This document shows, in pieces, positions 1 to 64,000 of a stretch of DNA of 64,000 bases; positions within the stretch are counted from its first letter, which is position 1; every line of letters begins with the position of its first letter. The stretch is from an uncultured Candidatus Saccharibacteria bacterium. Lineage in GTDB: Bacteria; Patescibacteriota; Saccharimonadia; Saccharimonadales; 2-12-FULL-41-12. The notes beneath the pieces were generated by a model. It saw nothing but the letters and a program-made list of their open reading frames with translations, was not told where the DNA came from and made no database searches. Made by a program: the position numbers and the translations under genes. The stretch is taken from positions 149,108-213,107 of the forward strand of contig CAZFPJ010000002.1 of assembly GCA_964521095.1 (NCBI GenBank). Reading direction: 5' to 3'.

Positions 1-136
1 CTCCACCAATCGAAGAGGGTGTTGTTCCTGGTGTTTTTGTGGAGCTTGGCCATTGTTATGATTATACAAGGCAATAACCTGCATAGTCTATATTTTAAGG
101 TGGCAACAGGCTTGTCAGGCTGTTACCATATAGTTC

Positions 137-952
137 ATGGCAAAAAGATTATTAAACGGTTCGGACTTGGCTGGATTTATAAAAGAACGGCAAGCCAAAA
201 CAGTGCGTGGACTTATTCAGACACATGGCATTACGCCAAAACTTGCTATTGTTCAGACCAAGGACGATCCAGTAATTAACACCTATGTTCGCCTAAAAAA
301 GCGTTATGGGGACGAGATTGGGGTGGCCGTTGTCGTGCATCGGATAGACCAGACTCAGGCCGAAGAAATCATAAAAACCCTTAATCAAGACGATCAGGTC
401 CATGGAATTATCGTTCAGCTTCCGCTTGACGATGTTAGTCAAACAGATGAATTATGTAATCTTGTTAGTCCGGATAAGGATGTAGATGCTCTTGGCAAAA
501 ATGCTAATTTTGATCCGGCTACACCCATGGCTATATTGTGGTTGTTGGCGGGGTACAATGTGGACTTAAAAGACAAACAGATTTTGTTAATCGGTCGCGG
601 AAAATTAGTTGGTCGCCCTCTTGGAAAAATTTTAAGTACATCTAATCACCATGTTATTTTTGCAGATCGAACAACTGACAACCTGAAAGATTTAACTGCC
701 AAAGCCGACATCATTATCACCGCAACTGGAAGCCCCAGTATTTTATACGCCAACATGATAAAACCTGGCGCAGTAGTGGTTGATGCGGGCGTAGCCAGTG
801 AGGACGGTAAGACGGTTGGCGATGTAGCGAGCGATGTGTACGAACGAGATGATATTACTATTACCCCTACCAAAGGTGGTGTCGGCCCACTAACAGTCAG
901 TGCATTATTCGAGAATGTTATTTTAGGCGCCAATAGGTCCGCTCAAGAATAG
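137..952 (+). CDS. folD: bifunctional methylene-THF dehydrogenase / methenyl-THF cyclohydrolase FolD
   Basis: 271-aa ORF with FolD layout throughout. Rossmann motif LLIGRGKLVGRPLG and C-terminal TPTKGGVGPLTV (FolD PGGVGPMT-type signature). Confidence 0.9.
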   Translation: MAKRLLNGSDLAGFIKERQAKTVRGLIQTHGITPKLAIVQTKDDPVINTYVRLKKRYGDEIGVAVVVHRIDQTQAEEIIKTLNQDDQVHGIIVQLPLDDVSQTDELCNLVSPDKDVDALGKNANFDPATPMAILWLLAGYNVDLKDKQILLIGRGKLVGRPLGKILSTSNHHVIFADRTTDNLKDLTAKADIIITATGSPSILYANMIKPGAVVVDAGVASEDGKTVGDVASDVYERDDITITPTKGGVGPLTVSALFENVILGANRSAQE

Positions 953-2208
953 GGGAGTAAGGGCACGATGTCTTCTGGTAGGGAGTGCCGGTAAAGTGCT
1001 TGAGGGTCAAAGTTCTCTACCCGAGGATAAACAAACAGTTCATTCAGTTCGGGGTATATTGTTTTAGCTTGATCCATCGCCCATCGACACTCTTTGATAG
1101 TACCAACACACTCTAGCGGTTTGCGGTCAACCAGACCCAAAAGCTGTCTGTAAGCATCTTTTAGGGTAGGGTCTAATAGGAGATTTTTACTTTCAAAAAT
1201 ATTCTGCAAAGCAGTTTTGTCCACAAAAGGAGTTAGTGCCAAGAATATAAAAGCACATTTTGGGCACTTCCCGCACCAAAAAAGACTAGTCTCGTTCTGT
1301 CGAAAGGCTTTGTTGCACGAGCTAAAAACAGATTTATATTTATCAAAAGACGGAGCAAATAATTTTGCAATTTGTACTTCCGAGAAAGGCCTTAACAGAG
1401 AAAAATAACGGGGAGAAGTGCCAAAGCAGTGAGCTAGTAGTTGCTGATAGGATATTTCAAAATCAGAAGACTTAGAATATTGGTGGTTAATCTCAACGCC
1501 TCTATAGTTAAGTGTTGGTTCGTCTGCCGAAGCCTCATTGGACATCACTACATCTTGCTTGCCATTCAATATTGCGACTATCGTTCCAACTCCCGCAAAT
1601 ATAGCCGAGATAGGCACATGGCCGTTGTAAGGAGCTTGCCCTGTGGTCAGATAAGGGTCTATTTGGCGGTTTACCCATATATGAGGCAGTCCGATGGACT
1701 CAACCAGTGGGAGTAGTTGCTGTTTATGTCCTAAGCTCCAAGTTGTAATTGGTCGCTCTGCTTTTTGTAGTATTTCAATCGAAACCAAGGAGTCTTTGCC
1801 TCCTCCTAAAGCCACCAAAGTACCACCTCCTGTAGAGTTAAGTGTTTCGATAGTGCTATTTATAGGGAAGCTGAACTTGTAGTTAGGGTCAAGGTTGTTG
1901 ACATAAAAAAACTCGCCTAAACCCTTTTGGTATAAATTATTCAAAAAGTCTGCGGTATGCTGATCTATATTACCTTGCTCAATAATAATTTCCGTTGGCA
2001 AAAAGGCCTTGTAATACGATATCCCGGCAATAAAGAATAGATTTTGCAGGGCTCTATCTAAAGTTTTTGCGTCGTATTCTACAAAATCAAAGTCAAAAAT
2101 ATATCTTTCTTGAAATTCTTTATCATCGATACGATACACAAAAGTGGCAGTTTTTTTTGTGTTATCAAAGGCATAACTTTTGAATATGAATCTACTAGCC
2201 TTGTTCAT
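943..2208 (-). CDS. PP-loop-like (GGGKDS) ATP-utilising protein coupled to murD; candidate MurL-type UDP-MurNAc-L-Ala-L-Glu epimerase
   Basis: 421-aa ORF whose start overlaps the murD stop by 14 nt. Motif LVALGGGKDSLVS resembles the SGGxDS PP-loop; C-terminal Cys cluster WCGKCPKCAF. The function is inferred from context only. Confidence 0.5.
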   Translation of the reverse strand: MNKASRFIFKSYAFDNTKKTATFVYRIDDKEFQERYIFDFDFVEYDAKTLDRALQNLFFIAGISYYKAFLPTEIIIEQGNIDQHTADFLNNLYQKGLGEFFYVNNLDPNYKFSFPINSTIETLNSTGGGTLVALGGGKDSLVSIEILQKAERPITTWSLGHKQQLLPLVESIGLPHIWVNRQIDPYLTTGQAPYNGHVPISAIFAGVGTIVAILNGKQDVVMSNEASADEPTLNYRGVEINHQYSKSSDFEISYQQLLAHCFGTSPRYFSLLRPFSEVQIAKLFAPSFDKYKSVFSSCNKAFRQNETSLFWCGKCPKCAFIFLALTPFVDKTALQNIFESKNLLLDPTLKDAYRQLLGLVDRKPLECVGTIKECRWAMDQAKTIYPELNELFVYPRVENFDPQALYRHSLPEDIVPLLPYS

Positions 2209-3508
2209 GGTCGCTTACAGCCTGATTAAATTTGTTTCCACGATCTTCGAAGTTTTTGAACATATCGAAACTAGCAAACCCAGGCGAAAGCAAAATAGTG
2301 TCGCCATCCAAAGCAAAGCTCCTTGCTGAAGCCACGATAGCCTTCATATCTTTATTGTGATCGATAATGAAGTTAGAGAAATTCGCAGATTCTAGATTTT
2401 TAGCAAGTCGCTCGCCGGAATTTCCAATTAGTATTATTTTTCTAATATCTTGCTCGGCGTTTTTGATAAACTCAGCTAATTCTGATAGATCTAGTCCACG
2501 ATCGTGCCCACCCAAGATAACTATTTTTTTGCCAGGCACAGCCGACATGCCGGCGACACTAGCACTGGGGGCAGTAGCAAACGAATCATTGTAATATCTG
2601 ATGCCGTTGATCTTGGCACGGAGTTCTGTTCTGAAAGGCAGGTTACTGGTATTAACAATTGCACTTTTAATAGCTTGAATATCTTTAATAACTTGATAGA
2701 CGGCAGTAGTAGAGGCGCAAATATTTTGCCAATTATGTTTGCCTAGTAGGCCAATTTCGCTGACTTTGCAGACTGCTTGGTTTGCTATTGTTATTTTGCC
2801 GTTCTCTACGGTTGCTCCGGGTTCTTTCATAAAAGGAATTTGTTTACCGATTGAGGCAGAGGCAATTTGTTGGGAGTATTGGTTTGAGGCGTAATATATT
2901 GCGATGTCCTGAGGGTGTTGGCTAGCAAATAATTGTTTCTTAGCAGTGACATACTCTTCAAATGACTCATGCCAGTCAAGATGCTCGGGTATTACGCCGA
3001 GGCAGACGGCGATGTGGGGTGAGTATTTTAGGTCGATAAGTTGGAAGTTGGCGAGCTCTAACACCACCCAATCATCTGGTTGTATATCATTTTTGAGCAT
3101 TTCAAGTGGCGGAGTGCCAATATTGCCACCTAGGTGGGCTCGTTTGCCACCAGCCTCGAGCATTTTGGTAATCAGCGTGCTGGTAGTGCCTTTACCCTTG
3201 GTGCCGGTTACGCCAATGATGTTCCGACTCGGACAAACTCGCATAAATTCGTTAGTAACAGAGGTAATTTTGTCCTCTACGCCAGGGTTGTTCGCTAAGA
3301 TATCTCGTGGATGGATGCTAGGACTTCGAACAATCAGGTCAAACTTATCAAGATTTTTTAAATATTCTTCGCCAAGCTGTCCATTGGTGCTGTTTGGGAG
3401 TTCAAGTTCGGTATTTTTATCACAAATAGTTATTTGGTTTTTTTCGGGATTCCAATATTCCAGAGCCGACTTGCCCTGAAGTCCATAACCGACAATAGCA
3501 ATTTTCAT
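2195..3508 (-). CDS. murD: UDP-N-acetylmuramoyl-L-alanine--glutamate ligase (MurD family)
   Basis: N-terminal Rossmann KIAIVGYGLQGKS, Mur-ligase P-loop GVTGTKGKGTTSTLITKML, C-terminal LLSPGFASFDMFKNFEDRG. Confidence 0.9.
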   Translation of the reverse strand: MKIAIVGYGLQGKSALEYWNPEKNQITICDKNTELELPNSTNGQLGEEYLKNLDKFDLIVRSPSIHPRDILANNPGVEDKITSVTNEFMRVCPSRNIIGVTGTKGKGTTSTLITKMLEAGGKRAHLGGNIGTPPLEMLKNDIQPDDWVVLELANFQLIDLKYSPHIAVCLGVIPEHLDWHESFEEYVTAKKQLFASQHPQDIAIYYASNQYSQQIASASIGKQIPFMKEPGATVENGKITIANQAVCKVSEIGLLGKHNWQNICASTTAVYQVIKDIQAIKSAIVNTSNLPFRTELRAKINGIRYYNDSFATAPSASVAGMSAVPGKKIVILGGHDRGLDLSELAEFIKNAEQDIRKIILIGNSGERLAKNLESANFSNFIIDHNKDMKAIVASARSFALDGDTILLSPGFASFDMFKNFEDRGNKFNQAVSDHEQG

Positions 3509-3519
3509 TACTATCTATT

Positions 3520-3888
3520 TTAGCTGGCTAATTGAGTCTTGACTAGCTCGGCGACTTGTCTTGGTGTCATGTCAGCCTTAAGGATGAAAGATTTTACTCC
3601 AAGCTCTTCCATCTCTTTGGGTATCTCTTGCTCGCCCATATTAGTCAGCACGATAACTTTTATGTCTTTACCCCAATCTGTTGCGCGGAGGGCTTTTAGC
3701 ATCTCACTGCCTGTCATTTCTGGCATCATGAGGTCCAGCAACACCATATCTGGCTTCATCTCTTCGATGAGGGATAGGCCCAATCGGCCGTTTTCGGCAG
3801 TCTCGACATCAAAACCCTCAGTCTCAAACTTGATGCGATACATCTGAGATATCGCATGGTCATCTTCAATAATTGCAATCTTTGTCAT
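3520..3888 (-). CDS. single-domain response regulator (receiver only, CheY-like)
   Basis: 122 aa. Acidic pocket IIEDD, phospho-acceptor context MVLLDLMMPEMTG, conserved Lys in FILKAD. No output domain. Confidence 0.9.
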   Translation of the reverse strand: MTKIAIIEDDHAISQMYRIKFETEGFDVETAENGRLGLSLIEEMKPDMVLLDLMMPEMTGSEMLKALRATDWGKDIKVIVLTNMGEQEIPKEMEELGVKSFILKADMTPRQVAELVKTQLAS

Positions 3889-3991
3889 ACTTAGGATTAT
3901 ATACCATTAGAGGTTTATATTGACAGATAAGTTTAGACTTAATGATGTAAAGTGACTATGGTATAATCAGATAACACTTCAGAAATAAAAA

Positions 3992-4477
3992 ATGATAATT
4001 CATATAGCAAAAGGTATAGGTCAAGGCCCAACAAAATTATCTGCTTTTGATGCAGCACTTAATGATGCTGGGGTGGCAAATTTTAACTTAATAAAACTAA
4101 GCTCAGTTATACCAACCGGCTCAGAAATAGTCATCCATAAAAAGGCCATTCCCAAAGAGGTTATCAAAGGCGGTTGGGGGGATAAACTGTTTGTCGTTAT
4201 GGCCGAAGAGAGAGAAAACTCCCCCAATGTAGAAGCTTGGGCGGGAATTGGCTGGGTACAAGATGTAAAAACAGGCGAAGGTCTTTTTGTTGAACATGAG
4301 GGGGCCAGCGAACAGTCTGTCAGAAGAGACATCACTCAAAGTCTAGAGGCCTTGATGGCAACTCGCAACATAGACTTTGGAGAGATACACATGGAAGTTA
4401 ATGGTGGTGTCTGCAATCACCATCCAGTTAGCTCGCTTGTTGTTGCTGTATTTCAGTCGGAGCCTTGGCAAAAATAG
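3992..4477 (+). CDS. pdaD: pyruvoyl-dependent arginine decarboxylase
   Basis: 161 aa. N-terminal GPTKLSAFDAAL and self-processing site NLIKLSSVIP (Ser-Ser cleavage motif of PvlArgDC). Confidence 0.85.
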   Translation: MIIHIAKGIGQGPTKLSAFDAALNDAGVANFNLIKLSSVIPTGSEIVIHKKAIPKEVIKGGWGDKLFVVMAEERENSPNVEAWAGIGWVQDVKTGEGLFVEHEGASEQSVRRDITQSLEALMATRNIDFGEIHMEVNGGVCNHHPVSSLVVAVFQSEPWQK

Positions 4478-4499
4478 TAAAATCTGCTATAATATACTT

Positions 4500-5804
4500 A
4501 TGACAGAGAAAAATGTCGAGGATATTCTTGCGAAGCAAGAGGGAGTTGCCATGAACGAACTTCCCCATACTACTACGCCCCAAAGTTCTCCTAGTGTTTT
4601 ACATAGAACCAGGCGAGCGATAGAGATGGGGGTGGTTGCTTTAGAGGTTACCCCTGCAAACGAAACCTTACGCTATGGGGTTTTCGTTGCTACTCTTGCA
4701 GCGACTAAAGATCCTATTCTATCTGCCGGGGCTTTTGGAGTCGCAACCACTGCTATCGAAGGAGTAGGGGCAACGGCTTCCGCAAGTTTACTTGCGTCGC
4801 CCACCGGAGATAAAACAACTAGATGGATTAACAATAAAATTGAAGATTTTGGAGTATCAAAAGACGCTACTGTACCTCCTGTAGCCAAGGCAGGGGTAGC
4901 TCTTTTGGGTGGCTCGGCCATTGTTGTTGGTGTAAAACACAGAGAAGACCCTAACAGGAGCTTTACGGACAATTTCAGGTATGGAGTTGGTTCTGCTGTT
5001 GCTCTTGGCGGAGTTTGCGCTGCCCAGGGATATCTTATGGCAGAAGGCATCACCAATCCAGAGCCAGAAACTATTGGGGGCGCCTTGATTGCTATTGGTG
5101 GTTTGGTCGCCTTTGGAAAGTGGGCAAGAGCTAAATTAGAACAGAAAAAGCTGATACCAGAAGCTACGGACAGTTATATCGAAGAGTTCGACTTGCGAGT
5201 CAGGCTGACAGATGACCCAAGGCAGATAGAGGAAGCCTCGGCTTTAGAGCAAGCGATTTGGGACAAAAATAATTTCGGCTCACTAGATGAGTATAGGAAA
5301 TATGACGATCAGTGCAGAATGTTTGTTGCAGAGGAACAGGGTGAGATAATCGGCGTTACCAGAATGTTTTATGGTGGTCCAGAGTTGCCGCCTTTTATGG
5401 ATTTGCCGTTTTATGACAAAGCCGAGAAAGAGCAAATTGAAAAATCCTGTTTGACTGGCGACATAGAGGAGTTAGGTACGACAGGAATTGATAAAGAGAA
5501 AGATAAAGCACCGAAACATGTCGTTGCTTTAGAGATGTGGCGACTTGCCTACAGAGACGCTATGCAAAGAGGTGTAAAAAACTGGGGTATCATCATGGAG
5601 CCTGAAAGAGTCGAGAAGATGAATCAGAACTTCGGCTTTAAGTTCAAGCAGCTTGGTCCGGCAAAAGACTATCAGGGTGGCGATTGCGCTCCATTTGTTA
5701 TGGACTTACAAGAGGTAGACGCACACATGAGCCAAACTCTGCCCGAGCTATACGATTGGTTTGTCAAGCAGCCCCTGGTCAAAAGACCAAAAGACCAAAA
5801 ATAA
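4500..5804 (+). CDS. membrane-associated protein with C-terminal GNAT-like N-acyltransferase (FeeM/OlsB-like) domain
   Basis: The track ORF starts at 4377 inside pdaD, so the ATG at 4500 (MTEKNVEDIL) is more plausible. The N-terminal half has several Ala/Gly-rich hydrophobic segments. The C-terminal half (EQAIWDKNNFG..MFVAEEQGEIIGVTRMFYGG..EELGTTGI) resembles N-acyl amino acid synthase-type GNATs. Confidence 0.5.
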   Translation: MTEKNVEDILAKQEGVAMNELPHTTTPQSSPSVLHRTRRAIEMGVVALEVTPANETLRYGVFVATLAATKDPILSAGAFGVATTAIEGVGATASASLLASPTGDKTTRWINNKIEDFGVSKDATVPPVAKAGVALLGGSAIVVGVKHREDPNRSFTDNFRYGVGSAVALGGVCAAQGYLMAEGITNPEPETIGGALIAIGGLVAFGKWARAKLEQKKLIPEATDSYIEEFDLRVRLTDDPRQIEEASALEQAIWDKNNFGSLDEYRKYDDQCRMFVAEEQGEIIGVTRMFYGGPELPPFMDLPFYDKAEKEQIEKSCLTGDIEELGTTGIDKEKDKAPKHVVALEMWRLAYRDAMQRGVKNWGIIMEPERVEKMNQNFGFKFKQLGPAKDYQGGDCAPFVMDLQEVDAHMSQTLPELYDWFVKQPLVKRPKDQK

Positions 5805-5849
5805 TAAAGCCTAGTGCTATTCTTTGGTTATATCTTATAATTAGCATTA

Positions 5850-8018
5850 ATGCTTACGCTTTTACTCGGTTTGAGTTGTTTGATCTTGATAATCCTCGCT
5901 TTGACGGTTTATTTTAGTAACTCAAGATCAAAGACAAATGTATATCTTTCCTGGTTTATTCTTGGGGGGTTATTCTGGGTTTTTACAAACCTATTGACCA
6001 ATCTATATTTGACTAACAATAATTTTGTTCAAGGCTTGTTATTTACTCGTTTAGCATTGGTCGGCGCATCTATATTGCCAGTTGCTTTTTTGTTTTTTGC
6101 CATGGCCTTTGTCGGCAAGGAGCAAAGGATGTCAAAATTATCAAAAGCAGGCTACATGACTCCTATTTTATTATTGCTGTTGACAACCTTTACTGACTAT
6201 AACGCCAAGATTATAGACAAAGATGTAGTTACCGGGCAAGCATATTACTTGATAATCTTGATTTTCATAAGTTACTTTTTGTACGGGACAATCTTGCTGG
6301 CTCAACACTATAAAAATGCAGACGCACAGGTAAGGACTCAGTTAAAGTTTATTTTTTTGGGGATAATCTTGAGTGTAGTGCCTGGATTGGTTGTTAATGG
6401 CATACTGCCGGCTATGGGCAACACCAGCCTATCTTATTATGGCTCTGCCGTCGTGATATTTTTTGCGTTCTTTACCTCGATTGCAATTATTAAGCACCAG
6501 CTTTTTAATGTGAGGGCCGCCATAGCTCGGACAGTAGCGTATGGTCTGTTTGTATCGTTTTTAAGTGCTGTATATATTGCAATCATTTTTATTCTGTCTA
6601 GCAAATTAGTTGGCGCCGGATCTGTGTTTGTCAAGCAAGTTGCCCCTATTGCGACGGCTATTTTTCTGGTATTTACTGCCCCTTATTTCAAGCGTATTTT
6701 TGACCGAATTACCAACCGGCTCTTTTATCAGGATGCTTACGATACACAAGGTTTGTTGGACGATTTTAACAAAGCTCTCCTAGATAATATTGAGTTGCCG
6801 ATTTTGTTGAGACATGCAACCTCTGTTATACAAGAGAATCTAAAGAGTCAGTTTTGTACGGTTATCGTTAACACCGAAGGACCAGCGTTAATCAGAAACA
6901 TTGGTACGGCAGACTTGCATTTTTCTGGGGTGCAATTGGCTCAATTGCGACTTGGGCTTGCCGATGAAAACTTCAAGATAGTTGTAGAAGATTTTAACTC
7001 AGAAGACAGTCATATAAAAAGACTGCTCAAGTCTAAAAATGTTGCCTTAGCAATTAGACTTGACGCTAGCTACAGAACAGGTAAGGACTCGTTAGCCTAC
7101 TTGATGTTAGGGCCCAAGAGAAACGGCGGTCCGTATAGCAAAAAAGACCTCAAAATTATAGAAATTATTGCTGACGAACTGGTCATCGCCATCCAGAACG
7201 CTCTGCGTTTTGAAGAGATTCAGGGGTTCGCGTCTACTCTGCAAGAAAATGTCAACGAGGCAACTGCCAAGCTAAAGCATACGAACGAAAAGTTAAAAGA
7301 GATGGATCAAACCAAAGATGAGTTTATTAGTATGGCTTCTCATCAGCTTCGTACACCCCTCACATCTGTTAAGGGCTACCTCAGTATGGTGCTAGAAGGC
7401 GATGTCGGCAAAGTGACGCCAGAGCAAGAAAAACTGCTTAACCAAGCGTTTATTAGCTCTCAGCGCATGGTTTATCTGATAGCCGACCTGCTAAATGTGT
7501 CTCGCCTCAAAACCGGTAAGTTTGTGATTGTGTCTGCCCCGACTGACCTAGCAGAGGTGGTGCAGGGTGAGATAGATCAGTTAACAGAGGTCGCGAAAGG
7601 TAAAAACATTAAGATTAACTATAAACGCCCCAAAGAATTTACTAAACTCATGTTGGATGAAACAAAGATTCGCCAAGTTATAATGAATTTTATAGACAAT
7701 GCTATCTACTATACCCCTGCTAAGGGTAATATAACGGTGATTGTCAAAGAAGACAGAGGCAATGTGTATTTTAGCGTCAAAGACAACGGTATGGGTGTAC
7801 CAAAAGAAGATCAAAAACATCTGTTTACCAAGTTTTACAGAGGTACAAATGCCCGAAAAGCTCGCCCAGATGGTACTGGTTTGGGCCTCTTTATGGCCAA
7901 AAAAGTGGTTTCTGCTCAGGATGGCAATATTTTGTTCGAGAGCCGAGAGGGCAAGGGTAGTACCTTTGGCTTTAGTTTCTCAAAATCCAAGCTTCGCGTC
8001 GAAGATAAACAAGGTTAA
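5850..8018 (+). CDS. sensor histidine kinase with polytopic N-terminal membrane domain
   Basis: About 270 aa of repeated TM helices. H-box SMASHQLRTPLTSVKGY, N-box FIDNAIYYTP, G-boxes VKDNGMGVP and GTGLGLFMAKK. Confidence 0.9.
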   Translation: MLTLLLGLSCLILIILALTVYFSNSRSKTNVYLSWFILGGLFWVFTNLLTNLYLTNNNFVQGLLFTRLALVGASILPVAFLFFAMAFVGKEQRMSKLSKAGYMTPILLLLLTTFTDYNAKIIDKDVVTGQAYYLIILIFISYFLYGTILLAQHYKNADAQVRTQLKFIFLGIILSVVPGLVVNGILPAMGNTSLSYYGSAVVIFFAFFTSIAIIKHQLFNVRAAIARTVAYGLFVSFLSAVYIAIIFILSSKLVGAGSVFVKQVAPIATAIFLVFTAPYFKRIFDRITNRLFYQDAYDTQGLLDDFNKALLDNIELPILLRHATSVIQENLKSQFCTVIVNTEGPALIRNIGTADLHFSGVQLAQLRLGLADENFKIVVEDFNSEDSHIKRLLKSKNVALAIRLDASYRTGKDSLAYLMLGPKRNGGPYSKKDLKIIEIIADELVIAIQNALRFEEIQGFASTLQENVNEATAKLKHTNEKLKEMDQTKDEFISMASHQLRTPLTSVKGYLSMVLEGDVGKVTPEQEKLLNQAFISSQRMVYLIADLLNVSRLKTGKFVIVSAPTDLAEVVQGEIDQLTEVAKGKNIKINYKRPKEFTKLMLDETKIRQVIMNFIDNAIYYTPAKGNITVIVKEDRGNVYFSVKDNGMGVPKEDQKHLFTKFYRGTNARKARPDGTGLGLFMAKKVVSAQDGNILFESREGKGSTFGFSFSKSKLRVEDKQG

Positions 8019-8033
8019 ACCTTGCAACAGGGG

Positions 8034-10625
8034 TTAGCGGAGGCTAATCGTGGTGTCGTTTTCTAGGGAGCCAGTTTGTTCGGTTGGCCGAGGTTTAGTT
8101 TGAGTAGATTTAGCTTTTTCTACGATAGCGCTACCCATGAGTAACTTCTTTTTATTGGTGGTTTTGCGTCGTCTGGTTCGTTTCTTCTTTGTAGCTACCG
8201 TAGCCTCGCTAGGGTCGTGCTCTTGCTTTAGCTCTTTGTCACCCAAGGTTTCTGGGTTATAGGCTGGCTTGTCTGCTTTTACGGGTTTAACTACAGAGGT
8301 GGGCGTAGAGGGGGTTTGCTTGGGGGTTGGCATCTTTTTGTCTCCCAATCCATGACGGTTATGAATATAGCCCTCTACCTCTGTTACAGACAAGGCATAT
8401 TTACGACGGCTTTGGTCTATGATTGCTTCCGAAAAGTCTTCGGAAAAAGGGGATAAGTCTGTAGTAGTAGCCGAAAAAGCCTGCACTTTTTCGCCAGCAA
8501 TAGTCATGCTGATGACAAAATTGCGATTATGCATATGCACCAGGTCGTGTTCGACAAATTTTGGTTCAAAATATTTTAACATAGTTCTGGCATCATCTGC
8601 GCTGGTTCGAAAAGATATAATAGACCCAACATTTCCAAAAACAGCGTCTTTCACGCTCTGCATCATCTGGGCGATGTATTGGTTAGCGACAGTCAGGTTT
8701 AGTCCATATTTTCGGGCTTCGGACAAGATAGTAGCGAACGAATCGGTGGCAAAGTTTTGGAATTCGTCTACATAAAGATAAAACGGCTTACGGTCTTGCA
8801 CGGGGATGTCGGCTCGGCTCATAGCCGCCATCTGTATTTTTGTAACCATCAATGCACCCAAAAGGCCGGCGTTATCTTCGCCAATTAGCCCTCTAGACAG
8901 GTTAACCACCAATATTTTTTGGCCATCCATAATCTCGCGGATATTAAAACCGCCCTTTGGCTGACCGATGATGTTCCTCACCAAGGGGTTGGCGGTAAAA
9001 GCGCCAACTTTGTTTAGAACCGGAGCAACTGCTTCGGCGGCAAATTTGTCGTTCCAGCTGGCAAATTCTACAGTCCAAAAGTTGCGCACCACGGGGTCAT
9101 TAACATGCTCTAGTACTTCATTTCGGAATTTTTTATCTGTTAATATTCGGGTTATGTCCAGCATGGTAGCATCGGGGTAGTCGAGTAAGGCTAGTATGCT
9201 ATAGCGCAAAATATACTCTAGCCTTGGCCCCCAAGAGTCAAACATGCGCTTTAAGACACCGATTAACTCAGAGCAGGCATGAGTACGGAGTTTCGGATCA
9301 CTCACCTCTAAGGGGTTAAACCCTATAGGATAGTCGCTGTCTGAAGGGTTGAAATAAACCACATCATTAACTCTGTTTGCGGGGATTCGTCTTAAAACAT
9401 TCAACGCATAGTCACCGTGAGGGTCGATTACTGCTATGCCTTGTCCAGAGAGGATGTCGGCAGTGGTTAAAAGTTCTAGTAGACCAGATTTTCCAGCGCC
9501 AGTTTGACCAATTATATACAGATGACGACCCCTGTCGCTCCTTGGCATACCAAACAGTGTATTGTGTCCTCTAAAGTTGGTGTTGGCCATCATGCTGACC
9601 TCTGAAGATTGCTTGATCGGCAGGTTAGCTGGCGGTTCGGCTGTGGTGGCATTGGCCCAGAGTATATTTGGCGTTTCTACATTGGCGTGAGGCAGATGAT
9701 ACAGGCTAGCCAACTCCTCAATATTGAGTGTCATCGAGCGCTTGCCGATAAGGCGATTTTGGTAGGCCCTTACCCCTGTTGCTCCAGAGATAGTTTTGTT
9801 GGCCATAAAACCATTTAGATAAGTAGAATTAAACTGTTTAAAACCAGCAACTATAGACTGCAGGCGCATTCGAGCATGGTCTGGGGAATTTTTGCCAGAA
9901 TATACGATCCGCACCGTAGCGCTGTATGCCAGCTTGTGGCTCTTTTCCTCTGCTCCAGAGGCACGGGCAGACTCGTGTTCGGCTAGTTTTGGTGCTGTAC
10001 CCGCCTTTTGCTCTGGTGGCGCGCTAAGAGCTCCTAGCAAGCCCACATAACTACTACTGCTACCACCACCGGCGGTTCGTATATTTTGGGCATATCGCTC
10101 GCTTTTTTTGTACCAACCGCTTTGTGCGGGCCGTACGACTACTTGTATCCAGGCGTCTTCGTCTTCGGCAAATTGAGCCAGACTGGCAGTAATAGCTGCC
10201 AATGGGTCTACCTCGAAGCTAGGGAAGGTTTTAATCGGCAACGGGTCTGGTGCAATCAGCTTAAGCTCGGTCGACACATACTGTGACCCCTGTTTTTGGT
10301 CTTTTGAATAATCTTGAACTTCCGAGATATGAACATTAGGATACTGAGCATATATTTGGTCTTGAATGTATTGTTTTAGACGAGTTGGGCACCAAACAAA
10401 GAAGTTAATCCGGCCATCTACAACGGCTATCTCAAAACTAATTTGATCATGGTTAACAGATGTAAACAGGCCTGTAGATTGCTTGGTAAGTAGTCCGTGT
10501 ATTGCAGCGAGCATTTGTTCGGCGGCTAGTTCCTTTTTTTCATTATTTCGGGGTACTTGGAGCAATAAAACAGAGGTTTTTTCGGATATAACAGCTTGCT
10601 TTTTCTTAAATATCATTATTTGCAA
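8034..10625 (-). CDS. VirD4/TraG-like (type IV coupling protein family) P-loop ATPase with long N-terminal domain and basic C-terminal tail
   Basis: 863 aa. Walker A IIGQTGAGKSGLLE, Walker B PFYLYVDEFQNF, tail ATKKKRTRRRKTTNKKK. No other T4SS genes in the window. Confidence 0.7.
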   Translation of the reverse strand: MQIMIFKKKQAVISEKTSVLLLQVPRNNEKKELAAEQMLAAIHGLLTKQSTGLFTSVNHDQISFEIAVVDGRINFFVWCPTRLKQYIQDQIYAQYPNVHISEVQDYSKDQKQGSQYVSTELKLIAPDPLPIKTFPSFEVDPLAAITASLAQFAEDEDAWIQVVVRPAQSGWYKKSERYAQNIRTAGGGSSSSYVGLLGALSAPPEQKAGTAPKLAEHESARASGAEEKSHKLAYSATVRIVYSGKNSPDHARMRLQSIVAGFKQFNSTYLNGFMANKTISGATGVRAYQNRLIGKRSMTLNIEELASLYHLPHANVETPNILWANATTAEPPANLPIKQSSEVSMMANTNFRGHNTLFGMPRSDRGRHLYIIGQTGAGKSGLLELLTTADILSGQGIAVIDPHGDYALNVLRRIPANRVNDVVYFNPSDSDYPIGFNPLEVSDPKLRTHACSELIGVLKRMFDSWGPRLEYILRYSILALLDYPDATMLDITRILTDKKFRNEVLEHVNDPVVRNFWTVEFASWNDKFAAEAVAPVLNKVGAFTANPLVRNIIGQPKGGFNIREIMDGQKILVVNLSRGLIGEDNAGLLGALMVTKIQMAAMSRADIPVQDRKPFYLYVDEFQNFATDSFATILSEARKYGLNLTVANQYIAQMMQSVKDAVFGNVGSIISFRTSADDARTMLKYFEPKFVEHDLVHMHNRNFVISMTIAGEKVQAFSATTTDLSPFSEDFSEAIIDQSRRKYALSVTEVEGYIHNRHGLGDKKMPTPKQTPSTPTSVVKPVKADKPAYNPETLGDKELKQEHDPSEATVATKKKRTRRRKTTNKKKLLMGSAIVEKAKSTQTKPRPTEQTGSLENDTTISLR

Positions 10626-10710
10626 TTATAACACCTGTAGAAGTCATAAAAAAGACTAAGCATAATCTCTTTGAACAGAGAAAGTAATTTTAATATGCTT
10701 AACCATAATA

Positions 10711-10739
10711 TTGACAAATTATAATATTTATGCTAAATT
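10711..10739 (+). promoter_or_regulatory. sigma70-like promoter (TTGACA-17nt-TAAATT); its -35 overlaps a divergent TTGTCA -35 on the minus strand
   Basis: TTGACA at 10711-10716, a 17-nt spacer, TAAATT at 10734-10739. On the minus strand, TTGTCA-16nt-TATTAA faces the VirD4-like gene. Confidence 0.4.
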
Positions 10740-11000
10740 GTATAGTGAAATCGTATTCCGCGGTGGGGTGGAGCTCACAAGGGACCGATCGCAGGTTAAC
10801 AATTTGGTAAATTAACGAACTAATACTCGAACAGTCGAGGTTAGCTCGTCTAGTTTGTAGAAATATAAATATGCAAACTAGGTAGTCATGGGTCTTTAAG
10901 TATTTAGAGCTTGCTTCCCAGCAGTGCTCCTTAAATCGCACCCAAACCGACTATTACAATACGAAAACAAGCTATGTAGTTTTTCTAGCAAAACGATATC

Positions 11001-11028
11001 TCGCTTGATTTTTTGGCAGAACACTTTG
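11001..11028. repeat. left imperfect direct repeat bounding the GC-rich island (TCGCTT-N12-GAACACTTTG)
   Basis: TCGCTT at 11001-11006 and GAACACTTTG at 11019-11028 recur at 12762-12767 and 12776-12785. Confidence 0.6.
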
Positions 11029-11050
11029 GTGATAAACACTTGTCGCCCGA

Positions 11051-11071
11051 GGTGTTCTGTCAAAGAACACC
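11051..11071. promoter_or_regulatory. perfect 8-bp stem palindrome GGTGTTCT-N5-AGAACACC upstream of the island gene (operator-like)
   Basis: Read directly from the sequence. The GAACAC/GTGTTC motif also occurs at 11019, 12738 and 12776. Confidence 0.4.
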
Positions 11072-11140
11072 AAAAAGCGTGATATCGATCTGATCAATCG
11101 GTTTCACTAAAACCCAGCCATCATCGGGAGGTGATAGCTC

Positions 11141-12415
11141 ATGATCAAGAGGAAAACAGTAACCCTGATCGCACTTGTCACCTTCATGGTGGCTGGTATG
11201 GTCTTCAGCGCAGGAGTGGCCTCAGCCAACTCTGTCGGTCAATGTAATGTCTACCCGGGCAACACGGTGACTTCGGTCTCCGAGCTGCTGAGCGTTCTCC
11301 GCAAGGAGCGCGTGACAGGGCAGGCGAAAAAGGTGTTCCGTTCTGCGGGATACCACCCCACCGACCAGTCGCTCCGGCAGTGGATGGGGCAACGAGTCAT
11401 TCGTGCTCGCTCGCACCGTTCGTTTCGCGCAGTCGACTATGGTTGTCGCAATGGACGACTCTTCTCTGTGGGGACTCGTTCCTACGGCAGAGGCAAGTCG
11501 ATCTTCGTGGCTCTTCCCAAGGCATACGCCAAGGGAGACTTCCGCACTCGCAGGAGTGGGAGCTACAACAAGAAGATCGTCATTCGCGTCCGGGCAATTG
11601 CCCTGTCAGATTGTGGAAACCCCGTCAAGGGATCTACCACGATCGTGATTTGGGTCAAGGGCCACAAGTTGCCACCGCCGCCGGTTAAGCCACCGAACGG
11701 TGATGGAGGACAGGTTGTCGTTTGTCAGACGGGGTATATCCTTGTCGGCAACACTTGCGTACAGCAAGTGATAACCTGTTCGGCTGGATTCGTACTGAAT
11801 GCACAAGGAAACTGCGTGCAACAGACAAACCTGGCCCAGCAGAATTGTGAAGCGCAAGGGGGTTCGTACAATACGATCACCAACTTGTGCACCATCATCC
11901 AGGTGACCGGCAATTGTTCGAATATAACCGTGATAAACGGTTCGAACAACGTCGTGGAAGTTCGACAAGAGGGGAACTGCAACAGCAGTACTCCGCCACC
12001 GCCAGCTCAGTGCCCCGATGGGAGTCTCGTGCCTCCATCTGGTATCTGCGATCGTCCACCGACGATCATGCATATTGGGCAAACGGCGCACACTATGCCA
12101 GGAAACTGGAGGTATGTGTGGTTCCGGGTAACGGATCCTGACGGCGACGGCGTTGATTCATTCAACATCGTTGGCTCGAGCCCATATGCTCACCTCGTCG
12201 TTAACGGCGAAGTTAGCATGGTGCCGGGTGATACAGGAGAAGTCCCGTGTCCGACAGGTTCGCAGTGCTTTCGCGCTACGCTCTGGGCAGACTATGTACC
12301 CGCAGGTACTGGTCCAGAAGGAGTTCAGGCAGAGTTCACTGCAATTGCATCGGCAGGTGGCAAGGACGCCAATCCGCTCCCGCTGAGTTTCACCATCATT
12401 CCGGTGATTCCTTAG
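11141..12415 (+). CDS. secreted Cys- and Pro-rich protein of unknown function (compositionally foreign)
   Basis: Strong SD GGGAGGTGA 8 nt upstream. Signal peptide ...VFSAGVASA/NS. Duplicated motif C.(T/A)G(Y/F).L....CVQQ, PPPPVKPP and TPPPPAQCP linkers. G+C visibly higher than the flanks. Confidence 0.75.
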   Translation: MIKRKTVTLIALVTFMVAGMVFSAGVASANSVGQCNVYPGNTVTSVSELLSVLRKERVTGQAKKVFRSAGYHPTDQSLRQWMGQRVIRARSHRSFRAVDYGCRNGRLFSVGTRSYGRGKSIFVALPKAYAKGDFRTRRSGSYNKKIVIRVRAIALSDCGNPVKGSTTIVIWVKGHKLPPPPVKPPNGDGGQVVVCQTGYILVGNTCVQQVITCSAGFVLNAQGNCVQQTNLAQQNCEAQGGSYNTITNLCTIIQVTGNCSNITVINGSNNVVEVRQEGNCNSSTPPPPAQCPDGSLVPPSGICDRPPTIMHIGQTAHTMPGNWRYVWFRVTDPDGDGVDSFNIVGSSPYAHLVVNGEVSMVPGDTGEVPCPTGSQCFRATLWADYVPAGTGPEGVQAEFTAIASAGGKDANPLPLSFTIIPVIP

Positions 12416-12761
12416 TGACAGCGTAAAAAAATGTGCAAGATGACCAACGGTCAACTAACAGGGCAAGTAGATTCCCGAAACATGGTATTCATACCAAACC
12501 TCGGATAGAAATCTGCGACGCGCTCTAAAAGATCACGGTGATCTTGCACTACATAGTTTTATGGTACATTTCCCGACGGGGGGAGGACGAGGACCAGTCG
12601 ATTAACTCGGCTTGGACTGGTTCTGGGTAATGTACTTTTCGATAACCTCCGGCTGGTTAAGCTAGTTTAGCTTTAGAGCAGGATGCTCTGGCAACTAGCT
12701 TCCAGTTGGGAGGAGAGTTGTAGTCGGTTGTGGGCAGGTGTTCACGAAGATCTAGCGTATT

Positions 12762-12785
12762 TCGCTTTTTCTGTCGAACACTTTG
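12762..12785. repeat. right imperfect direct repeat bounding the GC-rich island (TCGCTT-N8-GAACACTTTG)
   Basis: Matches the left copy at 11001-11028; 10 nt exact plus 6 nt exact. Confidence 0.6.
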
Positions 12786-12963
12786 CCCCGCCGGCTGCTT
12801 CTTTATTTTTTGTTGAGCTTTTTAGCTCCAAATTATTTAGAAGCAGCCAATACACCATATATTTTTCAGTTTTCCTTGAAGACACGATGACTACTTAGTT
12901 TGTAATAAGTTTTTAGCAAAATATTAACCTAAATTTTAATTTTAAGAAGAGAGGAATACTTAT

Positions 12964-13632
12964 ATGAATAAATTAAGTAAACTTTTTATGCTTGCTGTAG
13001 CTACTTCGACGCTGGCTTTTAGCGGTGTTGCATCGGCTGCTCAAGTAGACGGCGGTAATATCTATTACTCGCAAAATGTAACTCAAAATAGCGCGTTTGG
13101 TGATCCAACCTCTGCTAACCCATGTGACACAGTATTGTACAGGGTTCGTTTGCATAACGGTGGCCCAGAAGTACTAGATAATGTTAATGTGCGGATTGAC
13201 ATGCCTTCTAACGAAGGTACTAGTTTTAGCTCTACAGCTACAACTACTGCAAGCAACGGTGTTCCAGCTGTAGTTAGCGATACTGCTTCTGTGACTTCGT
13301 CTGCTACAACTCGAATTAGCTTTGTGCCAGGTAGCGCCCAGCTACTCGATGCCAATCATGGTGTCATCTCATCTTTATCAGACAGTCTTGTGACTACTGG
13401 TGTTGATGTTGGTAGTGTTGGTGTTTCGACTCAACAGATTCGTTTTGTTCAGTTTAGGGCTTCTTTAAGCTGCCCTACAACTCCTCCAGAGACTCCAGAA
13501 AACCCTGGTGTTCCTACTCCAGAAACTCTTCCAGAGACTGGTGCAGGTAACGCAGTTGCAGTTTTTGTTGCTGTTACTGCTGTAAGTACGCTTGCTTACT
13601 CTGTTGTTTCTAGGCGTTTGAGTCGTCAGTAA
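12964..13632 (+). CDS. LPXTG-anchored cell-surface protein (sortase substrate)
   Basis: SD AGAGAGGAA. Signal peptide ...FSGVASA/AQ. C-terminal sorting signal LPETG plus a hydrophobic stretch plus RRLSRQ. Confidence 0.85.
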   Translation: MNKLSKLFMLAVATSTLAFSGVASAAQVDGGNIYYSQNVTQNSAFGDPTSANPCDTVLYRVRLHNGGPEVLDNVNVRIDMPSNEGTSFSSTATTTASNGVPAVVSDTASVTSSATTRISFVPGSAQLLDANHGVISSLSDSLVTTGVDVGSVGVSTQQIRFVQFRASLSCPTTPPETPENPGVPTPETLPETGAGNAVAVFVAVTAVSTLAYSVVSRRLSRQ

Positions 13633-13760
13633 TTTGCCTGTGGATAAACCACTAGCAAAAAGCACTCAGTTGTGCTATGGTATCAAGTAGTTTAACTACT
13701 ATGAGCACTGACTGACCGCTCTAACAACAAACTAAACAAAAATCTTTAAAATAGAACTAG

Positions 13761-13806
13761 AATCCCTCGGGGTAGTGGCGGGAGCTATTGCCTTGGGGGA
13801 TTTTTA
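13761..13806 (+). terminator. possible intrinsic terminator after the LPXTG gene
   Basis: AATCCCTC...long loop...GGGGGATT followed by TTTTT. The loop is unusually large. Confidence 0.4.
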
Positions 13807-13874
13807 TTGTTCAAGAATTTGTAGAAACACCCCTGTTAATGATATGATTAGCGGGTTAACTTTTCTGTTTAGAC

Positions 13875-14044
13875 GGCCCCATCGTGCAGGCGGCTAGGAC
13901 ACCGGGTTTTCACTTTTGCAATAGGGTGAAAACTGCCAGTGGCAGTTTGCAAGGAAACCTTCCGATGAAAGCTATGCTTTCAATAGCGAAGTTTCGGGCT
14001 CGCCGGAGGTGAGTCGATTCCGAATCGAACCAGCCTTGAGGTAT
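13875..14044 (+). pseudogene. tRNA-Glu-like sequence interrupted by a 104-nt structured insert (element copy A, 13918-14021), with degenerate anticodon stem and acceptor 3' strand
   Basis: The 5' half, GGCCCCATCGT..GGCTAGGACACCGGGTTTTCA, is nearly identical to the real tRNA-Glu downstream. After CAATAGGG the insert follows, then GAGTCGATTCC, a 12-nt extra segment and CCTTGAGGTA (versus CCTTGGGGTC). Confidence 0.55.
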
Positions 14045-14066
14045 ACTAAACAAACTATAGTTAGAC

Positions 14067-14141
14067 GGCCCCATCGTCTAACGGCTAGGACACCGGGTTT
14101 TCATCCCGGCAATAGGGGTTCGATTCCCCTTGGGGTCACCA
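14067..14141 (+). tRNA. tRNA-Glu (anticodon UUC), CCA encoded
   Basis: Manual cloverleaf: acceptor GGCCCCA/TGGGGTC, anticodon stem CCGGG/CCCGG with loop TTTTCAT, T-arm AGGGG-TTCGATT-CCCCT, then ACCA. Confidence 0.95.
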
Positions 14142-14150
14142 ATCTAAAAC

Positions 14151-14174
14151 GCTCACCTTTATGGTGGGCTTTTT
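14151..14174 (+). terminator. intrinsic terminator after tRNA-Glu
   Basis: GCTCACC-TTTAT-GGTGGGC followed by TTTTT. Confidence 0.7.
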
Positions 14175-14194
14175 AGATTGATTGTGTCATCGAA

Positions 14195-14325
14195 CACCTA
14201 TTGTCGTGGCAATAGGGTGAGATATGCCGGTGGCATATCGCAAGGAAACCTTCTCTTGAAAACTGGTTTTCAAAGATGAAGTTTCGGGCTCGCCGGAGGT
14301 GAGTCGATTCCCCTTGGGGTCACCA
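14195..14325 (+). ncRNA. structured element copy B (core 14209-14311) fused to an intact tRNA-Glu 3' end (…GATTCCCCTTGGGGTCACCA)
   Basis: Aligns with copy A over ~103 nt. The two internal hairpins differ by four compensatory base-pair substitutions. There is no 5' acceptor strand, so it is not a tRNA. Confidence 0.55.
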
Positions 14326-14332
14326 AGAAAAC

Positions 14333-14359
14333 GCCCAACCGTAAAAGGTTGGGTTTTTT
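14333..14359 (+). terminator. intrinsic terminator / possible attenuator upstream of pyk
   Basis: GCCCAACC-GTAAAA-GGTTGGG followed by TTTTTT, 40 nt before the pyk ATG. Confidence 0.75.
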
Positions 14360-14399
14360 CTTGCTCAGAGGTAGCATAAGCGGTTACACTAGTAGTAAT

Positions 14400-15830
14400 A
14401 TGGATACAACAAACAAGGTGCCAAATGTGCCACTTGATGCCACTAAGCGCACAAAAATAATTGCTACAGTTGGGCCGGCAACGCACTCTTATGAGCAAAT
14501 CTTGGCAATCATAAAGGCTGGAGCTAATGGGATTCGCATGAACTTTAGTCACGGCACAAACGAAGAACGCGATCAGCAGATAAAGTGGATTCGCAAAGCG
14601 TCTAAAGAATATGGTAAACCTGTAGCAATTATCCAAGATTTGCAAGGTCCAAAAGTTAGATTGGGCGATTTTGATGGAATAATAACAGTTCAAAAAGGTC
14701 AAATTCTCTCTCTAAAATATGGCGCAGATTATGCTAAAACGGGCGAGATTCCTCTGCAGTACGATCTGTCGAAAAAGATGAAAAGAGGCGAGCACCTATA
14801 CATATATGACGGTCGCATTAAAACGGTGGTAACTAGTATACAAAAGAGTGCTGTGCTGGTTAGGGTAGAAAATGACGGAATTCTGTTGCAACGCAAAGGG
14901 GTTAATGTGCCGGACACTAGTTTTGATGGCGATATTATTACCGAAAAAGACAAAGAAGATCTGGCATATGGATCTACCCAAGATATTGATTATGTAACAC
15001 TAAGTTTTGTGCAGAGCGTTGACGATATTCGTATGCTTAAAAGGCAACTTAGAAATTTGGGTAGTACCGCACGAGTTATCGCCAAGATAGAGACCAGTGA
15101 AGCTACTGAGAACATTGTGGAAATTATGAAGGAAGCCGATGGAGCAATGGTTGCACGAGGCGACTTAGCTCTTGAGGTGTCGCCAGAGGCCGTACCGATT
15201 GTACAGCGACAAATTATTGGGTTAGGCCATAAGTATGCCAAGTTTACGATAGTTGCTACGCAGATGCTAGCCAGCATGACAGAGTCGCCAGAGCCAACTC
15301 GGGCCGAGGTTTCCGACATTGCGACAGCAGTTATCGTAGGAGCTGATGCAGTAATGTTGTCCGACGAAACTGCAGTAGGCAAGCACCCGATAGAAGCTGT
15401 AGAGGTTATGAAGCGAACAATTCTTTATACGCAGAGTAACATGCCTCTGCGGGCGGTATTTAATTATGAAGATGCACACACAACACAGACAGCTATAGCA
15501 GAGTCGATTATTGTTCTGTCACAAATTGTTAGCGCCAAGGCTATCGTAGCAGAGACAAAGTCGGGAGCTACTGCATTACATATTGCGGCCCACAGGGCGC
15601 AAATGCCCATCATTGCTGTAACTTCTAGTGCCAGGGTGGCGCAACAGCTGGCGATTGTTCATGGTATAAAAAGCTATGTTCGCCCAGATGGCAAAATGCA
15701 AGCAACACAACTGACAAATTGGTTACATCGTAATAAAGTTTTACAAAAAGGCGACATAATAGTGACCGCTTCAGGCGAACAGCCTGGAGTGGCGGGCGCA
15801 ACCGATACTATAAAGGTTAGGGTTTTGTAA
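14400..15830 (+). CDS. pyk: pyruvate kinase
   Basis: The ATG at 14400 (MDTTNKVP) is preferred over the track start 14349, which lies in the terminator. Motifs TKIIATVGPAT, NFSHG, MVARGDLALEV. Confidence 0.95.
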   Translation: MDTTNKVPNVPLDATKRTKIIATVGPATHSYEQILAIIKAGANGIRMNFSHGTNEERDQQIKWIRKASKEYGKPVAIIQDLQGPKVRLGDFDGIITVQKGQILSLKYGADYAKTGEIPLQYDLSKKMKRGEHLYIYDGRIKTVVTSIQKSAVLVRVENDGILLQRKGVNVPDTSFDGDIITEKDKEDLAYGSTQDIDYVTLSFVQSVDDIRMLKRQLRNLGSTARVIAKIETSEATENIVEIMKEADGAMVARGDLALEVSPEAVPIVQRQIIGLGHKYAKFTIVATQMLASMTESPEPTRAEVSDIATAVIVGADAVMLSDETAVGKHPIEAVEVMKRTILYTQSNMPLRAVFNYEDAHTTQTAIAESIIVLSQIVSAKAIVAETKSGATALHIAAHRAQMPIIAVTSSARVAQQLAIVHGIKSYVRPDGKMQATQLTNWLHRNKVLQKGDIIVTASGEQPGVAGATDTIKVRVL

Positions 15831-15842
15831 GAAAGAAGTTTT

Positions 15843-17135
15843 TTGGTGGGAAATTTTAATAAAAAAACAATTCGAGATCTAGATATAAAAGGCGCGACTG
15901 TACTTTTGCGAGCCGACTACAATGTTCCGCTAGCAGAGGGTAAGATCACTGACGATTATAGGATTAAAAAATCTTTACCGACCATAAAGTATCTACTAGA
16001 ACAAAACTGTAAGGTTGTGATTTGCTCGCATCTCGGTCGTCCAAAAGGCAAGGACGACACAACTGCGTCTCTTGTTTTGGTGGCCAAAAGACTGGCAAAA
16101 TTACTAGACAAGAAAGTTGAGTTTTTGCCCGATTGCGTTAGCGGAGACACCAAGGATGCCATAAAGAATTTGGACATGGGGAGCGTCGCCTTGTTAGAAA
16201 ACCTTCGTTATTATTCGGAAGAAGAAGACAATGACCCGGTCTTTGCCTCTCGTTTGGCAGAAGGTATGGATTTGTTTGTGCAAGATGGCTTTGGAGTTGT
16301 GCATCGCGCGCACGCTAGCACAGATGCGATTACGAAATTTTTGCCCAGTGTAGCTGGGCTATTGGTAGAGAAAGAGATGCTGGCAATTACAGAAGTTTTG
16401 GACAATCCAAAAAGACCGCTAGTAGCCATAATTGGTGGGGCCAAGATTAGCGACAAGATTGACCTGTTAGATAGATTTATAGATATAGCAGATGTTGTGG
16501 CTGTTGGCGGAGCTATGAGCAATACATTTTTGTTGGCCGAAGGAGTTGGCGTTGGCAGTAGTCTGGCCGAGCCAGATGATGTGCCTCATGCTCGTAGGAT
16601 CCTTAAGAAAGCTCGAGCCAAGGCCAAAAATAATAATTTTGTTTTTTATGTTCCCCAAGACGGGGTTGTCGCAGAGAAGATGGAGTCTAATACTAAAACT
16701 AGGATTGTCGACTGGGGTACACATATTATTGCCGACATAGAGAGCTACCCCAAAAGGCCAGATGCTACGGCTAGCAAAGTTGCAAAAGACGAAGAAATTT
16801 TGGATATTGGTCCGTTTTCTGGAGCATTTATGGCAGGCAGTATACAGCTTGCTAATACAGTAATCTGGAACGGAGCCATGGGCGTGACCGAAATAAAGAG
16901 CTTGCAAACAGCTACAGGGCCGTTCTCGCACGGGACAGAATTGGTGGTAGAAGCACTGCTGGGTCAGTTTGGACACAAACCTCACACCGTAGTTGGTGGA
17001 GGTGATACGGTTGGCTATATCGAGCAACGCGGATTGGTAGATTATTTTGGACATGTTTCTACTGGCGGTGGGGCTAGTATGGAATTGTTTAGTGGGAAAA
17101 AATTGCCTGGCGTCGAGGCATTAATGGATAAGTGA
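15843..17135 (+). CDS. pgk: phosphoglycerate kinase
   Basis: TTG/GTG start. LLRADYNVPL, ICSHLGRPKG, C-terminal STGGGASMELF. Confidence 0.95.
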   Translation: MVGNFNKKTIRDLDIKGATVLLRADYNVPLAEGKITDDYRIKKSLPTIKYLLEQNCKVVICSHLGRPKGKDDTTASLVLVAKRLAKLLDKKVEFLPDCVSGDTKDAIKNLDMGSVALLENLRYYSEEEDNDPVFASRLAEGMDLFVQDGFGVVHRAHASTDAITKFLPSVAGLLVEKEMLAITEVLDNPKRPLVAIIGGAKISDKIDLLDRFIDIADVVAVGGAMSNTFLLAEGVGVGSSLAEPDDVPHARRILKKARAKAKNNNFVFYVPQDGVVAEKMESNTKTRIVDWGTHIIADIESYPKRPDATASKVAKDEEILDIGPFSGAFMAGSIQLANTVIWNGAMGVTEIKSLQTATGPFSHGTELVVEALLGQFGHKPHTVVGGGDTVGYIEQRGLVDYFGHVSTGGGASMELFSGKKLPGVEALMDK

Positions 17136-17155
17136 TACAATTTAAGCATAAGCTC

Positions 17156-17953
17156 ATGAAAAGAACTCTAATAATTGGTAATTGGAAAATGCATCTCAAA
17201 CCTTCGCAGGCCAGTCTTTTGGTAGAGAGATTGCACAGAGAGATCAAGGGACACAGAGATATTGAAGTTGTATTGGCGCCCAGTATGCTGACTTTGCAAC
17301 CGTTGAGCTTGCAGATTGATCGTCGTCGGTTTCGCTTGGCTTCGCAAGATGCCTACCCTGTGGACGAGGGAGCCTATACTGGCGAAGTGTCGTTTACTAT
17401 GCTGGCAGGATTGGTGCACTATGCAATTATTGGTCATTCGGAGCGGAGAATTTATTTTCATGAAGAGCTAGAAACAATTCGAGACAAAGTGGCTGCGTCT
17501 ATCCGTAATGAAATTACCCCGGTTTTATGTGTTGGCGAGACAGCCAGAGAGCGCCGATCGGGCGAGACTAAACGAGTTTTGCACGACCAAGTCGTGACAG
17601 CTTTAAGCAATCTAACAGCCGAGGAAGTTGGCAGTATGGTCATCGCCTATGAGCCAGTATGGGCAATAAGTACATTTGGCGGAGAACTGGCTAAGCCCAG
17701 CGAAGTTGCTCCCGTCTTGTCCTATATTAGGAATCAAATAAAAGAACTATATGGCAAAAAAGCTTCCGAAGATGTTAGGGTGCTGTACGGCGGAAGTGTG
17801 GACAATAATATTGTATCTGGCTACTTAGATATGCCGGGGTGCGATGGCGTATTGGTTGGTAATGCTAGTTTGAATCATCATAAATTCTCGGGGATTGTTG
17901 AGTCGACCTATCGTTTAAACAGAAAGCGTGAAGATGTCAAAAAAGACGACTAA
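17156..17953 (+). CDS. tpiA: triosephosphate isomerase
   Basis: Probable start MKRTLIIGNWKMH. AIIGHSERR, VIAYEPVWAI(S)T, YGGSV. Short basic/acidic C-terminal extension. Confidence 0.9.
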   Translation: MKRTLIIGNWKMHLKPSQASLLVERLHREIKGHRDIEVVLAPSMLTLQPLSLQIDRRRFRLASQDAYPVDEGAYTGEVSFTMLAGLVHYAIIGHSERRIYFHEELETIRDKVAASIRNEITPVLCVGETARERRSGETKRVLHDQVVTALSNLTAEEVGSMVIAYEPVWAISTFGGELAKPSEVAPVLSYIRNQIKELYGKKASEDVRVLYGGSVDNNIVSGYLDMPGCDGVLVGNASLNHHKFSGIVESTYRLNRKREDVKKDD

Positions 17954-18656
17954 AGCCAAATCTGTTAAAAAGCTAGACGCCGATAAAAATGAGCCCACGG
18001 GAGCTCCAAAGGTTTTTGATGTAGCCAAGCCTAGCGAGATTACTCCAGATGCTACGGCTAGGCCGGTTATTGTTGGGCATGGCCCCATGATAAAGCAAGA
18101 CCCAATGATGGTAGATTCTAGTGAGACGACTCAGAGCAAACCTCAAAAGTCTAAAAAGATTACACCAATTAGCGACTCTGATTCGGTGTTGGATGAAGCA
18201 AAAAACGCAGTTGACGAGTCAGTCGAATCGGCCCCGTTAAACGAGGCTACTCCAGCAACAGAAGAGTCAAAAAACTCTATAGCCGTAGAGCTAAAGCCAG
18301 AAACAGATGAACACGAAGACATGAGTCAGAAACCTGACGAAGAAGATGTTAAACAAAACGAAATCACCCAAGACACTGAAGTCACAGAGGATGTATCCGA
18401 AACAGAGCCTACTCATAAAGCCGTCAAGGACGAAGAAGCAAAGCTAAAAGAAGAGGCAGATCGAGCAGACAAAGTTAAGGGACTTATTGATAGTAAAAAG
18501 TATTTTGTGTCGACGCATCAAGGACCTGGCGGAAGCAGTGCAGGTTCTTGGGTTCTCCTAATTTTGTTGTTGCTGATTGTAGGCGCCTATCTTGCAATAG
18601 ACGCCGGGTTGGTGGACATCGGCGTGCAGTTACCAATTAATTTTATCCAAAACTAG
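17928..18656 (+). CDS. hypothetical acidic low-complexity protein with C-terminal TM anchor
   Basis: 242 aa. Lys-rich N-terminus, Glu/Asp-rich middle, C-terminal WVLLILLLLIVGAYLAI. Overlaps the tpiA end by 26 nt. Confidence 0.55.
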   Translation: MKMSKKTTKAKSVKKLDADKNEPTGAPKVFDVAKPSEITPDATARPVIVGHGPMIKQDPMMVDSSETTQSKPQKSKKITPISDSDSVLDEAKNAVDESVESAPLNEATPATEESKNSIAVELKPETDEHEDMSQKPDEEDVKQNEITQDTEVTEDVSETEPTHKAVKDEEAKLKEEADRADKVKGLIDSKKYFVSTHQGPGGSSAGSWVLLILLLLIVGAYLAIDAGLVDIGVQLPINFIQN

Positions 18657-18681
18657 GTAGCTGGACTGGTACAATAAATAG

Positions 18682-20799
18682 ATGTCTAGTGAATTATTGG
18701 TTGGATTAAATAGTGAGCAGAGTCGTGCCGTAGAAACCACAGAAGGCCCACTGCTAATACAAGCTGGTGCAGGTAGTGGCAAGACCAAAACTTTGACCCA
18801 CAGGATAGCCTATTTGCTAGAGACCCATAAAGCTACGCCGTTTAATATATTGGCGGTGACTTTTACTAACAAGGCGGCCAAAGAGATGAGGGCTAGGTTA
18901 GCAGAGCTACTTGGTCATGATGCTACGGACAGATCGTGGTTGCCATACATGGGCACATTTCATGGTATTTGCGTACGGCTTTTGCGTATCGATGGCGACT
19001 TTGTGGGCGTACCCAGTAATTTTGTGATTTTTGATGAGTCCGATCGCCTAAGCGCTATCAAACAGATCTATAAGCAAAACCACATAGACGAAAAGGCTTA
19101 CCCATCAAGACGAGTCGCCGGGCTGATTAGTAGTGCCAAAAACGAGATGATTACCTCGGAACAATATAAATCAGTGGCCAGCAGTCCCCTGCAGGAAGTT
19201 GCCTCCAAGGTCTACCCGTTGTATCAAAAATCCCTAAAAGAAGCAGGCGCTTTGGACTTTGATGACTTAATTTGGCAGACAGTAAAGTTGATGGAAACAA
19301 ACCAAGCCGTACGAGAAAAATGGCGACAGACTTTTCGTTATATTTTGATAGATGAATATCAAGACACAAACGCGGCCCAGTATAAATTGATCAAATTTTT
19401 GGTTAATGAGTCAAAAAACATAGCCGTAGTAGGGGACGACTGGCAGAGTATTTATTCTTGGAGAGGGGCAGATTTTCGCAATATACTTCGCTTTGAGAAA
19501 GACTTTCCTGAAGCTACCGTTATAAAGTTAGAACAAAACTATCGTAGTACCAAAAATATTCTGGATGCGGCCCATAGTGTGATTAGTAAAAATACCGAAC
19601 GCTCGAATAAAAAATTGTGGACGAGCGGGGCAGATGGTCTGCCTGTGCAGGTCATGGCGACGCAGAACGAACGGACTGAAGGTGAGATGATTGTTCGGCG
19701 GATACAAACACTTGTTAGCACCGGTGCCAGGAACCATAGCGACTTTGCTATTTTGTATAGGACTAACGCTCAAAGCCGAGCAGTAGAAGAGGCTTGTTTG
19801 CACTACAATATACCGTATCGAGTGGTTGGTGGCGTCCGCTTTTATGATCGCAAAGAGGTGAAAGATGTTATTGCCTATCTTCGTTTAATTTTTCAGCCAG
19901 AAGATCGGGTGAGCTTTGAGAGGATAGTTAATGTTCCGGCTCGTGGCATTGGGGCTACATCTGTCAGTAAGTTTTTTGCTTGGCAGACCAGTAGTGGCCT
20001 TAGTCTAGACTCTGCTTTAGGTAGAGTTAGTGAGTGCGCAGATATTACCCCTAGAGCCAGACAGGCGCTAGCTGGATTGGCTGTTATTTTGCAAGAGATT
20101 CGAGACCTGAGCCAAGAAGTTGCGTCTGGCGGTTTGATAGATTCGTTACTGCGCAAGATTGAGTATATGGAATATCTTGACGACGGCACTCTGCAAGCAG
20201 AATCTCGCCAAGAAAATGTACGAGAACTGCTTAGTGTCGCCAAAGAATATCAGGATGCAGGACTAGCAGATTTTTTGGAAGAAGTAGCTTTAGTCAGCGA
20301 ACCAGAAGACGATAGCCAGTCGTCTGAAGTAGTCACCCTTATGACCCTGCACTCTGCCAAGGGATTAGAGTTCCCGGTGGTGTTTATGGTAGGCCTGGAA
20401 GAGACAATCTTACCGCATTCAAGGGCGCTATACGATCAGCACGAGATGGAAGAAGAAAGACGGCTTTGTTATGTTGGTATGACCAGAGCCAAACAAGAAC
20501 TGTATATGACACATGCTAATTCGCGGATGCTTTATGGCGGGGTCCAGCACAATCCACCATCTCGTTTTTTAACAGAATTTGGTAGTGAGGCCTCGGCGCC
20601 ATTAGACACCATGAGTGCACCTAGTTTTGATGAGCCACAGTATGTTCTAGAGTTAGAGCCAGGAGACAAAGTTCGACACCAGCTATTTGGCAAAGGAACA
20701 ATCCTGGAGATAGACGGTGACACTGCACAGATTTATTTTAATGGCAAGGGAAGCAAGAAGCTGAATATTGCCTTTGCGCCTCTGGAGAAACTCGAGTAA
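18682..20799 (+). CDS. pcrA: ATP-dependent DNA helicase PcrA/UvrD
   Basis: Superfamily 1 helicase motifs: AGAGSGKTKTL, ILIDEYQDTN, VVGDDWQSIYSWRGA, TLHSAKGLEF, LCYVGMTRAK. Confidence 0.9.
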   Translation: MSSELLVGLNSEQSRAVETTEGPLLIQAGAGSGKTKTLTHRIAYLLETHKATPFNILAVTFTNKAAKEMRARLAELLGHDATDRSWLPYMGTFHGICVRLLRIDGDFVGVPSNFVIFDESDRLSAIKQIYKQNHIDEKAYPSRRVAGLISSAKNEMITSEQYKSVASSPLQEVASKVYPLYQKSLKEAGALDFDDLIWQTVKLMETNQAVREKWRQTFRYILIDEYQDTNAAQYKLIKFLVNESKNIAVVGDDWQSIYSWRGADFRNILRFEKDFPEATVIKLEQNYRSTKNILDAAHSVISKNTERSNKKLWTSGADGLPVQVMATQNERTEGEMIVRRIQTLVSTGARNHSDFAILYRTNAQSRAVEEACLHYNIPYRVVGGVRFYDRKEVKDVIAYLRLIFQPEDRVSFERIVNVPARGIGATSVSKFFAWQTSSGLSLDSALGRVSECADITPRARQALAGLAVILQEIRDLSQEVASGGLIDSLLRKIEYMEYLDDGTLQAESRQENVRELLSVAKEYQDAGLADFLEEVALVSEPEDDSQSSEVVTLMTLHSAKGLEFPVVFMVGLEETILPHSRALYDQHEMEEERRLCYVGMTRAKQELYMTHANSRMLYGGVQHNPPSRFLTEFGSEASAPLDTMSAPSFDEPQYVLELEPGDKVRHQLFGKGTILEIDGDTAQIYFNGKGSKKLNIAFAPLEKLE

Positions 20800-20921
20800 A
20801 CTCTTGTAATTTGTGTTAAAATAGAGTTTTGATTCGGTCTTTTTTGTAGTGCTTTAACTCACCCCGTATTTTACAAAGAATAGTAAGTGCGCAAAAAGAA
20901 CGAGGTCGATGAACGATTTTC

Positions 20922-22133
20922 ATGAAGAATAGACTCAAAAGTATAGACAAACTTAGCGTTACTGCTGGCGAAGGCTTTTTTTCTCGTAGCTGGCATAAAC
21001 ATCCATTTGCTATACCAGTGTTTACTATAGTTGGGATGTTGTTTTTTACGCTTTTTGGATTTCTGTTGTTCGGAGGCCAGACAGTTGCTCCGGCTGATAG
21101 TAGGGTAGTGCAACTATATATCGATGGCAAACGACAGACCATCCCCACTAGAGCAGACAGTGTTGGGGATCTTTTGACCAGACTAGATATTCAGTTAAAA
21201 GAGGGTGATGTTGTTGAGCCCGCCAAAGATGCACCTATTACGACAGATAATTTTAGTATCAACATCTATAAGTCTCGACCAGTAAAAGTAGTCGATGAGG
21301 GAGGCAAGACTGTAGTTGCTAGAATTGCCGAGCGCAAGCCAGAGGACATTGCTAAAAAAGCAGGGCTTACTATATATCCTGAAGACGAGGTGTCGATTGC
21401 ACCTCCGGATGAGACTATGGAGGACGGCGTAATAGGCGATAAGATTGTAGTTAACCGAGCTTTACCGATCAAGCTCAGCTTGTATGGAGCAATGTATGAC
21501 ATTCGCACCCAAGCCAATACGGTGGCTGATCTGGCAAGGGAAAGAGGAATCCACTACGATAATGCTTCTGTGTTGCCTGCGCCAGAAACCAAATTGAAGC
21601 CGTATGACGTAGTTTTTATCACCGAGCCAGGCAAGCAGATTACTACAGTGGAAGAAGTTATTCCACAGAGTATTCAATATGTTGACAGTACAGATTTAAT
21701 AGTTGGCCAGACCCAAACTAGGGAAGAGGGAGCCCCAGGCAAGCGAGTTATAGTATATGAGATAGCCAAAGATGGCACCAAGAAGTCGCTGCAAGAAATT
21801 GTGGTGTTGCAGCCTGTACGCAAGCTAGTGGCTCGAGGAGCCAAGAATGACCCAAGCAAGACATTTAGTGGAGATTTTGCAGCAGCACTTGCTCGACTTC
21901 GAAGCTGTGAGGGTGGGTATACTAGCGTAAATCCAGCTGGCTATTACGGTGCGTATCAGTTCAATTTATCAACATGGCAATCTAATGCACCCGAAGGTTA
22001 TAAAGACAAACTGCCACACACGGTAAGTCCAATAATCCAGGACCAAGCAGCCCGGACATTATATGAGCGTCGAGGATGGCAACCATGGCCAAGTTGTAAG
22101 ATTAAGATGGGTCTACAAGATGTGTACAGATAA
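20922..22133 (+). CDS. RpfB-like peptidoglycan hydrolase (membrane anchor, DUF348-like repeats, G5, C-terminal Rpf/transglycosylase-like domain)
   Basis: TM FAIPVFTIVGMLFFTLFGFLLF. G5-like GQTQTREEGAPGKRVIVYEI. C-terminus CEGGYTSVNPAGYYGAYQFNLSTW...WPSC. Confidence 0.75.
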   Translation: MKNRLKSIDKLSVTAGEGFFSRSWHKHPFAIPVFTIVGMLFFTLFGFLLFGGQTVAPADSRVVQLYIDGKRQTIPTRADSVGDLLTRLDIQLKEGDVVEPAKDAPITTDNFSINIYKSRPVKVVDEGGKTVVARIAERKPEDIAKKAGLTIYPEDEVSIAPPDETMEDGVIGDKIVVNRALPIKLSLYGAMYDIRTQANTVADLARERGIHYDNASVLPAPETKLKPYDVVFITEPGKQITTVEEVIPQSIQYVDSTDLIVGQTQTREEGAPGKRVIVYEIAKDGTKKSLQEIVVLQPVRKLVARGAKNDPSKTFSGDFAAALARLRSCEGGYTSVNPAGYYGAYQFNLSTWQSNAPEGYKDKLPHTVSPIIQDQAARTLYERRGWQPWPSCKIKMGLQDVYR

Positions 22134-22142
22134 AATTAGACA

Positions 22143-22928
22143 ATGAACTCTCCAAAAAAATCTCTAGGACAACACTGGTTAGATGACCAAGATAGCCTAA
22201 CAGCTATGTGTAGCGCGGGGTTGGTCCACGAGCACGATGTAGTGCTAGAAGTTGGCCCTGGCCCTGGAGCCCTGACTAAACTATTGGTAGAAAAAGCTCG
22301 CCAAGTTATAGCGGTTGAGTACGACTCTGACCTGGCTCGAGAGCTATCCAGCCGGGTGTCTGCCCTAAACCTTTCGGTTATCGAACAAGATATTCTTAAG
22401 TTTGACTTTACTAAACTTCCGGTCGACTACAAGCTTGTAGCTAACATACCGTATTATCTGACTAGTAATTTGGTTAGAGTGCTGTGTGAGTCTTCTAACC
22501 CGCCAAAAGTTATTGCTCTGCTAATACAAAAAGAGGTGGCCGAGCGTATGTCAGCAGGCCCGGGAGATCTCTCTATTTTGGGAGTTACAACCCAAATGTA
22601 TTATCAGTCAACTTTAATGGAGGTCGTTCCGAAAGAGCTCTTTTTTCCTGCGCCAAAAGTTGATTCCCAGATAATCCAGCTCCTGCGCCGTTCAGAGCCA
22701 TTGTTTGGCGATCGTGATTCTACCGGACTCTTTCGGGTGGTTCGTGCAGGGTTTGGTAACAAACGAAAGACTCTTGTCAACAGCCTTTCGGCTGGGCTAC
22801 ACAAAGAAAAAACTGTAGTGCAGGGGGTATTATCGAAGTTGGGCTGGGATCAGAATATACGAGCCCAAGAGCTTACTTTGGACAACTGGCTAGATCTTTA
22901 CGAAGAGCTAAGCTCTATCGAGCCTTAA
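22143..22928 (+). CDS. rsmA: 16S rRNA (adenine1518/1519-N6)-dimethyltransferase
   Basis: SLGQHWL, SAM motif VLEVGPGPGALT, NIPYYLTS. Confidence 0.9.
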   Translation: MNSPKKSLGQHWLDDQDSLTAMCSAGLVHEHDVVLEVGPGPGALTKLLVEKARQVIAVEYDSDLARELSSRVSALNLSVIEQDILKFDFTKLPVDYKLVANIPYYLTSNLVRVLCESSNPPKVIALLIQKEVAERMSAGPGDLSILGVTTQMYYQSTLMEVVPKELFFPAPKVDSQIIQLLRRSEPLFGDRDSTGLFRVVRAGFGNKRKTLVNSLSAGLHKEKTVVQGVLSKLGWDQNIRAQELTLDNWLDLYEELSSIEP

Positions 22929-22935
22929 GAAGTCT

Positions 22936-23553
22936 CTATAGGAGAGTGCTCCAGTAGTACCAGAACCTTTTGAGTATCAGAGCAATTATGATTAAGTACC
23001 AAGCCAACAGTATATCAGCGTGGTGGGTTTGCATAAACTTAACTGCACCCCGCAATTTTTTTGGTGTTTTCAGGTGTCGTTCTCTGAACGCATGCAGTAA
23101 TAGGTACCAAAACATAGGTAGAGTTATTGACCAGACAACCATGCAGTACAAACAAAGTGATCCGATGCTATAAAGAGCACTAAATATTAGCCAGTGCACA
23201 AACAATAAGGCGAAGAGCATGCCTCCGAGAGCGGAGAGCCAGAACCATTTTTTGAAGCGAGCGCCTGCTAGTAGGCCTGCTCCTATGGTAGCCATGACGC
23301 TGTAGCCAATAATCCCAAGGTAGGGGTTAGGGAATCCAAAGGTTTTGGCTTGCGATGAGCTAGTAACAGAGGTGCAACTAAAGATAGGGTTTAGATTGCA
23401 TTCAGGGTTATAGCTAGGATTAGCTAGTTGGCTCATCTCATGAGAGGTCAAGATAGAGGCACAAAACACGCCGATAATGCCGCCTGCCAGTAGTATGTAG
23501 GGGATATTTTGTTTCAGTGTCCTCTTTTTTATTGATCGAAAAAAACTTTTCAC
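22936..23553 (-). CDS. vitamin K epoxide reductase (VKOR) family protein, stand-alone
   Basis: Four or five TM helices, loop cysteines CNLNPIFSC and the redox motif CLYC within a TM helix. Confidence 0.8.
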   Translation of the reverse strand: MKSFFRSIKKRTLKQNIPYILLAGGIIGVFCASILTSHEMSQLANPSYNPECNLNPIFSCTSVTSSSQAKTFGFPNPYLGIIGYSVMATIGAGLLAGARFKKWFWLSALGGMLFALLFVHWLIFSALYSIGSLCLYCMVVWSITLPMFWYLLLHAFRERHLKTPKKLRGAVKFMQTHHADILLAWYLIIIALILKRFWYYWSTLL

Positions 23554-23625
23554 TAGGCACTAGTATACCGCACCAATCCGCTTATGTACAAAGTACAAAT
23601 TTTATGCTAAAATAAATACCTTGAT

Positions 23626-24187
23626 GGGGCTGATTTTTAAGCTCGACATAGGACATTTACAGATTAGCCCGCATACCGCTTATCAGCGTGGGGCCTACTA
23701 CATAGTATTTCTTGAGTATAAAATTGCCATAGTTCCTAGCGAAAAACAAAGTTTTCTATTAAGATATAGCACCGCTATATTGCAATAAAAAGTGTGTTTT
23801 GCAGCAGGAAGTGGGTGATTCTAGATCAATAAATATTGTGTGGTAGGTCCCTGATAGATAAATCCTTAACTGCAAACGCATTTAAGAGTGTCAAGCAGAC
23901 TGTTGCTAGCTTTTTTGCTCCTCAGTTCGCTGGCGCAACAGCTTAAGTTAATTCTTAACGCCACAAACACGGTTAACACCAGATAGACTGTGTTTTGTGT
24001 CATATTTTTCTGGTTGCAAAAATGTAGTTTCTTTTATGCATTTTTCAAGCTTTTAAAAAGATGCAAAGATTGTTATTTTGTTTGTTTAAGAAACAGTTTT
24101 TAAAGATTTTATAAACAAACTAAGTATGTAGACGGTTGATCAAAGTAAATCCGATGGACGCGGGGGCAGAACCCGCCAGCTCCACCA
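23626..24187 (+). ncRNA. ssrA: tmRNA (SsrA), one-piece, unusually long (562 nt)
   Basis: 5' GGGGCTGATTTTTAAGCTCGAC and 3' GGACGCGGGGGCAGAACCCGCCAGCTCCACCA. The acceptor stem pairs with a G3:U70 wobble. A tag ORF lies inside and a terminator follows. Confidence 0.85.
23872..23946 (+). other. putative tmRNA tag reading frame ANAFKSVKQTVASFFAPQFAGATA*
   Basis: Begins GCA AAC GCA after ...AATCCTTAACT (compare E. coli GCA AAC GAC) and ends GCT TAA. The frame was chosen by eye. Confidence 0.5.
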
Positions 24188-24192
24188 AAAGT

Positions 24193-24216
24193 ACACCAGT
24201 TTTCTGGTGTTTTTTT
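24193..24216 (+). terminator. intrinsic terminator after ssrA
   Basis: ACACCAG-TTTT-CTGGTGT followed by TTTTTT. Confidence 0.8.
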
Positions 24217-24241
24217 GTTATAATAAGTTTCAAGTAATTCG

Positions 24242-25288
24242 ATGAAGAGCAAAAAGACATCTATTTTTGAGATATACGGCTTGGCTACTCTAATTTCAGT
24301 AGCTCTGCTGGTATTTGTTGGCGTTAAAGCTGGTATAGCTGCTTTATTTTTGGCACTTGTGTTGGTGGCTCTAGAGATTACTTTTAGTATCGATAACGCG
24401 GTAGTAAACACTCGAATACTGGAGAGGATGAGCCCAGCTTGGCAGAAGGCTTTTCTGACCATAGGAATTCTGATTGCCGTTTTTGGTGTACGAGTTGTCC
24501 TGCCATTATTTATTGTGTCGATGGCATCGGGCATGAGCGTGGGCAGTGTTGTAGACCTGGCTCTACATAGGCCGGCAGACTATGGGCACGAGCTAGAAGA
24601 GGCCCACCCTGTTATATCGGCTTTTGGTGGTACATTTTTGTTCATGATATTTCTTGACTTCTTTTTTGAAAGACGCAAAACCAAGTGGCTGGTACATATA
24701 GAAACCGTTCTAGAAAAAGCTGGCAAGCTAGAGAGCCTGAGCGTTATTTTGGCGTTAACAGCACTACTTGCAGTATCTAGCACCCTGCCTGCAGAGGTTC
24801 AGCAAAAAGTAATTATTAGTGGTGTTCTGGGCTTGGTTGTATATCTTGTAATAAATTCCCTAGACGAACTGCTAGAACGGTCAAATATTGGTAAAAATTT
24901 ACAATCTACAACCCAGGCTACTTTTAAGGCGGGGCTAATAGGATTTTTGTACCTAAATGTGCTGGACGCCAGCTTTAGTTTGGACGGGGTTATTGGTGCT
25001 TTTGCTATTACGAACCAGATACTTTTGATAGCAGTTGGTCTGGGTATTGGTGCTTTGTATGTCAGGGTAGTCACGATCCATATGCTCGAGCACGGTGTTT
25101 TAAACAGGTATCGGTATATGGAGCATGGCGCACACTATGCAATAGGTATATTAGCTGGACTAATGTTGGCTTCGTTAAAATTCGACATACCAGAAGTTGT
25201 AGCCGGCTTGGCGGGGCTAGTTTTTGTTGGAACAGCCGTCGTGCATTCGCGCATTAGGCTCAAAAAAGATCAAACAGCTAGCGCCTAA
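24242..25288 (+). CDS. TerC/DUF475-family integral membrane protein
   Basis: 348 aa and polytopic. Motif LEITFSIDNAVVN and a second DASFSLDGVIGAF are typical of the TerC-like family. Confidence 0.7.
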   Translation: MKSKKTSIFEIYGLATLISVALLVFVGVKAGIAALFLALVLVALEITFSIDNAVVNTRILERMSPAWQKAFLTIGILIAVFGVRVVLPLFIVSMASGMSVGSVVDLALHRPADYGHELEEAHPVISAFGGTFLFMIFLDFFFERRKTKWLVHIETVLEKAGKLESLSVILALTALLAVSSTLPAEVQQKVIISGVLGLVVYLVINSLDELLERSNIGKNLQSTTQATFKAGLIGFLYLNVLDASFSLDGVIGAFAITNQILLIAVGLGIGALYVRVVTIHMLEHGVLNRYRYMEHGAHYAIGILAGLMLASLKFDIPEVVAGLAGLVFVGTAVVHSRIRLKKDQTASA

Positions 25289-25330
25289 TGAGTGGTTTTT
25301 ATCTGTTATCTTTGGTAGGCTAGTTAGAGT

Positions 25331-26785
25331 ATGACAAAAGCAAAACAGCAAAATTACTTCGTAACTACATCTATCCCATACATTAATGGCGAGCCGCATT
25401 TGGGGCACGCTATGGAATTTATTATGGGTGATGTTCTGGCTCGGTACGCTCGCCAGAAAAACATTAATACATTGTTTAGTATCGGTACCGATGAACACGG
25501 TGGAAAGGTTGCCGAAAAGGCTGAGACACTAAATATTACGCCCCGAGAGCTGGCCGATCAGATGAGCGCCAAGTTTCGCGAACTATCAAAATCTTTGAAC
25601 ATATCAAATGATAGATTTGTGCGTACAACCGACGAAGGTCACGAGCAAAGAGCTACGATTATTTGGCAGACTCTAAGCAAAAATATTTATAAAGACAGAT
25701 ACACCGGCTGGTATTGCACCGGTTGTGAGGAGTTTAAGCCGGAGGCTTTTGTAAAAGAGACTAATAACACCTGTCCTGAGCACAACCGTCCATATGAACA
25801 AGTCGAAGAAGAGAACTACTTTTTTAGACTTAGTGCCTACAGCAACCAGATCAAAGAAGCTATAGAGTCGGACGCCTACAGAGTTATCCCGGCGTCACGG
25901 CGCAACGAGGCACTAGCTATACTCAAGGATGGAGCAAAAGACATTAGTATTAGTCGTCCAAAGCAAAAGATGTCTTGGGGGATTCCTGTGCCGGGCGATG
26001 AATCGCAGGTTATGTATGTGTGGTTTGAAGCCCTTATGAATTACATAACAGTACTTGGCTATCCAGAGCACCAGGACTTTAAAAAGTTCTGGCCAGCTAC
26101 TGTGCAAGTAATTGGCAAAGATATCAATAAATTCCATGCTATTATTTGGCCCGGCATACTTTTGGCGTTAGGGCTACCGTTGCCAGAGACTCTTTTTGTT
26201 CATGGATTTATTAATGCCGAGGATGGCACAAAAATGAGCAAAAGCCTGGGTAATGTAGTTAGCCCAGACGAAGTTATTCAAAAGTATAATAGCGATGTAT
26301 TTCGCTATTTTTTCCTCAAGCATATACCTAGTTACGAAGACGGCGACTTTAGCTGGCAAAGGCTAGAAAATGCCTACAATAACGAATTAGCTAATGAGCT
26401 TGGCAATACAGTAAACAGAACAGTTGCTATGATTAACAAATATCAATCTGGAGTGATTGGTGACATCCCGGAGCTGGGCCACGATACAGCGCAGTATCAT
26501 CAAGCAATCAAGGATTGTCGTTTTGACAGAGCGCTAGAGGAAGTTTGGGAGCAGGTTCGTGGACTAAATCAATATATTGATGCTACAAAACCATGGAAGA
26601 TATCATCCCAGCACGATCCAGAGCACCTGCAGGAGGTTCTAGCATACATGACAAGTTGCTTGCTAGAAATTGCAGAATTATTGCAACCGTTTATGCCCGA
26701 AACTAGCCAAAAGATCTCAGATATTTTTTCTACCGGGGTAGTCAAGCCTCTAGACGGAATATTGTTCCCCAAGCAGGAAGCCTAG
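25331..26785 (+). CDS. metG: methionine--tRNA ligase (short form)
   Basis: PYINGEPHLGHA (HIGH), Zn knuckle CTGCEEF...CPEH, KMSKSLGN. Confidence 0.95.
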   Translation: MTKAKQQNYFVTTSIPYINGEPHLGHAMEFIMGDVLARYARQKNINTLFSIGTDEHGGKVAEKAETLNITPRELADQMSAKFRELSKSLNISNDRFVRTTDEGHEQRATIIWQTLSKNIYKDRYTGWYCTGCEEFKPEAFVKETNNTCPEHNRPYEQVEEENYFFRLSAYSNQIKEAIESDAYRVIPASRRNEALAILKDGAKDISISRPKQKMSWGIPVPGDESQVMYVWFEALMNYITVLGYPEHQDFKKFWPATVQVIGKDINKFHAIIWPGILLALGLPLPETLFVHGFINAEDGTKMSKSLGNVVSPDEVIQKYNSDVFRYFFLKHIPSYEDGDFSWQRLENAYNNELANELGNTVNRTVAMINKYQSGVIGDIPELGHDTAQYHQAIKDCRFDRALEEVWEQVRGLNQYIDATKPWKISSQHDPEHLQEVLAYMTSCLLEIAELLQPFMPETSQKISDIFSTGVVKPLDGILFPKQEA

Positions 26786-26800
26786 GATACAGAAAAATAG

Positions 26801-27574
26801 ATGAAGTTTTTTGATACTCATGCACATATTCATTTTGACAACTACGACCTTGATGCCGACGAAGTGCTAAAAGGCGCACGGGCAGAAGGCGTGGAAGGGA
26901 TTATCGCTGTAGCTTGCGATCTAGCGACTAGTCAGCAAAGTGTTGAATTTGCTAAGACCCGAGAAAATGTTTGGGCTTCTGTTGGTGTTCATCCCCATGA
27001 GGCAACAGATTTTGTTAAGAACTCCGACAGCGTAGCTTTACTAGAGACGCTACTAAAAGCCAAGACCGACAAGCTGGTAGCTATTGGCGAGTGTGGCTTG
27101 GATTATCATTACGAGAATTCGCCCAAGAGCGACCAGGTTGCAATGCTAGAAATACATTTACAATTAGCGACAGACAACAAACTCCCAGTGATATTCCATG
27201 TCCGAGAAGCTCACGAAGATTTTTGGCCGATTGTAGATAATTTCTCGGGAATTCGTGGGGTGTTGCATAGTTTTTCCGCGACTTCAAAAGAGCTAGATCA
27301 GGCAGTAAAGAGAGGTTTATTTATTGGGCTAAACGGTATTATGACATTTACGAGCGACGATTATCAACTTGCAGCCGCTAGGGCTGTCCCTAAGGATCAC
27401 TTAGTGCTTGAAACGGATGCACCGTATTTGACTCCAAAACCGTTTCGTGGTAAAATTTGTAAACCCGAGCACGTAAAGATTACGGCCGAGTTTTTGGCTA
27501 ACTTACGAGGCGAAAACCTAGAAGAATTGGCGACATATACAACCCAAAATGCTCGCCGACTGTTTGGTATTTAG
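26801..27574 (+). CDS. tatD: TatD-family metal-dependent hydrolase
   Basis: FDTHAHI, IGECGLDYHY, VIFHVREA, LVLETDAPYL. Confidence 0.9.
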   Translation: MKFFDTHAHIHFDNYDLDADEVLKGARAEGVEGIIAVACDLATSQQSVEFAKTRENVWASVGVHPHEATDFVKNSDSVALLETLLKAKTDKLVAIGECGLDYHYENSPKSDQVAMLEIHLQLATDNKLPVIFHVREAHEDFWPIVDNFSGIRGVLHSFSATSKELDQAVKRGLFIGLNGIMTFTSDDYQLAAARAVPKDHLVLETDAPYLTPKPFRGKICKPEHVKITAEFLANLRGENLEELATYTTQNARRLFGI

Positions 27575-27577
27575 ATT

Positions 27578-27808
27578 ATGAAAGAACAACACCACCGACC
27601 ATATCACCAGCCGAATCCCATAAAGAGGGATGCTGAGATAGTTCGCAGTGTTATGAGCGAACAGCCAGAGCAGGTTCCTAGCTTGCGTCCAGAGGGTGTG
27701 TTGCAGGTAATAGGTATATCGACAGCCCCAGATTCTGACTCAGATCAACAGGCTACACAAGAAAATATAATGGTAGCTGCTCGTCGCTATCTTGCTAAAA
27801 AGAGATGA
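27578..27808 (+). CDS. hypothetical small protein
   Basis: 76-aa ORF 3 nt after the tatD stop. No recognisable motif. Confidence 0.4.
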   Translation: MKEQHHRPYHQPNPIKRDAEIVRSVMSEQPEQVPSLRPEGVLQVIGISTAPDSDSDQQATQENIMVAARRYLAKKR

Positions 27809-27857
27809 ATTTTACCCCTTAGCTTTTGTAGCTGGGTATTGCTACAATTTATAAACA

Positions 27858-28997
27858 ATGAAAACCATATATCTTGATTATGCGGCAGGAACACCAGTAG
27901 ACCCACAAGTATTATCGGCTATGACGCCCTATATCGAGGGGTATTTTTATAATCCATCGGCCAATTATCAACAGGCACAAGATGTCAGAAAAATTATAGA
28001 AAATGCTCGAGCAAGCATTGCCTCGCAGTTTGGAGCTAGGGCTAACGAGATAATTTTTACTTCTGGTGGAACAGAGTCCAATAACTTAGCTGTCCGTGGA
28101 GTTATGGAGCGGTATCCAGGCAAAAAAATGCTTTATTCTGCTATAGAACACCCTTCGGTTAGTGCTCCCGCAGAGCTTTGTTCTTCAGAAAAAATAGCTG
28201 TCGATCAACAGGGTAGAGTTGCCTTGTCGGATATGCAGAACAAACTTGGTGACGACACTGTGTTAGTGAGTATTATGCAAGCCAATAACGAGATTGGCAC
28301 AATTCAGCCAATCCGTAGTGTTGGCAATGTGCTCAAGCAGATCCGTGCCGATCGCAAAGCAAGAGGCGTTAAAACCCCACTGTACTTTCATACCGATGCT
28401 TGCCAAGCGGTCAACTATCTAGACACCAGCGTGCACTCGCTTGGAGTTGATTTGATGACTATTAACGGTGGAAAAATATATGGTCCAAAGCAGAGTGGTG
28501 CATTGTTTGTGTCTAGCCATACTTTATTATCTCCACAGATTCTGGGTGGAGGACAACAACGCGCTTTGCGGAGTGGAACAGAGAGTGTCGCTAGTGCAGT
28601 TGGGCTGGATGTAGCGGTAGAGATAACTGCCAGGCTAAGAGTTTTAGAAAACAAACGACTCTCGGAGTTGCAAAATTATTTTTTCCATCAACTCGTAGAA
28701 AAAATACCAACAGCCATAGTCCATGGCTCGGTCAAGCACAGGTTGCCTAATAATGTCAGTCTGGCCTTACCTGGATTGTCTAACGAAAGACTGCTAATTC
28801 AACTAGAGGATGAGGGGGTGCTGGCAGCGACTGGGTCGGCCTGCAAAGCGTCTGATCCAGAGCCTTCGAACACACTTAAATCTATTGGAGTTGATGATGC
28901 TTTGGCGGGTTCCACTCTGCGATTTAGTATGGGGCGACAAACAGTCCAAGCGGACCTAGATTATCTGCTAAAGACTCTGATTAAACTAACAGCTTAA
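27858..28997 (+). CDS. cysteine desulfurase (class V aminotransferase, NifS/IscS-like)
   Basis: TSGGTESNN, HTDACQA, PLP-lysine context INGGKIYGPK, active-site GSACKAS. Confidence 0.85.
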   Translation: MKTIYLDYAAGTPVDPQVLSAMTPYIEGYFYNPSANYQQAQDVRKIIENARASIASQFGARANEIIFTSGGTESNNLAVRGVMERYPGKKMLYSAIEHPSVSAPAELCSSEKIAVDQQGRVALSDMQNKLGDDTVLVSIMQANNEIGTIQPIRSVGNVLKQIRADRKARGVKTPLYFHTDACQAVNYLDTSVHSLGVDLMTINGGKIYGPKQSGALFVSSHTLLSPQILGGGQQRALRSGTESVASAVGLDVAVEITARLRVLENKRLSELQNYFFHQLVEKIPTAIVHGSVKHRLPNNVSLALPGLSNERLLIQLEDEGVLAATGSACKASDPEPSNTLKSIGVDDALAGSTLRFSMGRQTVQADLDYLLKTLIKLTA

Positions 28998-29052
28998 GTT
29001 TATCGGCATTAGAGTGTATAATTTTAGGTAGAAAAACCAATAATATTTTCAA

Positions 29053-29892
29053 ATGTCCAAGATAAATAAGAAGAGACTATTTTCGCGAGAGCGCCTACTG
29101 GCCGCAACCGGCCTAGCTTTTTTGGTGCTTTTGAGTATGTCCAGCTCAATCTCGGCTCAGAGCATAGGCCAAGCCTATTCATCTGACGAAAAACTTCAAA
29201 GAGGCATGTTGGTTGCTGTTAAAGAAGGTGACCCCAACAAAGTAGAAGCTGTTACAGATAAGTCTCTAGATCGCCTAAAGGGTATAGTGGTCCAGCCCAA
29301 CGATTTGTCGATAACTCTAAACAGTGGAGATCGCAACATTTATGTTGCTTCTAGTGGCGCTTACGAAACCTTGGTTAGCGACCAGAGTGGCTCAATTAAA
29401 GCAGGAGATTATATTAGTATTTCTTCGCTGGCTGGAATTGGCATGAAGGCTACTGACTCCCAAAAAGTTGTGGTAGGCAAAGCCGTAGAAGGCTTTAATG
29501 GTCGTGATAATACCGTGGGTTCTAGTACTGCCGAGGGTGGACAACGGGTGAATTTTGGGAGAATTCGTGTGGAGGTGTCTGTTAATAAAAACCCATGGCT
29601 TAAAGTTCCAGAGGCTCCAAAAGTGCCAAGTTTTTTAGGCAAATTATCTCAGACAATCGTTAGCAAACAAGTGTCAGCGCCACGAATATATCTGGCTACA
29701 GCCGTATTCTTGGCAACAATTTTCATCACCGGAGTCATGCTGTACAGCGGTTCGCGTGGGGGCATGATATCTATCGGTCGTAACCCACTTTCTAGAAAAG
29801 TGGTTACAAAAGTATTCCTACAGGTGGTGCTTTTTAGCTTAATTATTTTCATAACGGGGCTTTTTGGGGTATATTTACTACTGAAACTATAA
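29053..29892 (+). CDS. membrane protein: signal anchor, ~190-aa extracytoplasmic domain and a C-terminal two-helix hairpin with an ATPase c-subunit-like RNP loop
   Basis: LAFLVLLSMSSSISA/QS. C-terminus IYLATAVFLATIFITGVMLYSGSRGGMISIGRNPLSRKVVTKVFLQVVLFSLIIFITGLFGVYLLLKL (compare mitochondrial c ...IGYARNPSLKQQLF...). No Asp/Glu in helix 2. Confidence 0.55.
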   Translation: MSKINKKRLFSRERLLAATGLAFLVLLSMSSSISAQSIGQAYSSDEKLQRGMLVAVKEGDPNKVEAVTDKSLDRLKGIVVQPNDLSITLNSGDRNIYVASSGAYETLVSDQSGSIKAGDYISISSLAGIGMKATDSQKVVVGKAVEGFNGRDNTVGSSTAEGGQRVNFGRIRVEVSVNKNPWLKVPEAPKVPSFLGKLSQTIVSKQVSAPRIYLATAVFLATIFITGVMLYSGSRGGMISIGRNPLSRKVVTKVFLQVVLFSLIIFITGLFGVYLLLKL

Positions 29893-29911
29893 GCATTTTG
29901 GATTAATAATA

Positions 29912-30550
29912 ATGGGTGGAGAACAAATGCAAAGCTGGCTTGGGACAATTTTGGTTGTTAGCTCGATTATGACGGCTACTCTCGCCTTTATTTGGGTGGC
30001 AGTTAGGCTAGGCAAAGGCCAAGGTGGTCAAGATAACAAAGACCAAGATTACGCGCAGTCTGCCGAAAAAGATGTAGAGCACATTTTTAACGATGAATTT
30101 CGTGAGGAGCTTCGCAACAGGGGGCGCCTACACTTTGAGAAAATTATTGGCGAAAATGCCATGTTTTTGCAACAGGACTTGCGCTTGACGACTACCCAGA
30201 TAAATGACTATATGAAGCAAGAGATTACCAAGACTCTTCACGACGCTTTTAAAAAATACGAAGAATCAATTACTAATGCTAAAGAAATGGCGCTAGAATC
30301 GATTCAAAAAACCCAAGAGGCAGTCGAGGATCAGCGCAAGACGATGGGCGAACAGATAGACCACGAAATCGCCGAGGAAAAGCGTAGAGTCCTAGAGCAG
30401 TTCGAACAGAACATGACAGATATTGTTAACCACTATGTGCTTGGTGCTATCGGAAACCAGATTAACCTAGAAGACCAGCTAGAGTATATCTTGGGCGAGC
30501 TAGAGAGGAATAAAAAATCTATTATCGAGGACATAGAGGCTGGCGCATGA
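29912..30550 (+). CDS. atpF: F-type ATPase b-like peripheral-stalk subunit (TM + coiled coil)
   Basis: N-terminal TM LGTILVVSSIMTATLAFIWVAV, then ~170 aa of charged heptad-like sequence. Position immediately 5' of the delta gene. Confidence 0.5.
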   Translation: MGGEQMQSWLGTILVVSSIMTATLAFIWVAVRLGKGQGGQDNKDQDYAQSAEKDVEHIFNDEFREELRNRGRLHFEKIIGENAMFLQQDLRLTTTQINDYMKQEITKTLHDAFKKYEESITNAKEMALESIQKTQEAVEDQRKTMGEQIDHEIAEEKRRVLEQFEQNMTDIVNHYVLGAIGNQINLEDQLEYILGELERNKKSIIEDIEAGA

Positions 30551-31041
30551 GTGATGCAAAGACAAAGCTACTGGTTCCAGCTCGCTTGATTAGTTTCGTA
30601 GACCTGTCTCGGGTAGTTCGGGAGCTCGATACACTTGACGATGCTCTGCGACAAGCTTCTATTAGGAACAGCGGACAGAGCGTGCAACTGCCCCGAACCA
30701 CTCAGATGCTCGAAGATACGGCTACTATCAACGGACTTTCTTTGCTAGACGCTAAACACCGCGAAGTTCTCTTGGGCGCCCTAAAGAAATTTCAAACTAA
30801 TCCACCACTAATACATATGAGTTTCACTGTTGAGCCCTCGGCCAAGTTTGTCGAAAAGATGATCACCTGGCTCCGCGCTAACATTAAGGACAATATCCTT
30901 CTAGAGATTGGCCTGCAGCCTACGATTGTTGCCGGTTGCGTAGTGCGAACCCAGAACAAAGTTTTCGACATGAGCCTGCGAGCTAATTTATCCGAGAAGC
31001 GAGATGTACTGGTTAGCTACATAGCAGGAGGCAAAGCTTGA
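30547..31041 (+). CDS. atpH: F-type ATPase delta (OSCP)-like subunit
   Basis: 4-nt overlaps with both neighbours. C-terminus [26 protein letters not shown] matches the delta pattern (..liGG..v..g..v.D.S.r..L). Confidence 0.65.
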
Positions 31042-32461
31042 ACGATAACCAGCATTTCGAGAAGCTTGTCGCCAGCGGTCAGCCAGTGGGCGAAGTTATA
31101 GCTGTCGATAAATTTTTAGCACTCGTTAGAGGCTTGAATCCGATAAGCATACACGCACTTATTATGTTTGAAGATGGATCTAAAGGATTCGTCAGAGAAG
31201 TCCTAGAGGACCATGTGGCTGTTCTGCACCTTGGCTCCGAGCCAATAACTGTTGGTTCGGTTGCGGTAGTCCAGCACCACAGTTTGGTCTGTCGGGTTGG
31301 TAAAGATTACATAGGTAGAGTGGTTTCTGTTATGGGCCAACCCTTGGACGGCAAGGGTCCAATAGCTGCCGACGATACATGGCCAGTTTTTAATGTAGCC
31401 CCTCCTATTTACGAGCGAGAGCTTTTAGATACGCAACTAGAGAGTGGCGTCTCGGTTGTTGACGCTATTTTGCCTCTAGTTAGAGGACAGCGCATAGCCC
31501 TGCTTGGAGACAGTAAGTCTGGCAAAACTGCCCTAGCTGCTCAGCTAACTATTAATCAAAAAAATACCGATCAAATCGTTGTTTATTGTTTAGTCGCCAA
31601 ACGGCGAAGCGATGTAGATGCGCTATTGGCAAAACTAGAAGAAACTGGCGCTTTAAAGACAGCTATTGTTGTTGTGTCTACCATGTTCGAGTCTTTGGTC
31701 ATGAGCTACCTAGCGCCTTATGTTGCCTGTGCCATGGCCGAATATCTGTGGCAAAAATGCGATCAAGACACCATTATTATTTATGACGATCTGACTTCAC
31801 ACGCTCACGCTCACAGAGAGATATCTTTGTTAAGTGGTGTTAGCCCGGGTCGTGACTCGTATCCGGGTGATATGTTTTATTCGCACTCTAGCCTCTTAGA
31901 GCGGGCCGGTCGTTTGCACTCAAACGGCAAGTGTCTAACCAGTATCCCTCTGGTATTAGTGCCAAACGGCGATATTACGGCGTATCTACCGACTAACATC
32001 ATGTCTATTACAGACGGCCAGTGGATTTTGGATATGAACTTGTTCAGAAGCGGTATTCGCCCCTCGGTTAACATTGGTCTTAGTGTGACTCGTGTTGGTG
32101 GCGTGGGTCACAACAAGCGACAAAAACAGTTTGCAGTACAGTCTCTAAAACTACTGGCAGAGTACCGGCAGGCCGAGGAGTTTGCTCACTTTGGTTCGGA
32201 GCTTGCCCTGGAGTCGAAAGCTGTTTTAGAAAAAGGCGCTAATGTCATGAAGTTGCTCAACCAAGGGCCGACCGACACCTACAGCTTGCTTGCTCAGCAA
32301 CTAATGCTAGACATAGTTTTAAACGCAGAAGAGTCTGAAAAGGTTGATATAGATAGCCTAAAAACTCAGGTTATGGAATACGCTCAGAAGATCAAAAAAG
32401 ATGACGAATACGAAAAGATCCGCACCGAGCTAAAGCAAAAGTCAATTGTGGAGCTCAAAAA

Positions 32462-32465
<4 letters not shown>
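31038..32465 (+). CDS. atpA: F-type ATPase alpha subunit (divergent)
   Basis: TTG start after AGGAGG. P-loop [41 protein letters not shown]. 475 aa. Confidence 0.85.
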
Positions 32466-34617
<2,152 letters not shown>

Positions 34618-34620
34618 CTT

Positions 34621-34935
34621 ATGGCAGATCAGCCAACTATCAAGGACAAGCCAGAAGAGCCAAAAGGTCAACCACGCATTGTTGACGGCAAAGAGGTGAT
34701 GCATGTCAAGATGTATTCGCCTTTTCGTACCTATTTTGATGACGATGCATTTAGTGTTTCGGCGATTAATCGCACAGGGCCCTTTGATATCTTGCCTAGG
34801 CACCATAATTTTATGACCCTTTTGGGGGAAGGTGTGGTCACAATTCGTCAGCCCGAAGGCGACAAAAAGATCAAGATATCGCACGCCGTTATGCATGTCA
34901 AAAAAGACAAAGTGACTATATTTTTAGATGTCTAA
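34621..34935 (+). CDS. atpC: F-type ATPase epsilon subunit, beta-sandwich domain only
   Basis: 104 aa. GPFDILPRHHNFMTLLGEGVVTI and KVTIFLDV match the epsilon N-domain pattern. No C-terminal helical hairpin. Confidence 0.6.
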   Translation: MADQPTIKDKPEEPKGQPRIVDGKEVMHVKMYSPFRTYFDDDAFSVSAINRTGPFDILPRHHNFMTLLGEGVVTIRQPEGDKKIKISHAVMHVKKDKVTIFLDV

Positions 34936-34937
34936 AT

Positions 34938-36002
34938 TTAATCTATAACGATGTAATCAAAGGCAAAACTCTGCCCAGCAGGAGGTGTGCTGGCAGTGCA
35001 GATACTAAACCCAGTGTTGGAGCGGTTGATATAGTACGCTAGGCTACCAGCAGCCGAGCCAACTGGAGTAACTACAACATGAGGGTTGCCGTTAAATTTT
35101 TGAGTAAAAGTTAGGTTGGCAAAACAGCCAGCAGACGGCCCGCCACCGGTATTGATGTTAACAGTTCCAGCTGTGTCGGTCCCGCTGTTGTTGCTGGTAC
35201 CACCAGACCCCAGCGCGTTACCGTTGCTTCTGCCCGGAGTTCCGCCACCCGCGTCTATATGTCTATTAAACCGCAGGTCGCCGTTGAGCTGTAATCCGTC
35301 AATCGATATCTGAGAGGCCGAGAAAACCCCACCAACACTCAGGTTGCCGGCAACATTTAGGCCTTTTTGTATGGTTGTTTGACCTTGTATATTAGTGTCA
35401 CCAGATATCTGTAAATTACTGGCTTGCAACTTATCAAAGGTGCTAGTGCCAGAAGCCGTAATGCCAGGAACATTCAGGGGGCCTCCTATTTTTAGCTGAC
35501 CAGCTACTTCTAGGCCGTCTTTGATCAGTACCTTTCCAGCAAATACCGCATTGGCTTCGACGCTAAGTATCTGTTTTGGGTCACCAACAGTCACATCGCT
35601 TTGTCGAAGTTGATCTAGTACATCCTGGCTAAGTGGCTGGGTGTTTATGTCGGTCTTTTTGTTCGAAGTCGATTTGTCTCTGGTGTAACTAACAAACACT
35701 ACTATCAAGGCCAAAATAACTACAAGCAAGAACAGTAACAAATAGATATTAAACTGCCTAAAAAAACCTGCTAACTTTTGTTTCAAGCCCTGTTTGTGCT
35801 CTGGTCCTTGTGGCGAACTGGGTTGACTGGCGTTTTGTGTAGCTACTCCATCTGTATTAGCTTGGCCATCATTCGCAGTTACTACAGCTGTCTCGGACCC
35901 TTCAAGAGAATCAAGCGTAGTGTCATCTACTGGTGTTGCCTCGGTTGGTTTTTGTTCCATAAAATCTCTATAAAGCTTAACGCTTAAGGTATATTTTAGC
36001 AA
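34938..36002 (-). CDS. membrane-anchored beta-helix-repeat surface protein with lectin-like C-terminal domain
   Basis: Probable start MEQKPTEAT (35960). TM IYLLLFLLVVILALIVVFV. Repeats of the type GLEVAGQLKIGG / GLNVAGNLSVGG. Gly/Asn-rich linker. C-terminal FTQKFNGNPHVVVTPVG...TGFSIC pattern resembling H-type lectin (weak). Confidence 0.55.
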   Translation of the reverse strand: MLKYTLSVKLYRDFMEQKPTEATPVDDTTLDSLEGSETAVVTANDGQANTDGVATQNASQPSSPQGPEHKQGLKQKLAGFFRQFNIYLLLFLLVVILALIVVFVSYTRDKSTSNKKTDINTQPLSQDVLDQLRQSDVTVGDPKQILSVEANAVFAGKVLIKDGLEVAGQLKIGGPLNVPGITASGTSTFDKLQASNLQISGDTNIQGQTTIQKGLNVAGNLSVGGVFSASQISIDGLQLNGDLRFNRHIDAGGGTPGRSNGNALGSGGTSNNSGTDTAGTVNINTGGGPSAGCFANLTFTQKFNGNPHVVVTPVGSAAGSLAYYINRSNTGFSICTASTPPAGQSFAFDYIVID

Positions 36003-36125
36003 AAATTACCGCCAAACAATAGGGCTGGCTGAGGGCTTGCTGTTGTCAAAAATATTGGTCTTAATGAAAAGAATAGGATATGATGAAAATATCAGAAGGG
36101 AAGAAGCTATTTTCGGGTAAATATA

Positions 36126-36800
36126 ATGAAATATAACTACCTAGATGACCACCGATTGCACCGCAGATTAGTAAGATTTTTAAAACTACTATCCGTACTT
36201 GTTCTTGTGGGTGTTGTGGTAGGAGTTATTGTCATTATAGATGCTCTTAGAGAGAACAAGCCGACTACAGAAGTTACATCTCGACCAACAGAGTCCGCCA
36301 TAGTGGCTCGCGACAATGTTATTAGGAGCGCGTACTTTCAGTTTCAGGCTCCAAAAAATTGGATAGAGGTAGCCAATGAATCTAAGGCGCCTAATTTTGT
36401 TTATCGTGAGATGAGTGGACAGCTTATCAGAAGAGAGCTAAGAATATTTGTTAATAGTGACATAAGCTTGCCCAAGGCTAGTCGGGTCCTGCCGATAGCC
36501 CCTAACGGTGATCGACTTACTGTAGGGAGTGTGTCAGAGCACTGTAGTACCGACAAACGGTTTACCGCTGGCCCAGACAACCCTGTTGTCATGGCCTGGC
36601 AAGGGGTTATGATGACATGTGACCCCGACACCGTCAGTACCTACGCCGTGGTGGTTGGCCAGGTTGGCCCAACCCCTAGCGTAACCCTAACTAGACCAGA
36701 TGGCACGAAGGCTAGTTACAAAATAATCTATCACGATTTCACAGCTAGCCCATCTACGAACAGTCTAGTAGGTATTTTGCAATCATTTCAGACACGGTAG
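36126..36800 (+). CDS. hypothetical single-pass membrane protein
   Basis: 224 aa. RRLVRFLKLLSVLVLVGVVVGVIVII anchor, extracytoplasmic remainder with 2 Cys. Confidence 0.5.
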   Translation: MKYNYLDDHRLHRRLVRFLKLLSVLVLVGVVVGVIVIIDALRENKPTTEVTSRPTESAIVARDNVIRSAYFQFQAPKNWIEVANESKAPNFVYREMSGQLIRRELRIFVNSDISLPKASRVLPIAPNGDRLTVGSVSEHCSTDKRFTAGPDNPVVMAWQGVMMTCDPDTVSTYAVVVGQVGPTPSVTLTRPDGTKASYKIIYHDFTASPSTNSLVGILQSFQTR

Positions 36801-36805
36801 AGCGG

Positions 36806-37621
36806 TTGATAAAATTAGCAACATCCAGCACAATACTTATGGTAATGATAAGAAGAATACAGAGGATGGCATTATTCGTGGGGCTTGGGCTCGTCTTTGT
36901 CACGGTTCCGGCGGTTGCACAGTATAACTCTACAAACTACAAGGCCGAGGAGACATACTTTGGCACAGGCAGTCAGACAGAGTCTTCGTCTACTAACTAT
37001 CGTTCTATGCAATCTTCTGGAGCGTTGGGGGTTGGCGATGTTTCGAGTGGTAGCTATAGGGCTGGCTCTGGCTTTTTGACCCCTCAAGAGCCCTTTTTGG
37101 AGCTAACTATCAGTGGTCCCAATGTAGACCTGGGTATTTTGTCAGCAGGCGTGACTTCTTCGGTTACTTCTCGTGGGGGTACTTGTAACTGTACTTTTTC
37201 GGTCAAATCATACTTGTCTAGTAAATATGTCGTAAAAACCATGAGCAATCCGCCGACCAATGAGTCCGGACATTCGTTGGCCGGTAAATCTACCCAAGGA
37301 TCCCCAAATGTAGGGGTAGAAGAGTTTGGTATCAATTTAGTCGACAACACGACACCAAATATTGGAGCAAATCCAGTTAATCGGCCGGACGATACATTTG
37401 CCGATGGCGAAGCTGGCTCGGGGTTGTCCTCTGACTATGCTGTAGCAGACCAGTTCAAATATGTAGTTGGCGACACCATAGCTCACTCTGCTAAAACGAC
37501 AGGCAAGCAAGCTATAGGTCAGACCGACTACACTATCTCCTACATTGCTAACATTACTGTCCTAACTCGCGCTGGTGCTTACTCTATGAAACAAGATTTA
37601 GTAGTGATAGCATCGTATTAA
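36806..37621 (+). CDS. secreted fibre-subunit-like protein (smallest member of the locus family)
   Basis: Likely start at ATG 36839 (MVMIRRIQRMALFVGLGLVFVTVPAVA/QY). STNY repeats, Cys pair TCNC, EEFGINL block, C-terminal AGAYSMKQDLVVIASY. Confidence 0.6.
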   Translation: MIKLATSSTILMVMIRRIQRMALFVGLGLVFVTVPAVAQYNSTNYKAEETYFGTGSQTESSSTNYRSMQSSGALGVGDVSSGSYRAGSGFLTPQEPFLELTISGPNVDLGILSAGVTSSVTSRGGTCNCTFSVKSYLSSKYVVKTMSNPPTNESGHSLAGKSTQGSPNVGVEEFGINLVDNTTPNIGANPVNRPDDTFADGEAGSGLSSDYAVADQFKYVVGDTIAHSAKTTGKQAIGQTDYTISYIANITVLTRAGAYSMKQDLVVIASY

Positions 37622-37729
37622 TTTATTGCCTGTGGAAAACTGCTTGTGTTAATAAAAAAATCTTGTATACTAACGCTTGTATAGTATAAAAAACAAAAAA
37701 TTAACAGTTAATAAAAAGAAAGAAACAAA

Positions 37730-39004
37730 ATGAAAATTAGTAGAACATCATTTTTCGGTAGCTCTGCCAGAGGGCAAAAAGCTATCATCTGGACACAAGT
37801 TTTTGTGTTGGCACTGTTTTCGCTCGTGCCATTGGTTGCCGGAACCAACAAAGTCAACGCCTTGCCACAGCTTACAGAAAGATCTATAGAAGTCAGCACA
37901 TCTAAACCAAGTGCTACCAATGTTACCTACAAATACGGCTTTAAGCCAGCTACGACCGGTACGCTACAAAGCGTAAAATTCGAAGCTTGTACAACACCGC
38001 TAGGTACTTGTACCGCCCCCGGTGGCACAACTCAGATGAACGCTGGTAGCGAATCTGCTCGTTCTGGTTGGGCTGGTTCAACTACATTCACTCGTACGGC
38101 AGGCTCTAACGACTGTACTGCAGCCAACAACATACTGTGTATACACAGGACAGATGTAACTTCAGAGGGCACCAGCGCTAAATCGCTCACCTGGGATACT
38201 CAGACTAATCCGACCGCTGTTGCTTCGTACTATGTTCGTATTACAACCTATAGCGACGACTCATGGAATACGGCTGTGGACGAAGGTGTTGTAGCTTACG
38301 CTATCATCAACCAGCTAACAGTTAACGCTCGTGTGCAGGAAAACCTACAATTCTGCGTAGGTGCTACCACAGTAGATGACGCTACTACTTCTCCTGGTGG
38401 TGATTGCTCAAATATTTCTGGTAGTACGGTAGATATCGGTGCTATTGACACTACTATAGCTACCTCTCCAGTGCCTGTAACTCCCAACGGTGGCAATAAC
38501 CTCAACGGTGTAGCCATGGTCCGAACTAACGCCAATAATGGAACGATAATTGGTTATTTTGCCGAACAAAACATGAGTAGCGGTAAACTTAAAGTGACTG
38601 GAGCTACTTGTTCTGGGACTTCTACTACCGACCAATGTTTTAACAGCCAAGGCGCAACTCAGGGTACATTTGTAGCCGCTACAGAAAATTTTGGCATGAC
38701 TATCGGTGGCGTTAACTGCGGTAGTACCACAGCCTACTCTTGTGCTTTTGCATCAGATACCAACAACCTAAAACAACTAACTGATTACATAGGTAATACA
38801 GCCACAGCCTACGGTACATCAACTGGTTTTGCATGGGTAGACACTGGTACAGCAACCACGCCTATAGCTAGTAGCGCCAGCAGTACCATCAAGGTGTTAG
38901 ACGATGAAGCCTTGATATTAAAGTTCGCTGCTGTTGCTTCTGCTACCACCCCAACCGGTGCCTACACAGTTGTCAGTACATATATTGCAACGCCAACCTT
39001 CTAG
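37730..39004 (+). CDS. secreted paired-Cys fibre-subunit-like protein, paralog 1
   Basis: Signal/anchor VFVLALFSLVPLVAG. Five close Cys pairs. LQFCVGAT, ENFGMTIGG. C-terminal TGAYTVVSTYIATPTF. No LPXTG or TM at the C-terminus. Confidence 0.7.
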   Translation: MKISRTSFFGSSARGQKAIIWTQVFVLALFSLVPLVAGTNKVNALPQLTERSIEVSTSKPSATNVTYKYGFKPATTGTLQSVKFEACTTPLGTCTAPGGTTQMNAGSESARSGWAGSTTFTRTAGSNDCTAANNILCIHRTDVTSEGTSAKSLTWDTQTNPTAVASYYVRITTYSDDSWNTAVDEGVVAYAIINQLTVNARVQENLQFCVGATTVDDATTSPGGDCSNISGSTVDIGAIDTTIATSPVPVTPNGGNNLNGVAMVRTNANNGTIIGYFAEQNMSSGKLKVTGATCSGTSTTDQCFNSQGATQGTFVAATENFGMTIGGVNCGSTTAYSCAFASDTNNLKQLTDYIGNTATAYGTSTGFAWVDTGTATTPIASSASSTIKVLDDEALILKFAAVASATTPTGAYTVVSTYIATPTF

Positions 39005-39081
39005 TTGTACAATAGGCTTAAGCTAAATTAGATGAAGCGCATTTTAAAAGTAAAAATCAATCAATCGAGGGGAGAATAGGT

Positions 39082-40377
39082 GTGAAAAGCCTGAACCAAA
39101 ACAGCTCAGTAAACAGTCTTAATAAATTTTTTCAAGTATCTTGGATATGGATAACCGTAGTAGTTTTGAGCATCTTCGCAGTATTGCCACTGTTGTACAG
39201 CAGGCCAGCAGACGCCGCGCAGATCACTAATCGGTCTGTGGAAATCAGTACATCTAAACCAAGTGCTACCAATGTTACCTATACATATGGGTTTACAACA
39301 GCAACAACAGGCAACATAGGCTCTATAAAATTCGAAGCTTGCACAACTCCTCTAGGCACTTGTACTTCTCCTGGAGGTACGACCCAGATGAACGCTGGCA
39401 CTCAAGCTTCGATATCTGGCTGGTCTGGAGGGAGCTTTACTCGTAACGCAACTGGTGCTGGGTCTTGTACTGCTGCTGCCAATGTGCTTTGCGTAGACAG
39501 GACGGCTGCTTCAGAAACTGCAGGTGCTCGTACTCTTGGGTGGAACACTCAGACTAATCCGACCGCTGTTGCTTCGTACTATGTTCGTATTACAACCTAT
39601 AGCGATAATGCTTGGGCTACTGCCGTAGATGATGGTGTTGTAGCTTACGCTATCATTAACCAGCTAACCATTAACGCTCGTGTGCAGGAAAATCTGCAGT
39701 TTTGCGTAGGTGCTACCACAGTTAATGATGCCACTACTTCTCCAGGAGTAGACTGCTCGGCTATCTCTGGTAGTACAGTAGATCTAGGTGCTATTGATAC
39801 TAACATATCTACCTCTCCTGTAGCTGTAACTCCTAACGGTGGCAACAACCTCAACGGTGTGGCTATGGTCCGAACCAATGCCAACAATGGTACGGTGGTT
39901 GGCTATTTTGCCGAACAGACGGCAAGCAACGGACAGCTAAAGGTTGGAAGTTCCAGCTGTACAGCTATGTCTACCACTGACCAGTGTTTTAATAGTGCTG
40001 ACGCCGATAACAACCCTTCTAACGGTGCCGCTCAAACTACCTTATCTGCTGCTACAGAAAAATTTGGCATGACTATTGGTGGTGTTAACTGTGGCAGTAC
40101 TACAGCTTACACCTGTGTTTTTGCGTCAGACACTAATAACCTAAAGCAACAATCTAACTATATAGGTTCTCCTGCTAATGCTTATGGTGTGGCTAACGGT
40201 TTTGCCTGGGATCAAAGAGGCACCGCAACTATACCAATAGCCAGTAGCGCCAGTAGCACCATCAAGGTGCTAGACGATGAAGCTTTGATATTGCGATTTG
40301 CTGCTGTTGCTTCTGCCACCACTCCAACTGGTAGCTACGCCGTCATCAGTACATTCATTGCAACGCCAACCTTCTAG
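39082..40377 (+). CDS. secreted paired-Cys fibre-subunit-like protein, paralog 2
   Basis: GTG start after GAGGGGAGAA. Anchor WIWITVVVLSIFAVLPLL. Same motif set as paralog 1. C-terminal TGSYAVISTFIATPTF. Confidence 0.7.
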   Translation: MKSLNQNSSVNSLNKFFQVSWIWITVVVLSIFAVLPLLYSRPADAAQITNRSVEISTSKPSATNVTYTYGFTTATTGNIGSIKFEACTTPLGTCTSPGGTTQMNAGTQASISGWSGGSFTRNATGAGSCTAAANVLCVDRTAASETAGARTLGWNTQTNPTAVASYYVRITTYSDNAWATAVDDGVVAYAIINQLTINARVQENLQFCVGATTVNDATTSPGVDCSAISGSTVDLGAIDTNISTSPVAVTPNGGNNLNGVAMVRTNANNGTVVGYFAEQTASNGQLKVGSSSCTAMSTTDQCFNSADADNNPSNGAAQTTLSAATEKFGMTIGGVNCGSTTAYTCVFASDTNNLKQQSNYIGSPANAYGVANGFAWDQRGTATIPIASSASSTIKVLDDEALILRFAAVASATTPTGSYAVISTFIATPTF

Positions 40378-40422
40378 CGATACTGTAGCCTAACAAGTTA
40401 AGTTATTGTTACAATAAGCGGG

Positions 40423-41472
40423 ATGCGAGGCACTTTACTGCAAACAATTAACAGACTAGCCTATTTGTTGGGTGCGTCAGTAGTGCTGTTTTCTGTACTC
40501 ATGACGACTACCTCTGCCCTAAAGCTAGAGAATGTTTCGGTTACAACCAGTAGCTCGGCACCGAATGCCACAACTACCCAGATATTTGGCTTTGACTATA
40601 CTAGTACTAGTAGTGTTGGCTCTCTGAGGCTTCTGTACTGCGTCAACAGTCCGCTTTTTGAGGCGCCCTGCACCCCGCCCGTAGGCTTTGACATTACGGG
40701 TGCTAGCCTGGACGCTCAAACAGGAGAAGTTGGCTTTACAGTTGGTAGTACTCCAGGAGGAAACGAGATTATACTTACCAGGACTTCTGCTCCTAGTCTT
40801 GCCGTGCCAGCAACCTACACCCTTAGCAATGTCACAAATCCTTCAGCTCAGAACCAGACGGTGTATGTACGGATTGGCACTTATGCAACAGAAGATGCTA
40901 CCGGTCCAGTAACCGACAAGGCCGCTGCCGCTTTTAGTACAGCTCAGAGCCTTACGGTAGAAGCCTATGTTCCGCCGTATTTAGCATTTTGTGTCGGCAT
41001 AACAGTTGGGGGTAATTGTAGCTTTACTAGTGGAGATTTTATTAATCTAGGTCAACTTGGGTCTGGCTCTACAAAGTCGGCTACATCGCAGTTTGCTGTT
41101 TCGACTAACGATCCGGCAGGCTATGTGGTTAGTATCCATGGAACCACTATGACATCTGGTAATAATATAATACCAGCCAATAATCCACCGGCTCCTAGCA
41201 TTAAGGGCAAGAGCCAGTTTGGTATAAATTTGCGCTCTAATTCTAATCCTGCGGTTGGTCAAGAGGCTGGAGGCGTTGGCACAGGTGTACCCAAACCATT
41301 GTATGGTATTCCTAATCAGTTTTATTTTGTGCCGAATTCTTTGGTTGCATCATCGCCACTACCCACCGACTACACAGTCTTTACAGCCAGTTATGTAGTT
41401 AATGTTAGCCAGTCACAGCCAACAGGTGTTTATAGTACAACAAGTAGTTATGTTGCAACAGCAGCTTTCTAG
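40423..41472 (+). CDS. secreted fibre-subunit-like protein, third family member
   Basis: Signal LLGASVVLFSVLMTTTSA/LK. Two Cys pairs (YCVNSPLFEAPC, FCVGITVGGNC). SQFGINL. C-terminal TGVYSTTSSYVATAAF. Confidence 0.7.
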   Translation: MRGTLLQTINRLAYLLGASVVLFSVLMTTTSALKLENVSVTTSSSAPNATTTQIFGFDYTSTSSVGSLRLLYCVNSPLFEAPCTPPVGFDITGASLDAQTGEVGFTVGSTPGGNEIILTRTSAPSLAVPATYTLSNVTNPSAQNQTVYVRIGTYATEDATGPVTDKAAAAFSTAQSLTVEAYVPPYLAFCVGITVGGNCSFTSGDFINLGQLGSGSTKSATSQFAVSTNDPAGYVVSIHGTTMTSGNNIIPANNPPAPSIKGKSQFGINLRSNSNPAVGQEAGGVGTGVPKPLYGIPNQFYFVPNSLVASSPLPTDYTVFTASYVVNVSQSQPTGVYSTTSSYVATAAF

Positions 41473-41533
41473 ATAGTATTATAGTTGTTATACTTATTCG
41501 TAAGGATTTAATCTAACAAAGGAGTTGTAGGGA

Positions 41534-42520
41534 ATGATAACTTTTAAGCGTTTAGCGACCATGCTGTTTGCAGGAGTATTTGCGTTTGCGGTCGCATCTA
41601 CTGCAGTAGTAGCACAACAAGATCAAAATAAGCCAGGCAGTGGCCTCAGGATATCGCCTACCAGAACAGAGTTAACGCTGGATAAGGGCAAATCGTCTGT
41701 CATTAACATTACCCTAAAGAATGTGTCTGGTGGAGATATAACAGCTAAGGCCGAGGTTAATGACTTCGAAGCAGACGGCGAATTGGGTGAACCAAAAGTC
41801 TTGGTAAATCAGGGTGACAAACGAACTCCAACCAGTGTCGCTCCATTCTTGTCTGGAGTTAAAGACCTTAATCTTAAAAAGGACGAGCAAAAAGAGATCT
41901 CCATCCCAGTTAGCATACCGAAAGATACCTCCTCGGGCGCTTACTATGGTGTAATTCGTTACTCGGCTATCCCTGCTGGAACTACCGGGGCAGAAGCCGG
42001 TAAGGTATCTTTGACTGCTAGCGTCGCTTCTTTGGTACTTATTGAGGTGCCGGGTAATATTACCCAACAGATTCAACTTAGCGATATCTTTGTGTTCCAG
42101 GGTGATAAACAGGGTACTTTCTTTACGAAATCCCCAAGTCAAGCTGGTATTCGTATCAAAAACACTGGTAACAGCTTCGCTAAGCCATTTGGCCGTGTAG
42201 TAGTTACCAATAGCTTTACCGGCAAAGAAGTTTACTCTTACGAGATGAACAACACTACACCGCGCAATAATGTACTACCAAACACCACCAGGATTTTCAA
42301 AGACGACCTAAAAAATGTTAACAAGCCAGGTCGCTATACTATTACGGCTGGTATCTCTCATGGTAATGGTGGTGAAGTTTTGACCCAAAAAGCCTCCTTT
42401 TGGTACATTCCAGTCTGGCTAATGGTTGTCCTAGCGATTCTACTTGTCATAGCGGTCTTTGGCATATTCGTTCTTGTCAAAAAGATCCGGAAGAGCTCCA
42501 AGAAACTAAAGCGATCTTAA
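41534..42520 (+). CDS. membrane-tethered Ig-fold chaperone-like protein (PapD-like / DUF916-DUF3324-like topology)
   Basis: SD AAGGAG. Signal FAFAVASTAVVA/QQ. LRISPTRTELTLDKGKSSVINITLKNVSGGDI. C-terminal TM WLMVVLAILLVIAVFGIFVLV plus KKIRKSSKKLKRS. Confidence 0.55.
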   Translation: MITFKRLATMLFAGVFAFAVASTAVVAQQDQNKPGSGLRISPTRTELTLDKGKSSVINITLKNVSGGDITAKAEVNDFEADGELGEPKVLVNQGDKRTPTSVAPFLSGVKDLNLKKDEQKEISIPVSIPKDTSSGAYYGVIRYSAIPAGTTGAEAGKVSLTASVASLVLIEVPGNITQQIQLSDIFVFQGDKQGTFFTKSPSQAGIRIKNTGNSFAKPFGRVVVTNSFTGKEVYSYEMNNTTPRNNVLPNTTRIFKDDLKNVNKPGRYTITAGISHGNGGEVLTQKASFWYIPVWLMVVLAILLVIAVFGIFVLVKKIRKSSKKLKRS

Positions 42521-42581
42521 GAGGTGCATTTAGCAAGAAGGTGTGGGCGTGACAATACAGAACTTAATTAGCAGGAGATAG

Positions 42582-43484
42582 TTGGTGCAAAACTCCAGAA
42601 CAGTCAAATGGCAAGCTCTGGTGCTGATAGTTGTAGGCATTACTTTTCTAACGGCTGTTACGGGGCTAGCTGGTGGTAGGGCTACTGCCGAAACTAGCAA
42701 AGACGGCTCCATTGGTATAGAGGGCACTATCCCTGGTGGCGCGCCTACACAAGGCGCCAGTATTACTTTCCCTAGAGACGGTTCGACTATCTCGGACTTA
42801 CCAGTAACGGTAACCGGCATATGTCCCAAGGGTACGACGGTAAAGATATACAAAAACAATGTTTTTGCAGGTGCGGCACTTTGCTCTAACGGTAGTTTTA
42901 GTATTCAGACAGATCTATTTACCGGTCGCAATGAGTTGGTCGCTAGGGTCTACAACGAACTAGATCAAGCCGGACCAGACTCTAATATTGTTGCCGTTAA
43001 TTTTCCGTTATCTCAGTTTGGAGTTGTCAACAGAGTGTCTTTGACCTCTAGCTTTGCAAAAAAAGGTGCCGACCCAAATCAGCCTTTGGTGTGGCCAATC
43101 ACTCTAAGTGGGGGTGTTGGGCCATATGCAGTGTCTGTTGATTGGGGAGACGGAACCAAGCAAGATCTAATCAGTCAGCAGTTTCCTGGTGTGTTTAACA
43201 TTACTCACAAATACGAAAAATCAGGTACATACATCGTCATAGTTAGGGTTTCGGACAAAAACGGGGAAGTAGCATTTTTGCAGTTAATAGGTGTAGCCAA
43301 TGGTCCGGTTGGGCAAGATGGCAAAAAAGACAACCTGCCAACGGCAACAGTTACTAAAACTCGGATATTGTGGCTACCATCATTAATAGCGATTCCGTTA
43401 ATAGCTGCATCTTTTTGGCTTGGTCGAAAACACGAGCTTCAGACGATTCATAAACGCTTAGATCGTGGCGACGGCGACCTCTAG
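42582..43484 (+). CDS. PKD-domain protein with N-terminal signal anchor and C-terminal TM helix
   Basis: TTG/GTG start after AGGAG. GGVGPYAVSVDWGDGTKQ...HKYEKSGTYIVIVRVSDKNG (PKD motif). C-terminal LWLPSLIAIPLIAASFWLG. Confidence 0.65.
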   Translation: MVQNSRTVKWQALVLIVVGITFLTAVTGLAGGRATAETSKDGSIGIEGTIPGGAPTQGASITFPRDGSTISDLPVTVTGICPKGTTVKIYKNNVFAGAALCSNGSFSIQTDLFTGRNELVARVYNELDQAGPDSNIVAVNFPLSQFGVVNRVSLTSSFAKKGADPNQPLVWPITLSGGVGPYAVSVDWGDGTKQDLISQQFPGVFNITHKYEKSGTYIVIVRVSDKNGEVAFLQLIGVANGPVGQDGKKDNLPTATVTKTRILWLPSLIAIPLIAASFWLGRKHELQTIHKRLDRGDGDL

Positions 43485-43527
43485 ACCTGTAAAAATGTTG
43501 TAAATATGATACAATAGTTTTTCTATT

Positions 43528-44742
43528 ATGAAGTCTAAAACAGTTTTTGTCGGCATGAGTGGAGGAGTGGACAGCTCTGTAACTGCAACTCTCTTGGTAG
43601 AGCAGGGCTATGAGGTTGTTGGGGTTTACATGAAAAACTGGACTCAAGATCTGCCGGGTATGATCTGCCCTTGGAAGGAAGATTATCAAGATGCGCTAAA
43701 GGTGGCAGTTCGACTTGGCATCGACCTGCGAGTGTTTGACTTTCAAAAAGAGTACAAAAGCAAAGTTGTAGATTATATGATTGCCGAGTATCAAGCAGGT
43801 CGTACACCCAACCCCGACATTATGTGTAACCAAGAGGTGAAATTTAAGCTGTTCTTGGAAACTGCCCTGGAAGACGGGGCAGATTTGATCGCCACCGGCC
43901 ACTATGCCCGCCTAAAATCTCTGGACGCTTTGTCTGCTGATTCGGCAGAGCCGAACACTCCACAAAGCTCTGGGCAGTCTGCGGTGTCTGAGTCTCCGGT
44001 GCTCGCTCATCGTACTAATCAGTACGATTTGTTCCGCTCCTCGTCTCATCCTGGCAGTCTACCCCAGCCAGCAATTTTAGGGCGCAAGAACGGGCTGTTC
44101 ATGGCTACTAATAAAGAAAAAGATCAGACATATTTTTTGTATCGCGTAACAGAGGAAGCGCTCAGCAAAACCTTAATGCCAATTGGTGAGTTTGCCACCA
44201 AAGCAGAAGTGCGTACTATAGCCAAAAAATTTAATCTGCCGACTGCAGAAAAAAAGGACTCTCAAGGCATATGCTTTGTTGGAAAAGTTGGTATAAGAGA
44301 TTTCTTGAGTCAATATGTAGACGCCGAGCCAGGGGCAATTATCGATCAAAATGGCATAGAAATTGGCCAGCACGATGGCGCAATATTTTACACCATTGGT
44401 CAGCGCTCAGGCCTGGGTGTTGGCGGAGGCTTGCCGTATTATGTGGTCGACAAAGATATGGACAAAAACGAGGTATATGTAACCAACCAGCTCCATGATC
44501 AAAAACTTTGGCACAAAGAACTACAACTAGCAGATTTGCACTGGATCAACGAGGTGCCCAAAGAGGGTAAGACTTATCAGGTTCGTACGCGCTATCGTGC
44601 ACCTTTGGTGGAGGCCAAGGTAGAACTGCAAGGCAAGACAGTCAGACTAGTTTTGCGGGACGAAGTCCGGGCTATTACCCCCGGCCAGTCCACCGTTATT
44701 TATGACGACGATCAAGTCCTCGGCGGAGGCATCGTCATCTAG
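43528..44742 (+). CDS. mnmA: tRNA 2-thiouridine(34) synthase MnmA (with ~50-aa internal insertion)
   Basis: PP-loop VGMSGGVDSSV, ATGHYAR, KDQTYFLY, DSQGICFVG. Confidence 0.9.
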   Translation: MKSKTVFVGMSGGVDSSVTATLLVEQGYEVVGVYMKNWTQDLPGMICPWKEDYQDALKVAVRLGIDLRVFDFQKEYKSKVVDYMIAEYQAGRTPNPDIMCNQEVKFKLFLETALEDGADLIATGHYARLKSLDALSADSAEPNTPQSSGQSAVSESPVLAHRTNQYDLFRSSSHPGSLPQPAILGRKNGLFMATNKEKDQTYFLYRVTEEALSKTLMPIGEFATKAEVRTIAKKFNLPTAEKKDSQGICFVGKVGIRDFLSQYVDAEPGAIIDQNGIEIGQHDGAIFYTIGQRSGLGVGGGLPYYVVDKDMDKNEVYVTNQLHDQKLWHKELQLADLHWINEVPKEGKTYQVRTRYRAPLVEAKVELQGKTVRLVLRDEVRAITPGQSTVIYDDDQVLGGGIVI

Positions 44743-44829
44743 CCCTCGTAGGGTTTAGTCCTTCAAAAATATGTCCTTGACGACTCGAGGAGTGTTATAT
44801 GGCTACCAGAGGTGGTATTATAGTTACCA

Positions 44830-46779
44830 ATGAATGCACAGGAAATCAGACGGGCTTATTTAGAATTTTTTGAGTCCCAAAAACACCAAGTAATAGACAG
44901 AGCTAGCTTGTATCTCAAGGACGACCCCACAACCTTGTTTACGGGCTCTGGTATGCAGCCCCTCATTCCGTATTTGCTAGGCAAAGAGCACCCCAAAGGT
45001 GTGCGCTTGGCAGATAGCCAGACTTGTTTTAGGGGGCAAGATATAGAAGAAGTTGGCGACAACCGCCATACAACTTTCTTTGAAATGCTTGGCAATTGGT
45101 CGCTTGGCGATTACGGAAAGAAAGATCAGATCACTTGGTTTTTTGAATTTTTAACAGATGTGGTTGGGCTAGACCCAAATAAGATTTATGTATCTTGTTT
45201 TATCGGTAGCAAAGAATATAGCATCCCAAGAGACGATGAATCTGCCAACATCTGGCAGGAATTATTTAAAACCAAAGGCGTAGATGCCGAAATTGCAGAA
45301 ATAGGTAGTGCCAAGGACGGCGACAAACGGGGCATAAAGCCAGGCGAGCGAATATTTTTCTACGACGATGGCGAGAACTGGTGGAGCCGTAATGGCGGGC
45401 TAGCAACTACGCCAGTTGGTGATCCGTGCGGACCAGACAGCGAAGTGTTTTATGACTTTGGCCCAGATAATCATGCCGAAGGATTCGGTGAGGCGCACCC
45501 AGCCAGCGATAGCGGGCGATTTATGGAAATCGGTAACCAAGTGTTCATGCAGTACCGCCGGACAGACAATGGTTTTGAGCCACTAATAAAACAAAATGTC
45601 GACTTTGGCGGAGGCCTAGAGCGCATCTCTGCGGCCGCTATCGACAGCCCAGATGTTTTCAGAATTAGTCTACTTTGGCCGATTGTAGAAAAACTCCAGG
45701 AACTATCTGGCGAGAAGTATGATGACCATACAGAGAGTATGCGCGTTATTGCCGATCATCTGCGTGGCGCAACCTTCCTAGCTGTAGACGGCGTTACGCC
45801 TAGCAATAAAGAACAGGGCTATGTTATGCGCCGACTTATTCGTAGAGCTATGGTTAAGGCGCACGACCTAGGTGTAGAACAAGATTTCTTGCAAGAGATT
45901 GTACCAGTAATTGCCGATTTGTATCACGCTGATTTCCCGGAAGTTGCAAATAATCGGGATAAGATTATCGAAGTTTTGGTCAAAGAAGAAAAAGCCTTTC
46001 GTCAAACCCTTCGCAAAGGCCTGCGTCAACTAAAGTATATTGCAGGGACACAAGAAGCCCCTCTAGCTAGCAAGAAGTACGAAGGGGAAATACTCAAATC
46101 TGAACTATCTCCGATTAAGATTGAGGGTCGTCATATATTTGAGCTATATGATACTCATGGGTTTCCGGTTGAGCTTTCGACTGAGGAGGCGGGTAACCTG
46201 GGTATAGAATTAGAAGAAAATTGGCGTGAAGATTTTAATAAATTGATGAAAGAGCAACGAGAGAGGAGTCAAACTTCTGCCAAAGGAGCTTTCAGGGGCG
46301 GACTGGTCGACCACCAGCCAGACACAATCAAACACCATACAGCAACGCACTTAATGTACGAGGCTCTTCGACAAGTGCTTGGCCCCGATGTTGTGCAAAG
46401 AGGCTCAAAAGTGTCGAGCACTAAAACTCGATTTGACTTTAGCTATCCAGACAAAATGACCGATGACCAAAAAGCAGAGGTTGAAAAAATCGTTAACGAG
46501 CAAATAGCCAAAGACTTAGGAGTATCTTTTGCCGAATATTTAACAGACGAAGCCTTCAAAATGGGCGCTAAAGGTGCTTTTGGTGATAAGTATGGAGATA
46601 AAGTTAAAGTTTATACTATGGGCAAACAGGGCGAAAAACCCTTTAGCGTAGAGATCTGCGGTGGCCCACATGTAGAACACACAAATCAGCTAGGCGAGAA
46701 CGGCAAAACATTCAAAATCACCAAAGAAAAATCCAGCTCCGCCGGTATCCGTCGCATCGAAGCTTCCCTGCTAGACTAG
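44830..46779 (+). CDS. alaS: alanine--tRNA ligase, short form lacking the C-Ala domain
   Basis: FTGSGMQP, HTTFFEMLGNWSLGDY, editing-domain HTATHLM...CGGPHV. 649 aa, versus ~875 aa in E. coli. Confidence 0.9.
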   Translation: MNAQEIRRAYLEFFESQKHQVIDRASLYLKDDPTTLFTGSGMQPLIPYLLGKEHPKGVRLADSQTCFRGQDIEEVGDNRHTTFFEMLGNWSLGDYGKKDQITWFFEFLTDVVGLDPNKIYVSCFIGSKEYSIPRDDESANIWQELFKTKGVDAEIAEIGSAKDGDKRGIKPGERIFFYDDGENWWSRNGGLATTPVGDPCGPDSEVFYDFGPDNHAEGFGEAHPASDSGRFMEIGNQVFMQYRRTDNGFEPLIKQNVDFGGGLERISAAAIDSPDVFRISLLWPIVEKLQELSGEKYDDHTESMRVIADHLRGATFLAVDGVTPSNKEQGYVMRRLIRRAMVKAHDLGVEQDFLQEIVPVIADLYHADFPEVANNRDKIIEVLVKEEKAFRQTLRKGLRQLKYIAGTQEAPLASKKYEGEILKSELSPIKIEGRHIFELYDTHGFPVELSTEEAGNLGIELEENWREDFNKLMKEQRERSQTSAKGAFRGGLVDHQPDTIKHHTATHLMYEALRQVLGPDVVQRGSKVSSTKTRFDFSYPDKMTDDQKAEVEKIVNEQIAKDLGVSFAEYLTDEAFKMGAKGAFGDKYGDKVKVYTMGKQGEKPFSVEICGGPHVEHTNQLGENGKTFKITKEKSSSAGIRRIEASLLD

Positions 46780-46881
46780 CCGGGAAGAGCAGCCCAAGCG
46801 ATCGAATTGATTTTGTCATTTACAGCAATGAGAAATCCCAAAGGGGTGTCTCTTGGGGCGAAGCCGTAGTATAATATCCTT

Positions 46882-48165
46882 ATGCTAAAAAAGTTAAAGC
46901 AGAGTGTTACTGGCCGAACCGGTAAGTTCAATAATTCTAGCAGTCAGTACATTGTTGCACTAGATGTTGGTACCGAATTCATCAAGGCTTTAATCGGCAG
47001 GGTTAAAGGCTCCGAAATTGAAATAGTTGGCACCGGACGCATGAGACAGTCCCCAACAGATATGGTAGCTGGTGCCATTGCCGATATTGAGGCGGTGGTC
47101 CAGAACTGCAATCAGGCTCTAGCCATTGCCGAAGAACAAGCAGGTGTGAGCGTGCGGAGTGCTGTGATCGGTATTGCTGGCGAACTAGTTAAGGGCACTA
47201 CCAGTACAATTCGCTGTAATCGCAAAGACCCAGACCAAGAAATAGATTTAGCCGAAATGGAGCAGATCATCCAGCTGGTCCAAGAGAGGGCCGAGGCCAA
47301 GGCTCGCAAAAGTTTAGCATGGGAATTAGGAGGTAAACAGGTAGATGTTCGCTTAGTTAACAGTGCGTTAGTTAGCATTGCTATAGACGGTTATACAGTT
47401 ACCAACCCGATAGGATTTAAGGGCAGGGATGTTGTCATACAGCTTTATACGGCCTTCGCTCCTCTTATTCATATTGCAGCTTTAGAGCGCACAGCTTCAG
47501 AGCTAGACCTAGACCTAATTGCTGTTGCAGCCGAACCTTTTGCGGTAGCTCGTTCGGTGATTGGCGACAATCCAAATGCAACTATGAGTGCAATTTTGAT
47601 GGATGTCGGAGGTGGAACAACCGATATTGCTGTAGTCAACGAGGGCGGAGTACAGGGAACCAAGATGTTCGGTATTGGCGGTAGAGCCTTTACTAAGTCA
47701 GTCGAGAAAGATTTAAATGTCGACTTTAACATGGCCGAGAAACTCAAGATAAATCTGGCTAACACCGATGACCCGGACCAACACGAAGCCGTCGAAGAGG
47801 CCCTAAACAAGACTTGCGATGTTTGGGTTGCTGGCGTAGAGCTGGCTCTGAGCGAGTACACCGGCCTAGACCACCTACCTCATCAGATTATGTTGTGTGG
47901 CGGAGGAGCTAGTCTGCCTATGGTTGAACAATCTCTAAAAGAGACTAATTGGTACGGGGATCTGCCTTTTGCCAAAAGACCCAAAGTCGAGTATATAACT
48001 CCAGACAGAATCGTAGGCATCAACGACCTTAGCGGAAAGGTTACAGACCATACTTTTGTAACGGCTATGGGGCTTCTGCGCGTGGGGCTTGATACAATAG
48101 AGCAGAGTAGCAGTGCCACGACAGGCACTATAAAAGAGCGCTTCGATCGCATTTTGCAGGTATAA
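46882..48165 (+). CDS. ftsA: cell division protein FtsA (actin-like ATPase)
   Basis: VALDVGTEFIKALIG, ILMDVGGGTTDIAV, MLCGGGASLP. Confidence 0.8.
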   Translation: MLKKLKQSVTGRTGKFNNSSSQYIVALDVGTEFIKALIGRVKGSEIEIVGTGRMRQSPTDMVAGAIADIEAVVQNCNQALAIAEEQAGVSVRSAVIGIAGELVKGTTSTIRCNRKDPDQEIDLAEMEQIIQLVQERAEAKARKSLAWELGGKQVDVRLVNSALVSIAIDGYTVTNPIGFKGRDVVIQLYTAFAPLIHIAALERTASELDLDLIAVAAEPFAVARSVIGDNPNATMSAILMDVGGGTTDIAVVNEGGVQGTKMFGIGGRAFTKSVEKDLNVDFNMAEKLKINLANTDDPDQHEAVEEALNKTCDVWVAGVELALSEYTGLDHLPHQIMLCGGGASLPMVEQSLKETNWYGDLPFAKRPKVEYITPDRIVGINDLSGKVTDHTFVTAMGLLRVGLDTIEQSSSATTGTIKERFDRILQV

Positions 48166-48179
48166 TAGGGGTATAGATT

Positions 48180-49835
48180 ATGGCAACAGATACAAAAGAC
48201 ACCATTTATTTAGATATAGACGAGGACATTACGGGTATTGTCCACAAGGTGCAGACAAGTCCAAAGAATATTATTGCTCTTGTTCTGCCAAAACGAGCTA
48301 CAGCCCTTCAATCGGTTGTGAACATGAAGCTTCTAAAGCGAACAGCAGACCAAAATGACAAAAAAGTTGTTCTAATAACTTCGGAAGCTACATTAATGCC
48401 TTTGGCCGGTGTGGCCGGTGTCCATGTGGCTTCAAATCTTAGCTCCAAGCCTTTTTTGCCCCCATCCCCAGAGAAAAAACCGTCTTCTGGTACCGATGAT
48501 GCCGAGGAGATTCAGGTTGACACTCAAGATACTGCACCCAAGGCCACGGACAAGGTAGAGGAAACTCTGCAGGTAGACAACACTCCGCGGACTCCTTCAG
48601 AGACAGCAAAGCCTAAAGATAAGAAATCCAAAAAAGACAAAAAGCTAAAAGTTCCAAACTTTAATAGTTTTCGTAAAAAATTAATTATTGGTGGAGTTGT
48701 CGGATTAGTTCTAATTATTGGTTTAATTTGGGCTATATTTATGGCGCCAAAGGCTATGGTTACTCTAAAGACAGAGTCTAGTGACATATCGGCAGACTTT
48801 GAATTTACTGCCGATATTAATGCTCAATCGGTAGATGTTGGTCGCAAGGTAGTCCCTGCTAGCAAACGAGAATCTACTCAGTCTTATAGCGAAAAAGCAC
48901 CAGCAACCGGCCAAAAAGACAAGGGCACCAAGGCTGGCGGCACAGTAACCCTTAAAAACTGTGGCAGTAATTCGGCAACCATACCGGCAGGTACAGGTAT
49001 TAGTAGCGGTACTTTCACATTTATCACCCAACAGTCTATTAGCCTAAGCGATGGTAATTTTGATGGGGGTGGTAATTGTAAAAATAGCGGGTCCCACACT
49101 GGTACAGTTAATGTAGTAGCTCAAAATAACGGTGACCAATACAATTTGAGTTCTCGTAGCTATACTGTTTCGGGCTTTTCGCAGATAACAGCCAATGGCT
49201 CTCAGATGAGTGGTGGTTCCAGTAATGTAGTCAAGGTTGTGTCGGCTCAAGATGTAGAAACAGCCAAGCAAAAGATTGTCAGCAAAAAAGACGAAAAAAA
49301 ACAAGAGTTAACAGATCAGCTTAAGAAAGATGGATATATGCCAATTGCCGAAACTTTCTCGGATGGCTCGCCTAATTTTAATGTGTCTCCTGCAGTTGAC
49401 GGCGAGGGTAACGAAGTTACGGTTAGTGCTAATATTACCTACAGTATGGTTGGGGTAAAAGAGGATGACCTTAGCAAAGTTGTAGACGAACAGGTCAAAG
49501 GCCAGATCGATACTAGCAAGCAGAGTATCCTAAATCGTGGTCTATCGAGTGCTGTTTATAAGGTTAACGGCGAGACAAAGAACGATAATGTAACCATAAA
49601 TTTGCAAACTACTGTTGCTGTAGGTCCAGAGATTGACCAAGATCAGCTTAGACAAGAGATTGCTGGCAAGAAAGCTGGCGAAGCCGAAGCAATCTTGTCG
49701 GGCAGACCAGGTATTATGGAGGCGCGCGTTAAAGTTTCTCCTGGTTGGTCCAGCAAAGTTCCAAGCAAGGCTGGAAAGGTCAAATTTATAATCGAAAATG
49801 CCGATGGCAAGCAAATCAATACCCAACAACCCTAG
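48180..49835 (+). CDS. hypothetical bitopic membrane protein downstream of ftsA
   Basis: 551 aa. ~95-aa conserved-looking cytoplasmic N-domain, Lys/Pro-rich linker, TM LIIGGVVGLVLIIGLIWAIFMA, ~350-aa external domain. Confidence 0.5.
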   Translation: MATDTKDTIYLDIDEDITGIVHKVQTSPKNIIALVLPKRATALQSVVNMKLLKRTADQNDKKVVLITSEATLMPLAGVAGVHVASNLSSKPFLPPSPEKKPSSGTDDAEEIQVDTQDTAPKATDKVEETLQVDNTPRTPSETAKPKDKKSKKDKKLKVPNFNSFRKKLIIGGVVGLVLIIGLIWAIFMAPKAMVTLKTESSDISADFEFTADINAQSVDVGRKVVPASKRESTQSYSEKAPATGQKDKGTKAGGTVTLKNCGSNSATIPAGTGISSGTFTFITQQSISLSDGNFDGGGNCKNSGSHTGTVNVVAQNNGDQYNLSSRSYTVSGFSQITANGSQMSGGSSNVVKVVSAQDVETAKQKIVSKKDEKKQELTDQLKKDGYMPIAETFSDGSPNFNVSPAVDGEGNEVTVSANITYSMVGVKEDDLSKVVDEQVKGQIDTSKQSILNRGLSSAVYKVNGETKNDNVTINLQTTVAVGPEIDQDQLRQEIAGKKAGEAEAILSGRPGIMEARVKVSPGWSSKVPSKAGKVKFIIENADGKQINTQQP

Positions 49836-50241
49836 TAATTTAGCCAGAATAGTTGGACTAGATGTAGGCAGTAAGCGGATAGGGGTCGCTTCTGTTGGCA
49901 GGATTGCTAAATTGCCTCAGCCGTTAAAGATTCTTGAGAATTCAGAGTCTGTTTTTGCCGATATTCAGGAGATTGTTAAACAAGAGGGTGCAGACTTGGT
50001 GGTGGTCGGCATACCACGCAACTTAGACGGCGAAGAAACTGCCCAATCTAAAGAAATACGAGAATTTGCTACGAGGCTTCAGGTAAAAACGGGACTAGAC
50101 ATCGCTTTTGCTGACGAAAGTCTGAGTAGCAGACGAGCGGAACAGATGACGAAAGATTATGGAGCAAAGGGCGCAGGGCTTGATGCTTTGGCCGCATGCT
50201 TTATACTAGAAGAGTTTTTATTAAAGGAGACGACAAAATAA
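49798..50241 (+). CDS. ruvX: Holliday-junction resolvase-like nuclease RuvX/YqgF
   Basis: IVGLDVGSKRIGVA, VVVGIPRNLDGEE, DESLSS. Confidence 0.85.
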   Translation: MPMASKSIPNNPSNLARIVGLDVGSKRIGVASVGRIAKLPQPLKILENSESVFADIQEIVKQEGADLVVVGIPRNLDGEETAQSKEIREFATRLQVKTGLDIAFADESLSSRRAEQMTKDYGAKGAGLDALAACFILEEFLLKETTK

Positions 50242-51290
50242 TGCACCTTAGCTACAATCCGATACGCCGAAAACGCCAGATCTTTCTTTTGGTAGTTGTT
50301 GGTATTGTCTTTCTATTGGTTTTTACAGCTGGTATGATCCGGCGATCATATTCGGAGAACCTTCGGCCGGTCAGTAACGACACCACAACTAGAGCCATAA
50401 CCGTAAAACCCGGCAGTACAGCATCCAGTATCGCAACAACACTAAAGGACAAAGGTGTTATAAGGAGTGACTGGGCATTTGAATATTATGTTAGGACTCA
50501 CGAACTTCGCGACGAACTAAAGGCAGGCACCTATTTAGTGTCTCCTTCTCAGAGCGTATCCGAGATTGTCCAGATGCTTACGAGTGGTAGGGTGGCGACC
50601 GACTTGGTGGTAATATTGCCTGCAAAGCGTTTAGATCAAATTCGTGCAGGACTTATAAAAGATGGTTTTTCAGAGAGTTCTGTAGATGAAGCCCTTGACC
50701 CTAGTCAATACAAAGATCATCCAGCCTTGAGGGACAAGCCAGAAGGGGCTAGCTTGGAGGGTTATCTGTATCCAGAGAGCTTCCAAAAGACAGCCGAAAC
50801 TACCGCCAAAGATGTTATCAAGCTTTCGCTAGACGAGATGAATGCCCACATGACAGCAGATATTAGATCTGGATTTTCTAAGCAGGGTCTAACTGTTCAC
50901 CAGGGGATTATCTTTGCATCGATTGTAGAACAAGAGGTTAGTGACAAAAACCAATCCGATCGAGCACAAGTCGCGCAGGTGTTTTTGAAACGCTACAAAC
51001 AAGGTATGTCTTTGGGCTCTGATCCGACAGCTTTTTATGGCGCAGCTATTGCTGGACAGCCCAAAAACCTAAACTATGATTCACCATTTAATACTCGTAT
51101 GCATAGCGGACTGCCTCCCGGACCAATCGGCAATGTATCAGAGAGCGCCTTAAAGGCTGTAGCTTTTCCTGCGGGAACGGACTGGCTATATTTTGTATCT
51201 GGTGACGATGGCAAGACATATTTCTCAAAGAATCTAAAAGATCACGAGGCTCTGACAAAAGAGCGCTGTCGCGAAAACTGCAACTATTAA
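50241..51290 (+). CDS. mltG: endolytic murein transglycosylase MltG (YceG-like)
   Basis: ATG at 50241 overlaps the ruvX TAA (TAATG), with AAGGAGA 11 nt upstream. TM plus LEGYLYPESF and ASIVEQEV motifs. Confidence 0.85.
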   Translation: MHLSYNPIRRKRQIFLLVVVGIVFLLVFTAGMIRRSYSENLRPVSNDTTTRAITVKPGSTASSIATTLKDKGVIRSDWAFEYYVRTHELRDELKAGTYLVSPSQSVSEIVQMLTSGRVATDLVVILPAKRLDQIRAGLIKDGFSESSVDEALDPSQYKDHPALRDKPEGASLEGYLYPESFQKTAETTAKDVIKLSLDEMNAHMTADIRSGFSKQGLTVHQGIIFASIVEQEVSDKNQSDRAQVAQVFLKRYKQGMSLGSDPTAFYGAAIAGQPKNLNYDSPFNTRMHSGLPPGPIGNVSESALKAVAFPAGTDWLYFVSGDDGKTYFSKNLKDHEALTKERCRENCNY

Positions 51291-51315
51291 CAGAGGTAGA
51301 CTAATATAAAAGCAC

Positions 51316-51344
51316 TTGCTTTTAGGCTGTATTTTTGCTAAAAT
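51316..51344 (+). promoter_or_regulatory. sigma70-like promoter TTGCTT-17nt-TAAAAT
   Basis: Read directly from the sequence. The predicted TSS falls at the start of the 51351-51397 nested hairpin. Confidence 0.4.
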
Positions 51345-51350
51345 GTGTCT

Positions 51351-51397
51351 ACAGTTCGAAATTTACTGTTAAGGTGCAGTAAATAGAGTCGAACTGT
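51351..51397 (+). promoter_or_regulatory. nested perfect hairpin (9-bp outer + 7-bp inner stem) in the leader of the LysM/CHAP gene
   Basis: ACAGTTCGA..TTTACTG-ttaaggtg-CAGTAAA..TCGAACTGT. No following T-run. Confidence 0.5.
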
Positions 51398-51660
51398 TCT
51401 TGCTTGTAATATATTGTGAAAAACTCAAGATTGGTCGACTTTCTTGAAAAGATAACTAACAACACAAGTAAGATTGGCGCAAGATCTACGGTTTTTACGC
51501 CAGGAGAAAGATTATTCGTAACACAGTTACATCGGTACCCCAAAGTCAGCCACATCAAAAGGTTACCGGCATACAAAATAAATCTTTTGGATTCATCTCA
51601 AAACGGAGATCCCGAAAGGCACACAAACGCTTAGTACGCTTTGGCATAGTCACAGCTAAC

Positions 51661-52656
51661 TTGGCTTTTTTTGGATTAGTTGGCTGGTTCGTACTGCATG
51701 GTTCGCACGCTTCTAGTCAAAATGCTAAATCGGGGTCGTATTCTGCTGTAGCTAATAGTCAGAACCAGTCTGACCCGGTTGATAAGATATCTTCTGCTGA
51801 TGTTGCTGTTCATGTGGCCAGATTGGTGCAATTAGACGAGTCTACGGCTGTTACAAACAACGCAGATTCTGTAAATACGCAGATGATTGTTGCTACCTCT
51901 GCTGACAAAGTTATCGCTAAACCACAGATTGTTTCGACGGCCTTAAAGTCTAACAAGGATATTAAAAAATACATTACTGTGGCTGGCGACACAGTTTCTT
52001 CTGTGGCAACTAAATTTGGTGTTACTAGCGACACTATTCGTCTGTCTAACAATGTATCTGGCGAAGCGCTTCCTGTAGGTAAAGAGCTTTTGATCAGTCC
52101 AGTTAATGGCGTTGTTCATGCTGTTAAGCCTGGTGACACGGCTGACTCAGTAGCTTCAAAATACCGAGCAGACCGAAATCAGGTGATTGCTTTTAACGAT
52201 GCCGAGGTGTCGGGCTTAGTTCCCGGAACTCTAATAGTTGTTCCAGATGGTCTGTCGCCTGTTGCCAGTTCTCGTTATGTGTCATCTTATGCTAGTGGTT
52301 TTGCATTTGGAAGTTCGGCTACATATGGTGGCAATGGCTATGATTACGGCTGGTGTACTTGGCATGCTGCAAACCGACGCATCCAGATTGGTAAACCAAT
52401 TCCAACCAACTTGGGTAATGCGATAACTTGGCTTGGTGGTGCGCGAGCAGCGGGGCTGGGAACAGGTAGTAAGCCTCAAGACGGGGCAGTGTTGTACCAC
52501 ACGAATATCGGTGGCATGGGTCATGTGGCTTTTGTGGAACATGTTAACGATGACGGCACAGTGCTTGTGTCTGACATGAACTATCCAATCTGGGGCAAGG
52601 TAACCTACCGCACTATTAGTCCTGCCGAAGCTGCTTCGTATCGGTACATTTATTAA
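51661..52656 (+). CDS. LysM-repeat / CHAP-domain peptidoglycan hydrolase (5' end uncertain, possibly frameshifted)
   Basis: Two LysM-like repeats (YITVAGDTVSSVATKFGV, HAVKPGDTADSVASKY). CHAP core CTWHAANRR...GHVAFVEHV. The frame is open upstream to 51472 without a start codon. Confidence 0.75.
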   Translation: MAFFGLVGWFVLHGSHASSQNAKSGSYSAVANSQNQSDPVDKISSADVAVHVARLVQLDESTAVTNNADSVNTQMIVATSADKVIAKPQIVSTALKSNKDIKKYITVAGDTVSSVATKFGVTSDTIRLSNNVSGEALPVGKELLISPVNGVVHAVKPGDTADSVASKYRADRNQVIAFNDAEVSGLVPGTLIVVPDGLSPVASSRYVSSYASGFAFGSSATYGGNGYDYGWCTWHAANRRIQIGKPIPTNLGNAITWLGGARAAGLGTGSKPQDGAVLYHTNIGGMGHVAFVEHVNDDGTVLVSDMNYPIWGKVTYRTISPAEAASYRYIY

Positions 52657-52704
52657 GGTGTCTCTGGTATCTGCTTTCTATCTTCGGTATTCTAGATATA
52701 TATT

Positions 52705-53982
52705 ATGTTCGTAGATAAAGTAACAGTCGAGATTATGGCAGGCAATGGTGGCAGTGGTGTTGTTAGTTTTCGTCATGAAAAATTTGTAGACAAGGGCGGT
52801 CCAGATGGAGGGGATGGTGGAAACGGCGGTGATGTTGTTGCGATTGCCAGTCGAAACCAAAATACGCTGGCTGCTTTTCGTTATAAAAAAACTATCTCTG
52901 CGGAAAACGGTAGTAATGGCCAAAAACAAAAACGACATGGCCGATCTGGCAAAGACCTGGTTTTTTATTTGCCGGTAGGCACAACAATTGTCGGTGAAGA
53001 TGGTGAAGTTATTGTAGATCTTGCCATTGATGGTCAGCAATCTATTGTGGCCAAAGGTGGAAAAGGTGGGTTTGGAAACGCTCACTTTGTCAGTAGTCGT
53101 CGGCAGGTTCCAAGGGTCGCCGAAAAAGGTGAGCCAGGCCAATCTTTTACTGCTGTATTTGAGCTAAAGACCATTGCCGATGTTGGTTTGGTTGGCCTGC
53201 CTAATGCCGGCAAGTCTACCTTGTTGTCACGAATCAGTAACGCCCGCCCAGAGATTGCTAACTATCCGTTTACTACACTAGTACCTAATCTTGGAGTTGC
53301 TGACATCGATGACAAAAACAGTCTTGTTGTGGCAGACATACCTGGTCTAATCGAGGGTGCAAGTCAGGGTAAAGGATTGGGCGATGAGTTTCTGCGTCAT
53401 GTAGAGCGGACAAAGGTTTTGATTCATGTAGTTGATGTGTACAGCAACAGCTTGGTCAACGACTATAAGGTCATACAAAAAGAACTATCTGCTTATCCTG
53501 TAGATTTGTCCAAGCGACCACAGATAGTGGCTCTTAATAAAACCGAGGGCATTGACCAAGATATGATAGATGATGCTCTGGCGATGATTAAAAAAGTAGT
53601 GCCAAAGAATACAGAGGTAATAGCTATATCTGCACAGAGTGGACAGGGGTTGAAAGAGTTGCTTCATAAAACAATGATCTTGGTTCAAAAAGCTAAGGAT
53701 AGCGCTACAGCTGAAAATGAAGCAGACGAGGCAGAGATACCCGTACTGCGACTAGATAAAGATGATGATACTTGGCAAGTTAGCAAAAAGAGAAAGAACT
53801 TTATTGTAACTGGCAAAAAGATAGAAACTTTTGCTGTTAGGACGGACTTTGATAATGAGGCTGGAGTGCAAAGGCTTCGAGACATTATGGGCAAGATGGG
53901 AATTACCCATGAGCTAGAAAGACAGGGCATAGAAGCCAATGATCTTATCAAGATTGGCTCTAATGGAGAGTTAAGGTACTAA
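52705..53982 (+). CDS. obg: GTPase Obg/CgtA
   Basis: MFVDKV..AGNGGSG, GGDGGNGGDVV, G1 GLPNAGKST, DIPGLIEGA. Confidence 0.95.
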   Translation: MFVDKVTVEIMAGNGGSGVVSFRHEKFVDKGGPDGGDGGNGGDVVAIASRNQNTLAAFRYKKTISAENGSNGQKQKRHGRSGKDLVFYLPVGTTIVGEDGEVIVDLAIDGQQSIVAKGGKGGFGNAHFVSSRRQVPRVAEKGEPGQSFTAVFELKTIADVGLVGLPNAGKSTLLSRISNARPEIANYPFTTLVPNLGVADIDDKNSLVVADIPGLIEGASQGKGLGDEFLRHVERTKVLIHVVDVYSNSLVNDYKVIQKELSAYPVDLSKRPQIVALNKTEGIDQDMIDDALAMIKKVVPKNTEVIAISAQSGQGLKELLHKTMILVQKAKDSATAENEADEAEIPVLRLDKDDDTWQVSKKRKNFIVTGKKIETFAVRTDFDNEAGVQRLRDIMGKMGITHELERQGIEANDLIKIGSNGELRY

Positions 53983-53986
53983 TGTC

Positions 53987-55429
53987 ATGTCGAGCGAGTT
54001 TTATTTTTACGATTTAGAGACTACAGGGGTGGACCCCCGCAAAGATCGGATTATGCAGTTTGCGGGACAGCGGACTGACGCAAATTTTGAGCCAATTGGT
54101 GAGCCACATAACATACTAATCAAGTTAACTGACGAGGTGTTGCCTAGTCCCGATGCTATCTTGGTGACGGGCATTACGCCACAGAAGACACTAGAGGAAG
54201 GCATTACCGAAGCAGAGTTTGCCAAGATCTTTACCGAAGAGGTAGTAGCTCCGAACACTACTTATTTAGGTTTTAACAGTATCCGGTTTGACGATGAGTT
54301 TATGCGCTCATTTTTATTCCGTAACTTCTATGACTCTTATGAATGGCAATGGAAAGACGGAGCTAGCAGGTGGGATCTTTTAGATGTTTCTAGAATGGCT
54401 CGTGCCTTACGGCCAGACGGTATAGTTTGGCCTGTCGATGAAAAAACGGGCAAGCCTGCCAATAGGCTAGAATTGTTAGCCTCTGCCAATAAGCTAGACC
54501 ACGATAATGCTCACGATGCGTTGTCTGATGTCAATGCAACGATTGCCCTAGCTGGATTAATGAGAGAAACTCAGCCAAAATTATTTGACTACCTTTTTAG
54601 CATGCGCGACAAGAAAAAAGTAGAGCATTTGGTTGGACAAGGGCGTCCTTTTATCTACAGTAGCGGGAAGTATTCTGGAGATTATGAAAAAACAACAGTC
54701 GCCCTTGGTCTTGGTGCTCATCCAGACGGTCGAGATATTTTAGTTTATGACTTACGAGTTGACCCGAGTGAATTTGTAACTCTAAGCCCCGCGCAGTTAG
54801 CAGAAAGATGGCGTTGGAAAAAAGACAGAGAGGATACTCCGTTACCTGTTAAGACTTTAAAAGTTAACAGATGTCCTGCAGTTGCTCCACTGTCTGTTCT
54901 GGACAAGACAACTCAAGATAGGCTCAAAATTAACATGACAGACATTAATGAGCATCGAGATGTTTTACTCAAGAACCCAGATTTTATCAGGCAATTACAG
55001 CAGGCGTTAGAGATCCTCAACAAAGATCGGATAAAGCCGATGACAGATGACGGGCTAAATTCAGAGAGCTCGCTATACCAATCTTTTGTACCCAACAATG
55101 ATAAACAGCTTTTTGCCAGTATTCAGCAAAGTCTGCCAGAAGATTTAAGTTCTTTCAGTGAACGGCTTAGTGATCCGCGCCTAAAGCAGATCTTGCCTCG
55201 CTATAAGGCCAGGAATTACCCCAGTAGTCTGAGTAGCGAAGAGCGTGATGCTTGGGATTCTTATCGTGCTCAAGTACTGCTTGCTGGCGACCAGCAAAGT
55301 GTAGTTGCAAAATTTGGCCAGCGCTTAGAAGAGTTGCGGGCCAGGCCGGACATCACTGACGATCAAAAATTCTTGTTAGACGAAATACAACTATATGCCG
55401 AAAGCATACTGCCAACTCTAGAGAGCTAA
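53987..55429 (+). CDS. sbcB: exodeoxyribonuclease I
   Basis: FYFYDLETTGVDP, GFNSIRFDDEF, NAHDALSDV (DEDDh), 480 aa. Confidence 0.85.
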   Translation: MSSEFYFYDLETTGVDPRKDRIMQFAGQRTDANFEPIGEPHNILIKLTDEVLPSPDAILVTGITPQKTLEEGITEAEFAKIFTEEVVAPNTTYLGFNSIRFDDEFMRSFLFRNFYDSYEWQWKDGASRWDLLDVSRMARALRPDGIVWPVDEKTGKPANRLELLASANKLDHDNAHDALSDVNATIALAGLMRETQPKLFDYLFSMRDKKKVEHLVGQGRPFIYSSGKYSGDYEKTTVALGLGAHPDGRDILVYDLRVDPSEFVTLSPAQLAERWRWKKDREDTPLPVKTLKVNRCPAVAPLSVLDKTTQDRLKINMTDINEHRDVLLKNPDFIRQLQQALEILNKDRIKPMTDDGLNSESSLYQSFVPNNDKQLFASIQQSLPEDLSSFSERLSDPRLKQILPRYKARNYPSSLSSEERDAWDSYRAQVLLAGDQQSVVAKFGQRLEELRARPDITDDQKFLLDEIQLYAESILPTLES

Positions 55430-55597
55430 CCGGTTTATCTTGTCTATCTTCTTTTGTGTGTGATGTTTGTGTAATTTATGAGTCATACGACTACGCAGTA
55501 GCATGCCTAGCCCAAGCATTACAAGCACAATGTATACATAGAAACCTATGGATATATTTGTGCCTGGAATTAGTCCAAGAACTATAAAATCTAACAT
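55418..55597 (-). CDS. small hydrophobic protein (59 aa), absent from the supplied ORF track
   Basis: Hand translation: MLDFIVLGLIPGTNISIGFYVYIVLVMLGLGMLLRSRMTHKLHKHHTQKKIDKINRLAL. AGGCGGA lies 8 nt upstream of the ATG. One TM helix plus a basic tail. Confidence 0.4.
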   Translation of the reverse strand: MLDFIVLGLIPGTNISIGFYVYIVLVMLGLGMLLRSRMTHKLHKHHTQKKIDKINRLAL

Positions 55598-55777
55598 AAT
55601 AATTTCCGCCTTTCGTCCACTGAATAAGGGATGCTAATTATATGCCTAAATTGTAAATAAGTCAATATTATCTTATAGATGCTTATGGTAAGTGTTGTTA
55701 ACATCTAGAATATTCTCTAAAAAACCTGTATAATGGCTGTCCAGTCAAAGAGTTAGTTCTGTTTAAAGAAAGAAGGT

Positions 55778-58609
55778 TTGAGGCAGGTGGACTATATATC
55801 AATCAAAGGCGCCAGGGAACATAATCTAAAAGACATTTCGGTAGATATTCCGCGTAATAAATTAGTGGTGATAACTGGACTTAGCGGTTCCGGCAAATCG
55901 TCTCTAGCCTTTGACACTATTTATGCAGAAGGCCAAAGAAGGTATGTTGAGTCATTGAGCGCTTATGCCAGGCAGTTTTTGGGTCTTATGGAAAAGCCAG
56001 ATGTAGATCAAATTGACGGTTTAAGTCCAGCTATATCTATAGACCAAAAGTCGACCAGTCGTAATCCTCGTAGTACGGTCGCTACGGTAACAGAGATATA
56101 TGACTATCTGCGTCTACTATTTGCGCGTGTTGGGGTACCACACTGTCCTGTGTGTAGTCGCACTGTAACCAGGCAGACATCGGCAATGATTGTCGATCAA
56201 ATAACCGAGACTGGGCAGGGTTCTCGCTTGCTAGTCTTGGCGCCTATTGTAGTTAGTAAAAAAGGTATTTTTGAGCACATTCCTGAACAATACCAAAGGC
56301 TTGGTTTTGTGCGGGCGCGGATAGATGGGGTTGTCTACGCATTAGACGAATGGCCCGAGCTAGAAAAGAATCAGCGCCACAATATCGAGATAGTAGTTGA
56401 CAGGTTGGTGAATGACAAAGACAGCCGTGGACGGATAGTCCAGAGTGTCGAACAAGCATTAGGCATCGCGGACGGTCGTTTGTTGATAGTAAATGCCGAC
56501 AACAAAGAGGAGCACACATATAGTTTGCAATATGCTTGTTTAGACCATCCAGAAATAACAATTCCCGAGCTAGAGCCACGAACTTTTAGCTTTAACAATC
56601 CTCAGGGAGCTTGTTCGGTATGTACAGGCCTTGGTAACCGGCTAGAAGTCGACCCAGAGTTGGTAATACCTAACGGTCGTTTAACTATAGCCGAGGGGGC
56701 GATTCGTCCGTTCAATCGTGTCAGTGCGGATGCGTGGTACATGAAAAAAATGCAAGCTGTAGCCGATAAACATGGCTTTTCTTTGCAGGTTCCTACTGGA
56801 CAACTAAAAAAAGAAGACCTAGACAGAATGCTGTATGGGACCGGAGATCAAACCTATGCCATCAAGATTGGTACTGGGCGAGATTTTGACACCACCTATG
56901 AGGGTGTCATCCCGAATCTCGAGCGCCGTCACAAAGAGACTGATAGCGAATTTATGCGCAAAGATATTGAACGATTTATGCAAGAACGGCCATGCCATGC
57001 CTGTAACGGTCGTAGATTAAAGCCAGAGGTTCTGGCGGTGACAGTTACTCAAAAATCTATCATGGACATCTGTGAGTTGTCGATTGACGATGCCTATAAT
57101 TTTTTTATTAACCTAAAGCTTGCTGAAAAAGAAGCCAACATAGCAAAGCAAATCCTCAAAGAGATCAATGCTCGGCTAAGTTTTTTGCAAAATGTTGGGC
57201 TTAACTATCTAAATCTTTTGCGTAGCGCCGTTAGTTTAAGCGGTGGTGAAGCTCAACGAATTCGTCTAGCTACACAGATCGGCAGTGGCTTGCAGGGAGT
57301 TTTGTATGTATTAGACGAGCCAAGCATTGGTTTGCACCAACGAGATAACGGCAGACTAATAGAGACACTAAAACATCTAAAAGAACTCGGCAATACGGTT
57401 TTAGTGGTAGAGCACGACGAAGACACAATTCGTTCTAGTGACTTTGTTTTAGACATTGGTCCGGGTGCTGGCATTCATGGTGGAGAGATAGTCTCCCAGG
57501 GCACTCCAAGCCAGATAGCCTCGGATAAAAATAGTCTGACCGGCCAGTATCTCAAGGGCACAAAAAAGATTGCGGTCCCCAAAAAGCGTCGCAAAGGCAA
57601 TAATAAAAATATATCAATCAAGGGTGCCCGAGAGAATAACTTGAAAAATGTTTCTGTAGACATACCACTCGGCACCCTAACAGTAGTCAGTGGAGTGTCT
57701 GGTTCTGGCAAGTCGAGTTTGATTAATGATATATTGGCCAAAGAATTGCAAGCGCGGTTAATGCGTTCGCACACGACTCCAGGACGGCATGATGAGATTT
57801 TAGGTATCGAACATCTCGATAAAGTTATCGTAATAGACCAGTCGCCAATTGGCCGGACTCCACGGAGCAATCCAGCCACTTACACAGGACTTTTTGGCCC
57901 CATCAGAGACCTTTTTGCAAGCTTGCCAGAAGCTAAGTTAAGAGGCTACAGCGCTGGTAGATTTAGTTTTAATGTTAAGGGAGGTCGGTGCGAGAATTGT
58001 GCTGGCGATGGCATCATTAAGATAGAGATGCATTTTTTGCCAGATGTTTATGTAACCTGCGAAGTCTGCAAGGGCAAGCGCTATAACCGCGAAGCCCTAG
58101 AGATTCGTTATAAAGGCAAAGATATTAGCGATGTTCTTAGTATGACCTGCGAACACGCGTTAGATTTTTTTGCCAACATACCTAGTGTGGCTCGAAAGCT
58201 ACAAACACTAGTAGATGTGGGCTTGGGCTATGTGGCGCTTGGGCAATCTGCAACTACGCTTAGCGGAGGAGAGGCTCAGCGAATAAAATTAGCAACCGAG
58301 TTATCACGGCGACCAACCGGACGCACTTTGTATGTATTGGATGAGCCAACCACAGGACTCCATATGGCTGATGTAGATAAATTACTAAATGTTTTACATG
58401 CCCTGGTCGATACAGGCAACAGCATGATAGTAATCGAGCACAATTTGGATGTAGTCAAATCCGCCGACCATATCATAGACATGGGCCCAGAGGGTGGTGA
58501 TGCTGGTGGACAGATTGTGGCCCAGGGAACCCCCGAAGAAGTAGCTAAAACAGGGTCTCATACAGGCAAGTTTTTAAAACAAGTTCTTAGTTCTTCAGCG
58601 TCTAAATAA
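55778..58609 (+). CDS. uvrA: excinuclease ABC subunit UvrA
   Basis: Two ABC modules ([24 protein letters not shown], two LSGGEAQRI), Zn modules CPVC and CEVCKGKRY. Confidence 0.95.
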
Positions 58610-59257
58610 TTTTTTAATGTCTATCATTAACTTCTGTCTACTGATAGGATCTTTTATGATATGGACTAAGGGTGAGCCAAAAGTTAGTATTGTAACGGCC
58701 AGAATAACCGGCAAAATGTAGGCTTCTATATTATGGATTTTAGTCCCCAAGTAGTAGCCCAAAACCGTTACAGATATCGCCCAAATAGCGCTACCGACAA
58801 TATTGTAAATACTAAATCTTAGTTGATCCATTTTGCCTATGCCGGCAACGACTGGGGCAAAAGTGCGAACAACTGGCACAAAACGGGCAATAATTATTGT
58901 TTTGCCACCGTGCTTCTCATAGAATTTTTCAGCTTGTTCTATATATTCGTGCCTAAACAAAATACCATCTTTTTTGCGAAACAGCTTTGGCCCAGCTCGT
59001 TTACCAATTTGGTATCCAGTCTGTCCTCCCAAAATAGCCGCAATAATAATCACAACCACTGCATGAAGTAGCGAAAATTGTCCTTGGGCAGCAAAAATTC
59101 CAGCGGCAAACAACAAGGTGTCTCCGGGGAAGAAAAAGCCGATTAACAACCCTGACTCTGCAAACACAATCAAGGCGATAACTATTAGCCCTCCGGCTGC
59201 CAATGCTTCTGGATCTAAGATGCCCATATAACGACCAGTATACCAGCTGTGATACAA
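58595..59257 (-). CDS. dedA: DedA-family membrane protein
   Basis: [30 protein letters not shown]. The true start may be MGILDPEAL (59227). Confidence 0.8.
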
Positions 59258-59301
59258 TATAAGTTCACGAAATGTACCTAACGGAGGAGTAAAAGAACAT
59301 C

Positions 59302-59961
59302 ATGAGTGGTGATATAACGCTACAAGCAAAAAAACGAGAAGTGATGGGCAAGCAAGTTAAAAAACTAAGAAGCGAAGGTTTTGTGCCTGCGGTAATCCAT
59401 GACCACGGACAAACTTCTGTGCATATTAGTGTTGTCTCTGGCGAGCTTAAACATGTTTTTGGCGAGGCAGGCAAGCACGCTCCGGTAAAGGTGGATGTTG
59501 ATGGCAAAAAGTACACCACACTTATCAAAGAAGTTACCTATGCCCCAGCGACCAGCAAAGCACTTCACACAGTCTTCCAGGCAATTAAAGCTAACGAAAA
59601 GGTATCGGCCGAGATCCCTCTAAAACTTAGCGAAGATAATCCAGCTACGAAAGCTAGTTTACTCGTATTATCAAAACTCGACCATGTCGAGGTCGAAGCG
59701 TTGCCAGCAGACTTAATTGATGCTATTGAAGTCGACACAGAAGCCTTGGCAGAAGTTGGCGACAAAATTACCGTTGCTGATCTAAAAGTTCCAAGTACTA
59801 TTACAATCAAGACTGACCCAGAGCAAGCGATTGCTACAGTCGAGATGCCAAAAGACCAAATTGCCGAAGCCGATGCCGCCGCTGCCGAAATGGCAGAAGT
59901 AACAGCCGAAACTGTCGAGGGCGAAGCAACTGAATCGTCCGACGCCACCGAAGAAGAGTAG
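59302..59961 (+). CDS. rplY: 50S ribosomal protein bL25 (Ctc form)
   Basis: LQAKKREVMGKQVKKLRSEGFVPAVIH, two-domain length, acidic C-terminal tail. Confidence 0.85.
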   Translation: MSGDITLQAKKREVMGKQVKKLRSEGFVPAVIHDHGQTSVHISVVSGELKHVFGEAGKHAPVKVDVDGKKYTTLIKEVTYAPATSKALHTVFQAIKANEKVSAEIPLKLSEDNPATKASLLVLSKLDHVEVEALPADLIDAIEVDTEALAEVGDKITVADLKVPSTITIKTDPEQAIATVEMPKDQIAEADAAAAEMAEVTAETVEGEATESSDATEEE

Positions 59962-59970
59962 ATATAAAAC

Positions 59971-61752
59971 CTACTCTTCTATGAACCCTCCGGATTGGTG
60001 TTTCCAGAGTTCGGCATAGATACCGTCACTGGCGAGTAGCTCTTTGTGCGTGCCGTCTTCGATGATTTCACCGTTTTCTAGTACGATGATTCGGTCCATT
60101 TTTTGGATAGTGCTGAGGCGGTGCGCAATAACTAACGCAGTTTTGTCTTCCATCAGTTTCCAAAGAGCATCTTGAATCAGTCGTTCTGAATCAGAGTCGA
60201 GGGCACTGGTGGCTTCGTCCAAGACTAAGATAGGGGCATCTTTTATCATGGCTCTAGCAATTGCAACGCGCTGTCTCTGCCCACCAGAAAGTTTTACGCC
60301 TCGCTCACCTATTAGCGTTTCATATTTGTTGGGCAGTTCCTCGATGAACATGTCGGCATGGCTCAGTTTTGCTACTTTCTCAATTTCTTTTTGAGTGGCA
60401 CCTAGCTTTCCATAGCGAATATTGTCTGCCACGCTTCGATGGAATAGGTACGGGTCTTGTGGCACATAACTAACAAACTTTCGTAAATCTTTTTGTTTAA
60501 CATGAGCAATATTTGTTCCGTCAATCAGGATTTCTCCAGCATCAATATCTGTGAAGCGTAGCAAAAGTTTGGTTAGTGTTGTCTTGCCACCACCAGAGTG
60601 CCCAACTAGGCCAATCTTCTCTCCTGGCTTGATAGACAGCTGTAAGTCTTTGAATAATCCCTGACTCTGTTCTCCAGAGTAGTCAAACGAGACGGTACTG
60701 AATGTAATCGCGCCCTTTTTTACCGCGAATTTTCTGGGTTCAGATATGTCGTGTATGGCTGACTCATCAAGGAGCAGTTCTGTGAACTGGGCTGCATCGC
60801 TTAGCGAAGACTCAACCCTCCGGTAGATTCCATTAAACTCCCACAAGAAGCGAGTAACACCTAGGTAATATGTAAAAGTTACAAAGACCATTTCGATGCC
60901 AATACCTTTATAGCTAGCCAATGACAATCCAATCACCAATCCAAACAAATTGGTCAAAACATATAGCGGGGATAATACAATGTCGATTTTTTGATTATGG
61001 TAGTCCCACGATCGTTTCATCTTTTGCGTAAGGTCTTTGACTAAAACTTTATGTGCAGTATTTTCGTAGTCTTCACGAGAGAAAGCTTTTACTGTGTCAA
61101 TATTGGCGTAAATATCTGCTACATGTCCAGAGACTTTGTTGCTAGCTGTCTCTCGAACAGCAACAAGTTTTTTGCGTCGTCTAAGAAGTGGGAGCACTAA
61201 AGTCACGGAGACCGCAAGCATAGCAAGGAGGGTAAAGACGAGTACAGGGGAATACGCCCACAAGATAAAACACACAAAGATTGTAGGTATGACACTTGGT
61301 GCCAAGTTAAAGAAGAGCACATCTAAGAAGTCTATGTATCTATTGGCATAGCCAGTTGTCTTTTTGGTTAATGAGCCTGCAAAATTATCATGGAAAAATG
61401 CCAGATCTTTCTCGAGGAGTTGCTTAACAGAATAGTTATATAGTTTTTCAGTGCCTTTTACTTCGCCCTTAATGAGTAGGAATATTCCGAGCCTCCACAA
61501 AGCTTCTGCAAACAACCAGCTTGCACCAATAGCAATGATGTACGGCAGTAATTCGCCAAGTCCCGGCAGGGCTGTATTCTTATATGCCCCAATTAGCTTT
61601 GCAATTAATAAAGGCGGAAGATAAAAGGCGAAGATAGTGCCGATGCCCGTGCACAACATGCTTGTTATGTTAAACTTCCAGTCCTGGAGCATTAGTTTTA
61701 GATAGTGTCTAATCGCAAGCTTGTAAGCTTGCTTGTTTCTTTTTTCTTGCAT
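59971..61752 (-). CDS. ABC exporter, fused permease/ATPase (MsbA-like)
   Basis: Six-TM N-domain. GHSGGGKTT, LSGGQRQRVAIARA, ILVLDEATSALD, IAHRLST. Confidence 0.85.
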   Translation of the reverse strand: MQEKRNKQAYKLAIRHYLKLMLQDWKFNITSMLCTGIGTIFAFYLPPLLIAKLIGAYKNTALPGLGELLPYIIAIGASWLFAEALWRLGIFLLIKGEVKGTEKLYNYSVKQLLEKDLAFFHDNFAGSLTKKTTGYANRYIDFLDVLFFNLAPSVIPTIFVCFILWAYSPVLVFTLLAMLAVSVTLVLPLLRRRKKLVAVRETASNKVSGHVADIYANIDTVKAFSREDYENTAHKVLVKDLTQKMKRSWDYHNQKIDIVLSPLYVLTNLFGLVIGLSLASYKGIGIEMVFVTFTYYLGVTRFLWEFNGIYRRVESSLSDAAQFTELLLDESAIHDISEPRKFAVKKGAITFSTVSFDYSGEQSQGLFKDLQLSIKPGEKIGLVGHSGGGKTTLTKLLLRFTDIDAGEILIDGTNIAHVKQKDLRKFVSYVPQDPYLFHRSVADNIRYGKLGATQKEIEKVAKLSHADMFIEELPNKYETLIGERGVKLSGGQRQRVAIARAMIKDAPILVLDEATSALDSDSERLIQDALWKLMEDKTALVIAHRLSTIQKMDRIIVLENGEIIEDGTHKELLASDGIYAELWKHQSGGFIEE

Positions 61753-61947
61753 AGTTCTGGCTTCCTTTAGGCCAGTAGATTAGTTCAGCTTATATGTTTT
61801 ACAAAGAGAATAGGGAAAAGCCCATTATCTTTTTGGGTGGTAGTTCTAGTGTAATCACCTTTTTGTAGGCCTTTCCTTTAAAATTAATTGTTGCTCAAAA
61901 TTATACCACTTGTGTCAAGTTTTCGCCAATCTGTTAGAATAGAGTTT

Positions 61948-62853
61948 ATGCAAAAGGTGATTCTTTATTATAAATTTGTGCCGTTATCCGACCCCGCGAT
62001 GACTATGCATTGGCAACGAGAGTTGTGCGCGAGACTAAACCTTAAAGGGCGGATTATTGTTAGTAAACACGGCATCAACGGCACGCTTGGTGGCGATATC
62101 GAAAACCTTCGTCAATACAAGCGCGAGATGAACAAGTCTGTTACTTTCAAGGATATTACTTACAAATGGAGTGATGGTACTGGTAATGATTTTCCACGCC
62201 TTAGTATCAAGGTAAAGCCAGAGTTGGTAGCGTTTGACCGGCCAGATGAAATCAAGGTAGATGCTGGCGGTGTTGTTGGCGGAGGCAAACATCTTAAGCC
62301 AGAACAGGTCAATAAGCTTGTTGAAGAACGAGGCGACGATGTAGTGTTCTTTGATGGACGCAATGCCTATGAAGCCAAAGTAGGAAAGTTTAAAAACGCC
62401 GTTGTGCCCGATACCAAAACCACCAGAGATTTCATAAAAGAAATCGAGAGTGATAAATACAATGACATAAAAGATAAGCCAGTTGTAACTTATTGCACCG
62501 GAGGTATTCGCTGTGAGGCCTTGAGTGTGCTTATGAAAAATCGTGGATTTAAAGAGGTCTATCAGATAGACGGAGGTATTGTAAAATACGGTGAAAAGTT
62601 TGGTGATGACGGCTTGTGGGAAGGGAATCTGTACATTTTTGACGATCGGATGACTCATAAATTCTCTGACAAGGCCAAGGACATTGGTGAGTGTAGTCAC
62701 TGTCAGGGCAAAACTAGCAACTTCGAAAATTGCGCTAATGTGTCCTGCAATAAATTAGTCCTAATTTGTAAAGACTGCAAAAAAGACCCAAGTAAATTAT
62801 TCCACGATAAAATTTGCAAAGAAAAAGCTAATCTAAAGGGGGCCAGCGTATGA
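61948..62853 (+). CDS. trhO: rhodanese-domain tRNA uridine(34) hydroxylase TrhO (UPF0176/YceA)
   Basis: Start at MQKVILYYKF. Rhodanese loop TYCTGGIRCE. C-terminal Cys cluster CSHCQGK...C..C. Confidence 0.8.
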   Translation: MQKVILYYKFVPLSDPAMTMHWQRELCARLNLKGRIIVSKHGINGTLGGDIENLRQYKREMNKSVTFKDITYKWSDGTGNDFPRLSIKVKPELVAFDRPDEIKVDAGGVVGGGKHLKPEQVNKLVEERGDDVVFFDGRNAYEAKVGKFKNAVVPDTKTTRDFIKEIESDKYNDIKDKPVVTYCTGGIRCEALSVLMKNRGFKEVYQIDGGIVKYGEKFGDDGLWEGNLYIFDDRMTHKFSDKAKDIGECSHCQGKTSNFENCANVSCNKLVLICKDCKKDPSKLFHDKICKEKANLKGASV

Positions 62854-63317
62854 ATATTCAAAAAATAACACCAAACCTATGGTTTAACGGTAACGCCAAA
62901 GAAGCAACAGATTATTATGTTTTTGTTTTTCCAGATAGCGAGATTGTTGCTACAGAGTATTATCCAAAAACAAAAGAAGAAGGGTTAGCAGACTTCCAAC
63001 AAGATTTGGCTGGTAAGGTTTTGACAGTAGAGTTTAAGTTGGCTGGACAGAACTTTGTAGCTATAAACACTGGGCCAGAGTTCAAGTTTAGCCCTGCAAT
63101 ATCGTTTTCTGTTGCCTGCAAAGACCAAGAGGAAATTGATTATTTTTGGAGCAAGCTTTCGTCCGCCCCAGAAGCCGAGCAGTGCGGATGGTGTTTGGAC
63201 AAGTATGGTCTGAGTTGGCAGATTATGCCAGAAAACATCGATGATTACCTAAAAAAACCAGGCGCCTTTAAAATCATGATGAAACAGAAAAAGATCATCA
63301 TAGCAGACTACCAATAG
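62850..63317 (+). CDS. VOC-superfamily protein (PhnB / 3-demethylubiquinone-9 methyltransferase-domain like)
   Basis: ITPNLWFNGNAKEATDYY and CGWCLDKYGLSWQIMP are characteristic of this family. Confidence 0.75.
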   Translation: MNIQKITPNLWFNGNAKEATDYYVFVFPDSEIVATEYYPKTKEEGLADFQQDLAGKVLTVEFKLAGQNFVAINTGPEFKFSPAISFSVACKDQEEIDYFWSKLSSAPEAEQCGWCLDKYGLSWQIMPENIDDYLKKPGAFKIMMKQKKIIIADYQ

Positions 63318-63319
63318 AT

Positions 63320-63850
63320 ATGCGTTATGTACTTCTACTTCGGGGTGTAAATGTGGGAGGCAATAGCCGAGTAGAGATGTCTCGTCTTAAAGCGATGCTT
63401 GAAAATCTTGGATACATCAATGTAGTAACTTATATAAATTCGGGTAATGCAATTTTTGACTCTTTGTCGACTCCTAGTAACCAGCTTATAAAAGGATACC
63501 TAGAGAAAGAGTTTGGTTTTTATATACCCGCGCTTATTGTAGCGGGAGAAGATATCATCAGAATTGCCAAGGCAATTCCAGCCCAGTGGAAAAATGACAA
63601 AGAAAACGAAAAATCAGATGTGTTGTATTTGTTCGAGGAGATTGATGACCTCGAGGTCATCAATAAAATTGGCATAAAGCCAGACATAGAAACATATATC
63701 TATGAGAAGGGTGCGTTACTTGCAAATATTACGAGGCAAAATCAATCGAAGGGTAGTTTACAGAAACTTGTCGGCACAAAGCTGTACAAACAAATGACGA
63801 TTCGCAACATCACAACTGCCAAAAAACTTGCCGAGATAGTGAGCCAGTAG
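63320..63850 (+). CDS. DUF1697-family protein
   Basis: MRYVLLLRGVNVGGNSRVEM...YINSGNAIF N-terminal signature. Confidence 0.75.
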   Translation: MRYVLLLRGVNVGGNSRVEMSRLKAMLENLGYINVVTYINSGNAIFDSLSTPSNQLIKGYLEKEFGFYIPALIVAGEDIIRIAKAIPAQWKNDKENEKSDVLYLFEEIDDLEVINKIGIKPDIETYIYEKGALLANITRQNQSKGSLQKLVGTKLYKQMTIRNITTAKKLAEIVSQ

Positions 63851-63873
63851 CAGGGACAGTATAATAGTTATTG

Positions 63874-64000
63874 ATGAATAAGAAGTTAGAGGAAAAATTA
63901 GCTAACCTTCCCAAAACGCCGGGAGTTTATTTTCATAAAGATAAATCCGGTGAAATTATTTATGTTGGCAAGGCTTCGAATTTGCGTAATCGAGTCCGGC
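63874..64000 (+). CDS. uvrC: excinuclease ABC subunit UvrC, 5' fragment (runs off the window)
   Basis: GIY-YIG start: [29 protein letters not shown]. Confidence 0.8.

Follow-up and report, generated by a model that had tools for sequence, protein, structure and literature searches.

Organization of the locus

The window (the whole 64-kb stretch of DNA that was analysed) carries two genes, X and Y, preceded by a promoter and a leader and separated by a structured spacer. The features of this region are the following:

10711–10739, + strand: sigma-70-type promoter, TTGACA-17-TAAATT with a TG extension, upstream of the leader and gene X
10746–10847, + strand: leader part 1, with the blocks GGTGGGGTGGAG (10762–10773) and TTAACAATTT (10796–10805) conserved in the alignment
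10848–10858, + strand: 'anti-A' segment TCTAGTTTGTA, able to form a local hairpin with the 5' half of A
10873–10900, + strand: element A, GCAAACTAGGTAGTCATGGGTCTTTAAG, 5' half of the proposed long-range helix
10946–10954, + strand: element B, ACCGACTAT, 5' half of the proposed inner helix
11005–11072, + strand: hairpin H1 of the leader, about 28 bp, dG −34.8 kcal/mol, z −7.3
11127–11135, + strand: Shine-Dalgarno sequence GGGAGGTGA, 5 nt before the ATG of X
11141–12415, + strand: gene X, an ORF of 424 aa for a predicted Cys-rich secreted modular protein, with GC-rich third codon positions
Residues ~31–178 of X: alpha/beta N-domain, followed by a Pro linker
Residues ~195–285 of X: Cys-rich core, followed by a Pro/Cys linker
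Residues ~300–424 of X: Ig-like C-domain
12416–12719, + strand: extra structured 3' untranslated stretch, about 48–50% GC
12720–12728, + strand: element B', GTAGTCGGT, complementary to B
12731–12790, + strand: hairpin H2, dG −25.5, z −4.5
12790–12852, + strand: hairpin H3, an inverted repeat (GGCTGCTTC...GAAGCAGCC) without a canonical U-tract, dG −28.9, z −7.0
12876–12903, + strand: element A', reverse complement of A, ending about 60 nt upstream of the start codon of Y
12964–13632, + strand: gene Y, 222 aa, with signal peptide, DUF11-like Ig domain, LPETGAG, hydrophobic segment, and RRLSRQ
14067–14141, + strand: tRNA-Glu(UUC) gene, a conserved neighbor downstream of the X-Y module, given for context

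The promoter is the best match in the region, with 10/12 positions plus the TG, and in an alignment of 10 loci its TTGACA and its TG-extended −10 vary little or not at all. Leader part 1 gave a z of −1.15 when folded as a single sequence, and no consensus pairs with RNAalifold, the alignment being poor. The Rfam search of 10600–13000 returned nothing credible at E ≤ 5, leaving the leader without a family match, and at the gathering thresholds the only match in the whole window is tRNA-Glu. The local hairpin formed by anti-A is present in the minimum free energy fold of 10845–10957 (dG −33, z −5.0). Segments resembling anti-A are also visible by eye in most other leaders. Hairpins H1, H2, and H3 each fold far better than shuffled sequences. 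At nearly every locus a long hairpin lies between B and the Shine-Dalgarno sequence, these hairpins being unrelated in sequence, and in L034 the stem of H1 is preserved through a G·U change. The strong Shine-Dalgarno sequence of X that had been pointed out in the original prediction is indeed there, and GGAGGTG is found upstream of X in most loci.

Downstream of X, the stretch 12416–12719 is common to the nearest relative L033 only, as seen by blastn, and in most other loci B' lies a few to about 50 nt after the stop codon of X. Searching with 152 family proteins by tblastn revealed no coding remnant in the spacers and no silent X cassette elsewhere in the window. The interval between X and Y holds no canonical terminator, its sole terminator-like site being a weak 5-bp stem inside H3.

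Gene X and its composition

The protein encoded by X starts with a signal-peptide-like segment, MIKRKTVTLIALVTFMVAGMVFSAGVASA, and its translation displays the signal peptide, the proline linkers, and the two C..G..L....CVQQ modules that had been described beforehand. The product is very likely secreted, as was also proposed. The AF2 model has a mean pLDDT of 77, with the N- and C-domains at 80–95, and the Foldseek search gave weak Ig-like adhesin matches only (best E = 5e-4, TM about 0.37 on the target). According to this model the C-terminal domain is Ig-like, the adhesin-type fold matches being weak. Searches against Pfam, NCBIfam, and PDB sequences gave no match for X. Its family comprises 313 library representatives, which carry no taxonomy labels, and no description of gene X, of its composition, or of its leader was found in the literature.

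It is clear that gene X differs from its surroundings in composition. Its GC content is 55.8% against a mean of 44.3% for the 64-kb window (z = 6.0), and the other 1275-bp windows of this stretch have a mean of 44.3%, an SD of 1.9, and a maximum of 48.8, so that the GC maximum of the whole window is the ORF of X. The anomaly that was first noticed from single lines of sequence is therefore real, and the possibility that a proper calculation would make it vanish can be put aside, given that X stays significantly different (z = 6, and more than 5 SD at third positions). The GC content at codon positions 1, 2, and 3 is 0.565, 0.499, and 0.612, respectively, the last value (GC3) comparing with an expected 0.416 ± 0.042 in the window. 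Amino acid content alone predicts 48.7% GC for X, and the rest of the excess is synonymous. The amino acids are also shifted toward GC-rich codons, with Arg above Lys and with Gly, Pro, and Val raised. Codon usage looks foreign, C-ending and G-ending codons both being raised. With GC1 and GC2 near 0.5 and Ala at 6.9%, the excess sits chiefly at third codon positions and is not spread as it would be in a high-GC genome. Overlap of X by other ORFs was seen on both strands, as had been reported, with six of at least 80 aa where eight had been counted.

Conservation of the X-Y module

The promoter, the leader of about 400 nt, X, the structured spacer, and Y are found as one module at 13 distinct Saccharimonadales loci, with the promoter and the leader blocks kept despite upstream genes that differ (TrwB-like ATPase, SecA, histidine kinase, LepA). 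In nine distinct loci X is followed by a homologue of Y of about 220–250 aa (315 in L001) with an LPxTG/VNTG-type tail, in three further loci by a downstream ORF of Y-like size, and Y comes after X at all loci with enough sequence. Beyond Y, where the contigs extend far enough, a tRNA-Glu gene is found in five loci (the window, L001, L006, L010, and L033) and a tRNA-Met gene at one locus instead. The matches in the genome collection are two Saccharimonadales MAGs, and the relatives for which taxonomy or genomic context is available all belong to Saccharimonadales; viral contigs yielded no relative. What the data show directly for this module is its synteny and composition, the complementarity of its flanking elements with their covariation and G·U bias, and the mosaic of domains (see below).

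The tail motif of Y, ...TLPETGAGNAVAVFVAVTAVSTLAYSVVSRRLSRQ, is visible in its translation and in the homologues. Against TIGR01167 the protein scores 13.5 for a cut-off of 15.9, and its DUF11 and LPXTG HMM matches likewise fall below their cut-offs. Judged from these sequence features, Y is a putative sortase-anchored surface protein and conserved partner of X.

The compositional anomaly is conserved together with the gene order. Over the 13 loci, in genomes of 38–59% GC, the GC3 of X ranges from 0.56 to 0.94 and has no relation to background GC (r = 0.02), whereas background GC is tracked by the GC of the leader (r = 0.95) and by the GC3 of Y (r = 0.83). This indicates that the anomaly is located at the synonymous sites of X and is clade-wide, and this conservation makes it stranger than first proposed. 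Codons ending in A account for 0–17% of the codons of X at each of the 13 loci, AAG is favored over AAA at every locus, and in L016 the fraction of A at third positions is 0.00. The excess is even along the whole CDS, neither the core, which evolves slowly, nor the C-domain common with the nearest relative being an exception, and it ends at the CDS boundaries, leader and spacer composition following each genome.

The protein itself is a mosaic. The N-domain is 70% identical to P0002 and 24% to P0004, the C-domain is 73% identical to P0004 and 19% to P0002, and for the core the nearest proteins are P0011 and P0012, with 56–58% identity. Homology between the window and the nearest relative (L033/L034) ends at 11192 and resumes at 12011. 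The mosaic between lineages indicates exchange within the clade, below the level of the gene. Of the horizontal acquisition suggested originally, what holds is this domain-level exchange within the family, and not a foreign island.

The proposed genomic island

The original prediction interpreted X as an island of about 1.7 kb, possibly of high-GC actinobacterial origin, inserted between the VirD4-like and LPXTG genes and bracketed by TCGCTT...GAACACTTTG repeats that would be att or target-duplication remnants. Both repeat strings are at the positions given for them, and both GAACACTTTG and the composite pattern occur in the window at these two places only. Their similarity, however, lies within chance expectation, given that the local alignment of leader and X-Y spacer scores 16 for the repeat pair against 13.4 ± 1.8 for shuffled sequences (p = 0.12), and the two spacers match best locally in another stretch, which is AT-rich. 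In the nearest relative (L033/L034) the upstream string reads GGACACTTTG and the downstream one GAACTTCTTG, and these differing strings mean that the repeat pair is not maintained. The left repeat (11001–11028) is held in H1 together with GTGTTC/GAACAC motifs, and the right one (12762–12785) lies in the arms of H2 with the GTGTTC of 12738 and the GAACAC of 12776. The bracketing repeats are thus present without being significant, and they were rejected as att sites because of their chance-level score, their loss in the nearest relative, and their position in arms of different hairpins. As to the clustering of GAACAC/GTGTTC, five of the 26 hexamers of the window do fall in the two intergenic regions, but the motif is absent from the orthologous spacers of L001, L006, L008, and L009. 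For this reason the significance attributed to the clusters is lost, and GAACAC was rejected as a conserved transcription-factor motif.

What remains in favor of an island is the composition of X, with its real GC excess (z = 6) and foreign-looking rise of C- and G-ending codons, and the tRNA gene 1.6 kb downstream. These have to be set against the presence of X, with equal anomaly, in an equal module at the 13 distinct loci, and against the leader and spacer, whose composition is native and tracks each genome. The original prediction had itself remarked that integrase and transposase are missing, and no integrase, transposase, or recombinase was found within about 10 kb among the called genes and their Pfam matches. 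An empty site was not seen among the loci examined, X lying between the conserved leader and Y at each of the 13, a sampling that is biased given that these loci were found through X itself. Orthologs do occupy the same position in the relatives, although not with native composition, since the GC3 anomaly is present in the homologues as well. The host as donor is disfavored by the relatives found, which occur in Saccharimonadales contexts and not in viral contigs, and by GC1 and GC2 near 0.5 and an Ala content of 6.9%, unlike a high-GC genome. The island model, with its acquisition through att or target-duplication repeats, is largely refuted and has become extremely improbable, and a host-derived acquisition of X is not supported.

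Complementary elements around gene X

At all 13 loci X is bracketed by A/A' (25–33 bp) and B/B' (about 10 bp), 1.5–2.0 kb apart. In the window the A/A' elements are about 28 nt long and the brackets are 2.0 kb apart, with a duplex of 28 bp and dG −40.1, and element A is unique in the 64 kb apart from its inverted copy A'. The A:A' duplex has a dG of −33 to −41 kcal/mol in 13/13 loci, while shuffled sequences give −12 ± 3. In the two helices 87.9% of the cells are paired, against 81.0 ± 0.8% after shuffling (0/500 shuffles reach the observed value), and 18/38 pairs have changed on both sides, against 10 ± 1.7 (0/500), figures which are not true probabilities because the 13 loci are related and the shuffle and binomial tests overstate their independence. 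The covariation score is 0.317 against 0.182, and helix registers slid out of place have 28–42% of their cells paired. In the inner helix (B/B') 87.7% of the cells are paired, and five of its ten pairs have changed on both sides. The alternative local A:B and B':A' stems display no covariation and were rejected as an alternative fold for this reason.

The helix is also asymmetric between strands. At 11/13 loci stability is higher for the sense duplex than for the antisense one (Wilcoxon p = 0.003), and 37 G·U pairs are found against 14 A·C pairs (p = 0.002, with the same reservation about related loci), in segments that have no G+T skew. DNA-level homogenization, or one protein binding at both sites, would also give covariation of inverted repeats, and it is the G·U asymmetry only that favors RNA specifically over DNA-level causes. 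On this comparative evidence, A/A' and B/B' point to a helix that joins the 5' and 3' parts of the RNA over a long range, much as in an rRNA processing stalk.

A 17-mer of element A has 14 matches in viral contigs (two giant-virus bins, a single phage family, and two others). The promoter, B, an inverted copy, and an Rfam match are lacking from all of them, and they were treated as chance matches.

Interpretation and alternative explanations

The reading that we prefer, with a probability of roughly 0.6, is that of a surface-protein operon that is vertically conserved in Saccharimonadales and is not an island, in which A/A' and B/B' form an RNA loop around X and the GC3 of X is under selection. 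The strong promoter at 10711–10739 would drive the leader of about 400 nt, X, the structured spacer, and Y. X would be a modular, disulfide-rich secreted protein, and Y an Ig-like protein anchored to the cell wall through its LPXTG-type tail. In the primary transcript A/A' and the nested B/B' would pair, closing X into a loop, and the double-stranded stem may be a site of RNase III-type processing or of end protection, which would separate and stabilize the messages of X and Y. The GAACAC 'repeat' hairpins H1 and H2 would be further stabilizing structures in the untranslated regions. We infer co-transcription over 2 kb, pairing in vivo, and cleavage by RNase III, as well as the cause of the GC3 excess. 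This excess is attributed to selection on the coding RNA or codons of X (mRNA stability or structure, or expression), and not to recent foreign origin, given that GC3 is 0.56–0.94 clade-wide regardless of genome GC; recombination within the family possibly helps to keep X GC-rich. In its most specific form, a surface-protein mRNA resembling an rRNA precursor, with a helix of about 28 + 10 bp looping out the CDS and silent GC maintained by selection on the RNA, the proposal is tentative, and the odds are somewhat against it.

A/A' and B/B' may instead act as DNA, as an invertible switch, as terminal inverted repeats of a cassette, or as paired operators. Phase variation typically targets surface-protein genes, and here inverted repeats of 28 and 10 nt flank a gene of this kind and are conserved in sequence beyond complementarity, with lineage-specific states (TAGTC, TAGTT, TAGAC, TAGAA) common to both copies. 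Nonetheless, the segment has one orientation relative to the promoter and Y in the 13 distinct loci and in all P0002 contigs listed, as read from consensus assemblies, in which a minor orientation could be hidden. The promoter lies outside the A–A' segment, upstream of A, so that an inversion would be no normal on/off switch. A recombinase is absent within about 10 kb and a second copy within the 64 kb, visual inspection of the flanks revealed no target-site duplication, and the breakpoints of domain exchange (~11192 and ~12011) are inside the CDS, away from the repeats. Together with the sense-strand G·U bias (37 vs 14; p = 0.003 for stability), which is not expected of a DNA site, this makes a DNA-level role quite improbable. 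For the GC3 excess, translational selection would require X to be the most highly expressed gene, S-layer-like, with G/C-ending codons optimal in the clade. The strong extended promoter, the strong Shine-Dalgarno sequence, and the long leader with stabilizing hairpins would suit such a gene, and the bias is confined to the CDS and to third positions. After X, the highest GC3 in the window is that of the ATP-synthase genes (0.46–0.51), a mild rise that suits expression-linked codon choice and in which Phe, Tyr, His, Asn, Thr, and Val shift as in X but Lys, Leu, and Ile, the most extreme in X, do not. Given also that ribosomal protein L25 has a GC3 of 0.40 and that Y, the presumably co-transcribed neighbor, is biased in the opposite direction and has the lowest in the window (0.27), this explanation is rather unlikely. 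No ribosomal-protein operon, from which optimal codons could be defined, was found in the 10-kb extensions at both ends of the window.

The excess could also be a by-product of recombination in a shared Saccharimonadales pool of X, by GC-biased conversion or through the composition of the pool, a reading that is compatible with the RNA-stalk model. In its favor, the domains clearly form a mosaic, homology with L033/L034 is interrupted between 11192 and 12011, and the amino acids of X are shifted toward GC-rich codons as well. Saccharibacteria are naturally competent (PMC12857230). Against this, the excess is uniform over the CDS, including the slow core and the shared C-domain, and stops at its boundaries, with leader and spacer tracking the genome. 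The variation of GC3 from 0.56 to 0.94 between loci indicates that there is no common pool value, and the A3 of 0.00 in L016 resembles selection more than conversion bias. Recombination as the cause is, for these reasons, unlikely, and a little more so than translational selection.

Saccharibacteria are obligate epibionts, in which the surface and secretion machinery decides the host they are attached to. Being an order-wide module in which X is predicted to be secreted and has lineage-swapped domains, X-Y is a candidate host-contact pair, and both genes are good candidates for the genetic tests that are now feasible in cultured strains. Atypical GC content and codon usage are widely taken as evidence of horizontal transfer. 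X has a 'foreign' composition in genomes of 38–59% GC, although the composition of its untranslated regions goes with that of the genome, and composition-based island callers will flag it wrongly. The cause of its GC3, be it RNA or codon selection or recombination bias, is testable. If the proposed helix is real, it would constitute a previously undescribed control of processing, stability, or X:Y stoichiometry, exerted on a hypervariable protein that may mediate contact with the bacterial host.

Comparison with known systems

With genomic islands and integrative elements at tRNA genes, X shares an atypical GC content and codon usage and a nearby tRNA gene. It differs from them in that an integrase is absent, the direct repeats are not significant, and presence/absence polymorphism was not seen, and in an anomaly that is limited to one CDS and conserved clade-wide. 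The signal peptide, Ig-like DUF11-type domain, LPETG, hydrophobic segment, and basic tail of Y resemble those of Gram-positive sortase-dependent surface or pilus proteins, and X resembles adhesins in its Ig-like and Cys-rich modules. Unlike in sortase or pilus operons, X lacks a sorting signal, the adjacent genes include no sortase, and the HMM scores of Y are below cut-off.

Pairing between 5'UTR and 3'UTR occurs in the icaR mRNA of S. aureus and the hbs mRNA of Bacillus subtilis, and by bringing distant untranslated regions of one message together it influences how stable the mRNA is and how RNases cleave it. These duplexes are shorter than A/A' and species-specific, and the icaR pairing masks the ribosome-binding site, whereas the Shine-Dalgarno sequence of X is about 230 nt downstream of A, outside the helix. 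In the hok mRNA of plasmid R1, pairing of the 5' and 3' ends of the full-length message is inhibitory and a metastable hairpin forms at the 5' end. The 5' end of the X message would likewise pair with its 3' end, and anti-A could hold A in a temporary hairpin until A' is transcribed. However, the hok message codes for a toxin, measures about 400 nt, and is under the control of an antisense RNA, while X has a loop of about 2 kb, encodes a secreted surface protein, has no antisense RNA known, and has local alternative stems that lack covariation.

In rRNA operons, processing stalks that serve as RNase III substrates arise by pairing of the 16S and 23S flanks across 1.5–3 kb. The RNA of X is, in contrast, an mRNA that encodes a protein and continues into a second cistron, for which cleavage is a proposal, and we know of no conserved clade-wide stalk around an mRNA. 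A clade-wide helix on a 2-kb mRNA, if true, would bring a protein-coding message under rRNA-type processing or fold-back control. As in the rRNA stalks, complementary segments 1.5–2.0 kb apart enclose a functional RNA, the helix of about 28 bp with an inner one of about 10 bp is conserved with covariation, and the sequence inside has a higher GC content than the genome.

Composition of gene X

The segment at 11001-12785 was originally predicted to be an acquired GC-rich island bounded by direct repeats. The GC enrichment is real and lies in gene X (11141-12415, forward strand), which codes for a secreted Cys-rich protein of 424 amino acids. This open reading frame has 55.8% GC (z = 6.0), the highest value in the window, where the other 1275-bp windows of the 64 kb have a mean of 44.3%, an SD of 1.9 and a maximum of 48.8%. 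The amino acids of the X protein combined with the window-average codon usage predict 48.7% GC (44.7 ± 2.2 for other genes), and the rest of the excess is synonymous, with a GC3 of 0.612 versus the expected 0.416, a deviation of more than 5 SD that is beyond that of any other gene. Codons ending in C and in G are both increased (TTC 0.85 versus 0.22; AAG 0.87 versus 0.37; CTC and CTG together 0.74 versus 0.21). The shadow ORFs over the gene, its strong Shine-Dalgarno sequence (GGGAGGTGA) and, in the protein, the signal-peptide-like N-terminus, the proline linkers and the duplicated C..G..L....CVQQ modules are all present.

The highest GC3 of the window after X is that of the ATP-synthase genes (presumed operon 29912-34617; 0.46-0.51), a slight increase like that of X, which may reflect a mild expression-linked codon bias to G/C-ending codons; ribosomal protein L25 has no GC3 shift (0.40).

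Conservation of the module

The X protein has no match in Pfam, NCBIfam or PDB sequences. Homologues numbered 13 by word-indexed search and 313 representatives (E ≤ 1e-3) by exhaustive profile search, and none was found in viral contigs. Genomic context was obtained for 13 distinct X loci, and the arrangement of promoter, leader, X, spacer and Y is conserved as a module, laid out in the window as follows.

10711-10739: promoter
10746-10847: promoter-proximal leader
10873-10900: element A, GCAAACTAGGTAGTCATGGGTCTTTAAG, the strongest conserved leader block
10946-10954: element B, ACCGACTAT, in the leader, 3' of A
11005-11072: hairpin H1, dG -34.8 kcal/mol, z -7.3
11141-12415, forward strand: gene X
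12416-12719: structured stretch of about 300 nt, 48-50% GC
12720-12728: element B', reverse complement of B
12731-12790: hairpin H2, dG -25.5 kcal/mol, z -4.5, arms GGGCAGGTGTTC and GAACACTTTGCCC
12790-12852: hairpin H3, dG -28.9 kcal/mol, z -7.0
12876-12903: element A', reverse complement of A
12964-13632, forward strand: gene Y, putative LPXTG-type protein

In the alignment of the upstream regions of 10 loci, TTGACA is invariant and is accompanied by a TG-extended -10 and conserved leader blocks. The promoter-proximal leader and its equivalents in 11 loci carry the conserved blocks GGTGG(A/G)... and TTAACAAT along with inserts of variable length (0-60 nt); a consensus structure did not emerge for this part, which could serve to bind a protein or a ligand. 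At one locus (L016, 2035-2790), a very GC-rich region of approximately 750 nt with many inverted repeats precedes the X promoter; it has neither a called gene nor an Rfam match. Past the X stop codon, the structured stretch has complementary arms at 12433-12445 and 12537-12549, contains no detected protein-coding remnant, and is common only to the nearest relative (L033); elsewhere B' mostly lies a few to about 50 nt past the stop.

Gene Y is found 3' of X at every locus with enough sequence, as a translated homologue in nine and as a same-sized ORF in three more. Its homologues have approximately 220-250 amino acids (315 in L001), with a signal peptide, a DUF11-like domain, an LPETG/LPNTG-type motif, a hydrophobic segment and a basic tail. 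A tRNA-Glu follows Y wherever the contig is long enough, with one exception that has tRNA-Met. The gene upstream of the module differs by locus (TrwB/DUF8128 ATPase, SecA, histidine kinase or LepA). The species-level genome collection gave two X-locus matches, both Candidatus Saccharimonadales MAGs.

At locus L006 the TrwB/DUF8128 ATPase gene (3895-6447) is reversed relative to X when compared with the window. The interval from tRNA-Glu to PGK (9446-13418) at this locus contains approximately 10 small genes, one of them for a YafQ-type toxin, and resembles a lineage-specific insertion at the tRNA. In the window, a truncated copy of tRNA-Glu(UUC) (13869-13926; 5' two-thirds, about 88% identical, lacking the T-arm and 3' acceptor end, and uncalled by ARAGORN) precedes the intact gene (14067-14141) by about 140 nt and may be a remnant left at the tRNA by an old rearrangement or integration.

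Origin of the GC anomaly

Background GC over the 13 loci ranges from 0.38 to 0.59, while X has a GC of 0.52-0.64 and a GC3 of 0.56-0.94. For the 12 loci with more than 2 kb of flanking background (L034 was left out), background GC is correlated with leader GC (r = 0.95) and with the GC3 of Y (r = 0.83), and is uncorrelated with the GC3 of X (r = 0.02). A-ending codons make up 0-17% of X codons in all loci (0.00 in L016), Lys is encoded more often by AAG than by AAA at every locus, and the GC excess is even along the coding sequence. In the window, the GC3 of Y is the lowest of all (0.27; window 0.416 ± 0.042), a bias opposite to that of the adjoining X, and Y homologues of other low-GC loci (L001, L006, L015, L032) also have very low GC3 (0.18-0.31).

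The GC anomaly is thus limited to the X coding sequence, mainly to its silent positions, and is a family property kept over deep divergence (32-49% amino-acid identity); for this reason, recent acquisition cannot explain it. The suggestion that a high-GC actinobacterial host was the donor is also not supported, given that a gene of such origin would have GC-rich first positions and be Ala-rich, whereas GC1 and GC2 of X are near 0.5 across loci and its protein has only 6.9% Ala, with 5.9% Asn. Speculatively, a GC-rich X coding sequence might be selected for message stability, or for being less prone to mispair with A and A', which are AU-rich.

Domain exchange in protein X

The AF2 model of the X protein (mean pLDDT 77) consists of a confident alpha/beta N-domain with blocks at 89-95, a Cys-rich beta core of lower confidence, and an Ig-like C-domain at 80-90. 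Foldseek gave at best weak Ig-like adhesin matches (e.g., SrpA, E = 5e-4).

Identity (%) of each domain to the X protein of the window
Homologue: N-domain, Cys-rich core, C-domain
P0002: 70, 37, 19
P0004: 24, 43, 73
P0011: 19, 56, 27
P0012: 20, 58, 17

When the DNA of the window is compared with that of the nearest relative (L033/L034), homology extends from A to 11192 (79-82%) and again from 12011 through Y (69%), with none detectable between 11192 and 12011. Together with the contrasts in domain identity, this gap shows X to be a modular protein that recombines within its own family, as expected of a surface protein under diversifying selection. Horizontal acquisition holds only as domain exchange within the X family.

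Elsewhere in the window, there are three consecutive paralogous genes (37730-41472; 424, 431 and 349 aa) whose products begin with a signal-peptide-like segment and whose GC2 is unusually high (0.53-0.56), the first two with a common ...STSKPSATNVTY.YG motif; they are probably another surface-protein set.

Repeats and complementary elements flanking X

Both strings predicted as direct repeats are present at 11001-11028 and 12762-12785, and in the window GAACACTTTG is confined to these two places, but their similarity is within chance (local-alignment score 16 versus 13.4 ± 1.8 in shuffles; p = 0.12). The nearest relative has GGACACTTTG upstream and GAACTTCTTG downstream at these sites. RNA folding places the GAACAC/GTGTTC motifs, noted at both ends of the segment, in the stem arms of hairpins: H1 holds the left repeat and the 11019 and 11052 motifs, while H3 is without such a motif. 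The motifs are absent from the corresponding spacers of the other loci checked (L001, L006, L008, L009), and a long hairpin of unrelated sequence occupies the H1 position in nearly every locus. With the same module in 13 loci, a conserved GC3 anomaly and repeats within chance, the island reading is largely refuted.

The untranslated regions on both sides of X carry very stable hairpins as well as complementary elements, nested within one another, that covary and show a bias to G·U. B' and A' are found, in nested order, in the X-Y spacer of every locus; where this distance was checked, some 35-60 nt separate the end of A' from the Y start that follows. A is single in the 64 kb apart from its own inverted copy. 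The A:A' duplex has 25-33 bp and a dG of -33 to -41 kcal/mol in all 13 loci (shuffled partners -12 ± 3). Across the 13 mutually related sequences of the helix alignment, 87.9% of cells are paired versus 81.0 ± 0.8 in shuffles, and both sides have changed in 18 of 38 pairs versus 10 ± 1.7, values reached by none of 500 shuffles in either case; in slid registers pairing is only 28-42%. Both copies carry the same lineage-specific states (TAGTC, TAGTT, TAGAC, TAGAA; GTTGG in L008 and L013). The local alternative stems A:B and B':A' have no covariation.

A 17-mer of A also occurs in a highly conserved stretch, TTGCCACACGAACTAGGTAGTTATGGG...CCCGGCACTTACCTCGCACCAGCC..., common to ten IMG/VR viral contigs (L017-L019, L022, L023, L025, L026, L028-L030). 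This stretch has no Rfam match, promoter, element B or inverted copy, and is probably unrelated to the module.

Covariation alone does not distinguish an RNA helix from DNA inverted repeats, such as those of a DNA switch or a mobile cassette. In 11 of 13 loci, however, the sense duplex exceeds the antisense duplex in stability (mean -36.7 versus -31.2 kcal/mol; Wilcoxon p = 0.003), and transition mismatches are more often G·U than A·C (37 versus 14; p = 0.002) in segments with no G+T skew, both of which favor sense-strand RNA. Against a DNA-level element, the segment has one orientation only in all loci, the promoter lies outside A to A', no recombinase lies within about 10 kb, no second copy exists in the 64 kb, no target duplication was noticed by eye in the flanks, and the breakpoints of domain exchange fall inside the X coding sequence, away from the repeats. 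From these sequence comparisons, we consider, with moderate confidence, that A/A' and B/B' pair as an RNA helix.

Proposed mechanism and comparison with known systems

Given that there is no canonical terminator between X and Y, a single transcript would run from the promoter through A'. Pairing of A with A' and of B with B' would enclose X in a loop of the kind seen in rRNA precursors, and the stem might be processed or protect the ends, uncoupling the fates of the X and Y messages. The segment at 10848-10858, upstream of A, may pair with A in a transient hairpin before A' has been transcribed.

Further work is merited by the GC3 anomaly, which is conserved, and by the proposed RNA bracket; the island reading is ordinary. 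The X segment lacks four of the five features that define a recently acquired island, and two of the three that define an invertible switch. Its leader and bracket belong to no curated RNA family, and no description of the module was found in the literature. The ideas on mechanism were taken from rRNA processing stalks, from the fold-back inhibition of hok, and from the UTR pairing of icaR and hbs; the X bracket would be a variant of long-range UTR pairing.

Follow-up and report, generated by a model that had tools for sequence, protein, structure and literature searches.

A structured RNA-type module beside tRNA genes in Saccharibacteria: a candidate small mobile insert of a new kind

Several families of small bacterial repeats, including MITEs (Correia, RPE), REP/REPIN sequences and the IS200/IS605-derived PATEs, are about 100 nt long, multicopy and devoid of ORFs, carry hairpins near both ends and spread within genomes. 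Small bacterial repeats sometimes sit in RNA genes or terminators. Some have terminal inverted repeats and duplicate a short stretch of the target; others have a strict target tetranucleotide and depend on a cognate transposase. Integrases that target tRNA genes generate attL/attR duplications of the 3' segment of the tRNA. Class IIC group II introns use sites that follow terminator hairpins, and retrohoming involves cleavage of the bottom strand at +9/+10. Tandem inversion duplications, or fold-back template switching at quasi-palindromes, result in a forward-inverted-forward arrangement, the junction of which is centred on a terminator hairpin.

Archaeal mobile tRNA introns, described in Thermoproteales, are short related inserts that occupy many non-canonical positions in the D, anticodon and T regions of many tRNAs. 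A single tRNA may host several of them, and their spread is thought to have occurred by transposition (PMC4033280). In Patescibacteria, tRNA group I introns are self-splicing, measure a few hundred nucleotides and interrupt the anticodon loop of functional genes, and the study that describes them reports no group II introns in this phylum (PMC13011429). The module described here is not mentioned in the latter paper, published in 2026, and fits none of the known classes compared, as each analogue fails in at least one of the defining features tested.

The 64-kb stretch of DNA that was analysed (hereafter, the window) contains a single tRNA gene. This is an intact tRNA-Glu(UUC) gene with an encoded CCA, which maps at 14067-14141 and was called by both ARAGORN and the Rfam tRNA model (61.7 bits); all coordinates are given on the + strand. 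A terminator scan revealed a terminator-like hairpin followed by a T run at 14151-14174, immediately 3' of the gene. Two related modules, one in each of the two layouts described below (A-type and B-type), flank the gene, and a 34-mer, GAAGTTTCGGGCTCGCCGGAGGTGAGTCGATTCC, occurs exactly twice in the window (0 occurrences expected from 100 shuffles). These features agree with an earlier, sequence-only reading of the same DNA, which had described two related copies on the two sides of an intact tRNA-Glu(UUC) with its own terminator.

Copy A begins with a 5' fragment of tRNA-Glu (13875-13926), which aligns to nt 1-51 of the intact gene. This pseudogene piece is decayed, as the unbroken match to the gene ends at nt 37, and neither ARAGORN nor Rfam calls a tRNA within it. 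The hexamer TTAGAC precedes both the fragment (13869-13874) and the intact gene, which it adjoins on the 5' side (14061-14066), a duplication already noticed in the sequence-only reading. Module A (13927-14013, 87 nt) follows, and consists of UGA, a P1 hairpin, GCAAGG, a long P2 hairpin, GGG and a P3 hairpin; its assignment relies on the fold, the covariation of the family and a score of 98.9 bits against R1, the covariance model described below. Downstream, the native T loop and T stem resume with TCGATTCC (14014-14021), and are directly followed by GAATCGAACC (14022-14031), whose reverse complement is the native uninterrupted sequence GGTTCGATTC. The centre of the resulting hairpin lies 7.5 nt past the module. 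The sequence-only reading had placed copy A inside a near-complete tRNA with a degenerate 3' strand; this was wrong, and what follows the module is TCGATTCC and then this fold-back, or 'splint', of GGTTCGATTC.

Copy B has a different order. Alignment of the upstream flank of module B on the reverse strand, together with inspection of the sequence, identified ATCGAACACCTATTG (14189-14203) as the native variable loop and 5' part of the T arm (gene nt ~41-58) in inverted orientation. A short loop separates ATCGAACACCTATTG from the forward sequence CAATAGGG (14210-14217), which corresponds to the variable loop and the 5' strand of the T stem and abuts module B (14218-14303, 86 nt). Module B adopts the same fold and scores 103.2 bits against R1. 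It is followed by TCGATTCCCCTTGGGGTCACCA (14304-14325), a perfect tRNA-Glu 3' end, as had been claimed from the letters alone, which spans the T loop to CCA and is identical at 21 of 21 positions to gene nt 55-75. A second terminator-like hairpin with a T run (14333-14359, terminator scan) lies 3' of this fragment and upstream of pyk. An exact-protein look-up of the pyruvate kinase of the window, made for strain variants of the locus, found no match on record.

In both copies, gene nt 51 and 54, in the T arm, bracket the module, which takes the place of 2 nt; AGGG precedes it and TCGATT follows. A three-way alignment of copy A, copy B and the intact gene displays three conserved segments. Single-sequence folds predict the same three hairpins in each module, and paired substitutions occur in two of them; the alignment and the folds bear out the hairpins and the compensatory differences listed in the sequence-only reading. 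Two simple functional roles were discarded. Copies A and B are not functional tRNA genes, as no cloverleaf was called in either by ARAGORN or Rfam, and they are not the halves of a split tRNA joined through the two modules, which are homologous rather than complementary.

Related modules were found in at least 116 loci from about 96 assemblies, nearly all annotated as Saccharibacteria. They were retrieved by a pattern scan for two conserved segments in one genome per species, and the apparent conservation of the family is inflated by this ascertainment, the pattern being an exact 25-nt one. Among the matches listed, modules measure 85-92 nt, and the consensus of 113 copies is made of (G)GUGAR, the P1 hairpin, GCAAGG, the long P2 hairpin, GGG and the P3 hairpin. 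Standard base pairs fill 98.2% of the cells in the alignment of the 113 copies, compared with 81.6% when pairing partners are shuffled and about 28-44% when they are displaced by 1-3 columns. Cells in which both partners have changed number 565 (141 in the shuffles), and compensatory changes of several types are found in 20 of the 34 pairs. One position in P3 is a G·U pair in 104 of the 113 copies, where the opposite strand would have a mismatched A·C. Because this G·U is conserved, the fold, as read from sequence covariation, is an RNA-type structure that belongs to the tRNA sense strand. Selection on a folded structure, as the sequence-only reading had proposed, is thus upheld by evidence far stronger than two copies could provide. 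A small peptide ORF was considered and set aside on account of the same RNA-like covariation.

R1 was built from the alignment of family copies. In the window it matches modules A and B only, and in the related loci (at least 116) it gives about 155 matches. Among the latter are divergent variants with covariation at the base of P2 too, as well as a second type that differs in its middle domain; all variants share the 5' GGUGAR and P1, GCAAGG, a run of G residues and a P3 hairpin with the G·U pair. Truncated and decayed copies exist as well. These homologues bear on the suspicion that copies A and B are plain duplication debris at one locus, with compensatory changes arisen by chance, a reading that the earlier, sequence-only account had tied to a lack of further homologues. 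The 5' fragment of copy A is indeed decaying, but with more than 150 related copies in about 96 assemblies (at least 116 loci), and with covariation on a massive scale, debris retains practically no probability.

At the gathering threshold, Rfam 15 identified only the tRNA in the window, and a permissive search (E<=10) of positions 13700-14420 returned nothing on the modules. When the related loci were searched along with the window, tRNA and tmRNA were the only families found at either the gathering or the permissive threshold. The Rfam comparison envisaged in the sequence-only reading hence assigned the modules to no family. Two scans of 2.9 million viral contigs gave 0 module matches, and literature searches by topic and by sequence string retrieved neither a description of the module nor its conserved strings. 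The family is new, in that it matches no Rfam family, viral contig or paper searched. One earlier proposal, that of a tRNA-derived non-coding RNA, is left unsupported, as the module itself displays no similarity in the Rfam tRNA model, and the tRNA sequence around it is the flanking target.

The association with tRNA genes is marked. Among the matches listed, 94 modules have an intact tRNA gene at a distance of 400 nt or less. The module shares the strand of the gene in 93 cases and lies on the opposite strand in one, a bias that greatly exceeds chance if 50:50 is expected. The linked genes are of 17 types (Lys, Leu, Pro, Gln, Gly, His, Met, Arg, Glu, Val, Trp, Ser, Thr, Ala, Ile, Phe and Cys). 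The same P1 sequence occurs at different tRNAs, and a guide-RNA role for the variable stems was rejected on this ground. Alignments revealed that the flanks of the modules correspond to the 5' or the 3' part of the neighbouring tRNA, and thus to a truncated copy of it. Insertions in these truncated copies occurred in the T loop, the anticodon loop or the D region, replace 1-2 nt and nearly always lie directly after a G. The module also targets the loops of terminator-like hairpins and other copies of itself. The sequence-only reading had considered a small structured mobile insertion directed to the T arm of tRNA-Glu. Of its three explanations, mobile insertion is the best supported, but the range of targets is far wider than the T arm of one tRNA.

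Two mirror-image layouts were recognized, with 62 B-type and 31 A-type copies among the matches listed. In the B-type, the intact tRNA is followed by a symmetric terminator and by the 3' part of the tRNA in inverted orientation, beginning right at the CCA complement. A short loop and about 10 native nucleotides come next, ahead of the module, the remainder of the tRNA (T loop to CCA) and finally a terminator. In the A-type, the upstream region and the 5' part of the tRNA (up to the D region, the anticodon loop or the T stem) precede the module, which is followed by 5-10 native nucleotides, the native uninterrupted site in inverted orientation, a short spacer, in which TATAAT is often present, and the intact tRNA. 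A promoter inside the inverted arm was considered and discarded, the spacing being wrong. The adjacent hairpin is located 3' of the module in A-type copies and 5' of it in B-type copies. Unrelated inserts of other families were also seen to occupy the same layout beside tRNAs.

Each of the tRNA-linked copies is accompanied by a short inverted copy of the native, module-free site. In the A-type, the centre of the fold-back lies 6-11 nt past the module in 16 of 25 copies; in the B-type, reverse-strand alignments map the inverted arms to tRNA nt ~41-67. The arm reads through the site in its native form and still contains the nucleotides displaced by the module. For instance, one locus (L018) reads CGGGG|M|TCGAATC-G-GATTCGAACCCCG, where M is the module. 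In another (L001), the inverted arm copies the native site and does not covary with the decayed flank. In a tally among the matches listed, T-loop insertions are about 55 in the B-type and 14 in the A-type, whereas the D-region insertions are all of the A-type (8 versus 0). The mostly B-type placement of T-loop insertions and the exclusively A-type placement of D-region insertions imply that duplication affects the shorter side of the gene.

The preference for tRNA loops recalls introns, and some of the interrupted copies look the part: positions 37/38 of tRNA-Pro and tRNA-Leu are among the sites, one tRNA-Glu fragment hosting three modules (L076) resembles a multi-intron tRNA, and Patescibacteria are known to carry tRNA introns (PMC13011429). 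The module would then be a new spliced tRNA intron, and the interrupted copies functional genes. We removed the modules in silico, using 270 combinations of boundaries and filler per module and accepting only tRNAs that span the junction. A tRNA was obtained for two of 104 modules, and both are doubtful. The interrupted copies lack a 5' or a 3' half, those within 400 nt of a tRNA gene have an intact gene alongside, and 1-2 native nucleotides are missing at the site. Moreover, Rfam gave no group I or group II signal, and the module measures 85-92 nt, while introns of these groups take about 200 nt or more. Splicing is thus very improbable. Archaeal tRNA introns differ in the same respects, as they reside in complete genes, at bulge-helix-bulge motifs, and are removed by a splicing endonuclease, whereas the modules reside in truncated bacterial copies next to an intact gene, and excision does not convincingly restore a tRNA. 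The group I introns of Patescibacteria share with the module the phylum and the tRNA-loop site; the module, however, is about 87 nt long, lies in pseudogene fragments and matches no Rfam intron.

Integration at tRNA genes deserves a separate comparison. The copies might be scars of site-specific integration, the module being an attP arm left beside a displaced fragment after loss of the element. B-type loci carry the expected signature, with an intact tRNA, intervening DNA and a direct repeat from the T loop to CCA, and resemble attR-like 3' duplications. Arrays of repeated units, small cargo ORFs at one locus (L113) and the other insert families that share the layout point in the same direction. 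No integrase was found in the upstream 13 kb of the window or beside six off-tRNA loci, however, and 2.9 million viral contigs hold no match. The DNA between the repeats usually comprises only a terminator and the inverted arm, about 60-100 nt, and no element body was seen at the module loci in the places scanned. A-type copies duplicate the 5' part of the tRNA rather than its 3' segment, insertions also occur in the D region and the anticodon loop, and modules enter other modules and plain hairpins. Protein-binding DNA arms, furthermore, would not be expected to show strand-specific, RNA-style covariation with G·U pairs, which is what the conserved part displays. We regard integration scars as improbable. 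The integration relics mentioned in the sequence-only reading are accordingly weakly supported, and they also leave the 5'-fragment layouts and the RNA-type covariation unexplained.

The module is similar to the small bacterial repeats in size, copy number, lack of ORFs, hairpins near both ends and spread within genomes. It is unlike them in its three-helix junction, conserved joining strands and G·U pair, in the targeting of tRNA loops on the sense strand, and in the long partial duplications of the target with an inverted native arm. A MITE was rejected, as the module has no terminal inverted repeats (its ends, GGUGAR... and ...GUGAC/G, are in direct resemblance) and 1-2 target nucleotides are lost, not duplicated. 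With respect to the features of PATEs, the P1 and P3 hairpins lie near both ends, and the left flank has only a constant ...G or GG. The scaffold and 3'-flank arrangement of the B-type recalls the omega-RNA of TnpB/IscB; this is a resemblance only, as no such ORF was found beside the copies examined and no Rfam match was obtained.

Several observations point to movement and turnover. Modules are nested in other modules, after the CGGG that precedes P3 and with replacement of 2 nt, at three loci (L029, L069 and L085). Five modules surround one tRNA-Leu at L085, the tRNA-Glu(CUC) fragment of L076 hosts three, and tandem arrays of modules were found at L018 and L038. The sister assemblies UBA2952 and UBA2951 share upstream sequence at tRNA-Pro(GGG), but the module is in the anticodon loop in the former and in the D region in the latter, each with its own fold-back. 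Some copies located away from intact tRNAs (L061, L065 and L073) occupy loops of terminator-like GGG...CCC hairpins. They are flanked by housekeeping genes, show neither duplication nor fold-back, and are mostly in sense orientation relative to those genes. Movement is deduced from this distribution, since no pair of empty and filled alleles was recovered at one site. Identity at variable columns is 0.77 for modules found at different tRNAs of one genome, against 0.67 for modules at the same tRNA and in the same layout in different genomes and 0.66 for unrelated pairs (permutation p<1e-4). The higher similarity within genomes could reflect gene conversion rather than transposition.

Pfam and ORF analyses revealed no integrase, transposase or reverse transcriptase in the upstream 13 kb of the window or beside the six off-tRNA loci. 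The neighbours of the off-tRNA copies scanned are ordinary genes, such as those encoding KsgA and ArsR. In the Pfam scans, the window and the off-tRNA neighbours featured housekeeping genes and a VirD4-like ATPase, and no recombinase. The ORFs beside the repeated units of L036 and L021 matched no Pfam family, and those beside the units of L113, L036 and L021 matched no recombinase family. At L113, small cargo ORFs are located between the repeated units, and the cargo ORFs found in this position gave a single, sub-threshold match, to HEPN_AbiU2.

The reading that we favour, at about an even chance of being correct, is that the module is a small, non-autonomous, selfish mobile insert of a new kind, moved by a mechanism that we infer. 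We read the sites as indicating that the element enters the single-stranded parts of hairpins on the sense strand, after a G, usually of the G-rich 5' strand of the stem. The Saccharibacteria genomes analysed here appear to carry single-copy tRNA genes, and for this reason only insertions into a spare partial copy beside an intact gene would persist. Duplications are found only at tRNA targets, and insertion at plain hairpins is simple, which suggests that a hit in an essential single-copy gene survives thanks to the rearrangement.

As to how this might occur, the module would first enter one DNA strand only, with RNA or single-stranded DNA as the intermediate. Judging from their layout, the arm with the module and the inverted arm lacking it could then be the opposite strands of a single heteroduplex, connected by a turn located 6-15 nt from the module. 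We consider a heteroduplex the simplest geometry because one arm always contains the module, the inverted arm never does, and the turn is only 6-15 nt away. A template switch to a native copy would restore the tRNA gene. In the B-type, a snap-back at the terminator hairpin would fit the palindrome, which is centred on the terminator loop. The enzyme would act in trans; no gene for it was found next to the copies examined. Class IIC group II introns offer a parallel in their structure-directed sense insertion into one strand, and in a second event about 8-10 nt from the site; the module, however, is far too small for a group II ribozyme and lacks an intron-encoded protein. Fold-back template switching at quasi-palindromes accounts for the rearrangement only, and not for a conserved insert that is always in one arm. 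We tentatively propose a new class of element, namely a structured RNA of about 90 nt, or its single-stranded DNA copy, inserted into one strand at tRNA loops and G-rich hairpins by a trans-acting activity, with a fold-back that joins both strands and spares the gene; this complete scheme is possible but falls short of being probable.

A different function would be served if the module were a non-coding RNA beneficial to the host and kept at tRNA loci, where it would be freed from the leader or trailer by RNase P or by 3' processing. It could bind a protein, or regulate tRNA expression or quality control, and the tRNA fragments and inverted arms could then be processing signals or a closing helix. 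The strong constraint on the fold, the invariant joining strands and the conserved G·U suit such an RNA, as does an orientation that is nearly always that of the tRNA and, in most off-tRNA cases, that of the flanking genes. A-type copies, in addition, are placed for co-transcription as the 5' leader of the intact tRNA. We also compared the 35 nt past the intact tRNA with the 35 nt past the 3' fragment. The two trailers are no more similar than unrelated sequences in 39 of 55 B-type loci, yet the 18-nt 3' fragment is perfect in 18 of these 39 loci, and the module is intact. This retention could reflect selection on a transcript comprising the module and the tRNA 3' end or, alternatively, gene conversion with the neighbouring tRNA and modules. 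Since fragment and module are retained beside diverged trailers, we keep the host RNA as the main rival to a mobile insert, even if it seems rather unlikely. The modules are patchily distributed, and are found at different tRNAs and loop positions across genomes, even in sister assemblies. Nested, tandem, truncated and decayed copies also speak against a host RNA, as do the unrelated inserts that share the layout. The mirrored placement of the hairpin in A-type and B-type copies fits a mechanism better than a single RNA design, and the inverted arm reproduces the native site instead of covarying with the decayed flank, as seen at L001.

Should the module be mobile, as we favour, an ORF-less element of about 90 nt with an RNA-type fold would be able to find tRNA loops in very small genomes whose tRNA genes are single-copy. 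It would leave a reproducible rearrangement signature, and thereby point to an unrecognised insertion activity, possibly RNA-mediated or specific for single strands. Insertion into one strand, if true, would make this a compact, structure-guided system with built-in sparing of essential single-copy targets. Were the module a host RNA instead, it would represent a widespread new class of non-coding RNA tied to tRNA loci, in a phylum with a poorly known RNA biology. In either case, the tRNA fragments, inverted repeats and extra terminators are sources of confusion for tRNA annotation, genomic-island prediction and assembly in Saccharibacteria. R1 provides a direct handle for a census of the family.

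At the locus of the window, an extended -10-like motif, TGATATGAT (13840-13848), lies 5' of the 5' fragment of tRNA-Glu. It was recognized by reading the sequence, and a consensus scan did not call it. This motif is possibly the original promoter of the tRNA-Glu gene.

At loci of B-type layout generally, in which an intact tRNA is followed by a terminator, an inverted copy and the module, the terminator has an A tract on one side and, symmetrically, a T tract on the other. The trinucleotide TGG, the complement of CCA, directly follows this terminator/tract unit, as seen, for instance, at the module-bearing loci L001, L056 and L077. As a consequence of the symmetric tracts and the immediately adjacent TGG, a single long palindrome extends in register from the 3′ part of the tRNA through the terminator and across the inverted arm. 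At the tRNA-Pro(GGG) locus L113, two ORFs of 131 and 240 aa, the second of which has a sub-threshold match to HEPN_AbiU2, are located between two repeated B-type units (L113:1447-2509) and replace the palindrome centre. This replacement suggests that the palindrome centre of B-type units is able to hold small cargo.

The B-type layout is also taken by inserts of approximately 50-190 nt that share no relationship, or just a partial one, with the module. At these sites, the intact tRNA is followed by the terminator, an inverted T-arm copy, the insert and a tRNA 3′ fragment. Such inserts are found at L019:7689-7950, at L028:3803-4080 and 3150-3453 (both on the minus strand), at L071:2117-2260, and 3′ of tRNA-Asp in L073 (approximately 5730-6018, minus strand). 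The L019 and L028-Arg inserts start with GGCGARAA and a P1-like hairpin; no Rfam match was obtained in the L028 region.

Single tRNA copies may carry several modules. At L076:7640-8000, three modules, two of which are divergent variants, lie within the 5′ part of a tRNA-Glu(CUC); they occupy the D loop, the anticodon loop (32/33) and the T loop. The sequence covered at this locus stops short of the 3′ end, and the copy may thus be either complete or truncated. At L085:1-2420 (minus strand), one tRNA-Leu(UAG) is surrounded by five modules. An upstream tRNA-Leu copy is interrupted at 37/38 by a single module and in the T loop by a tandem pair. P3 of one member of this pair contains an inserted hairpin, and the 3′ GTGAC of this hairpin-bearing module also serves as the start of the next. 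In a downstream copy, one module is nested in a second. The position of the module also differs between the sister assemblies UBA2952 and UBA2951 (L019 and L096), which share the upstream flank at a tRNA-Pro(GGG) locus: it lies in the anticodon loop in one, and in the D region in the other.

In the window, an 863-aa VirD4/TraG-like type IV secretion coupling ATPase is encoded on the minus strand (8034-10625), 3 kb upstream of the tRNA-Glu locus. A scan of ORFs in the 1-13.6 kb interval found neither an integrase nor a relaxase. A 222-aa ORF on the plus strand (12964-13632), for which no Pfam match was obtained, ends with an LPETG-type sorting motif and a hydrophobic tail, and is followed on its 3′ side by an unusually long hairpin of 20 pairs with a T run (13760-13803).
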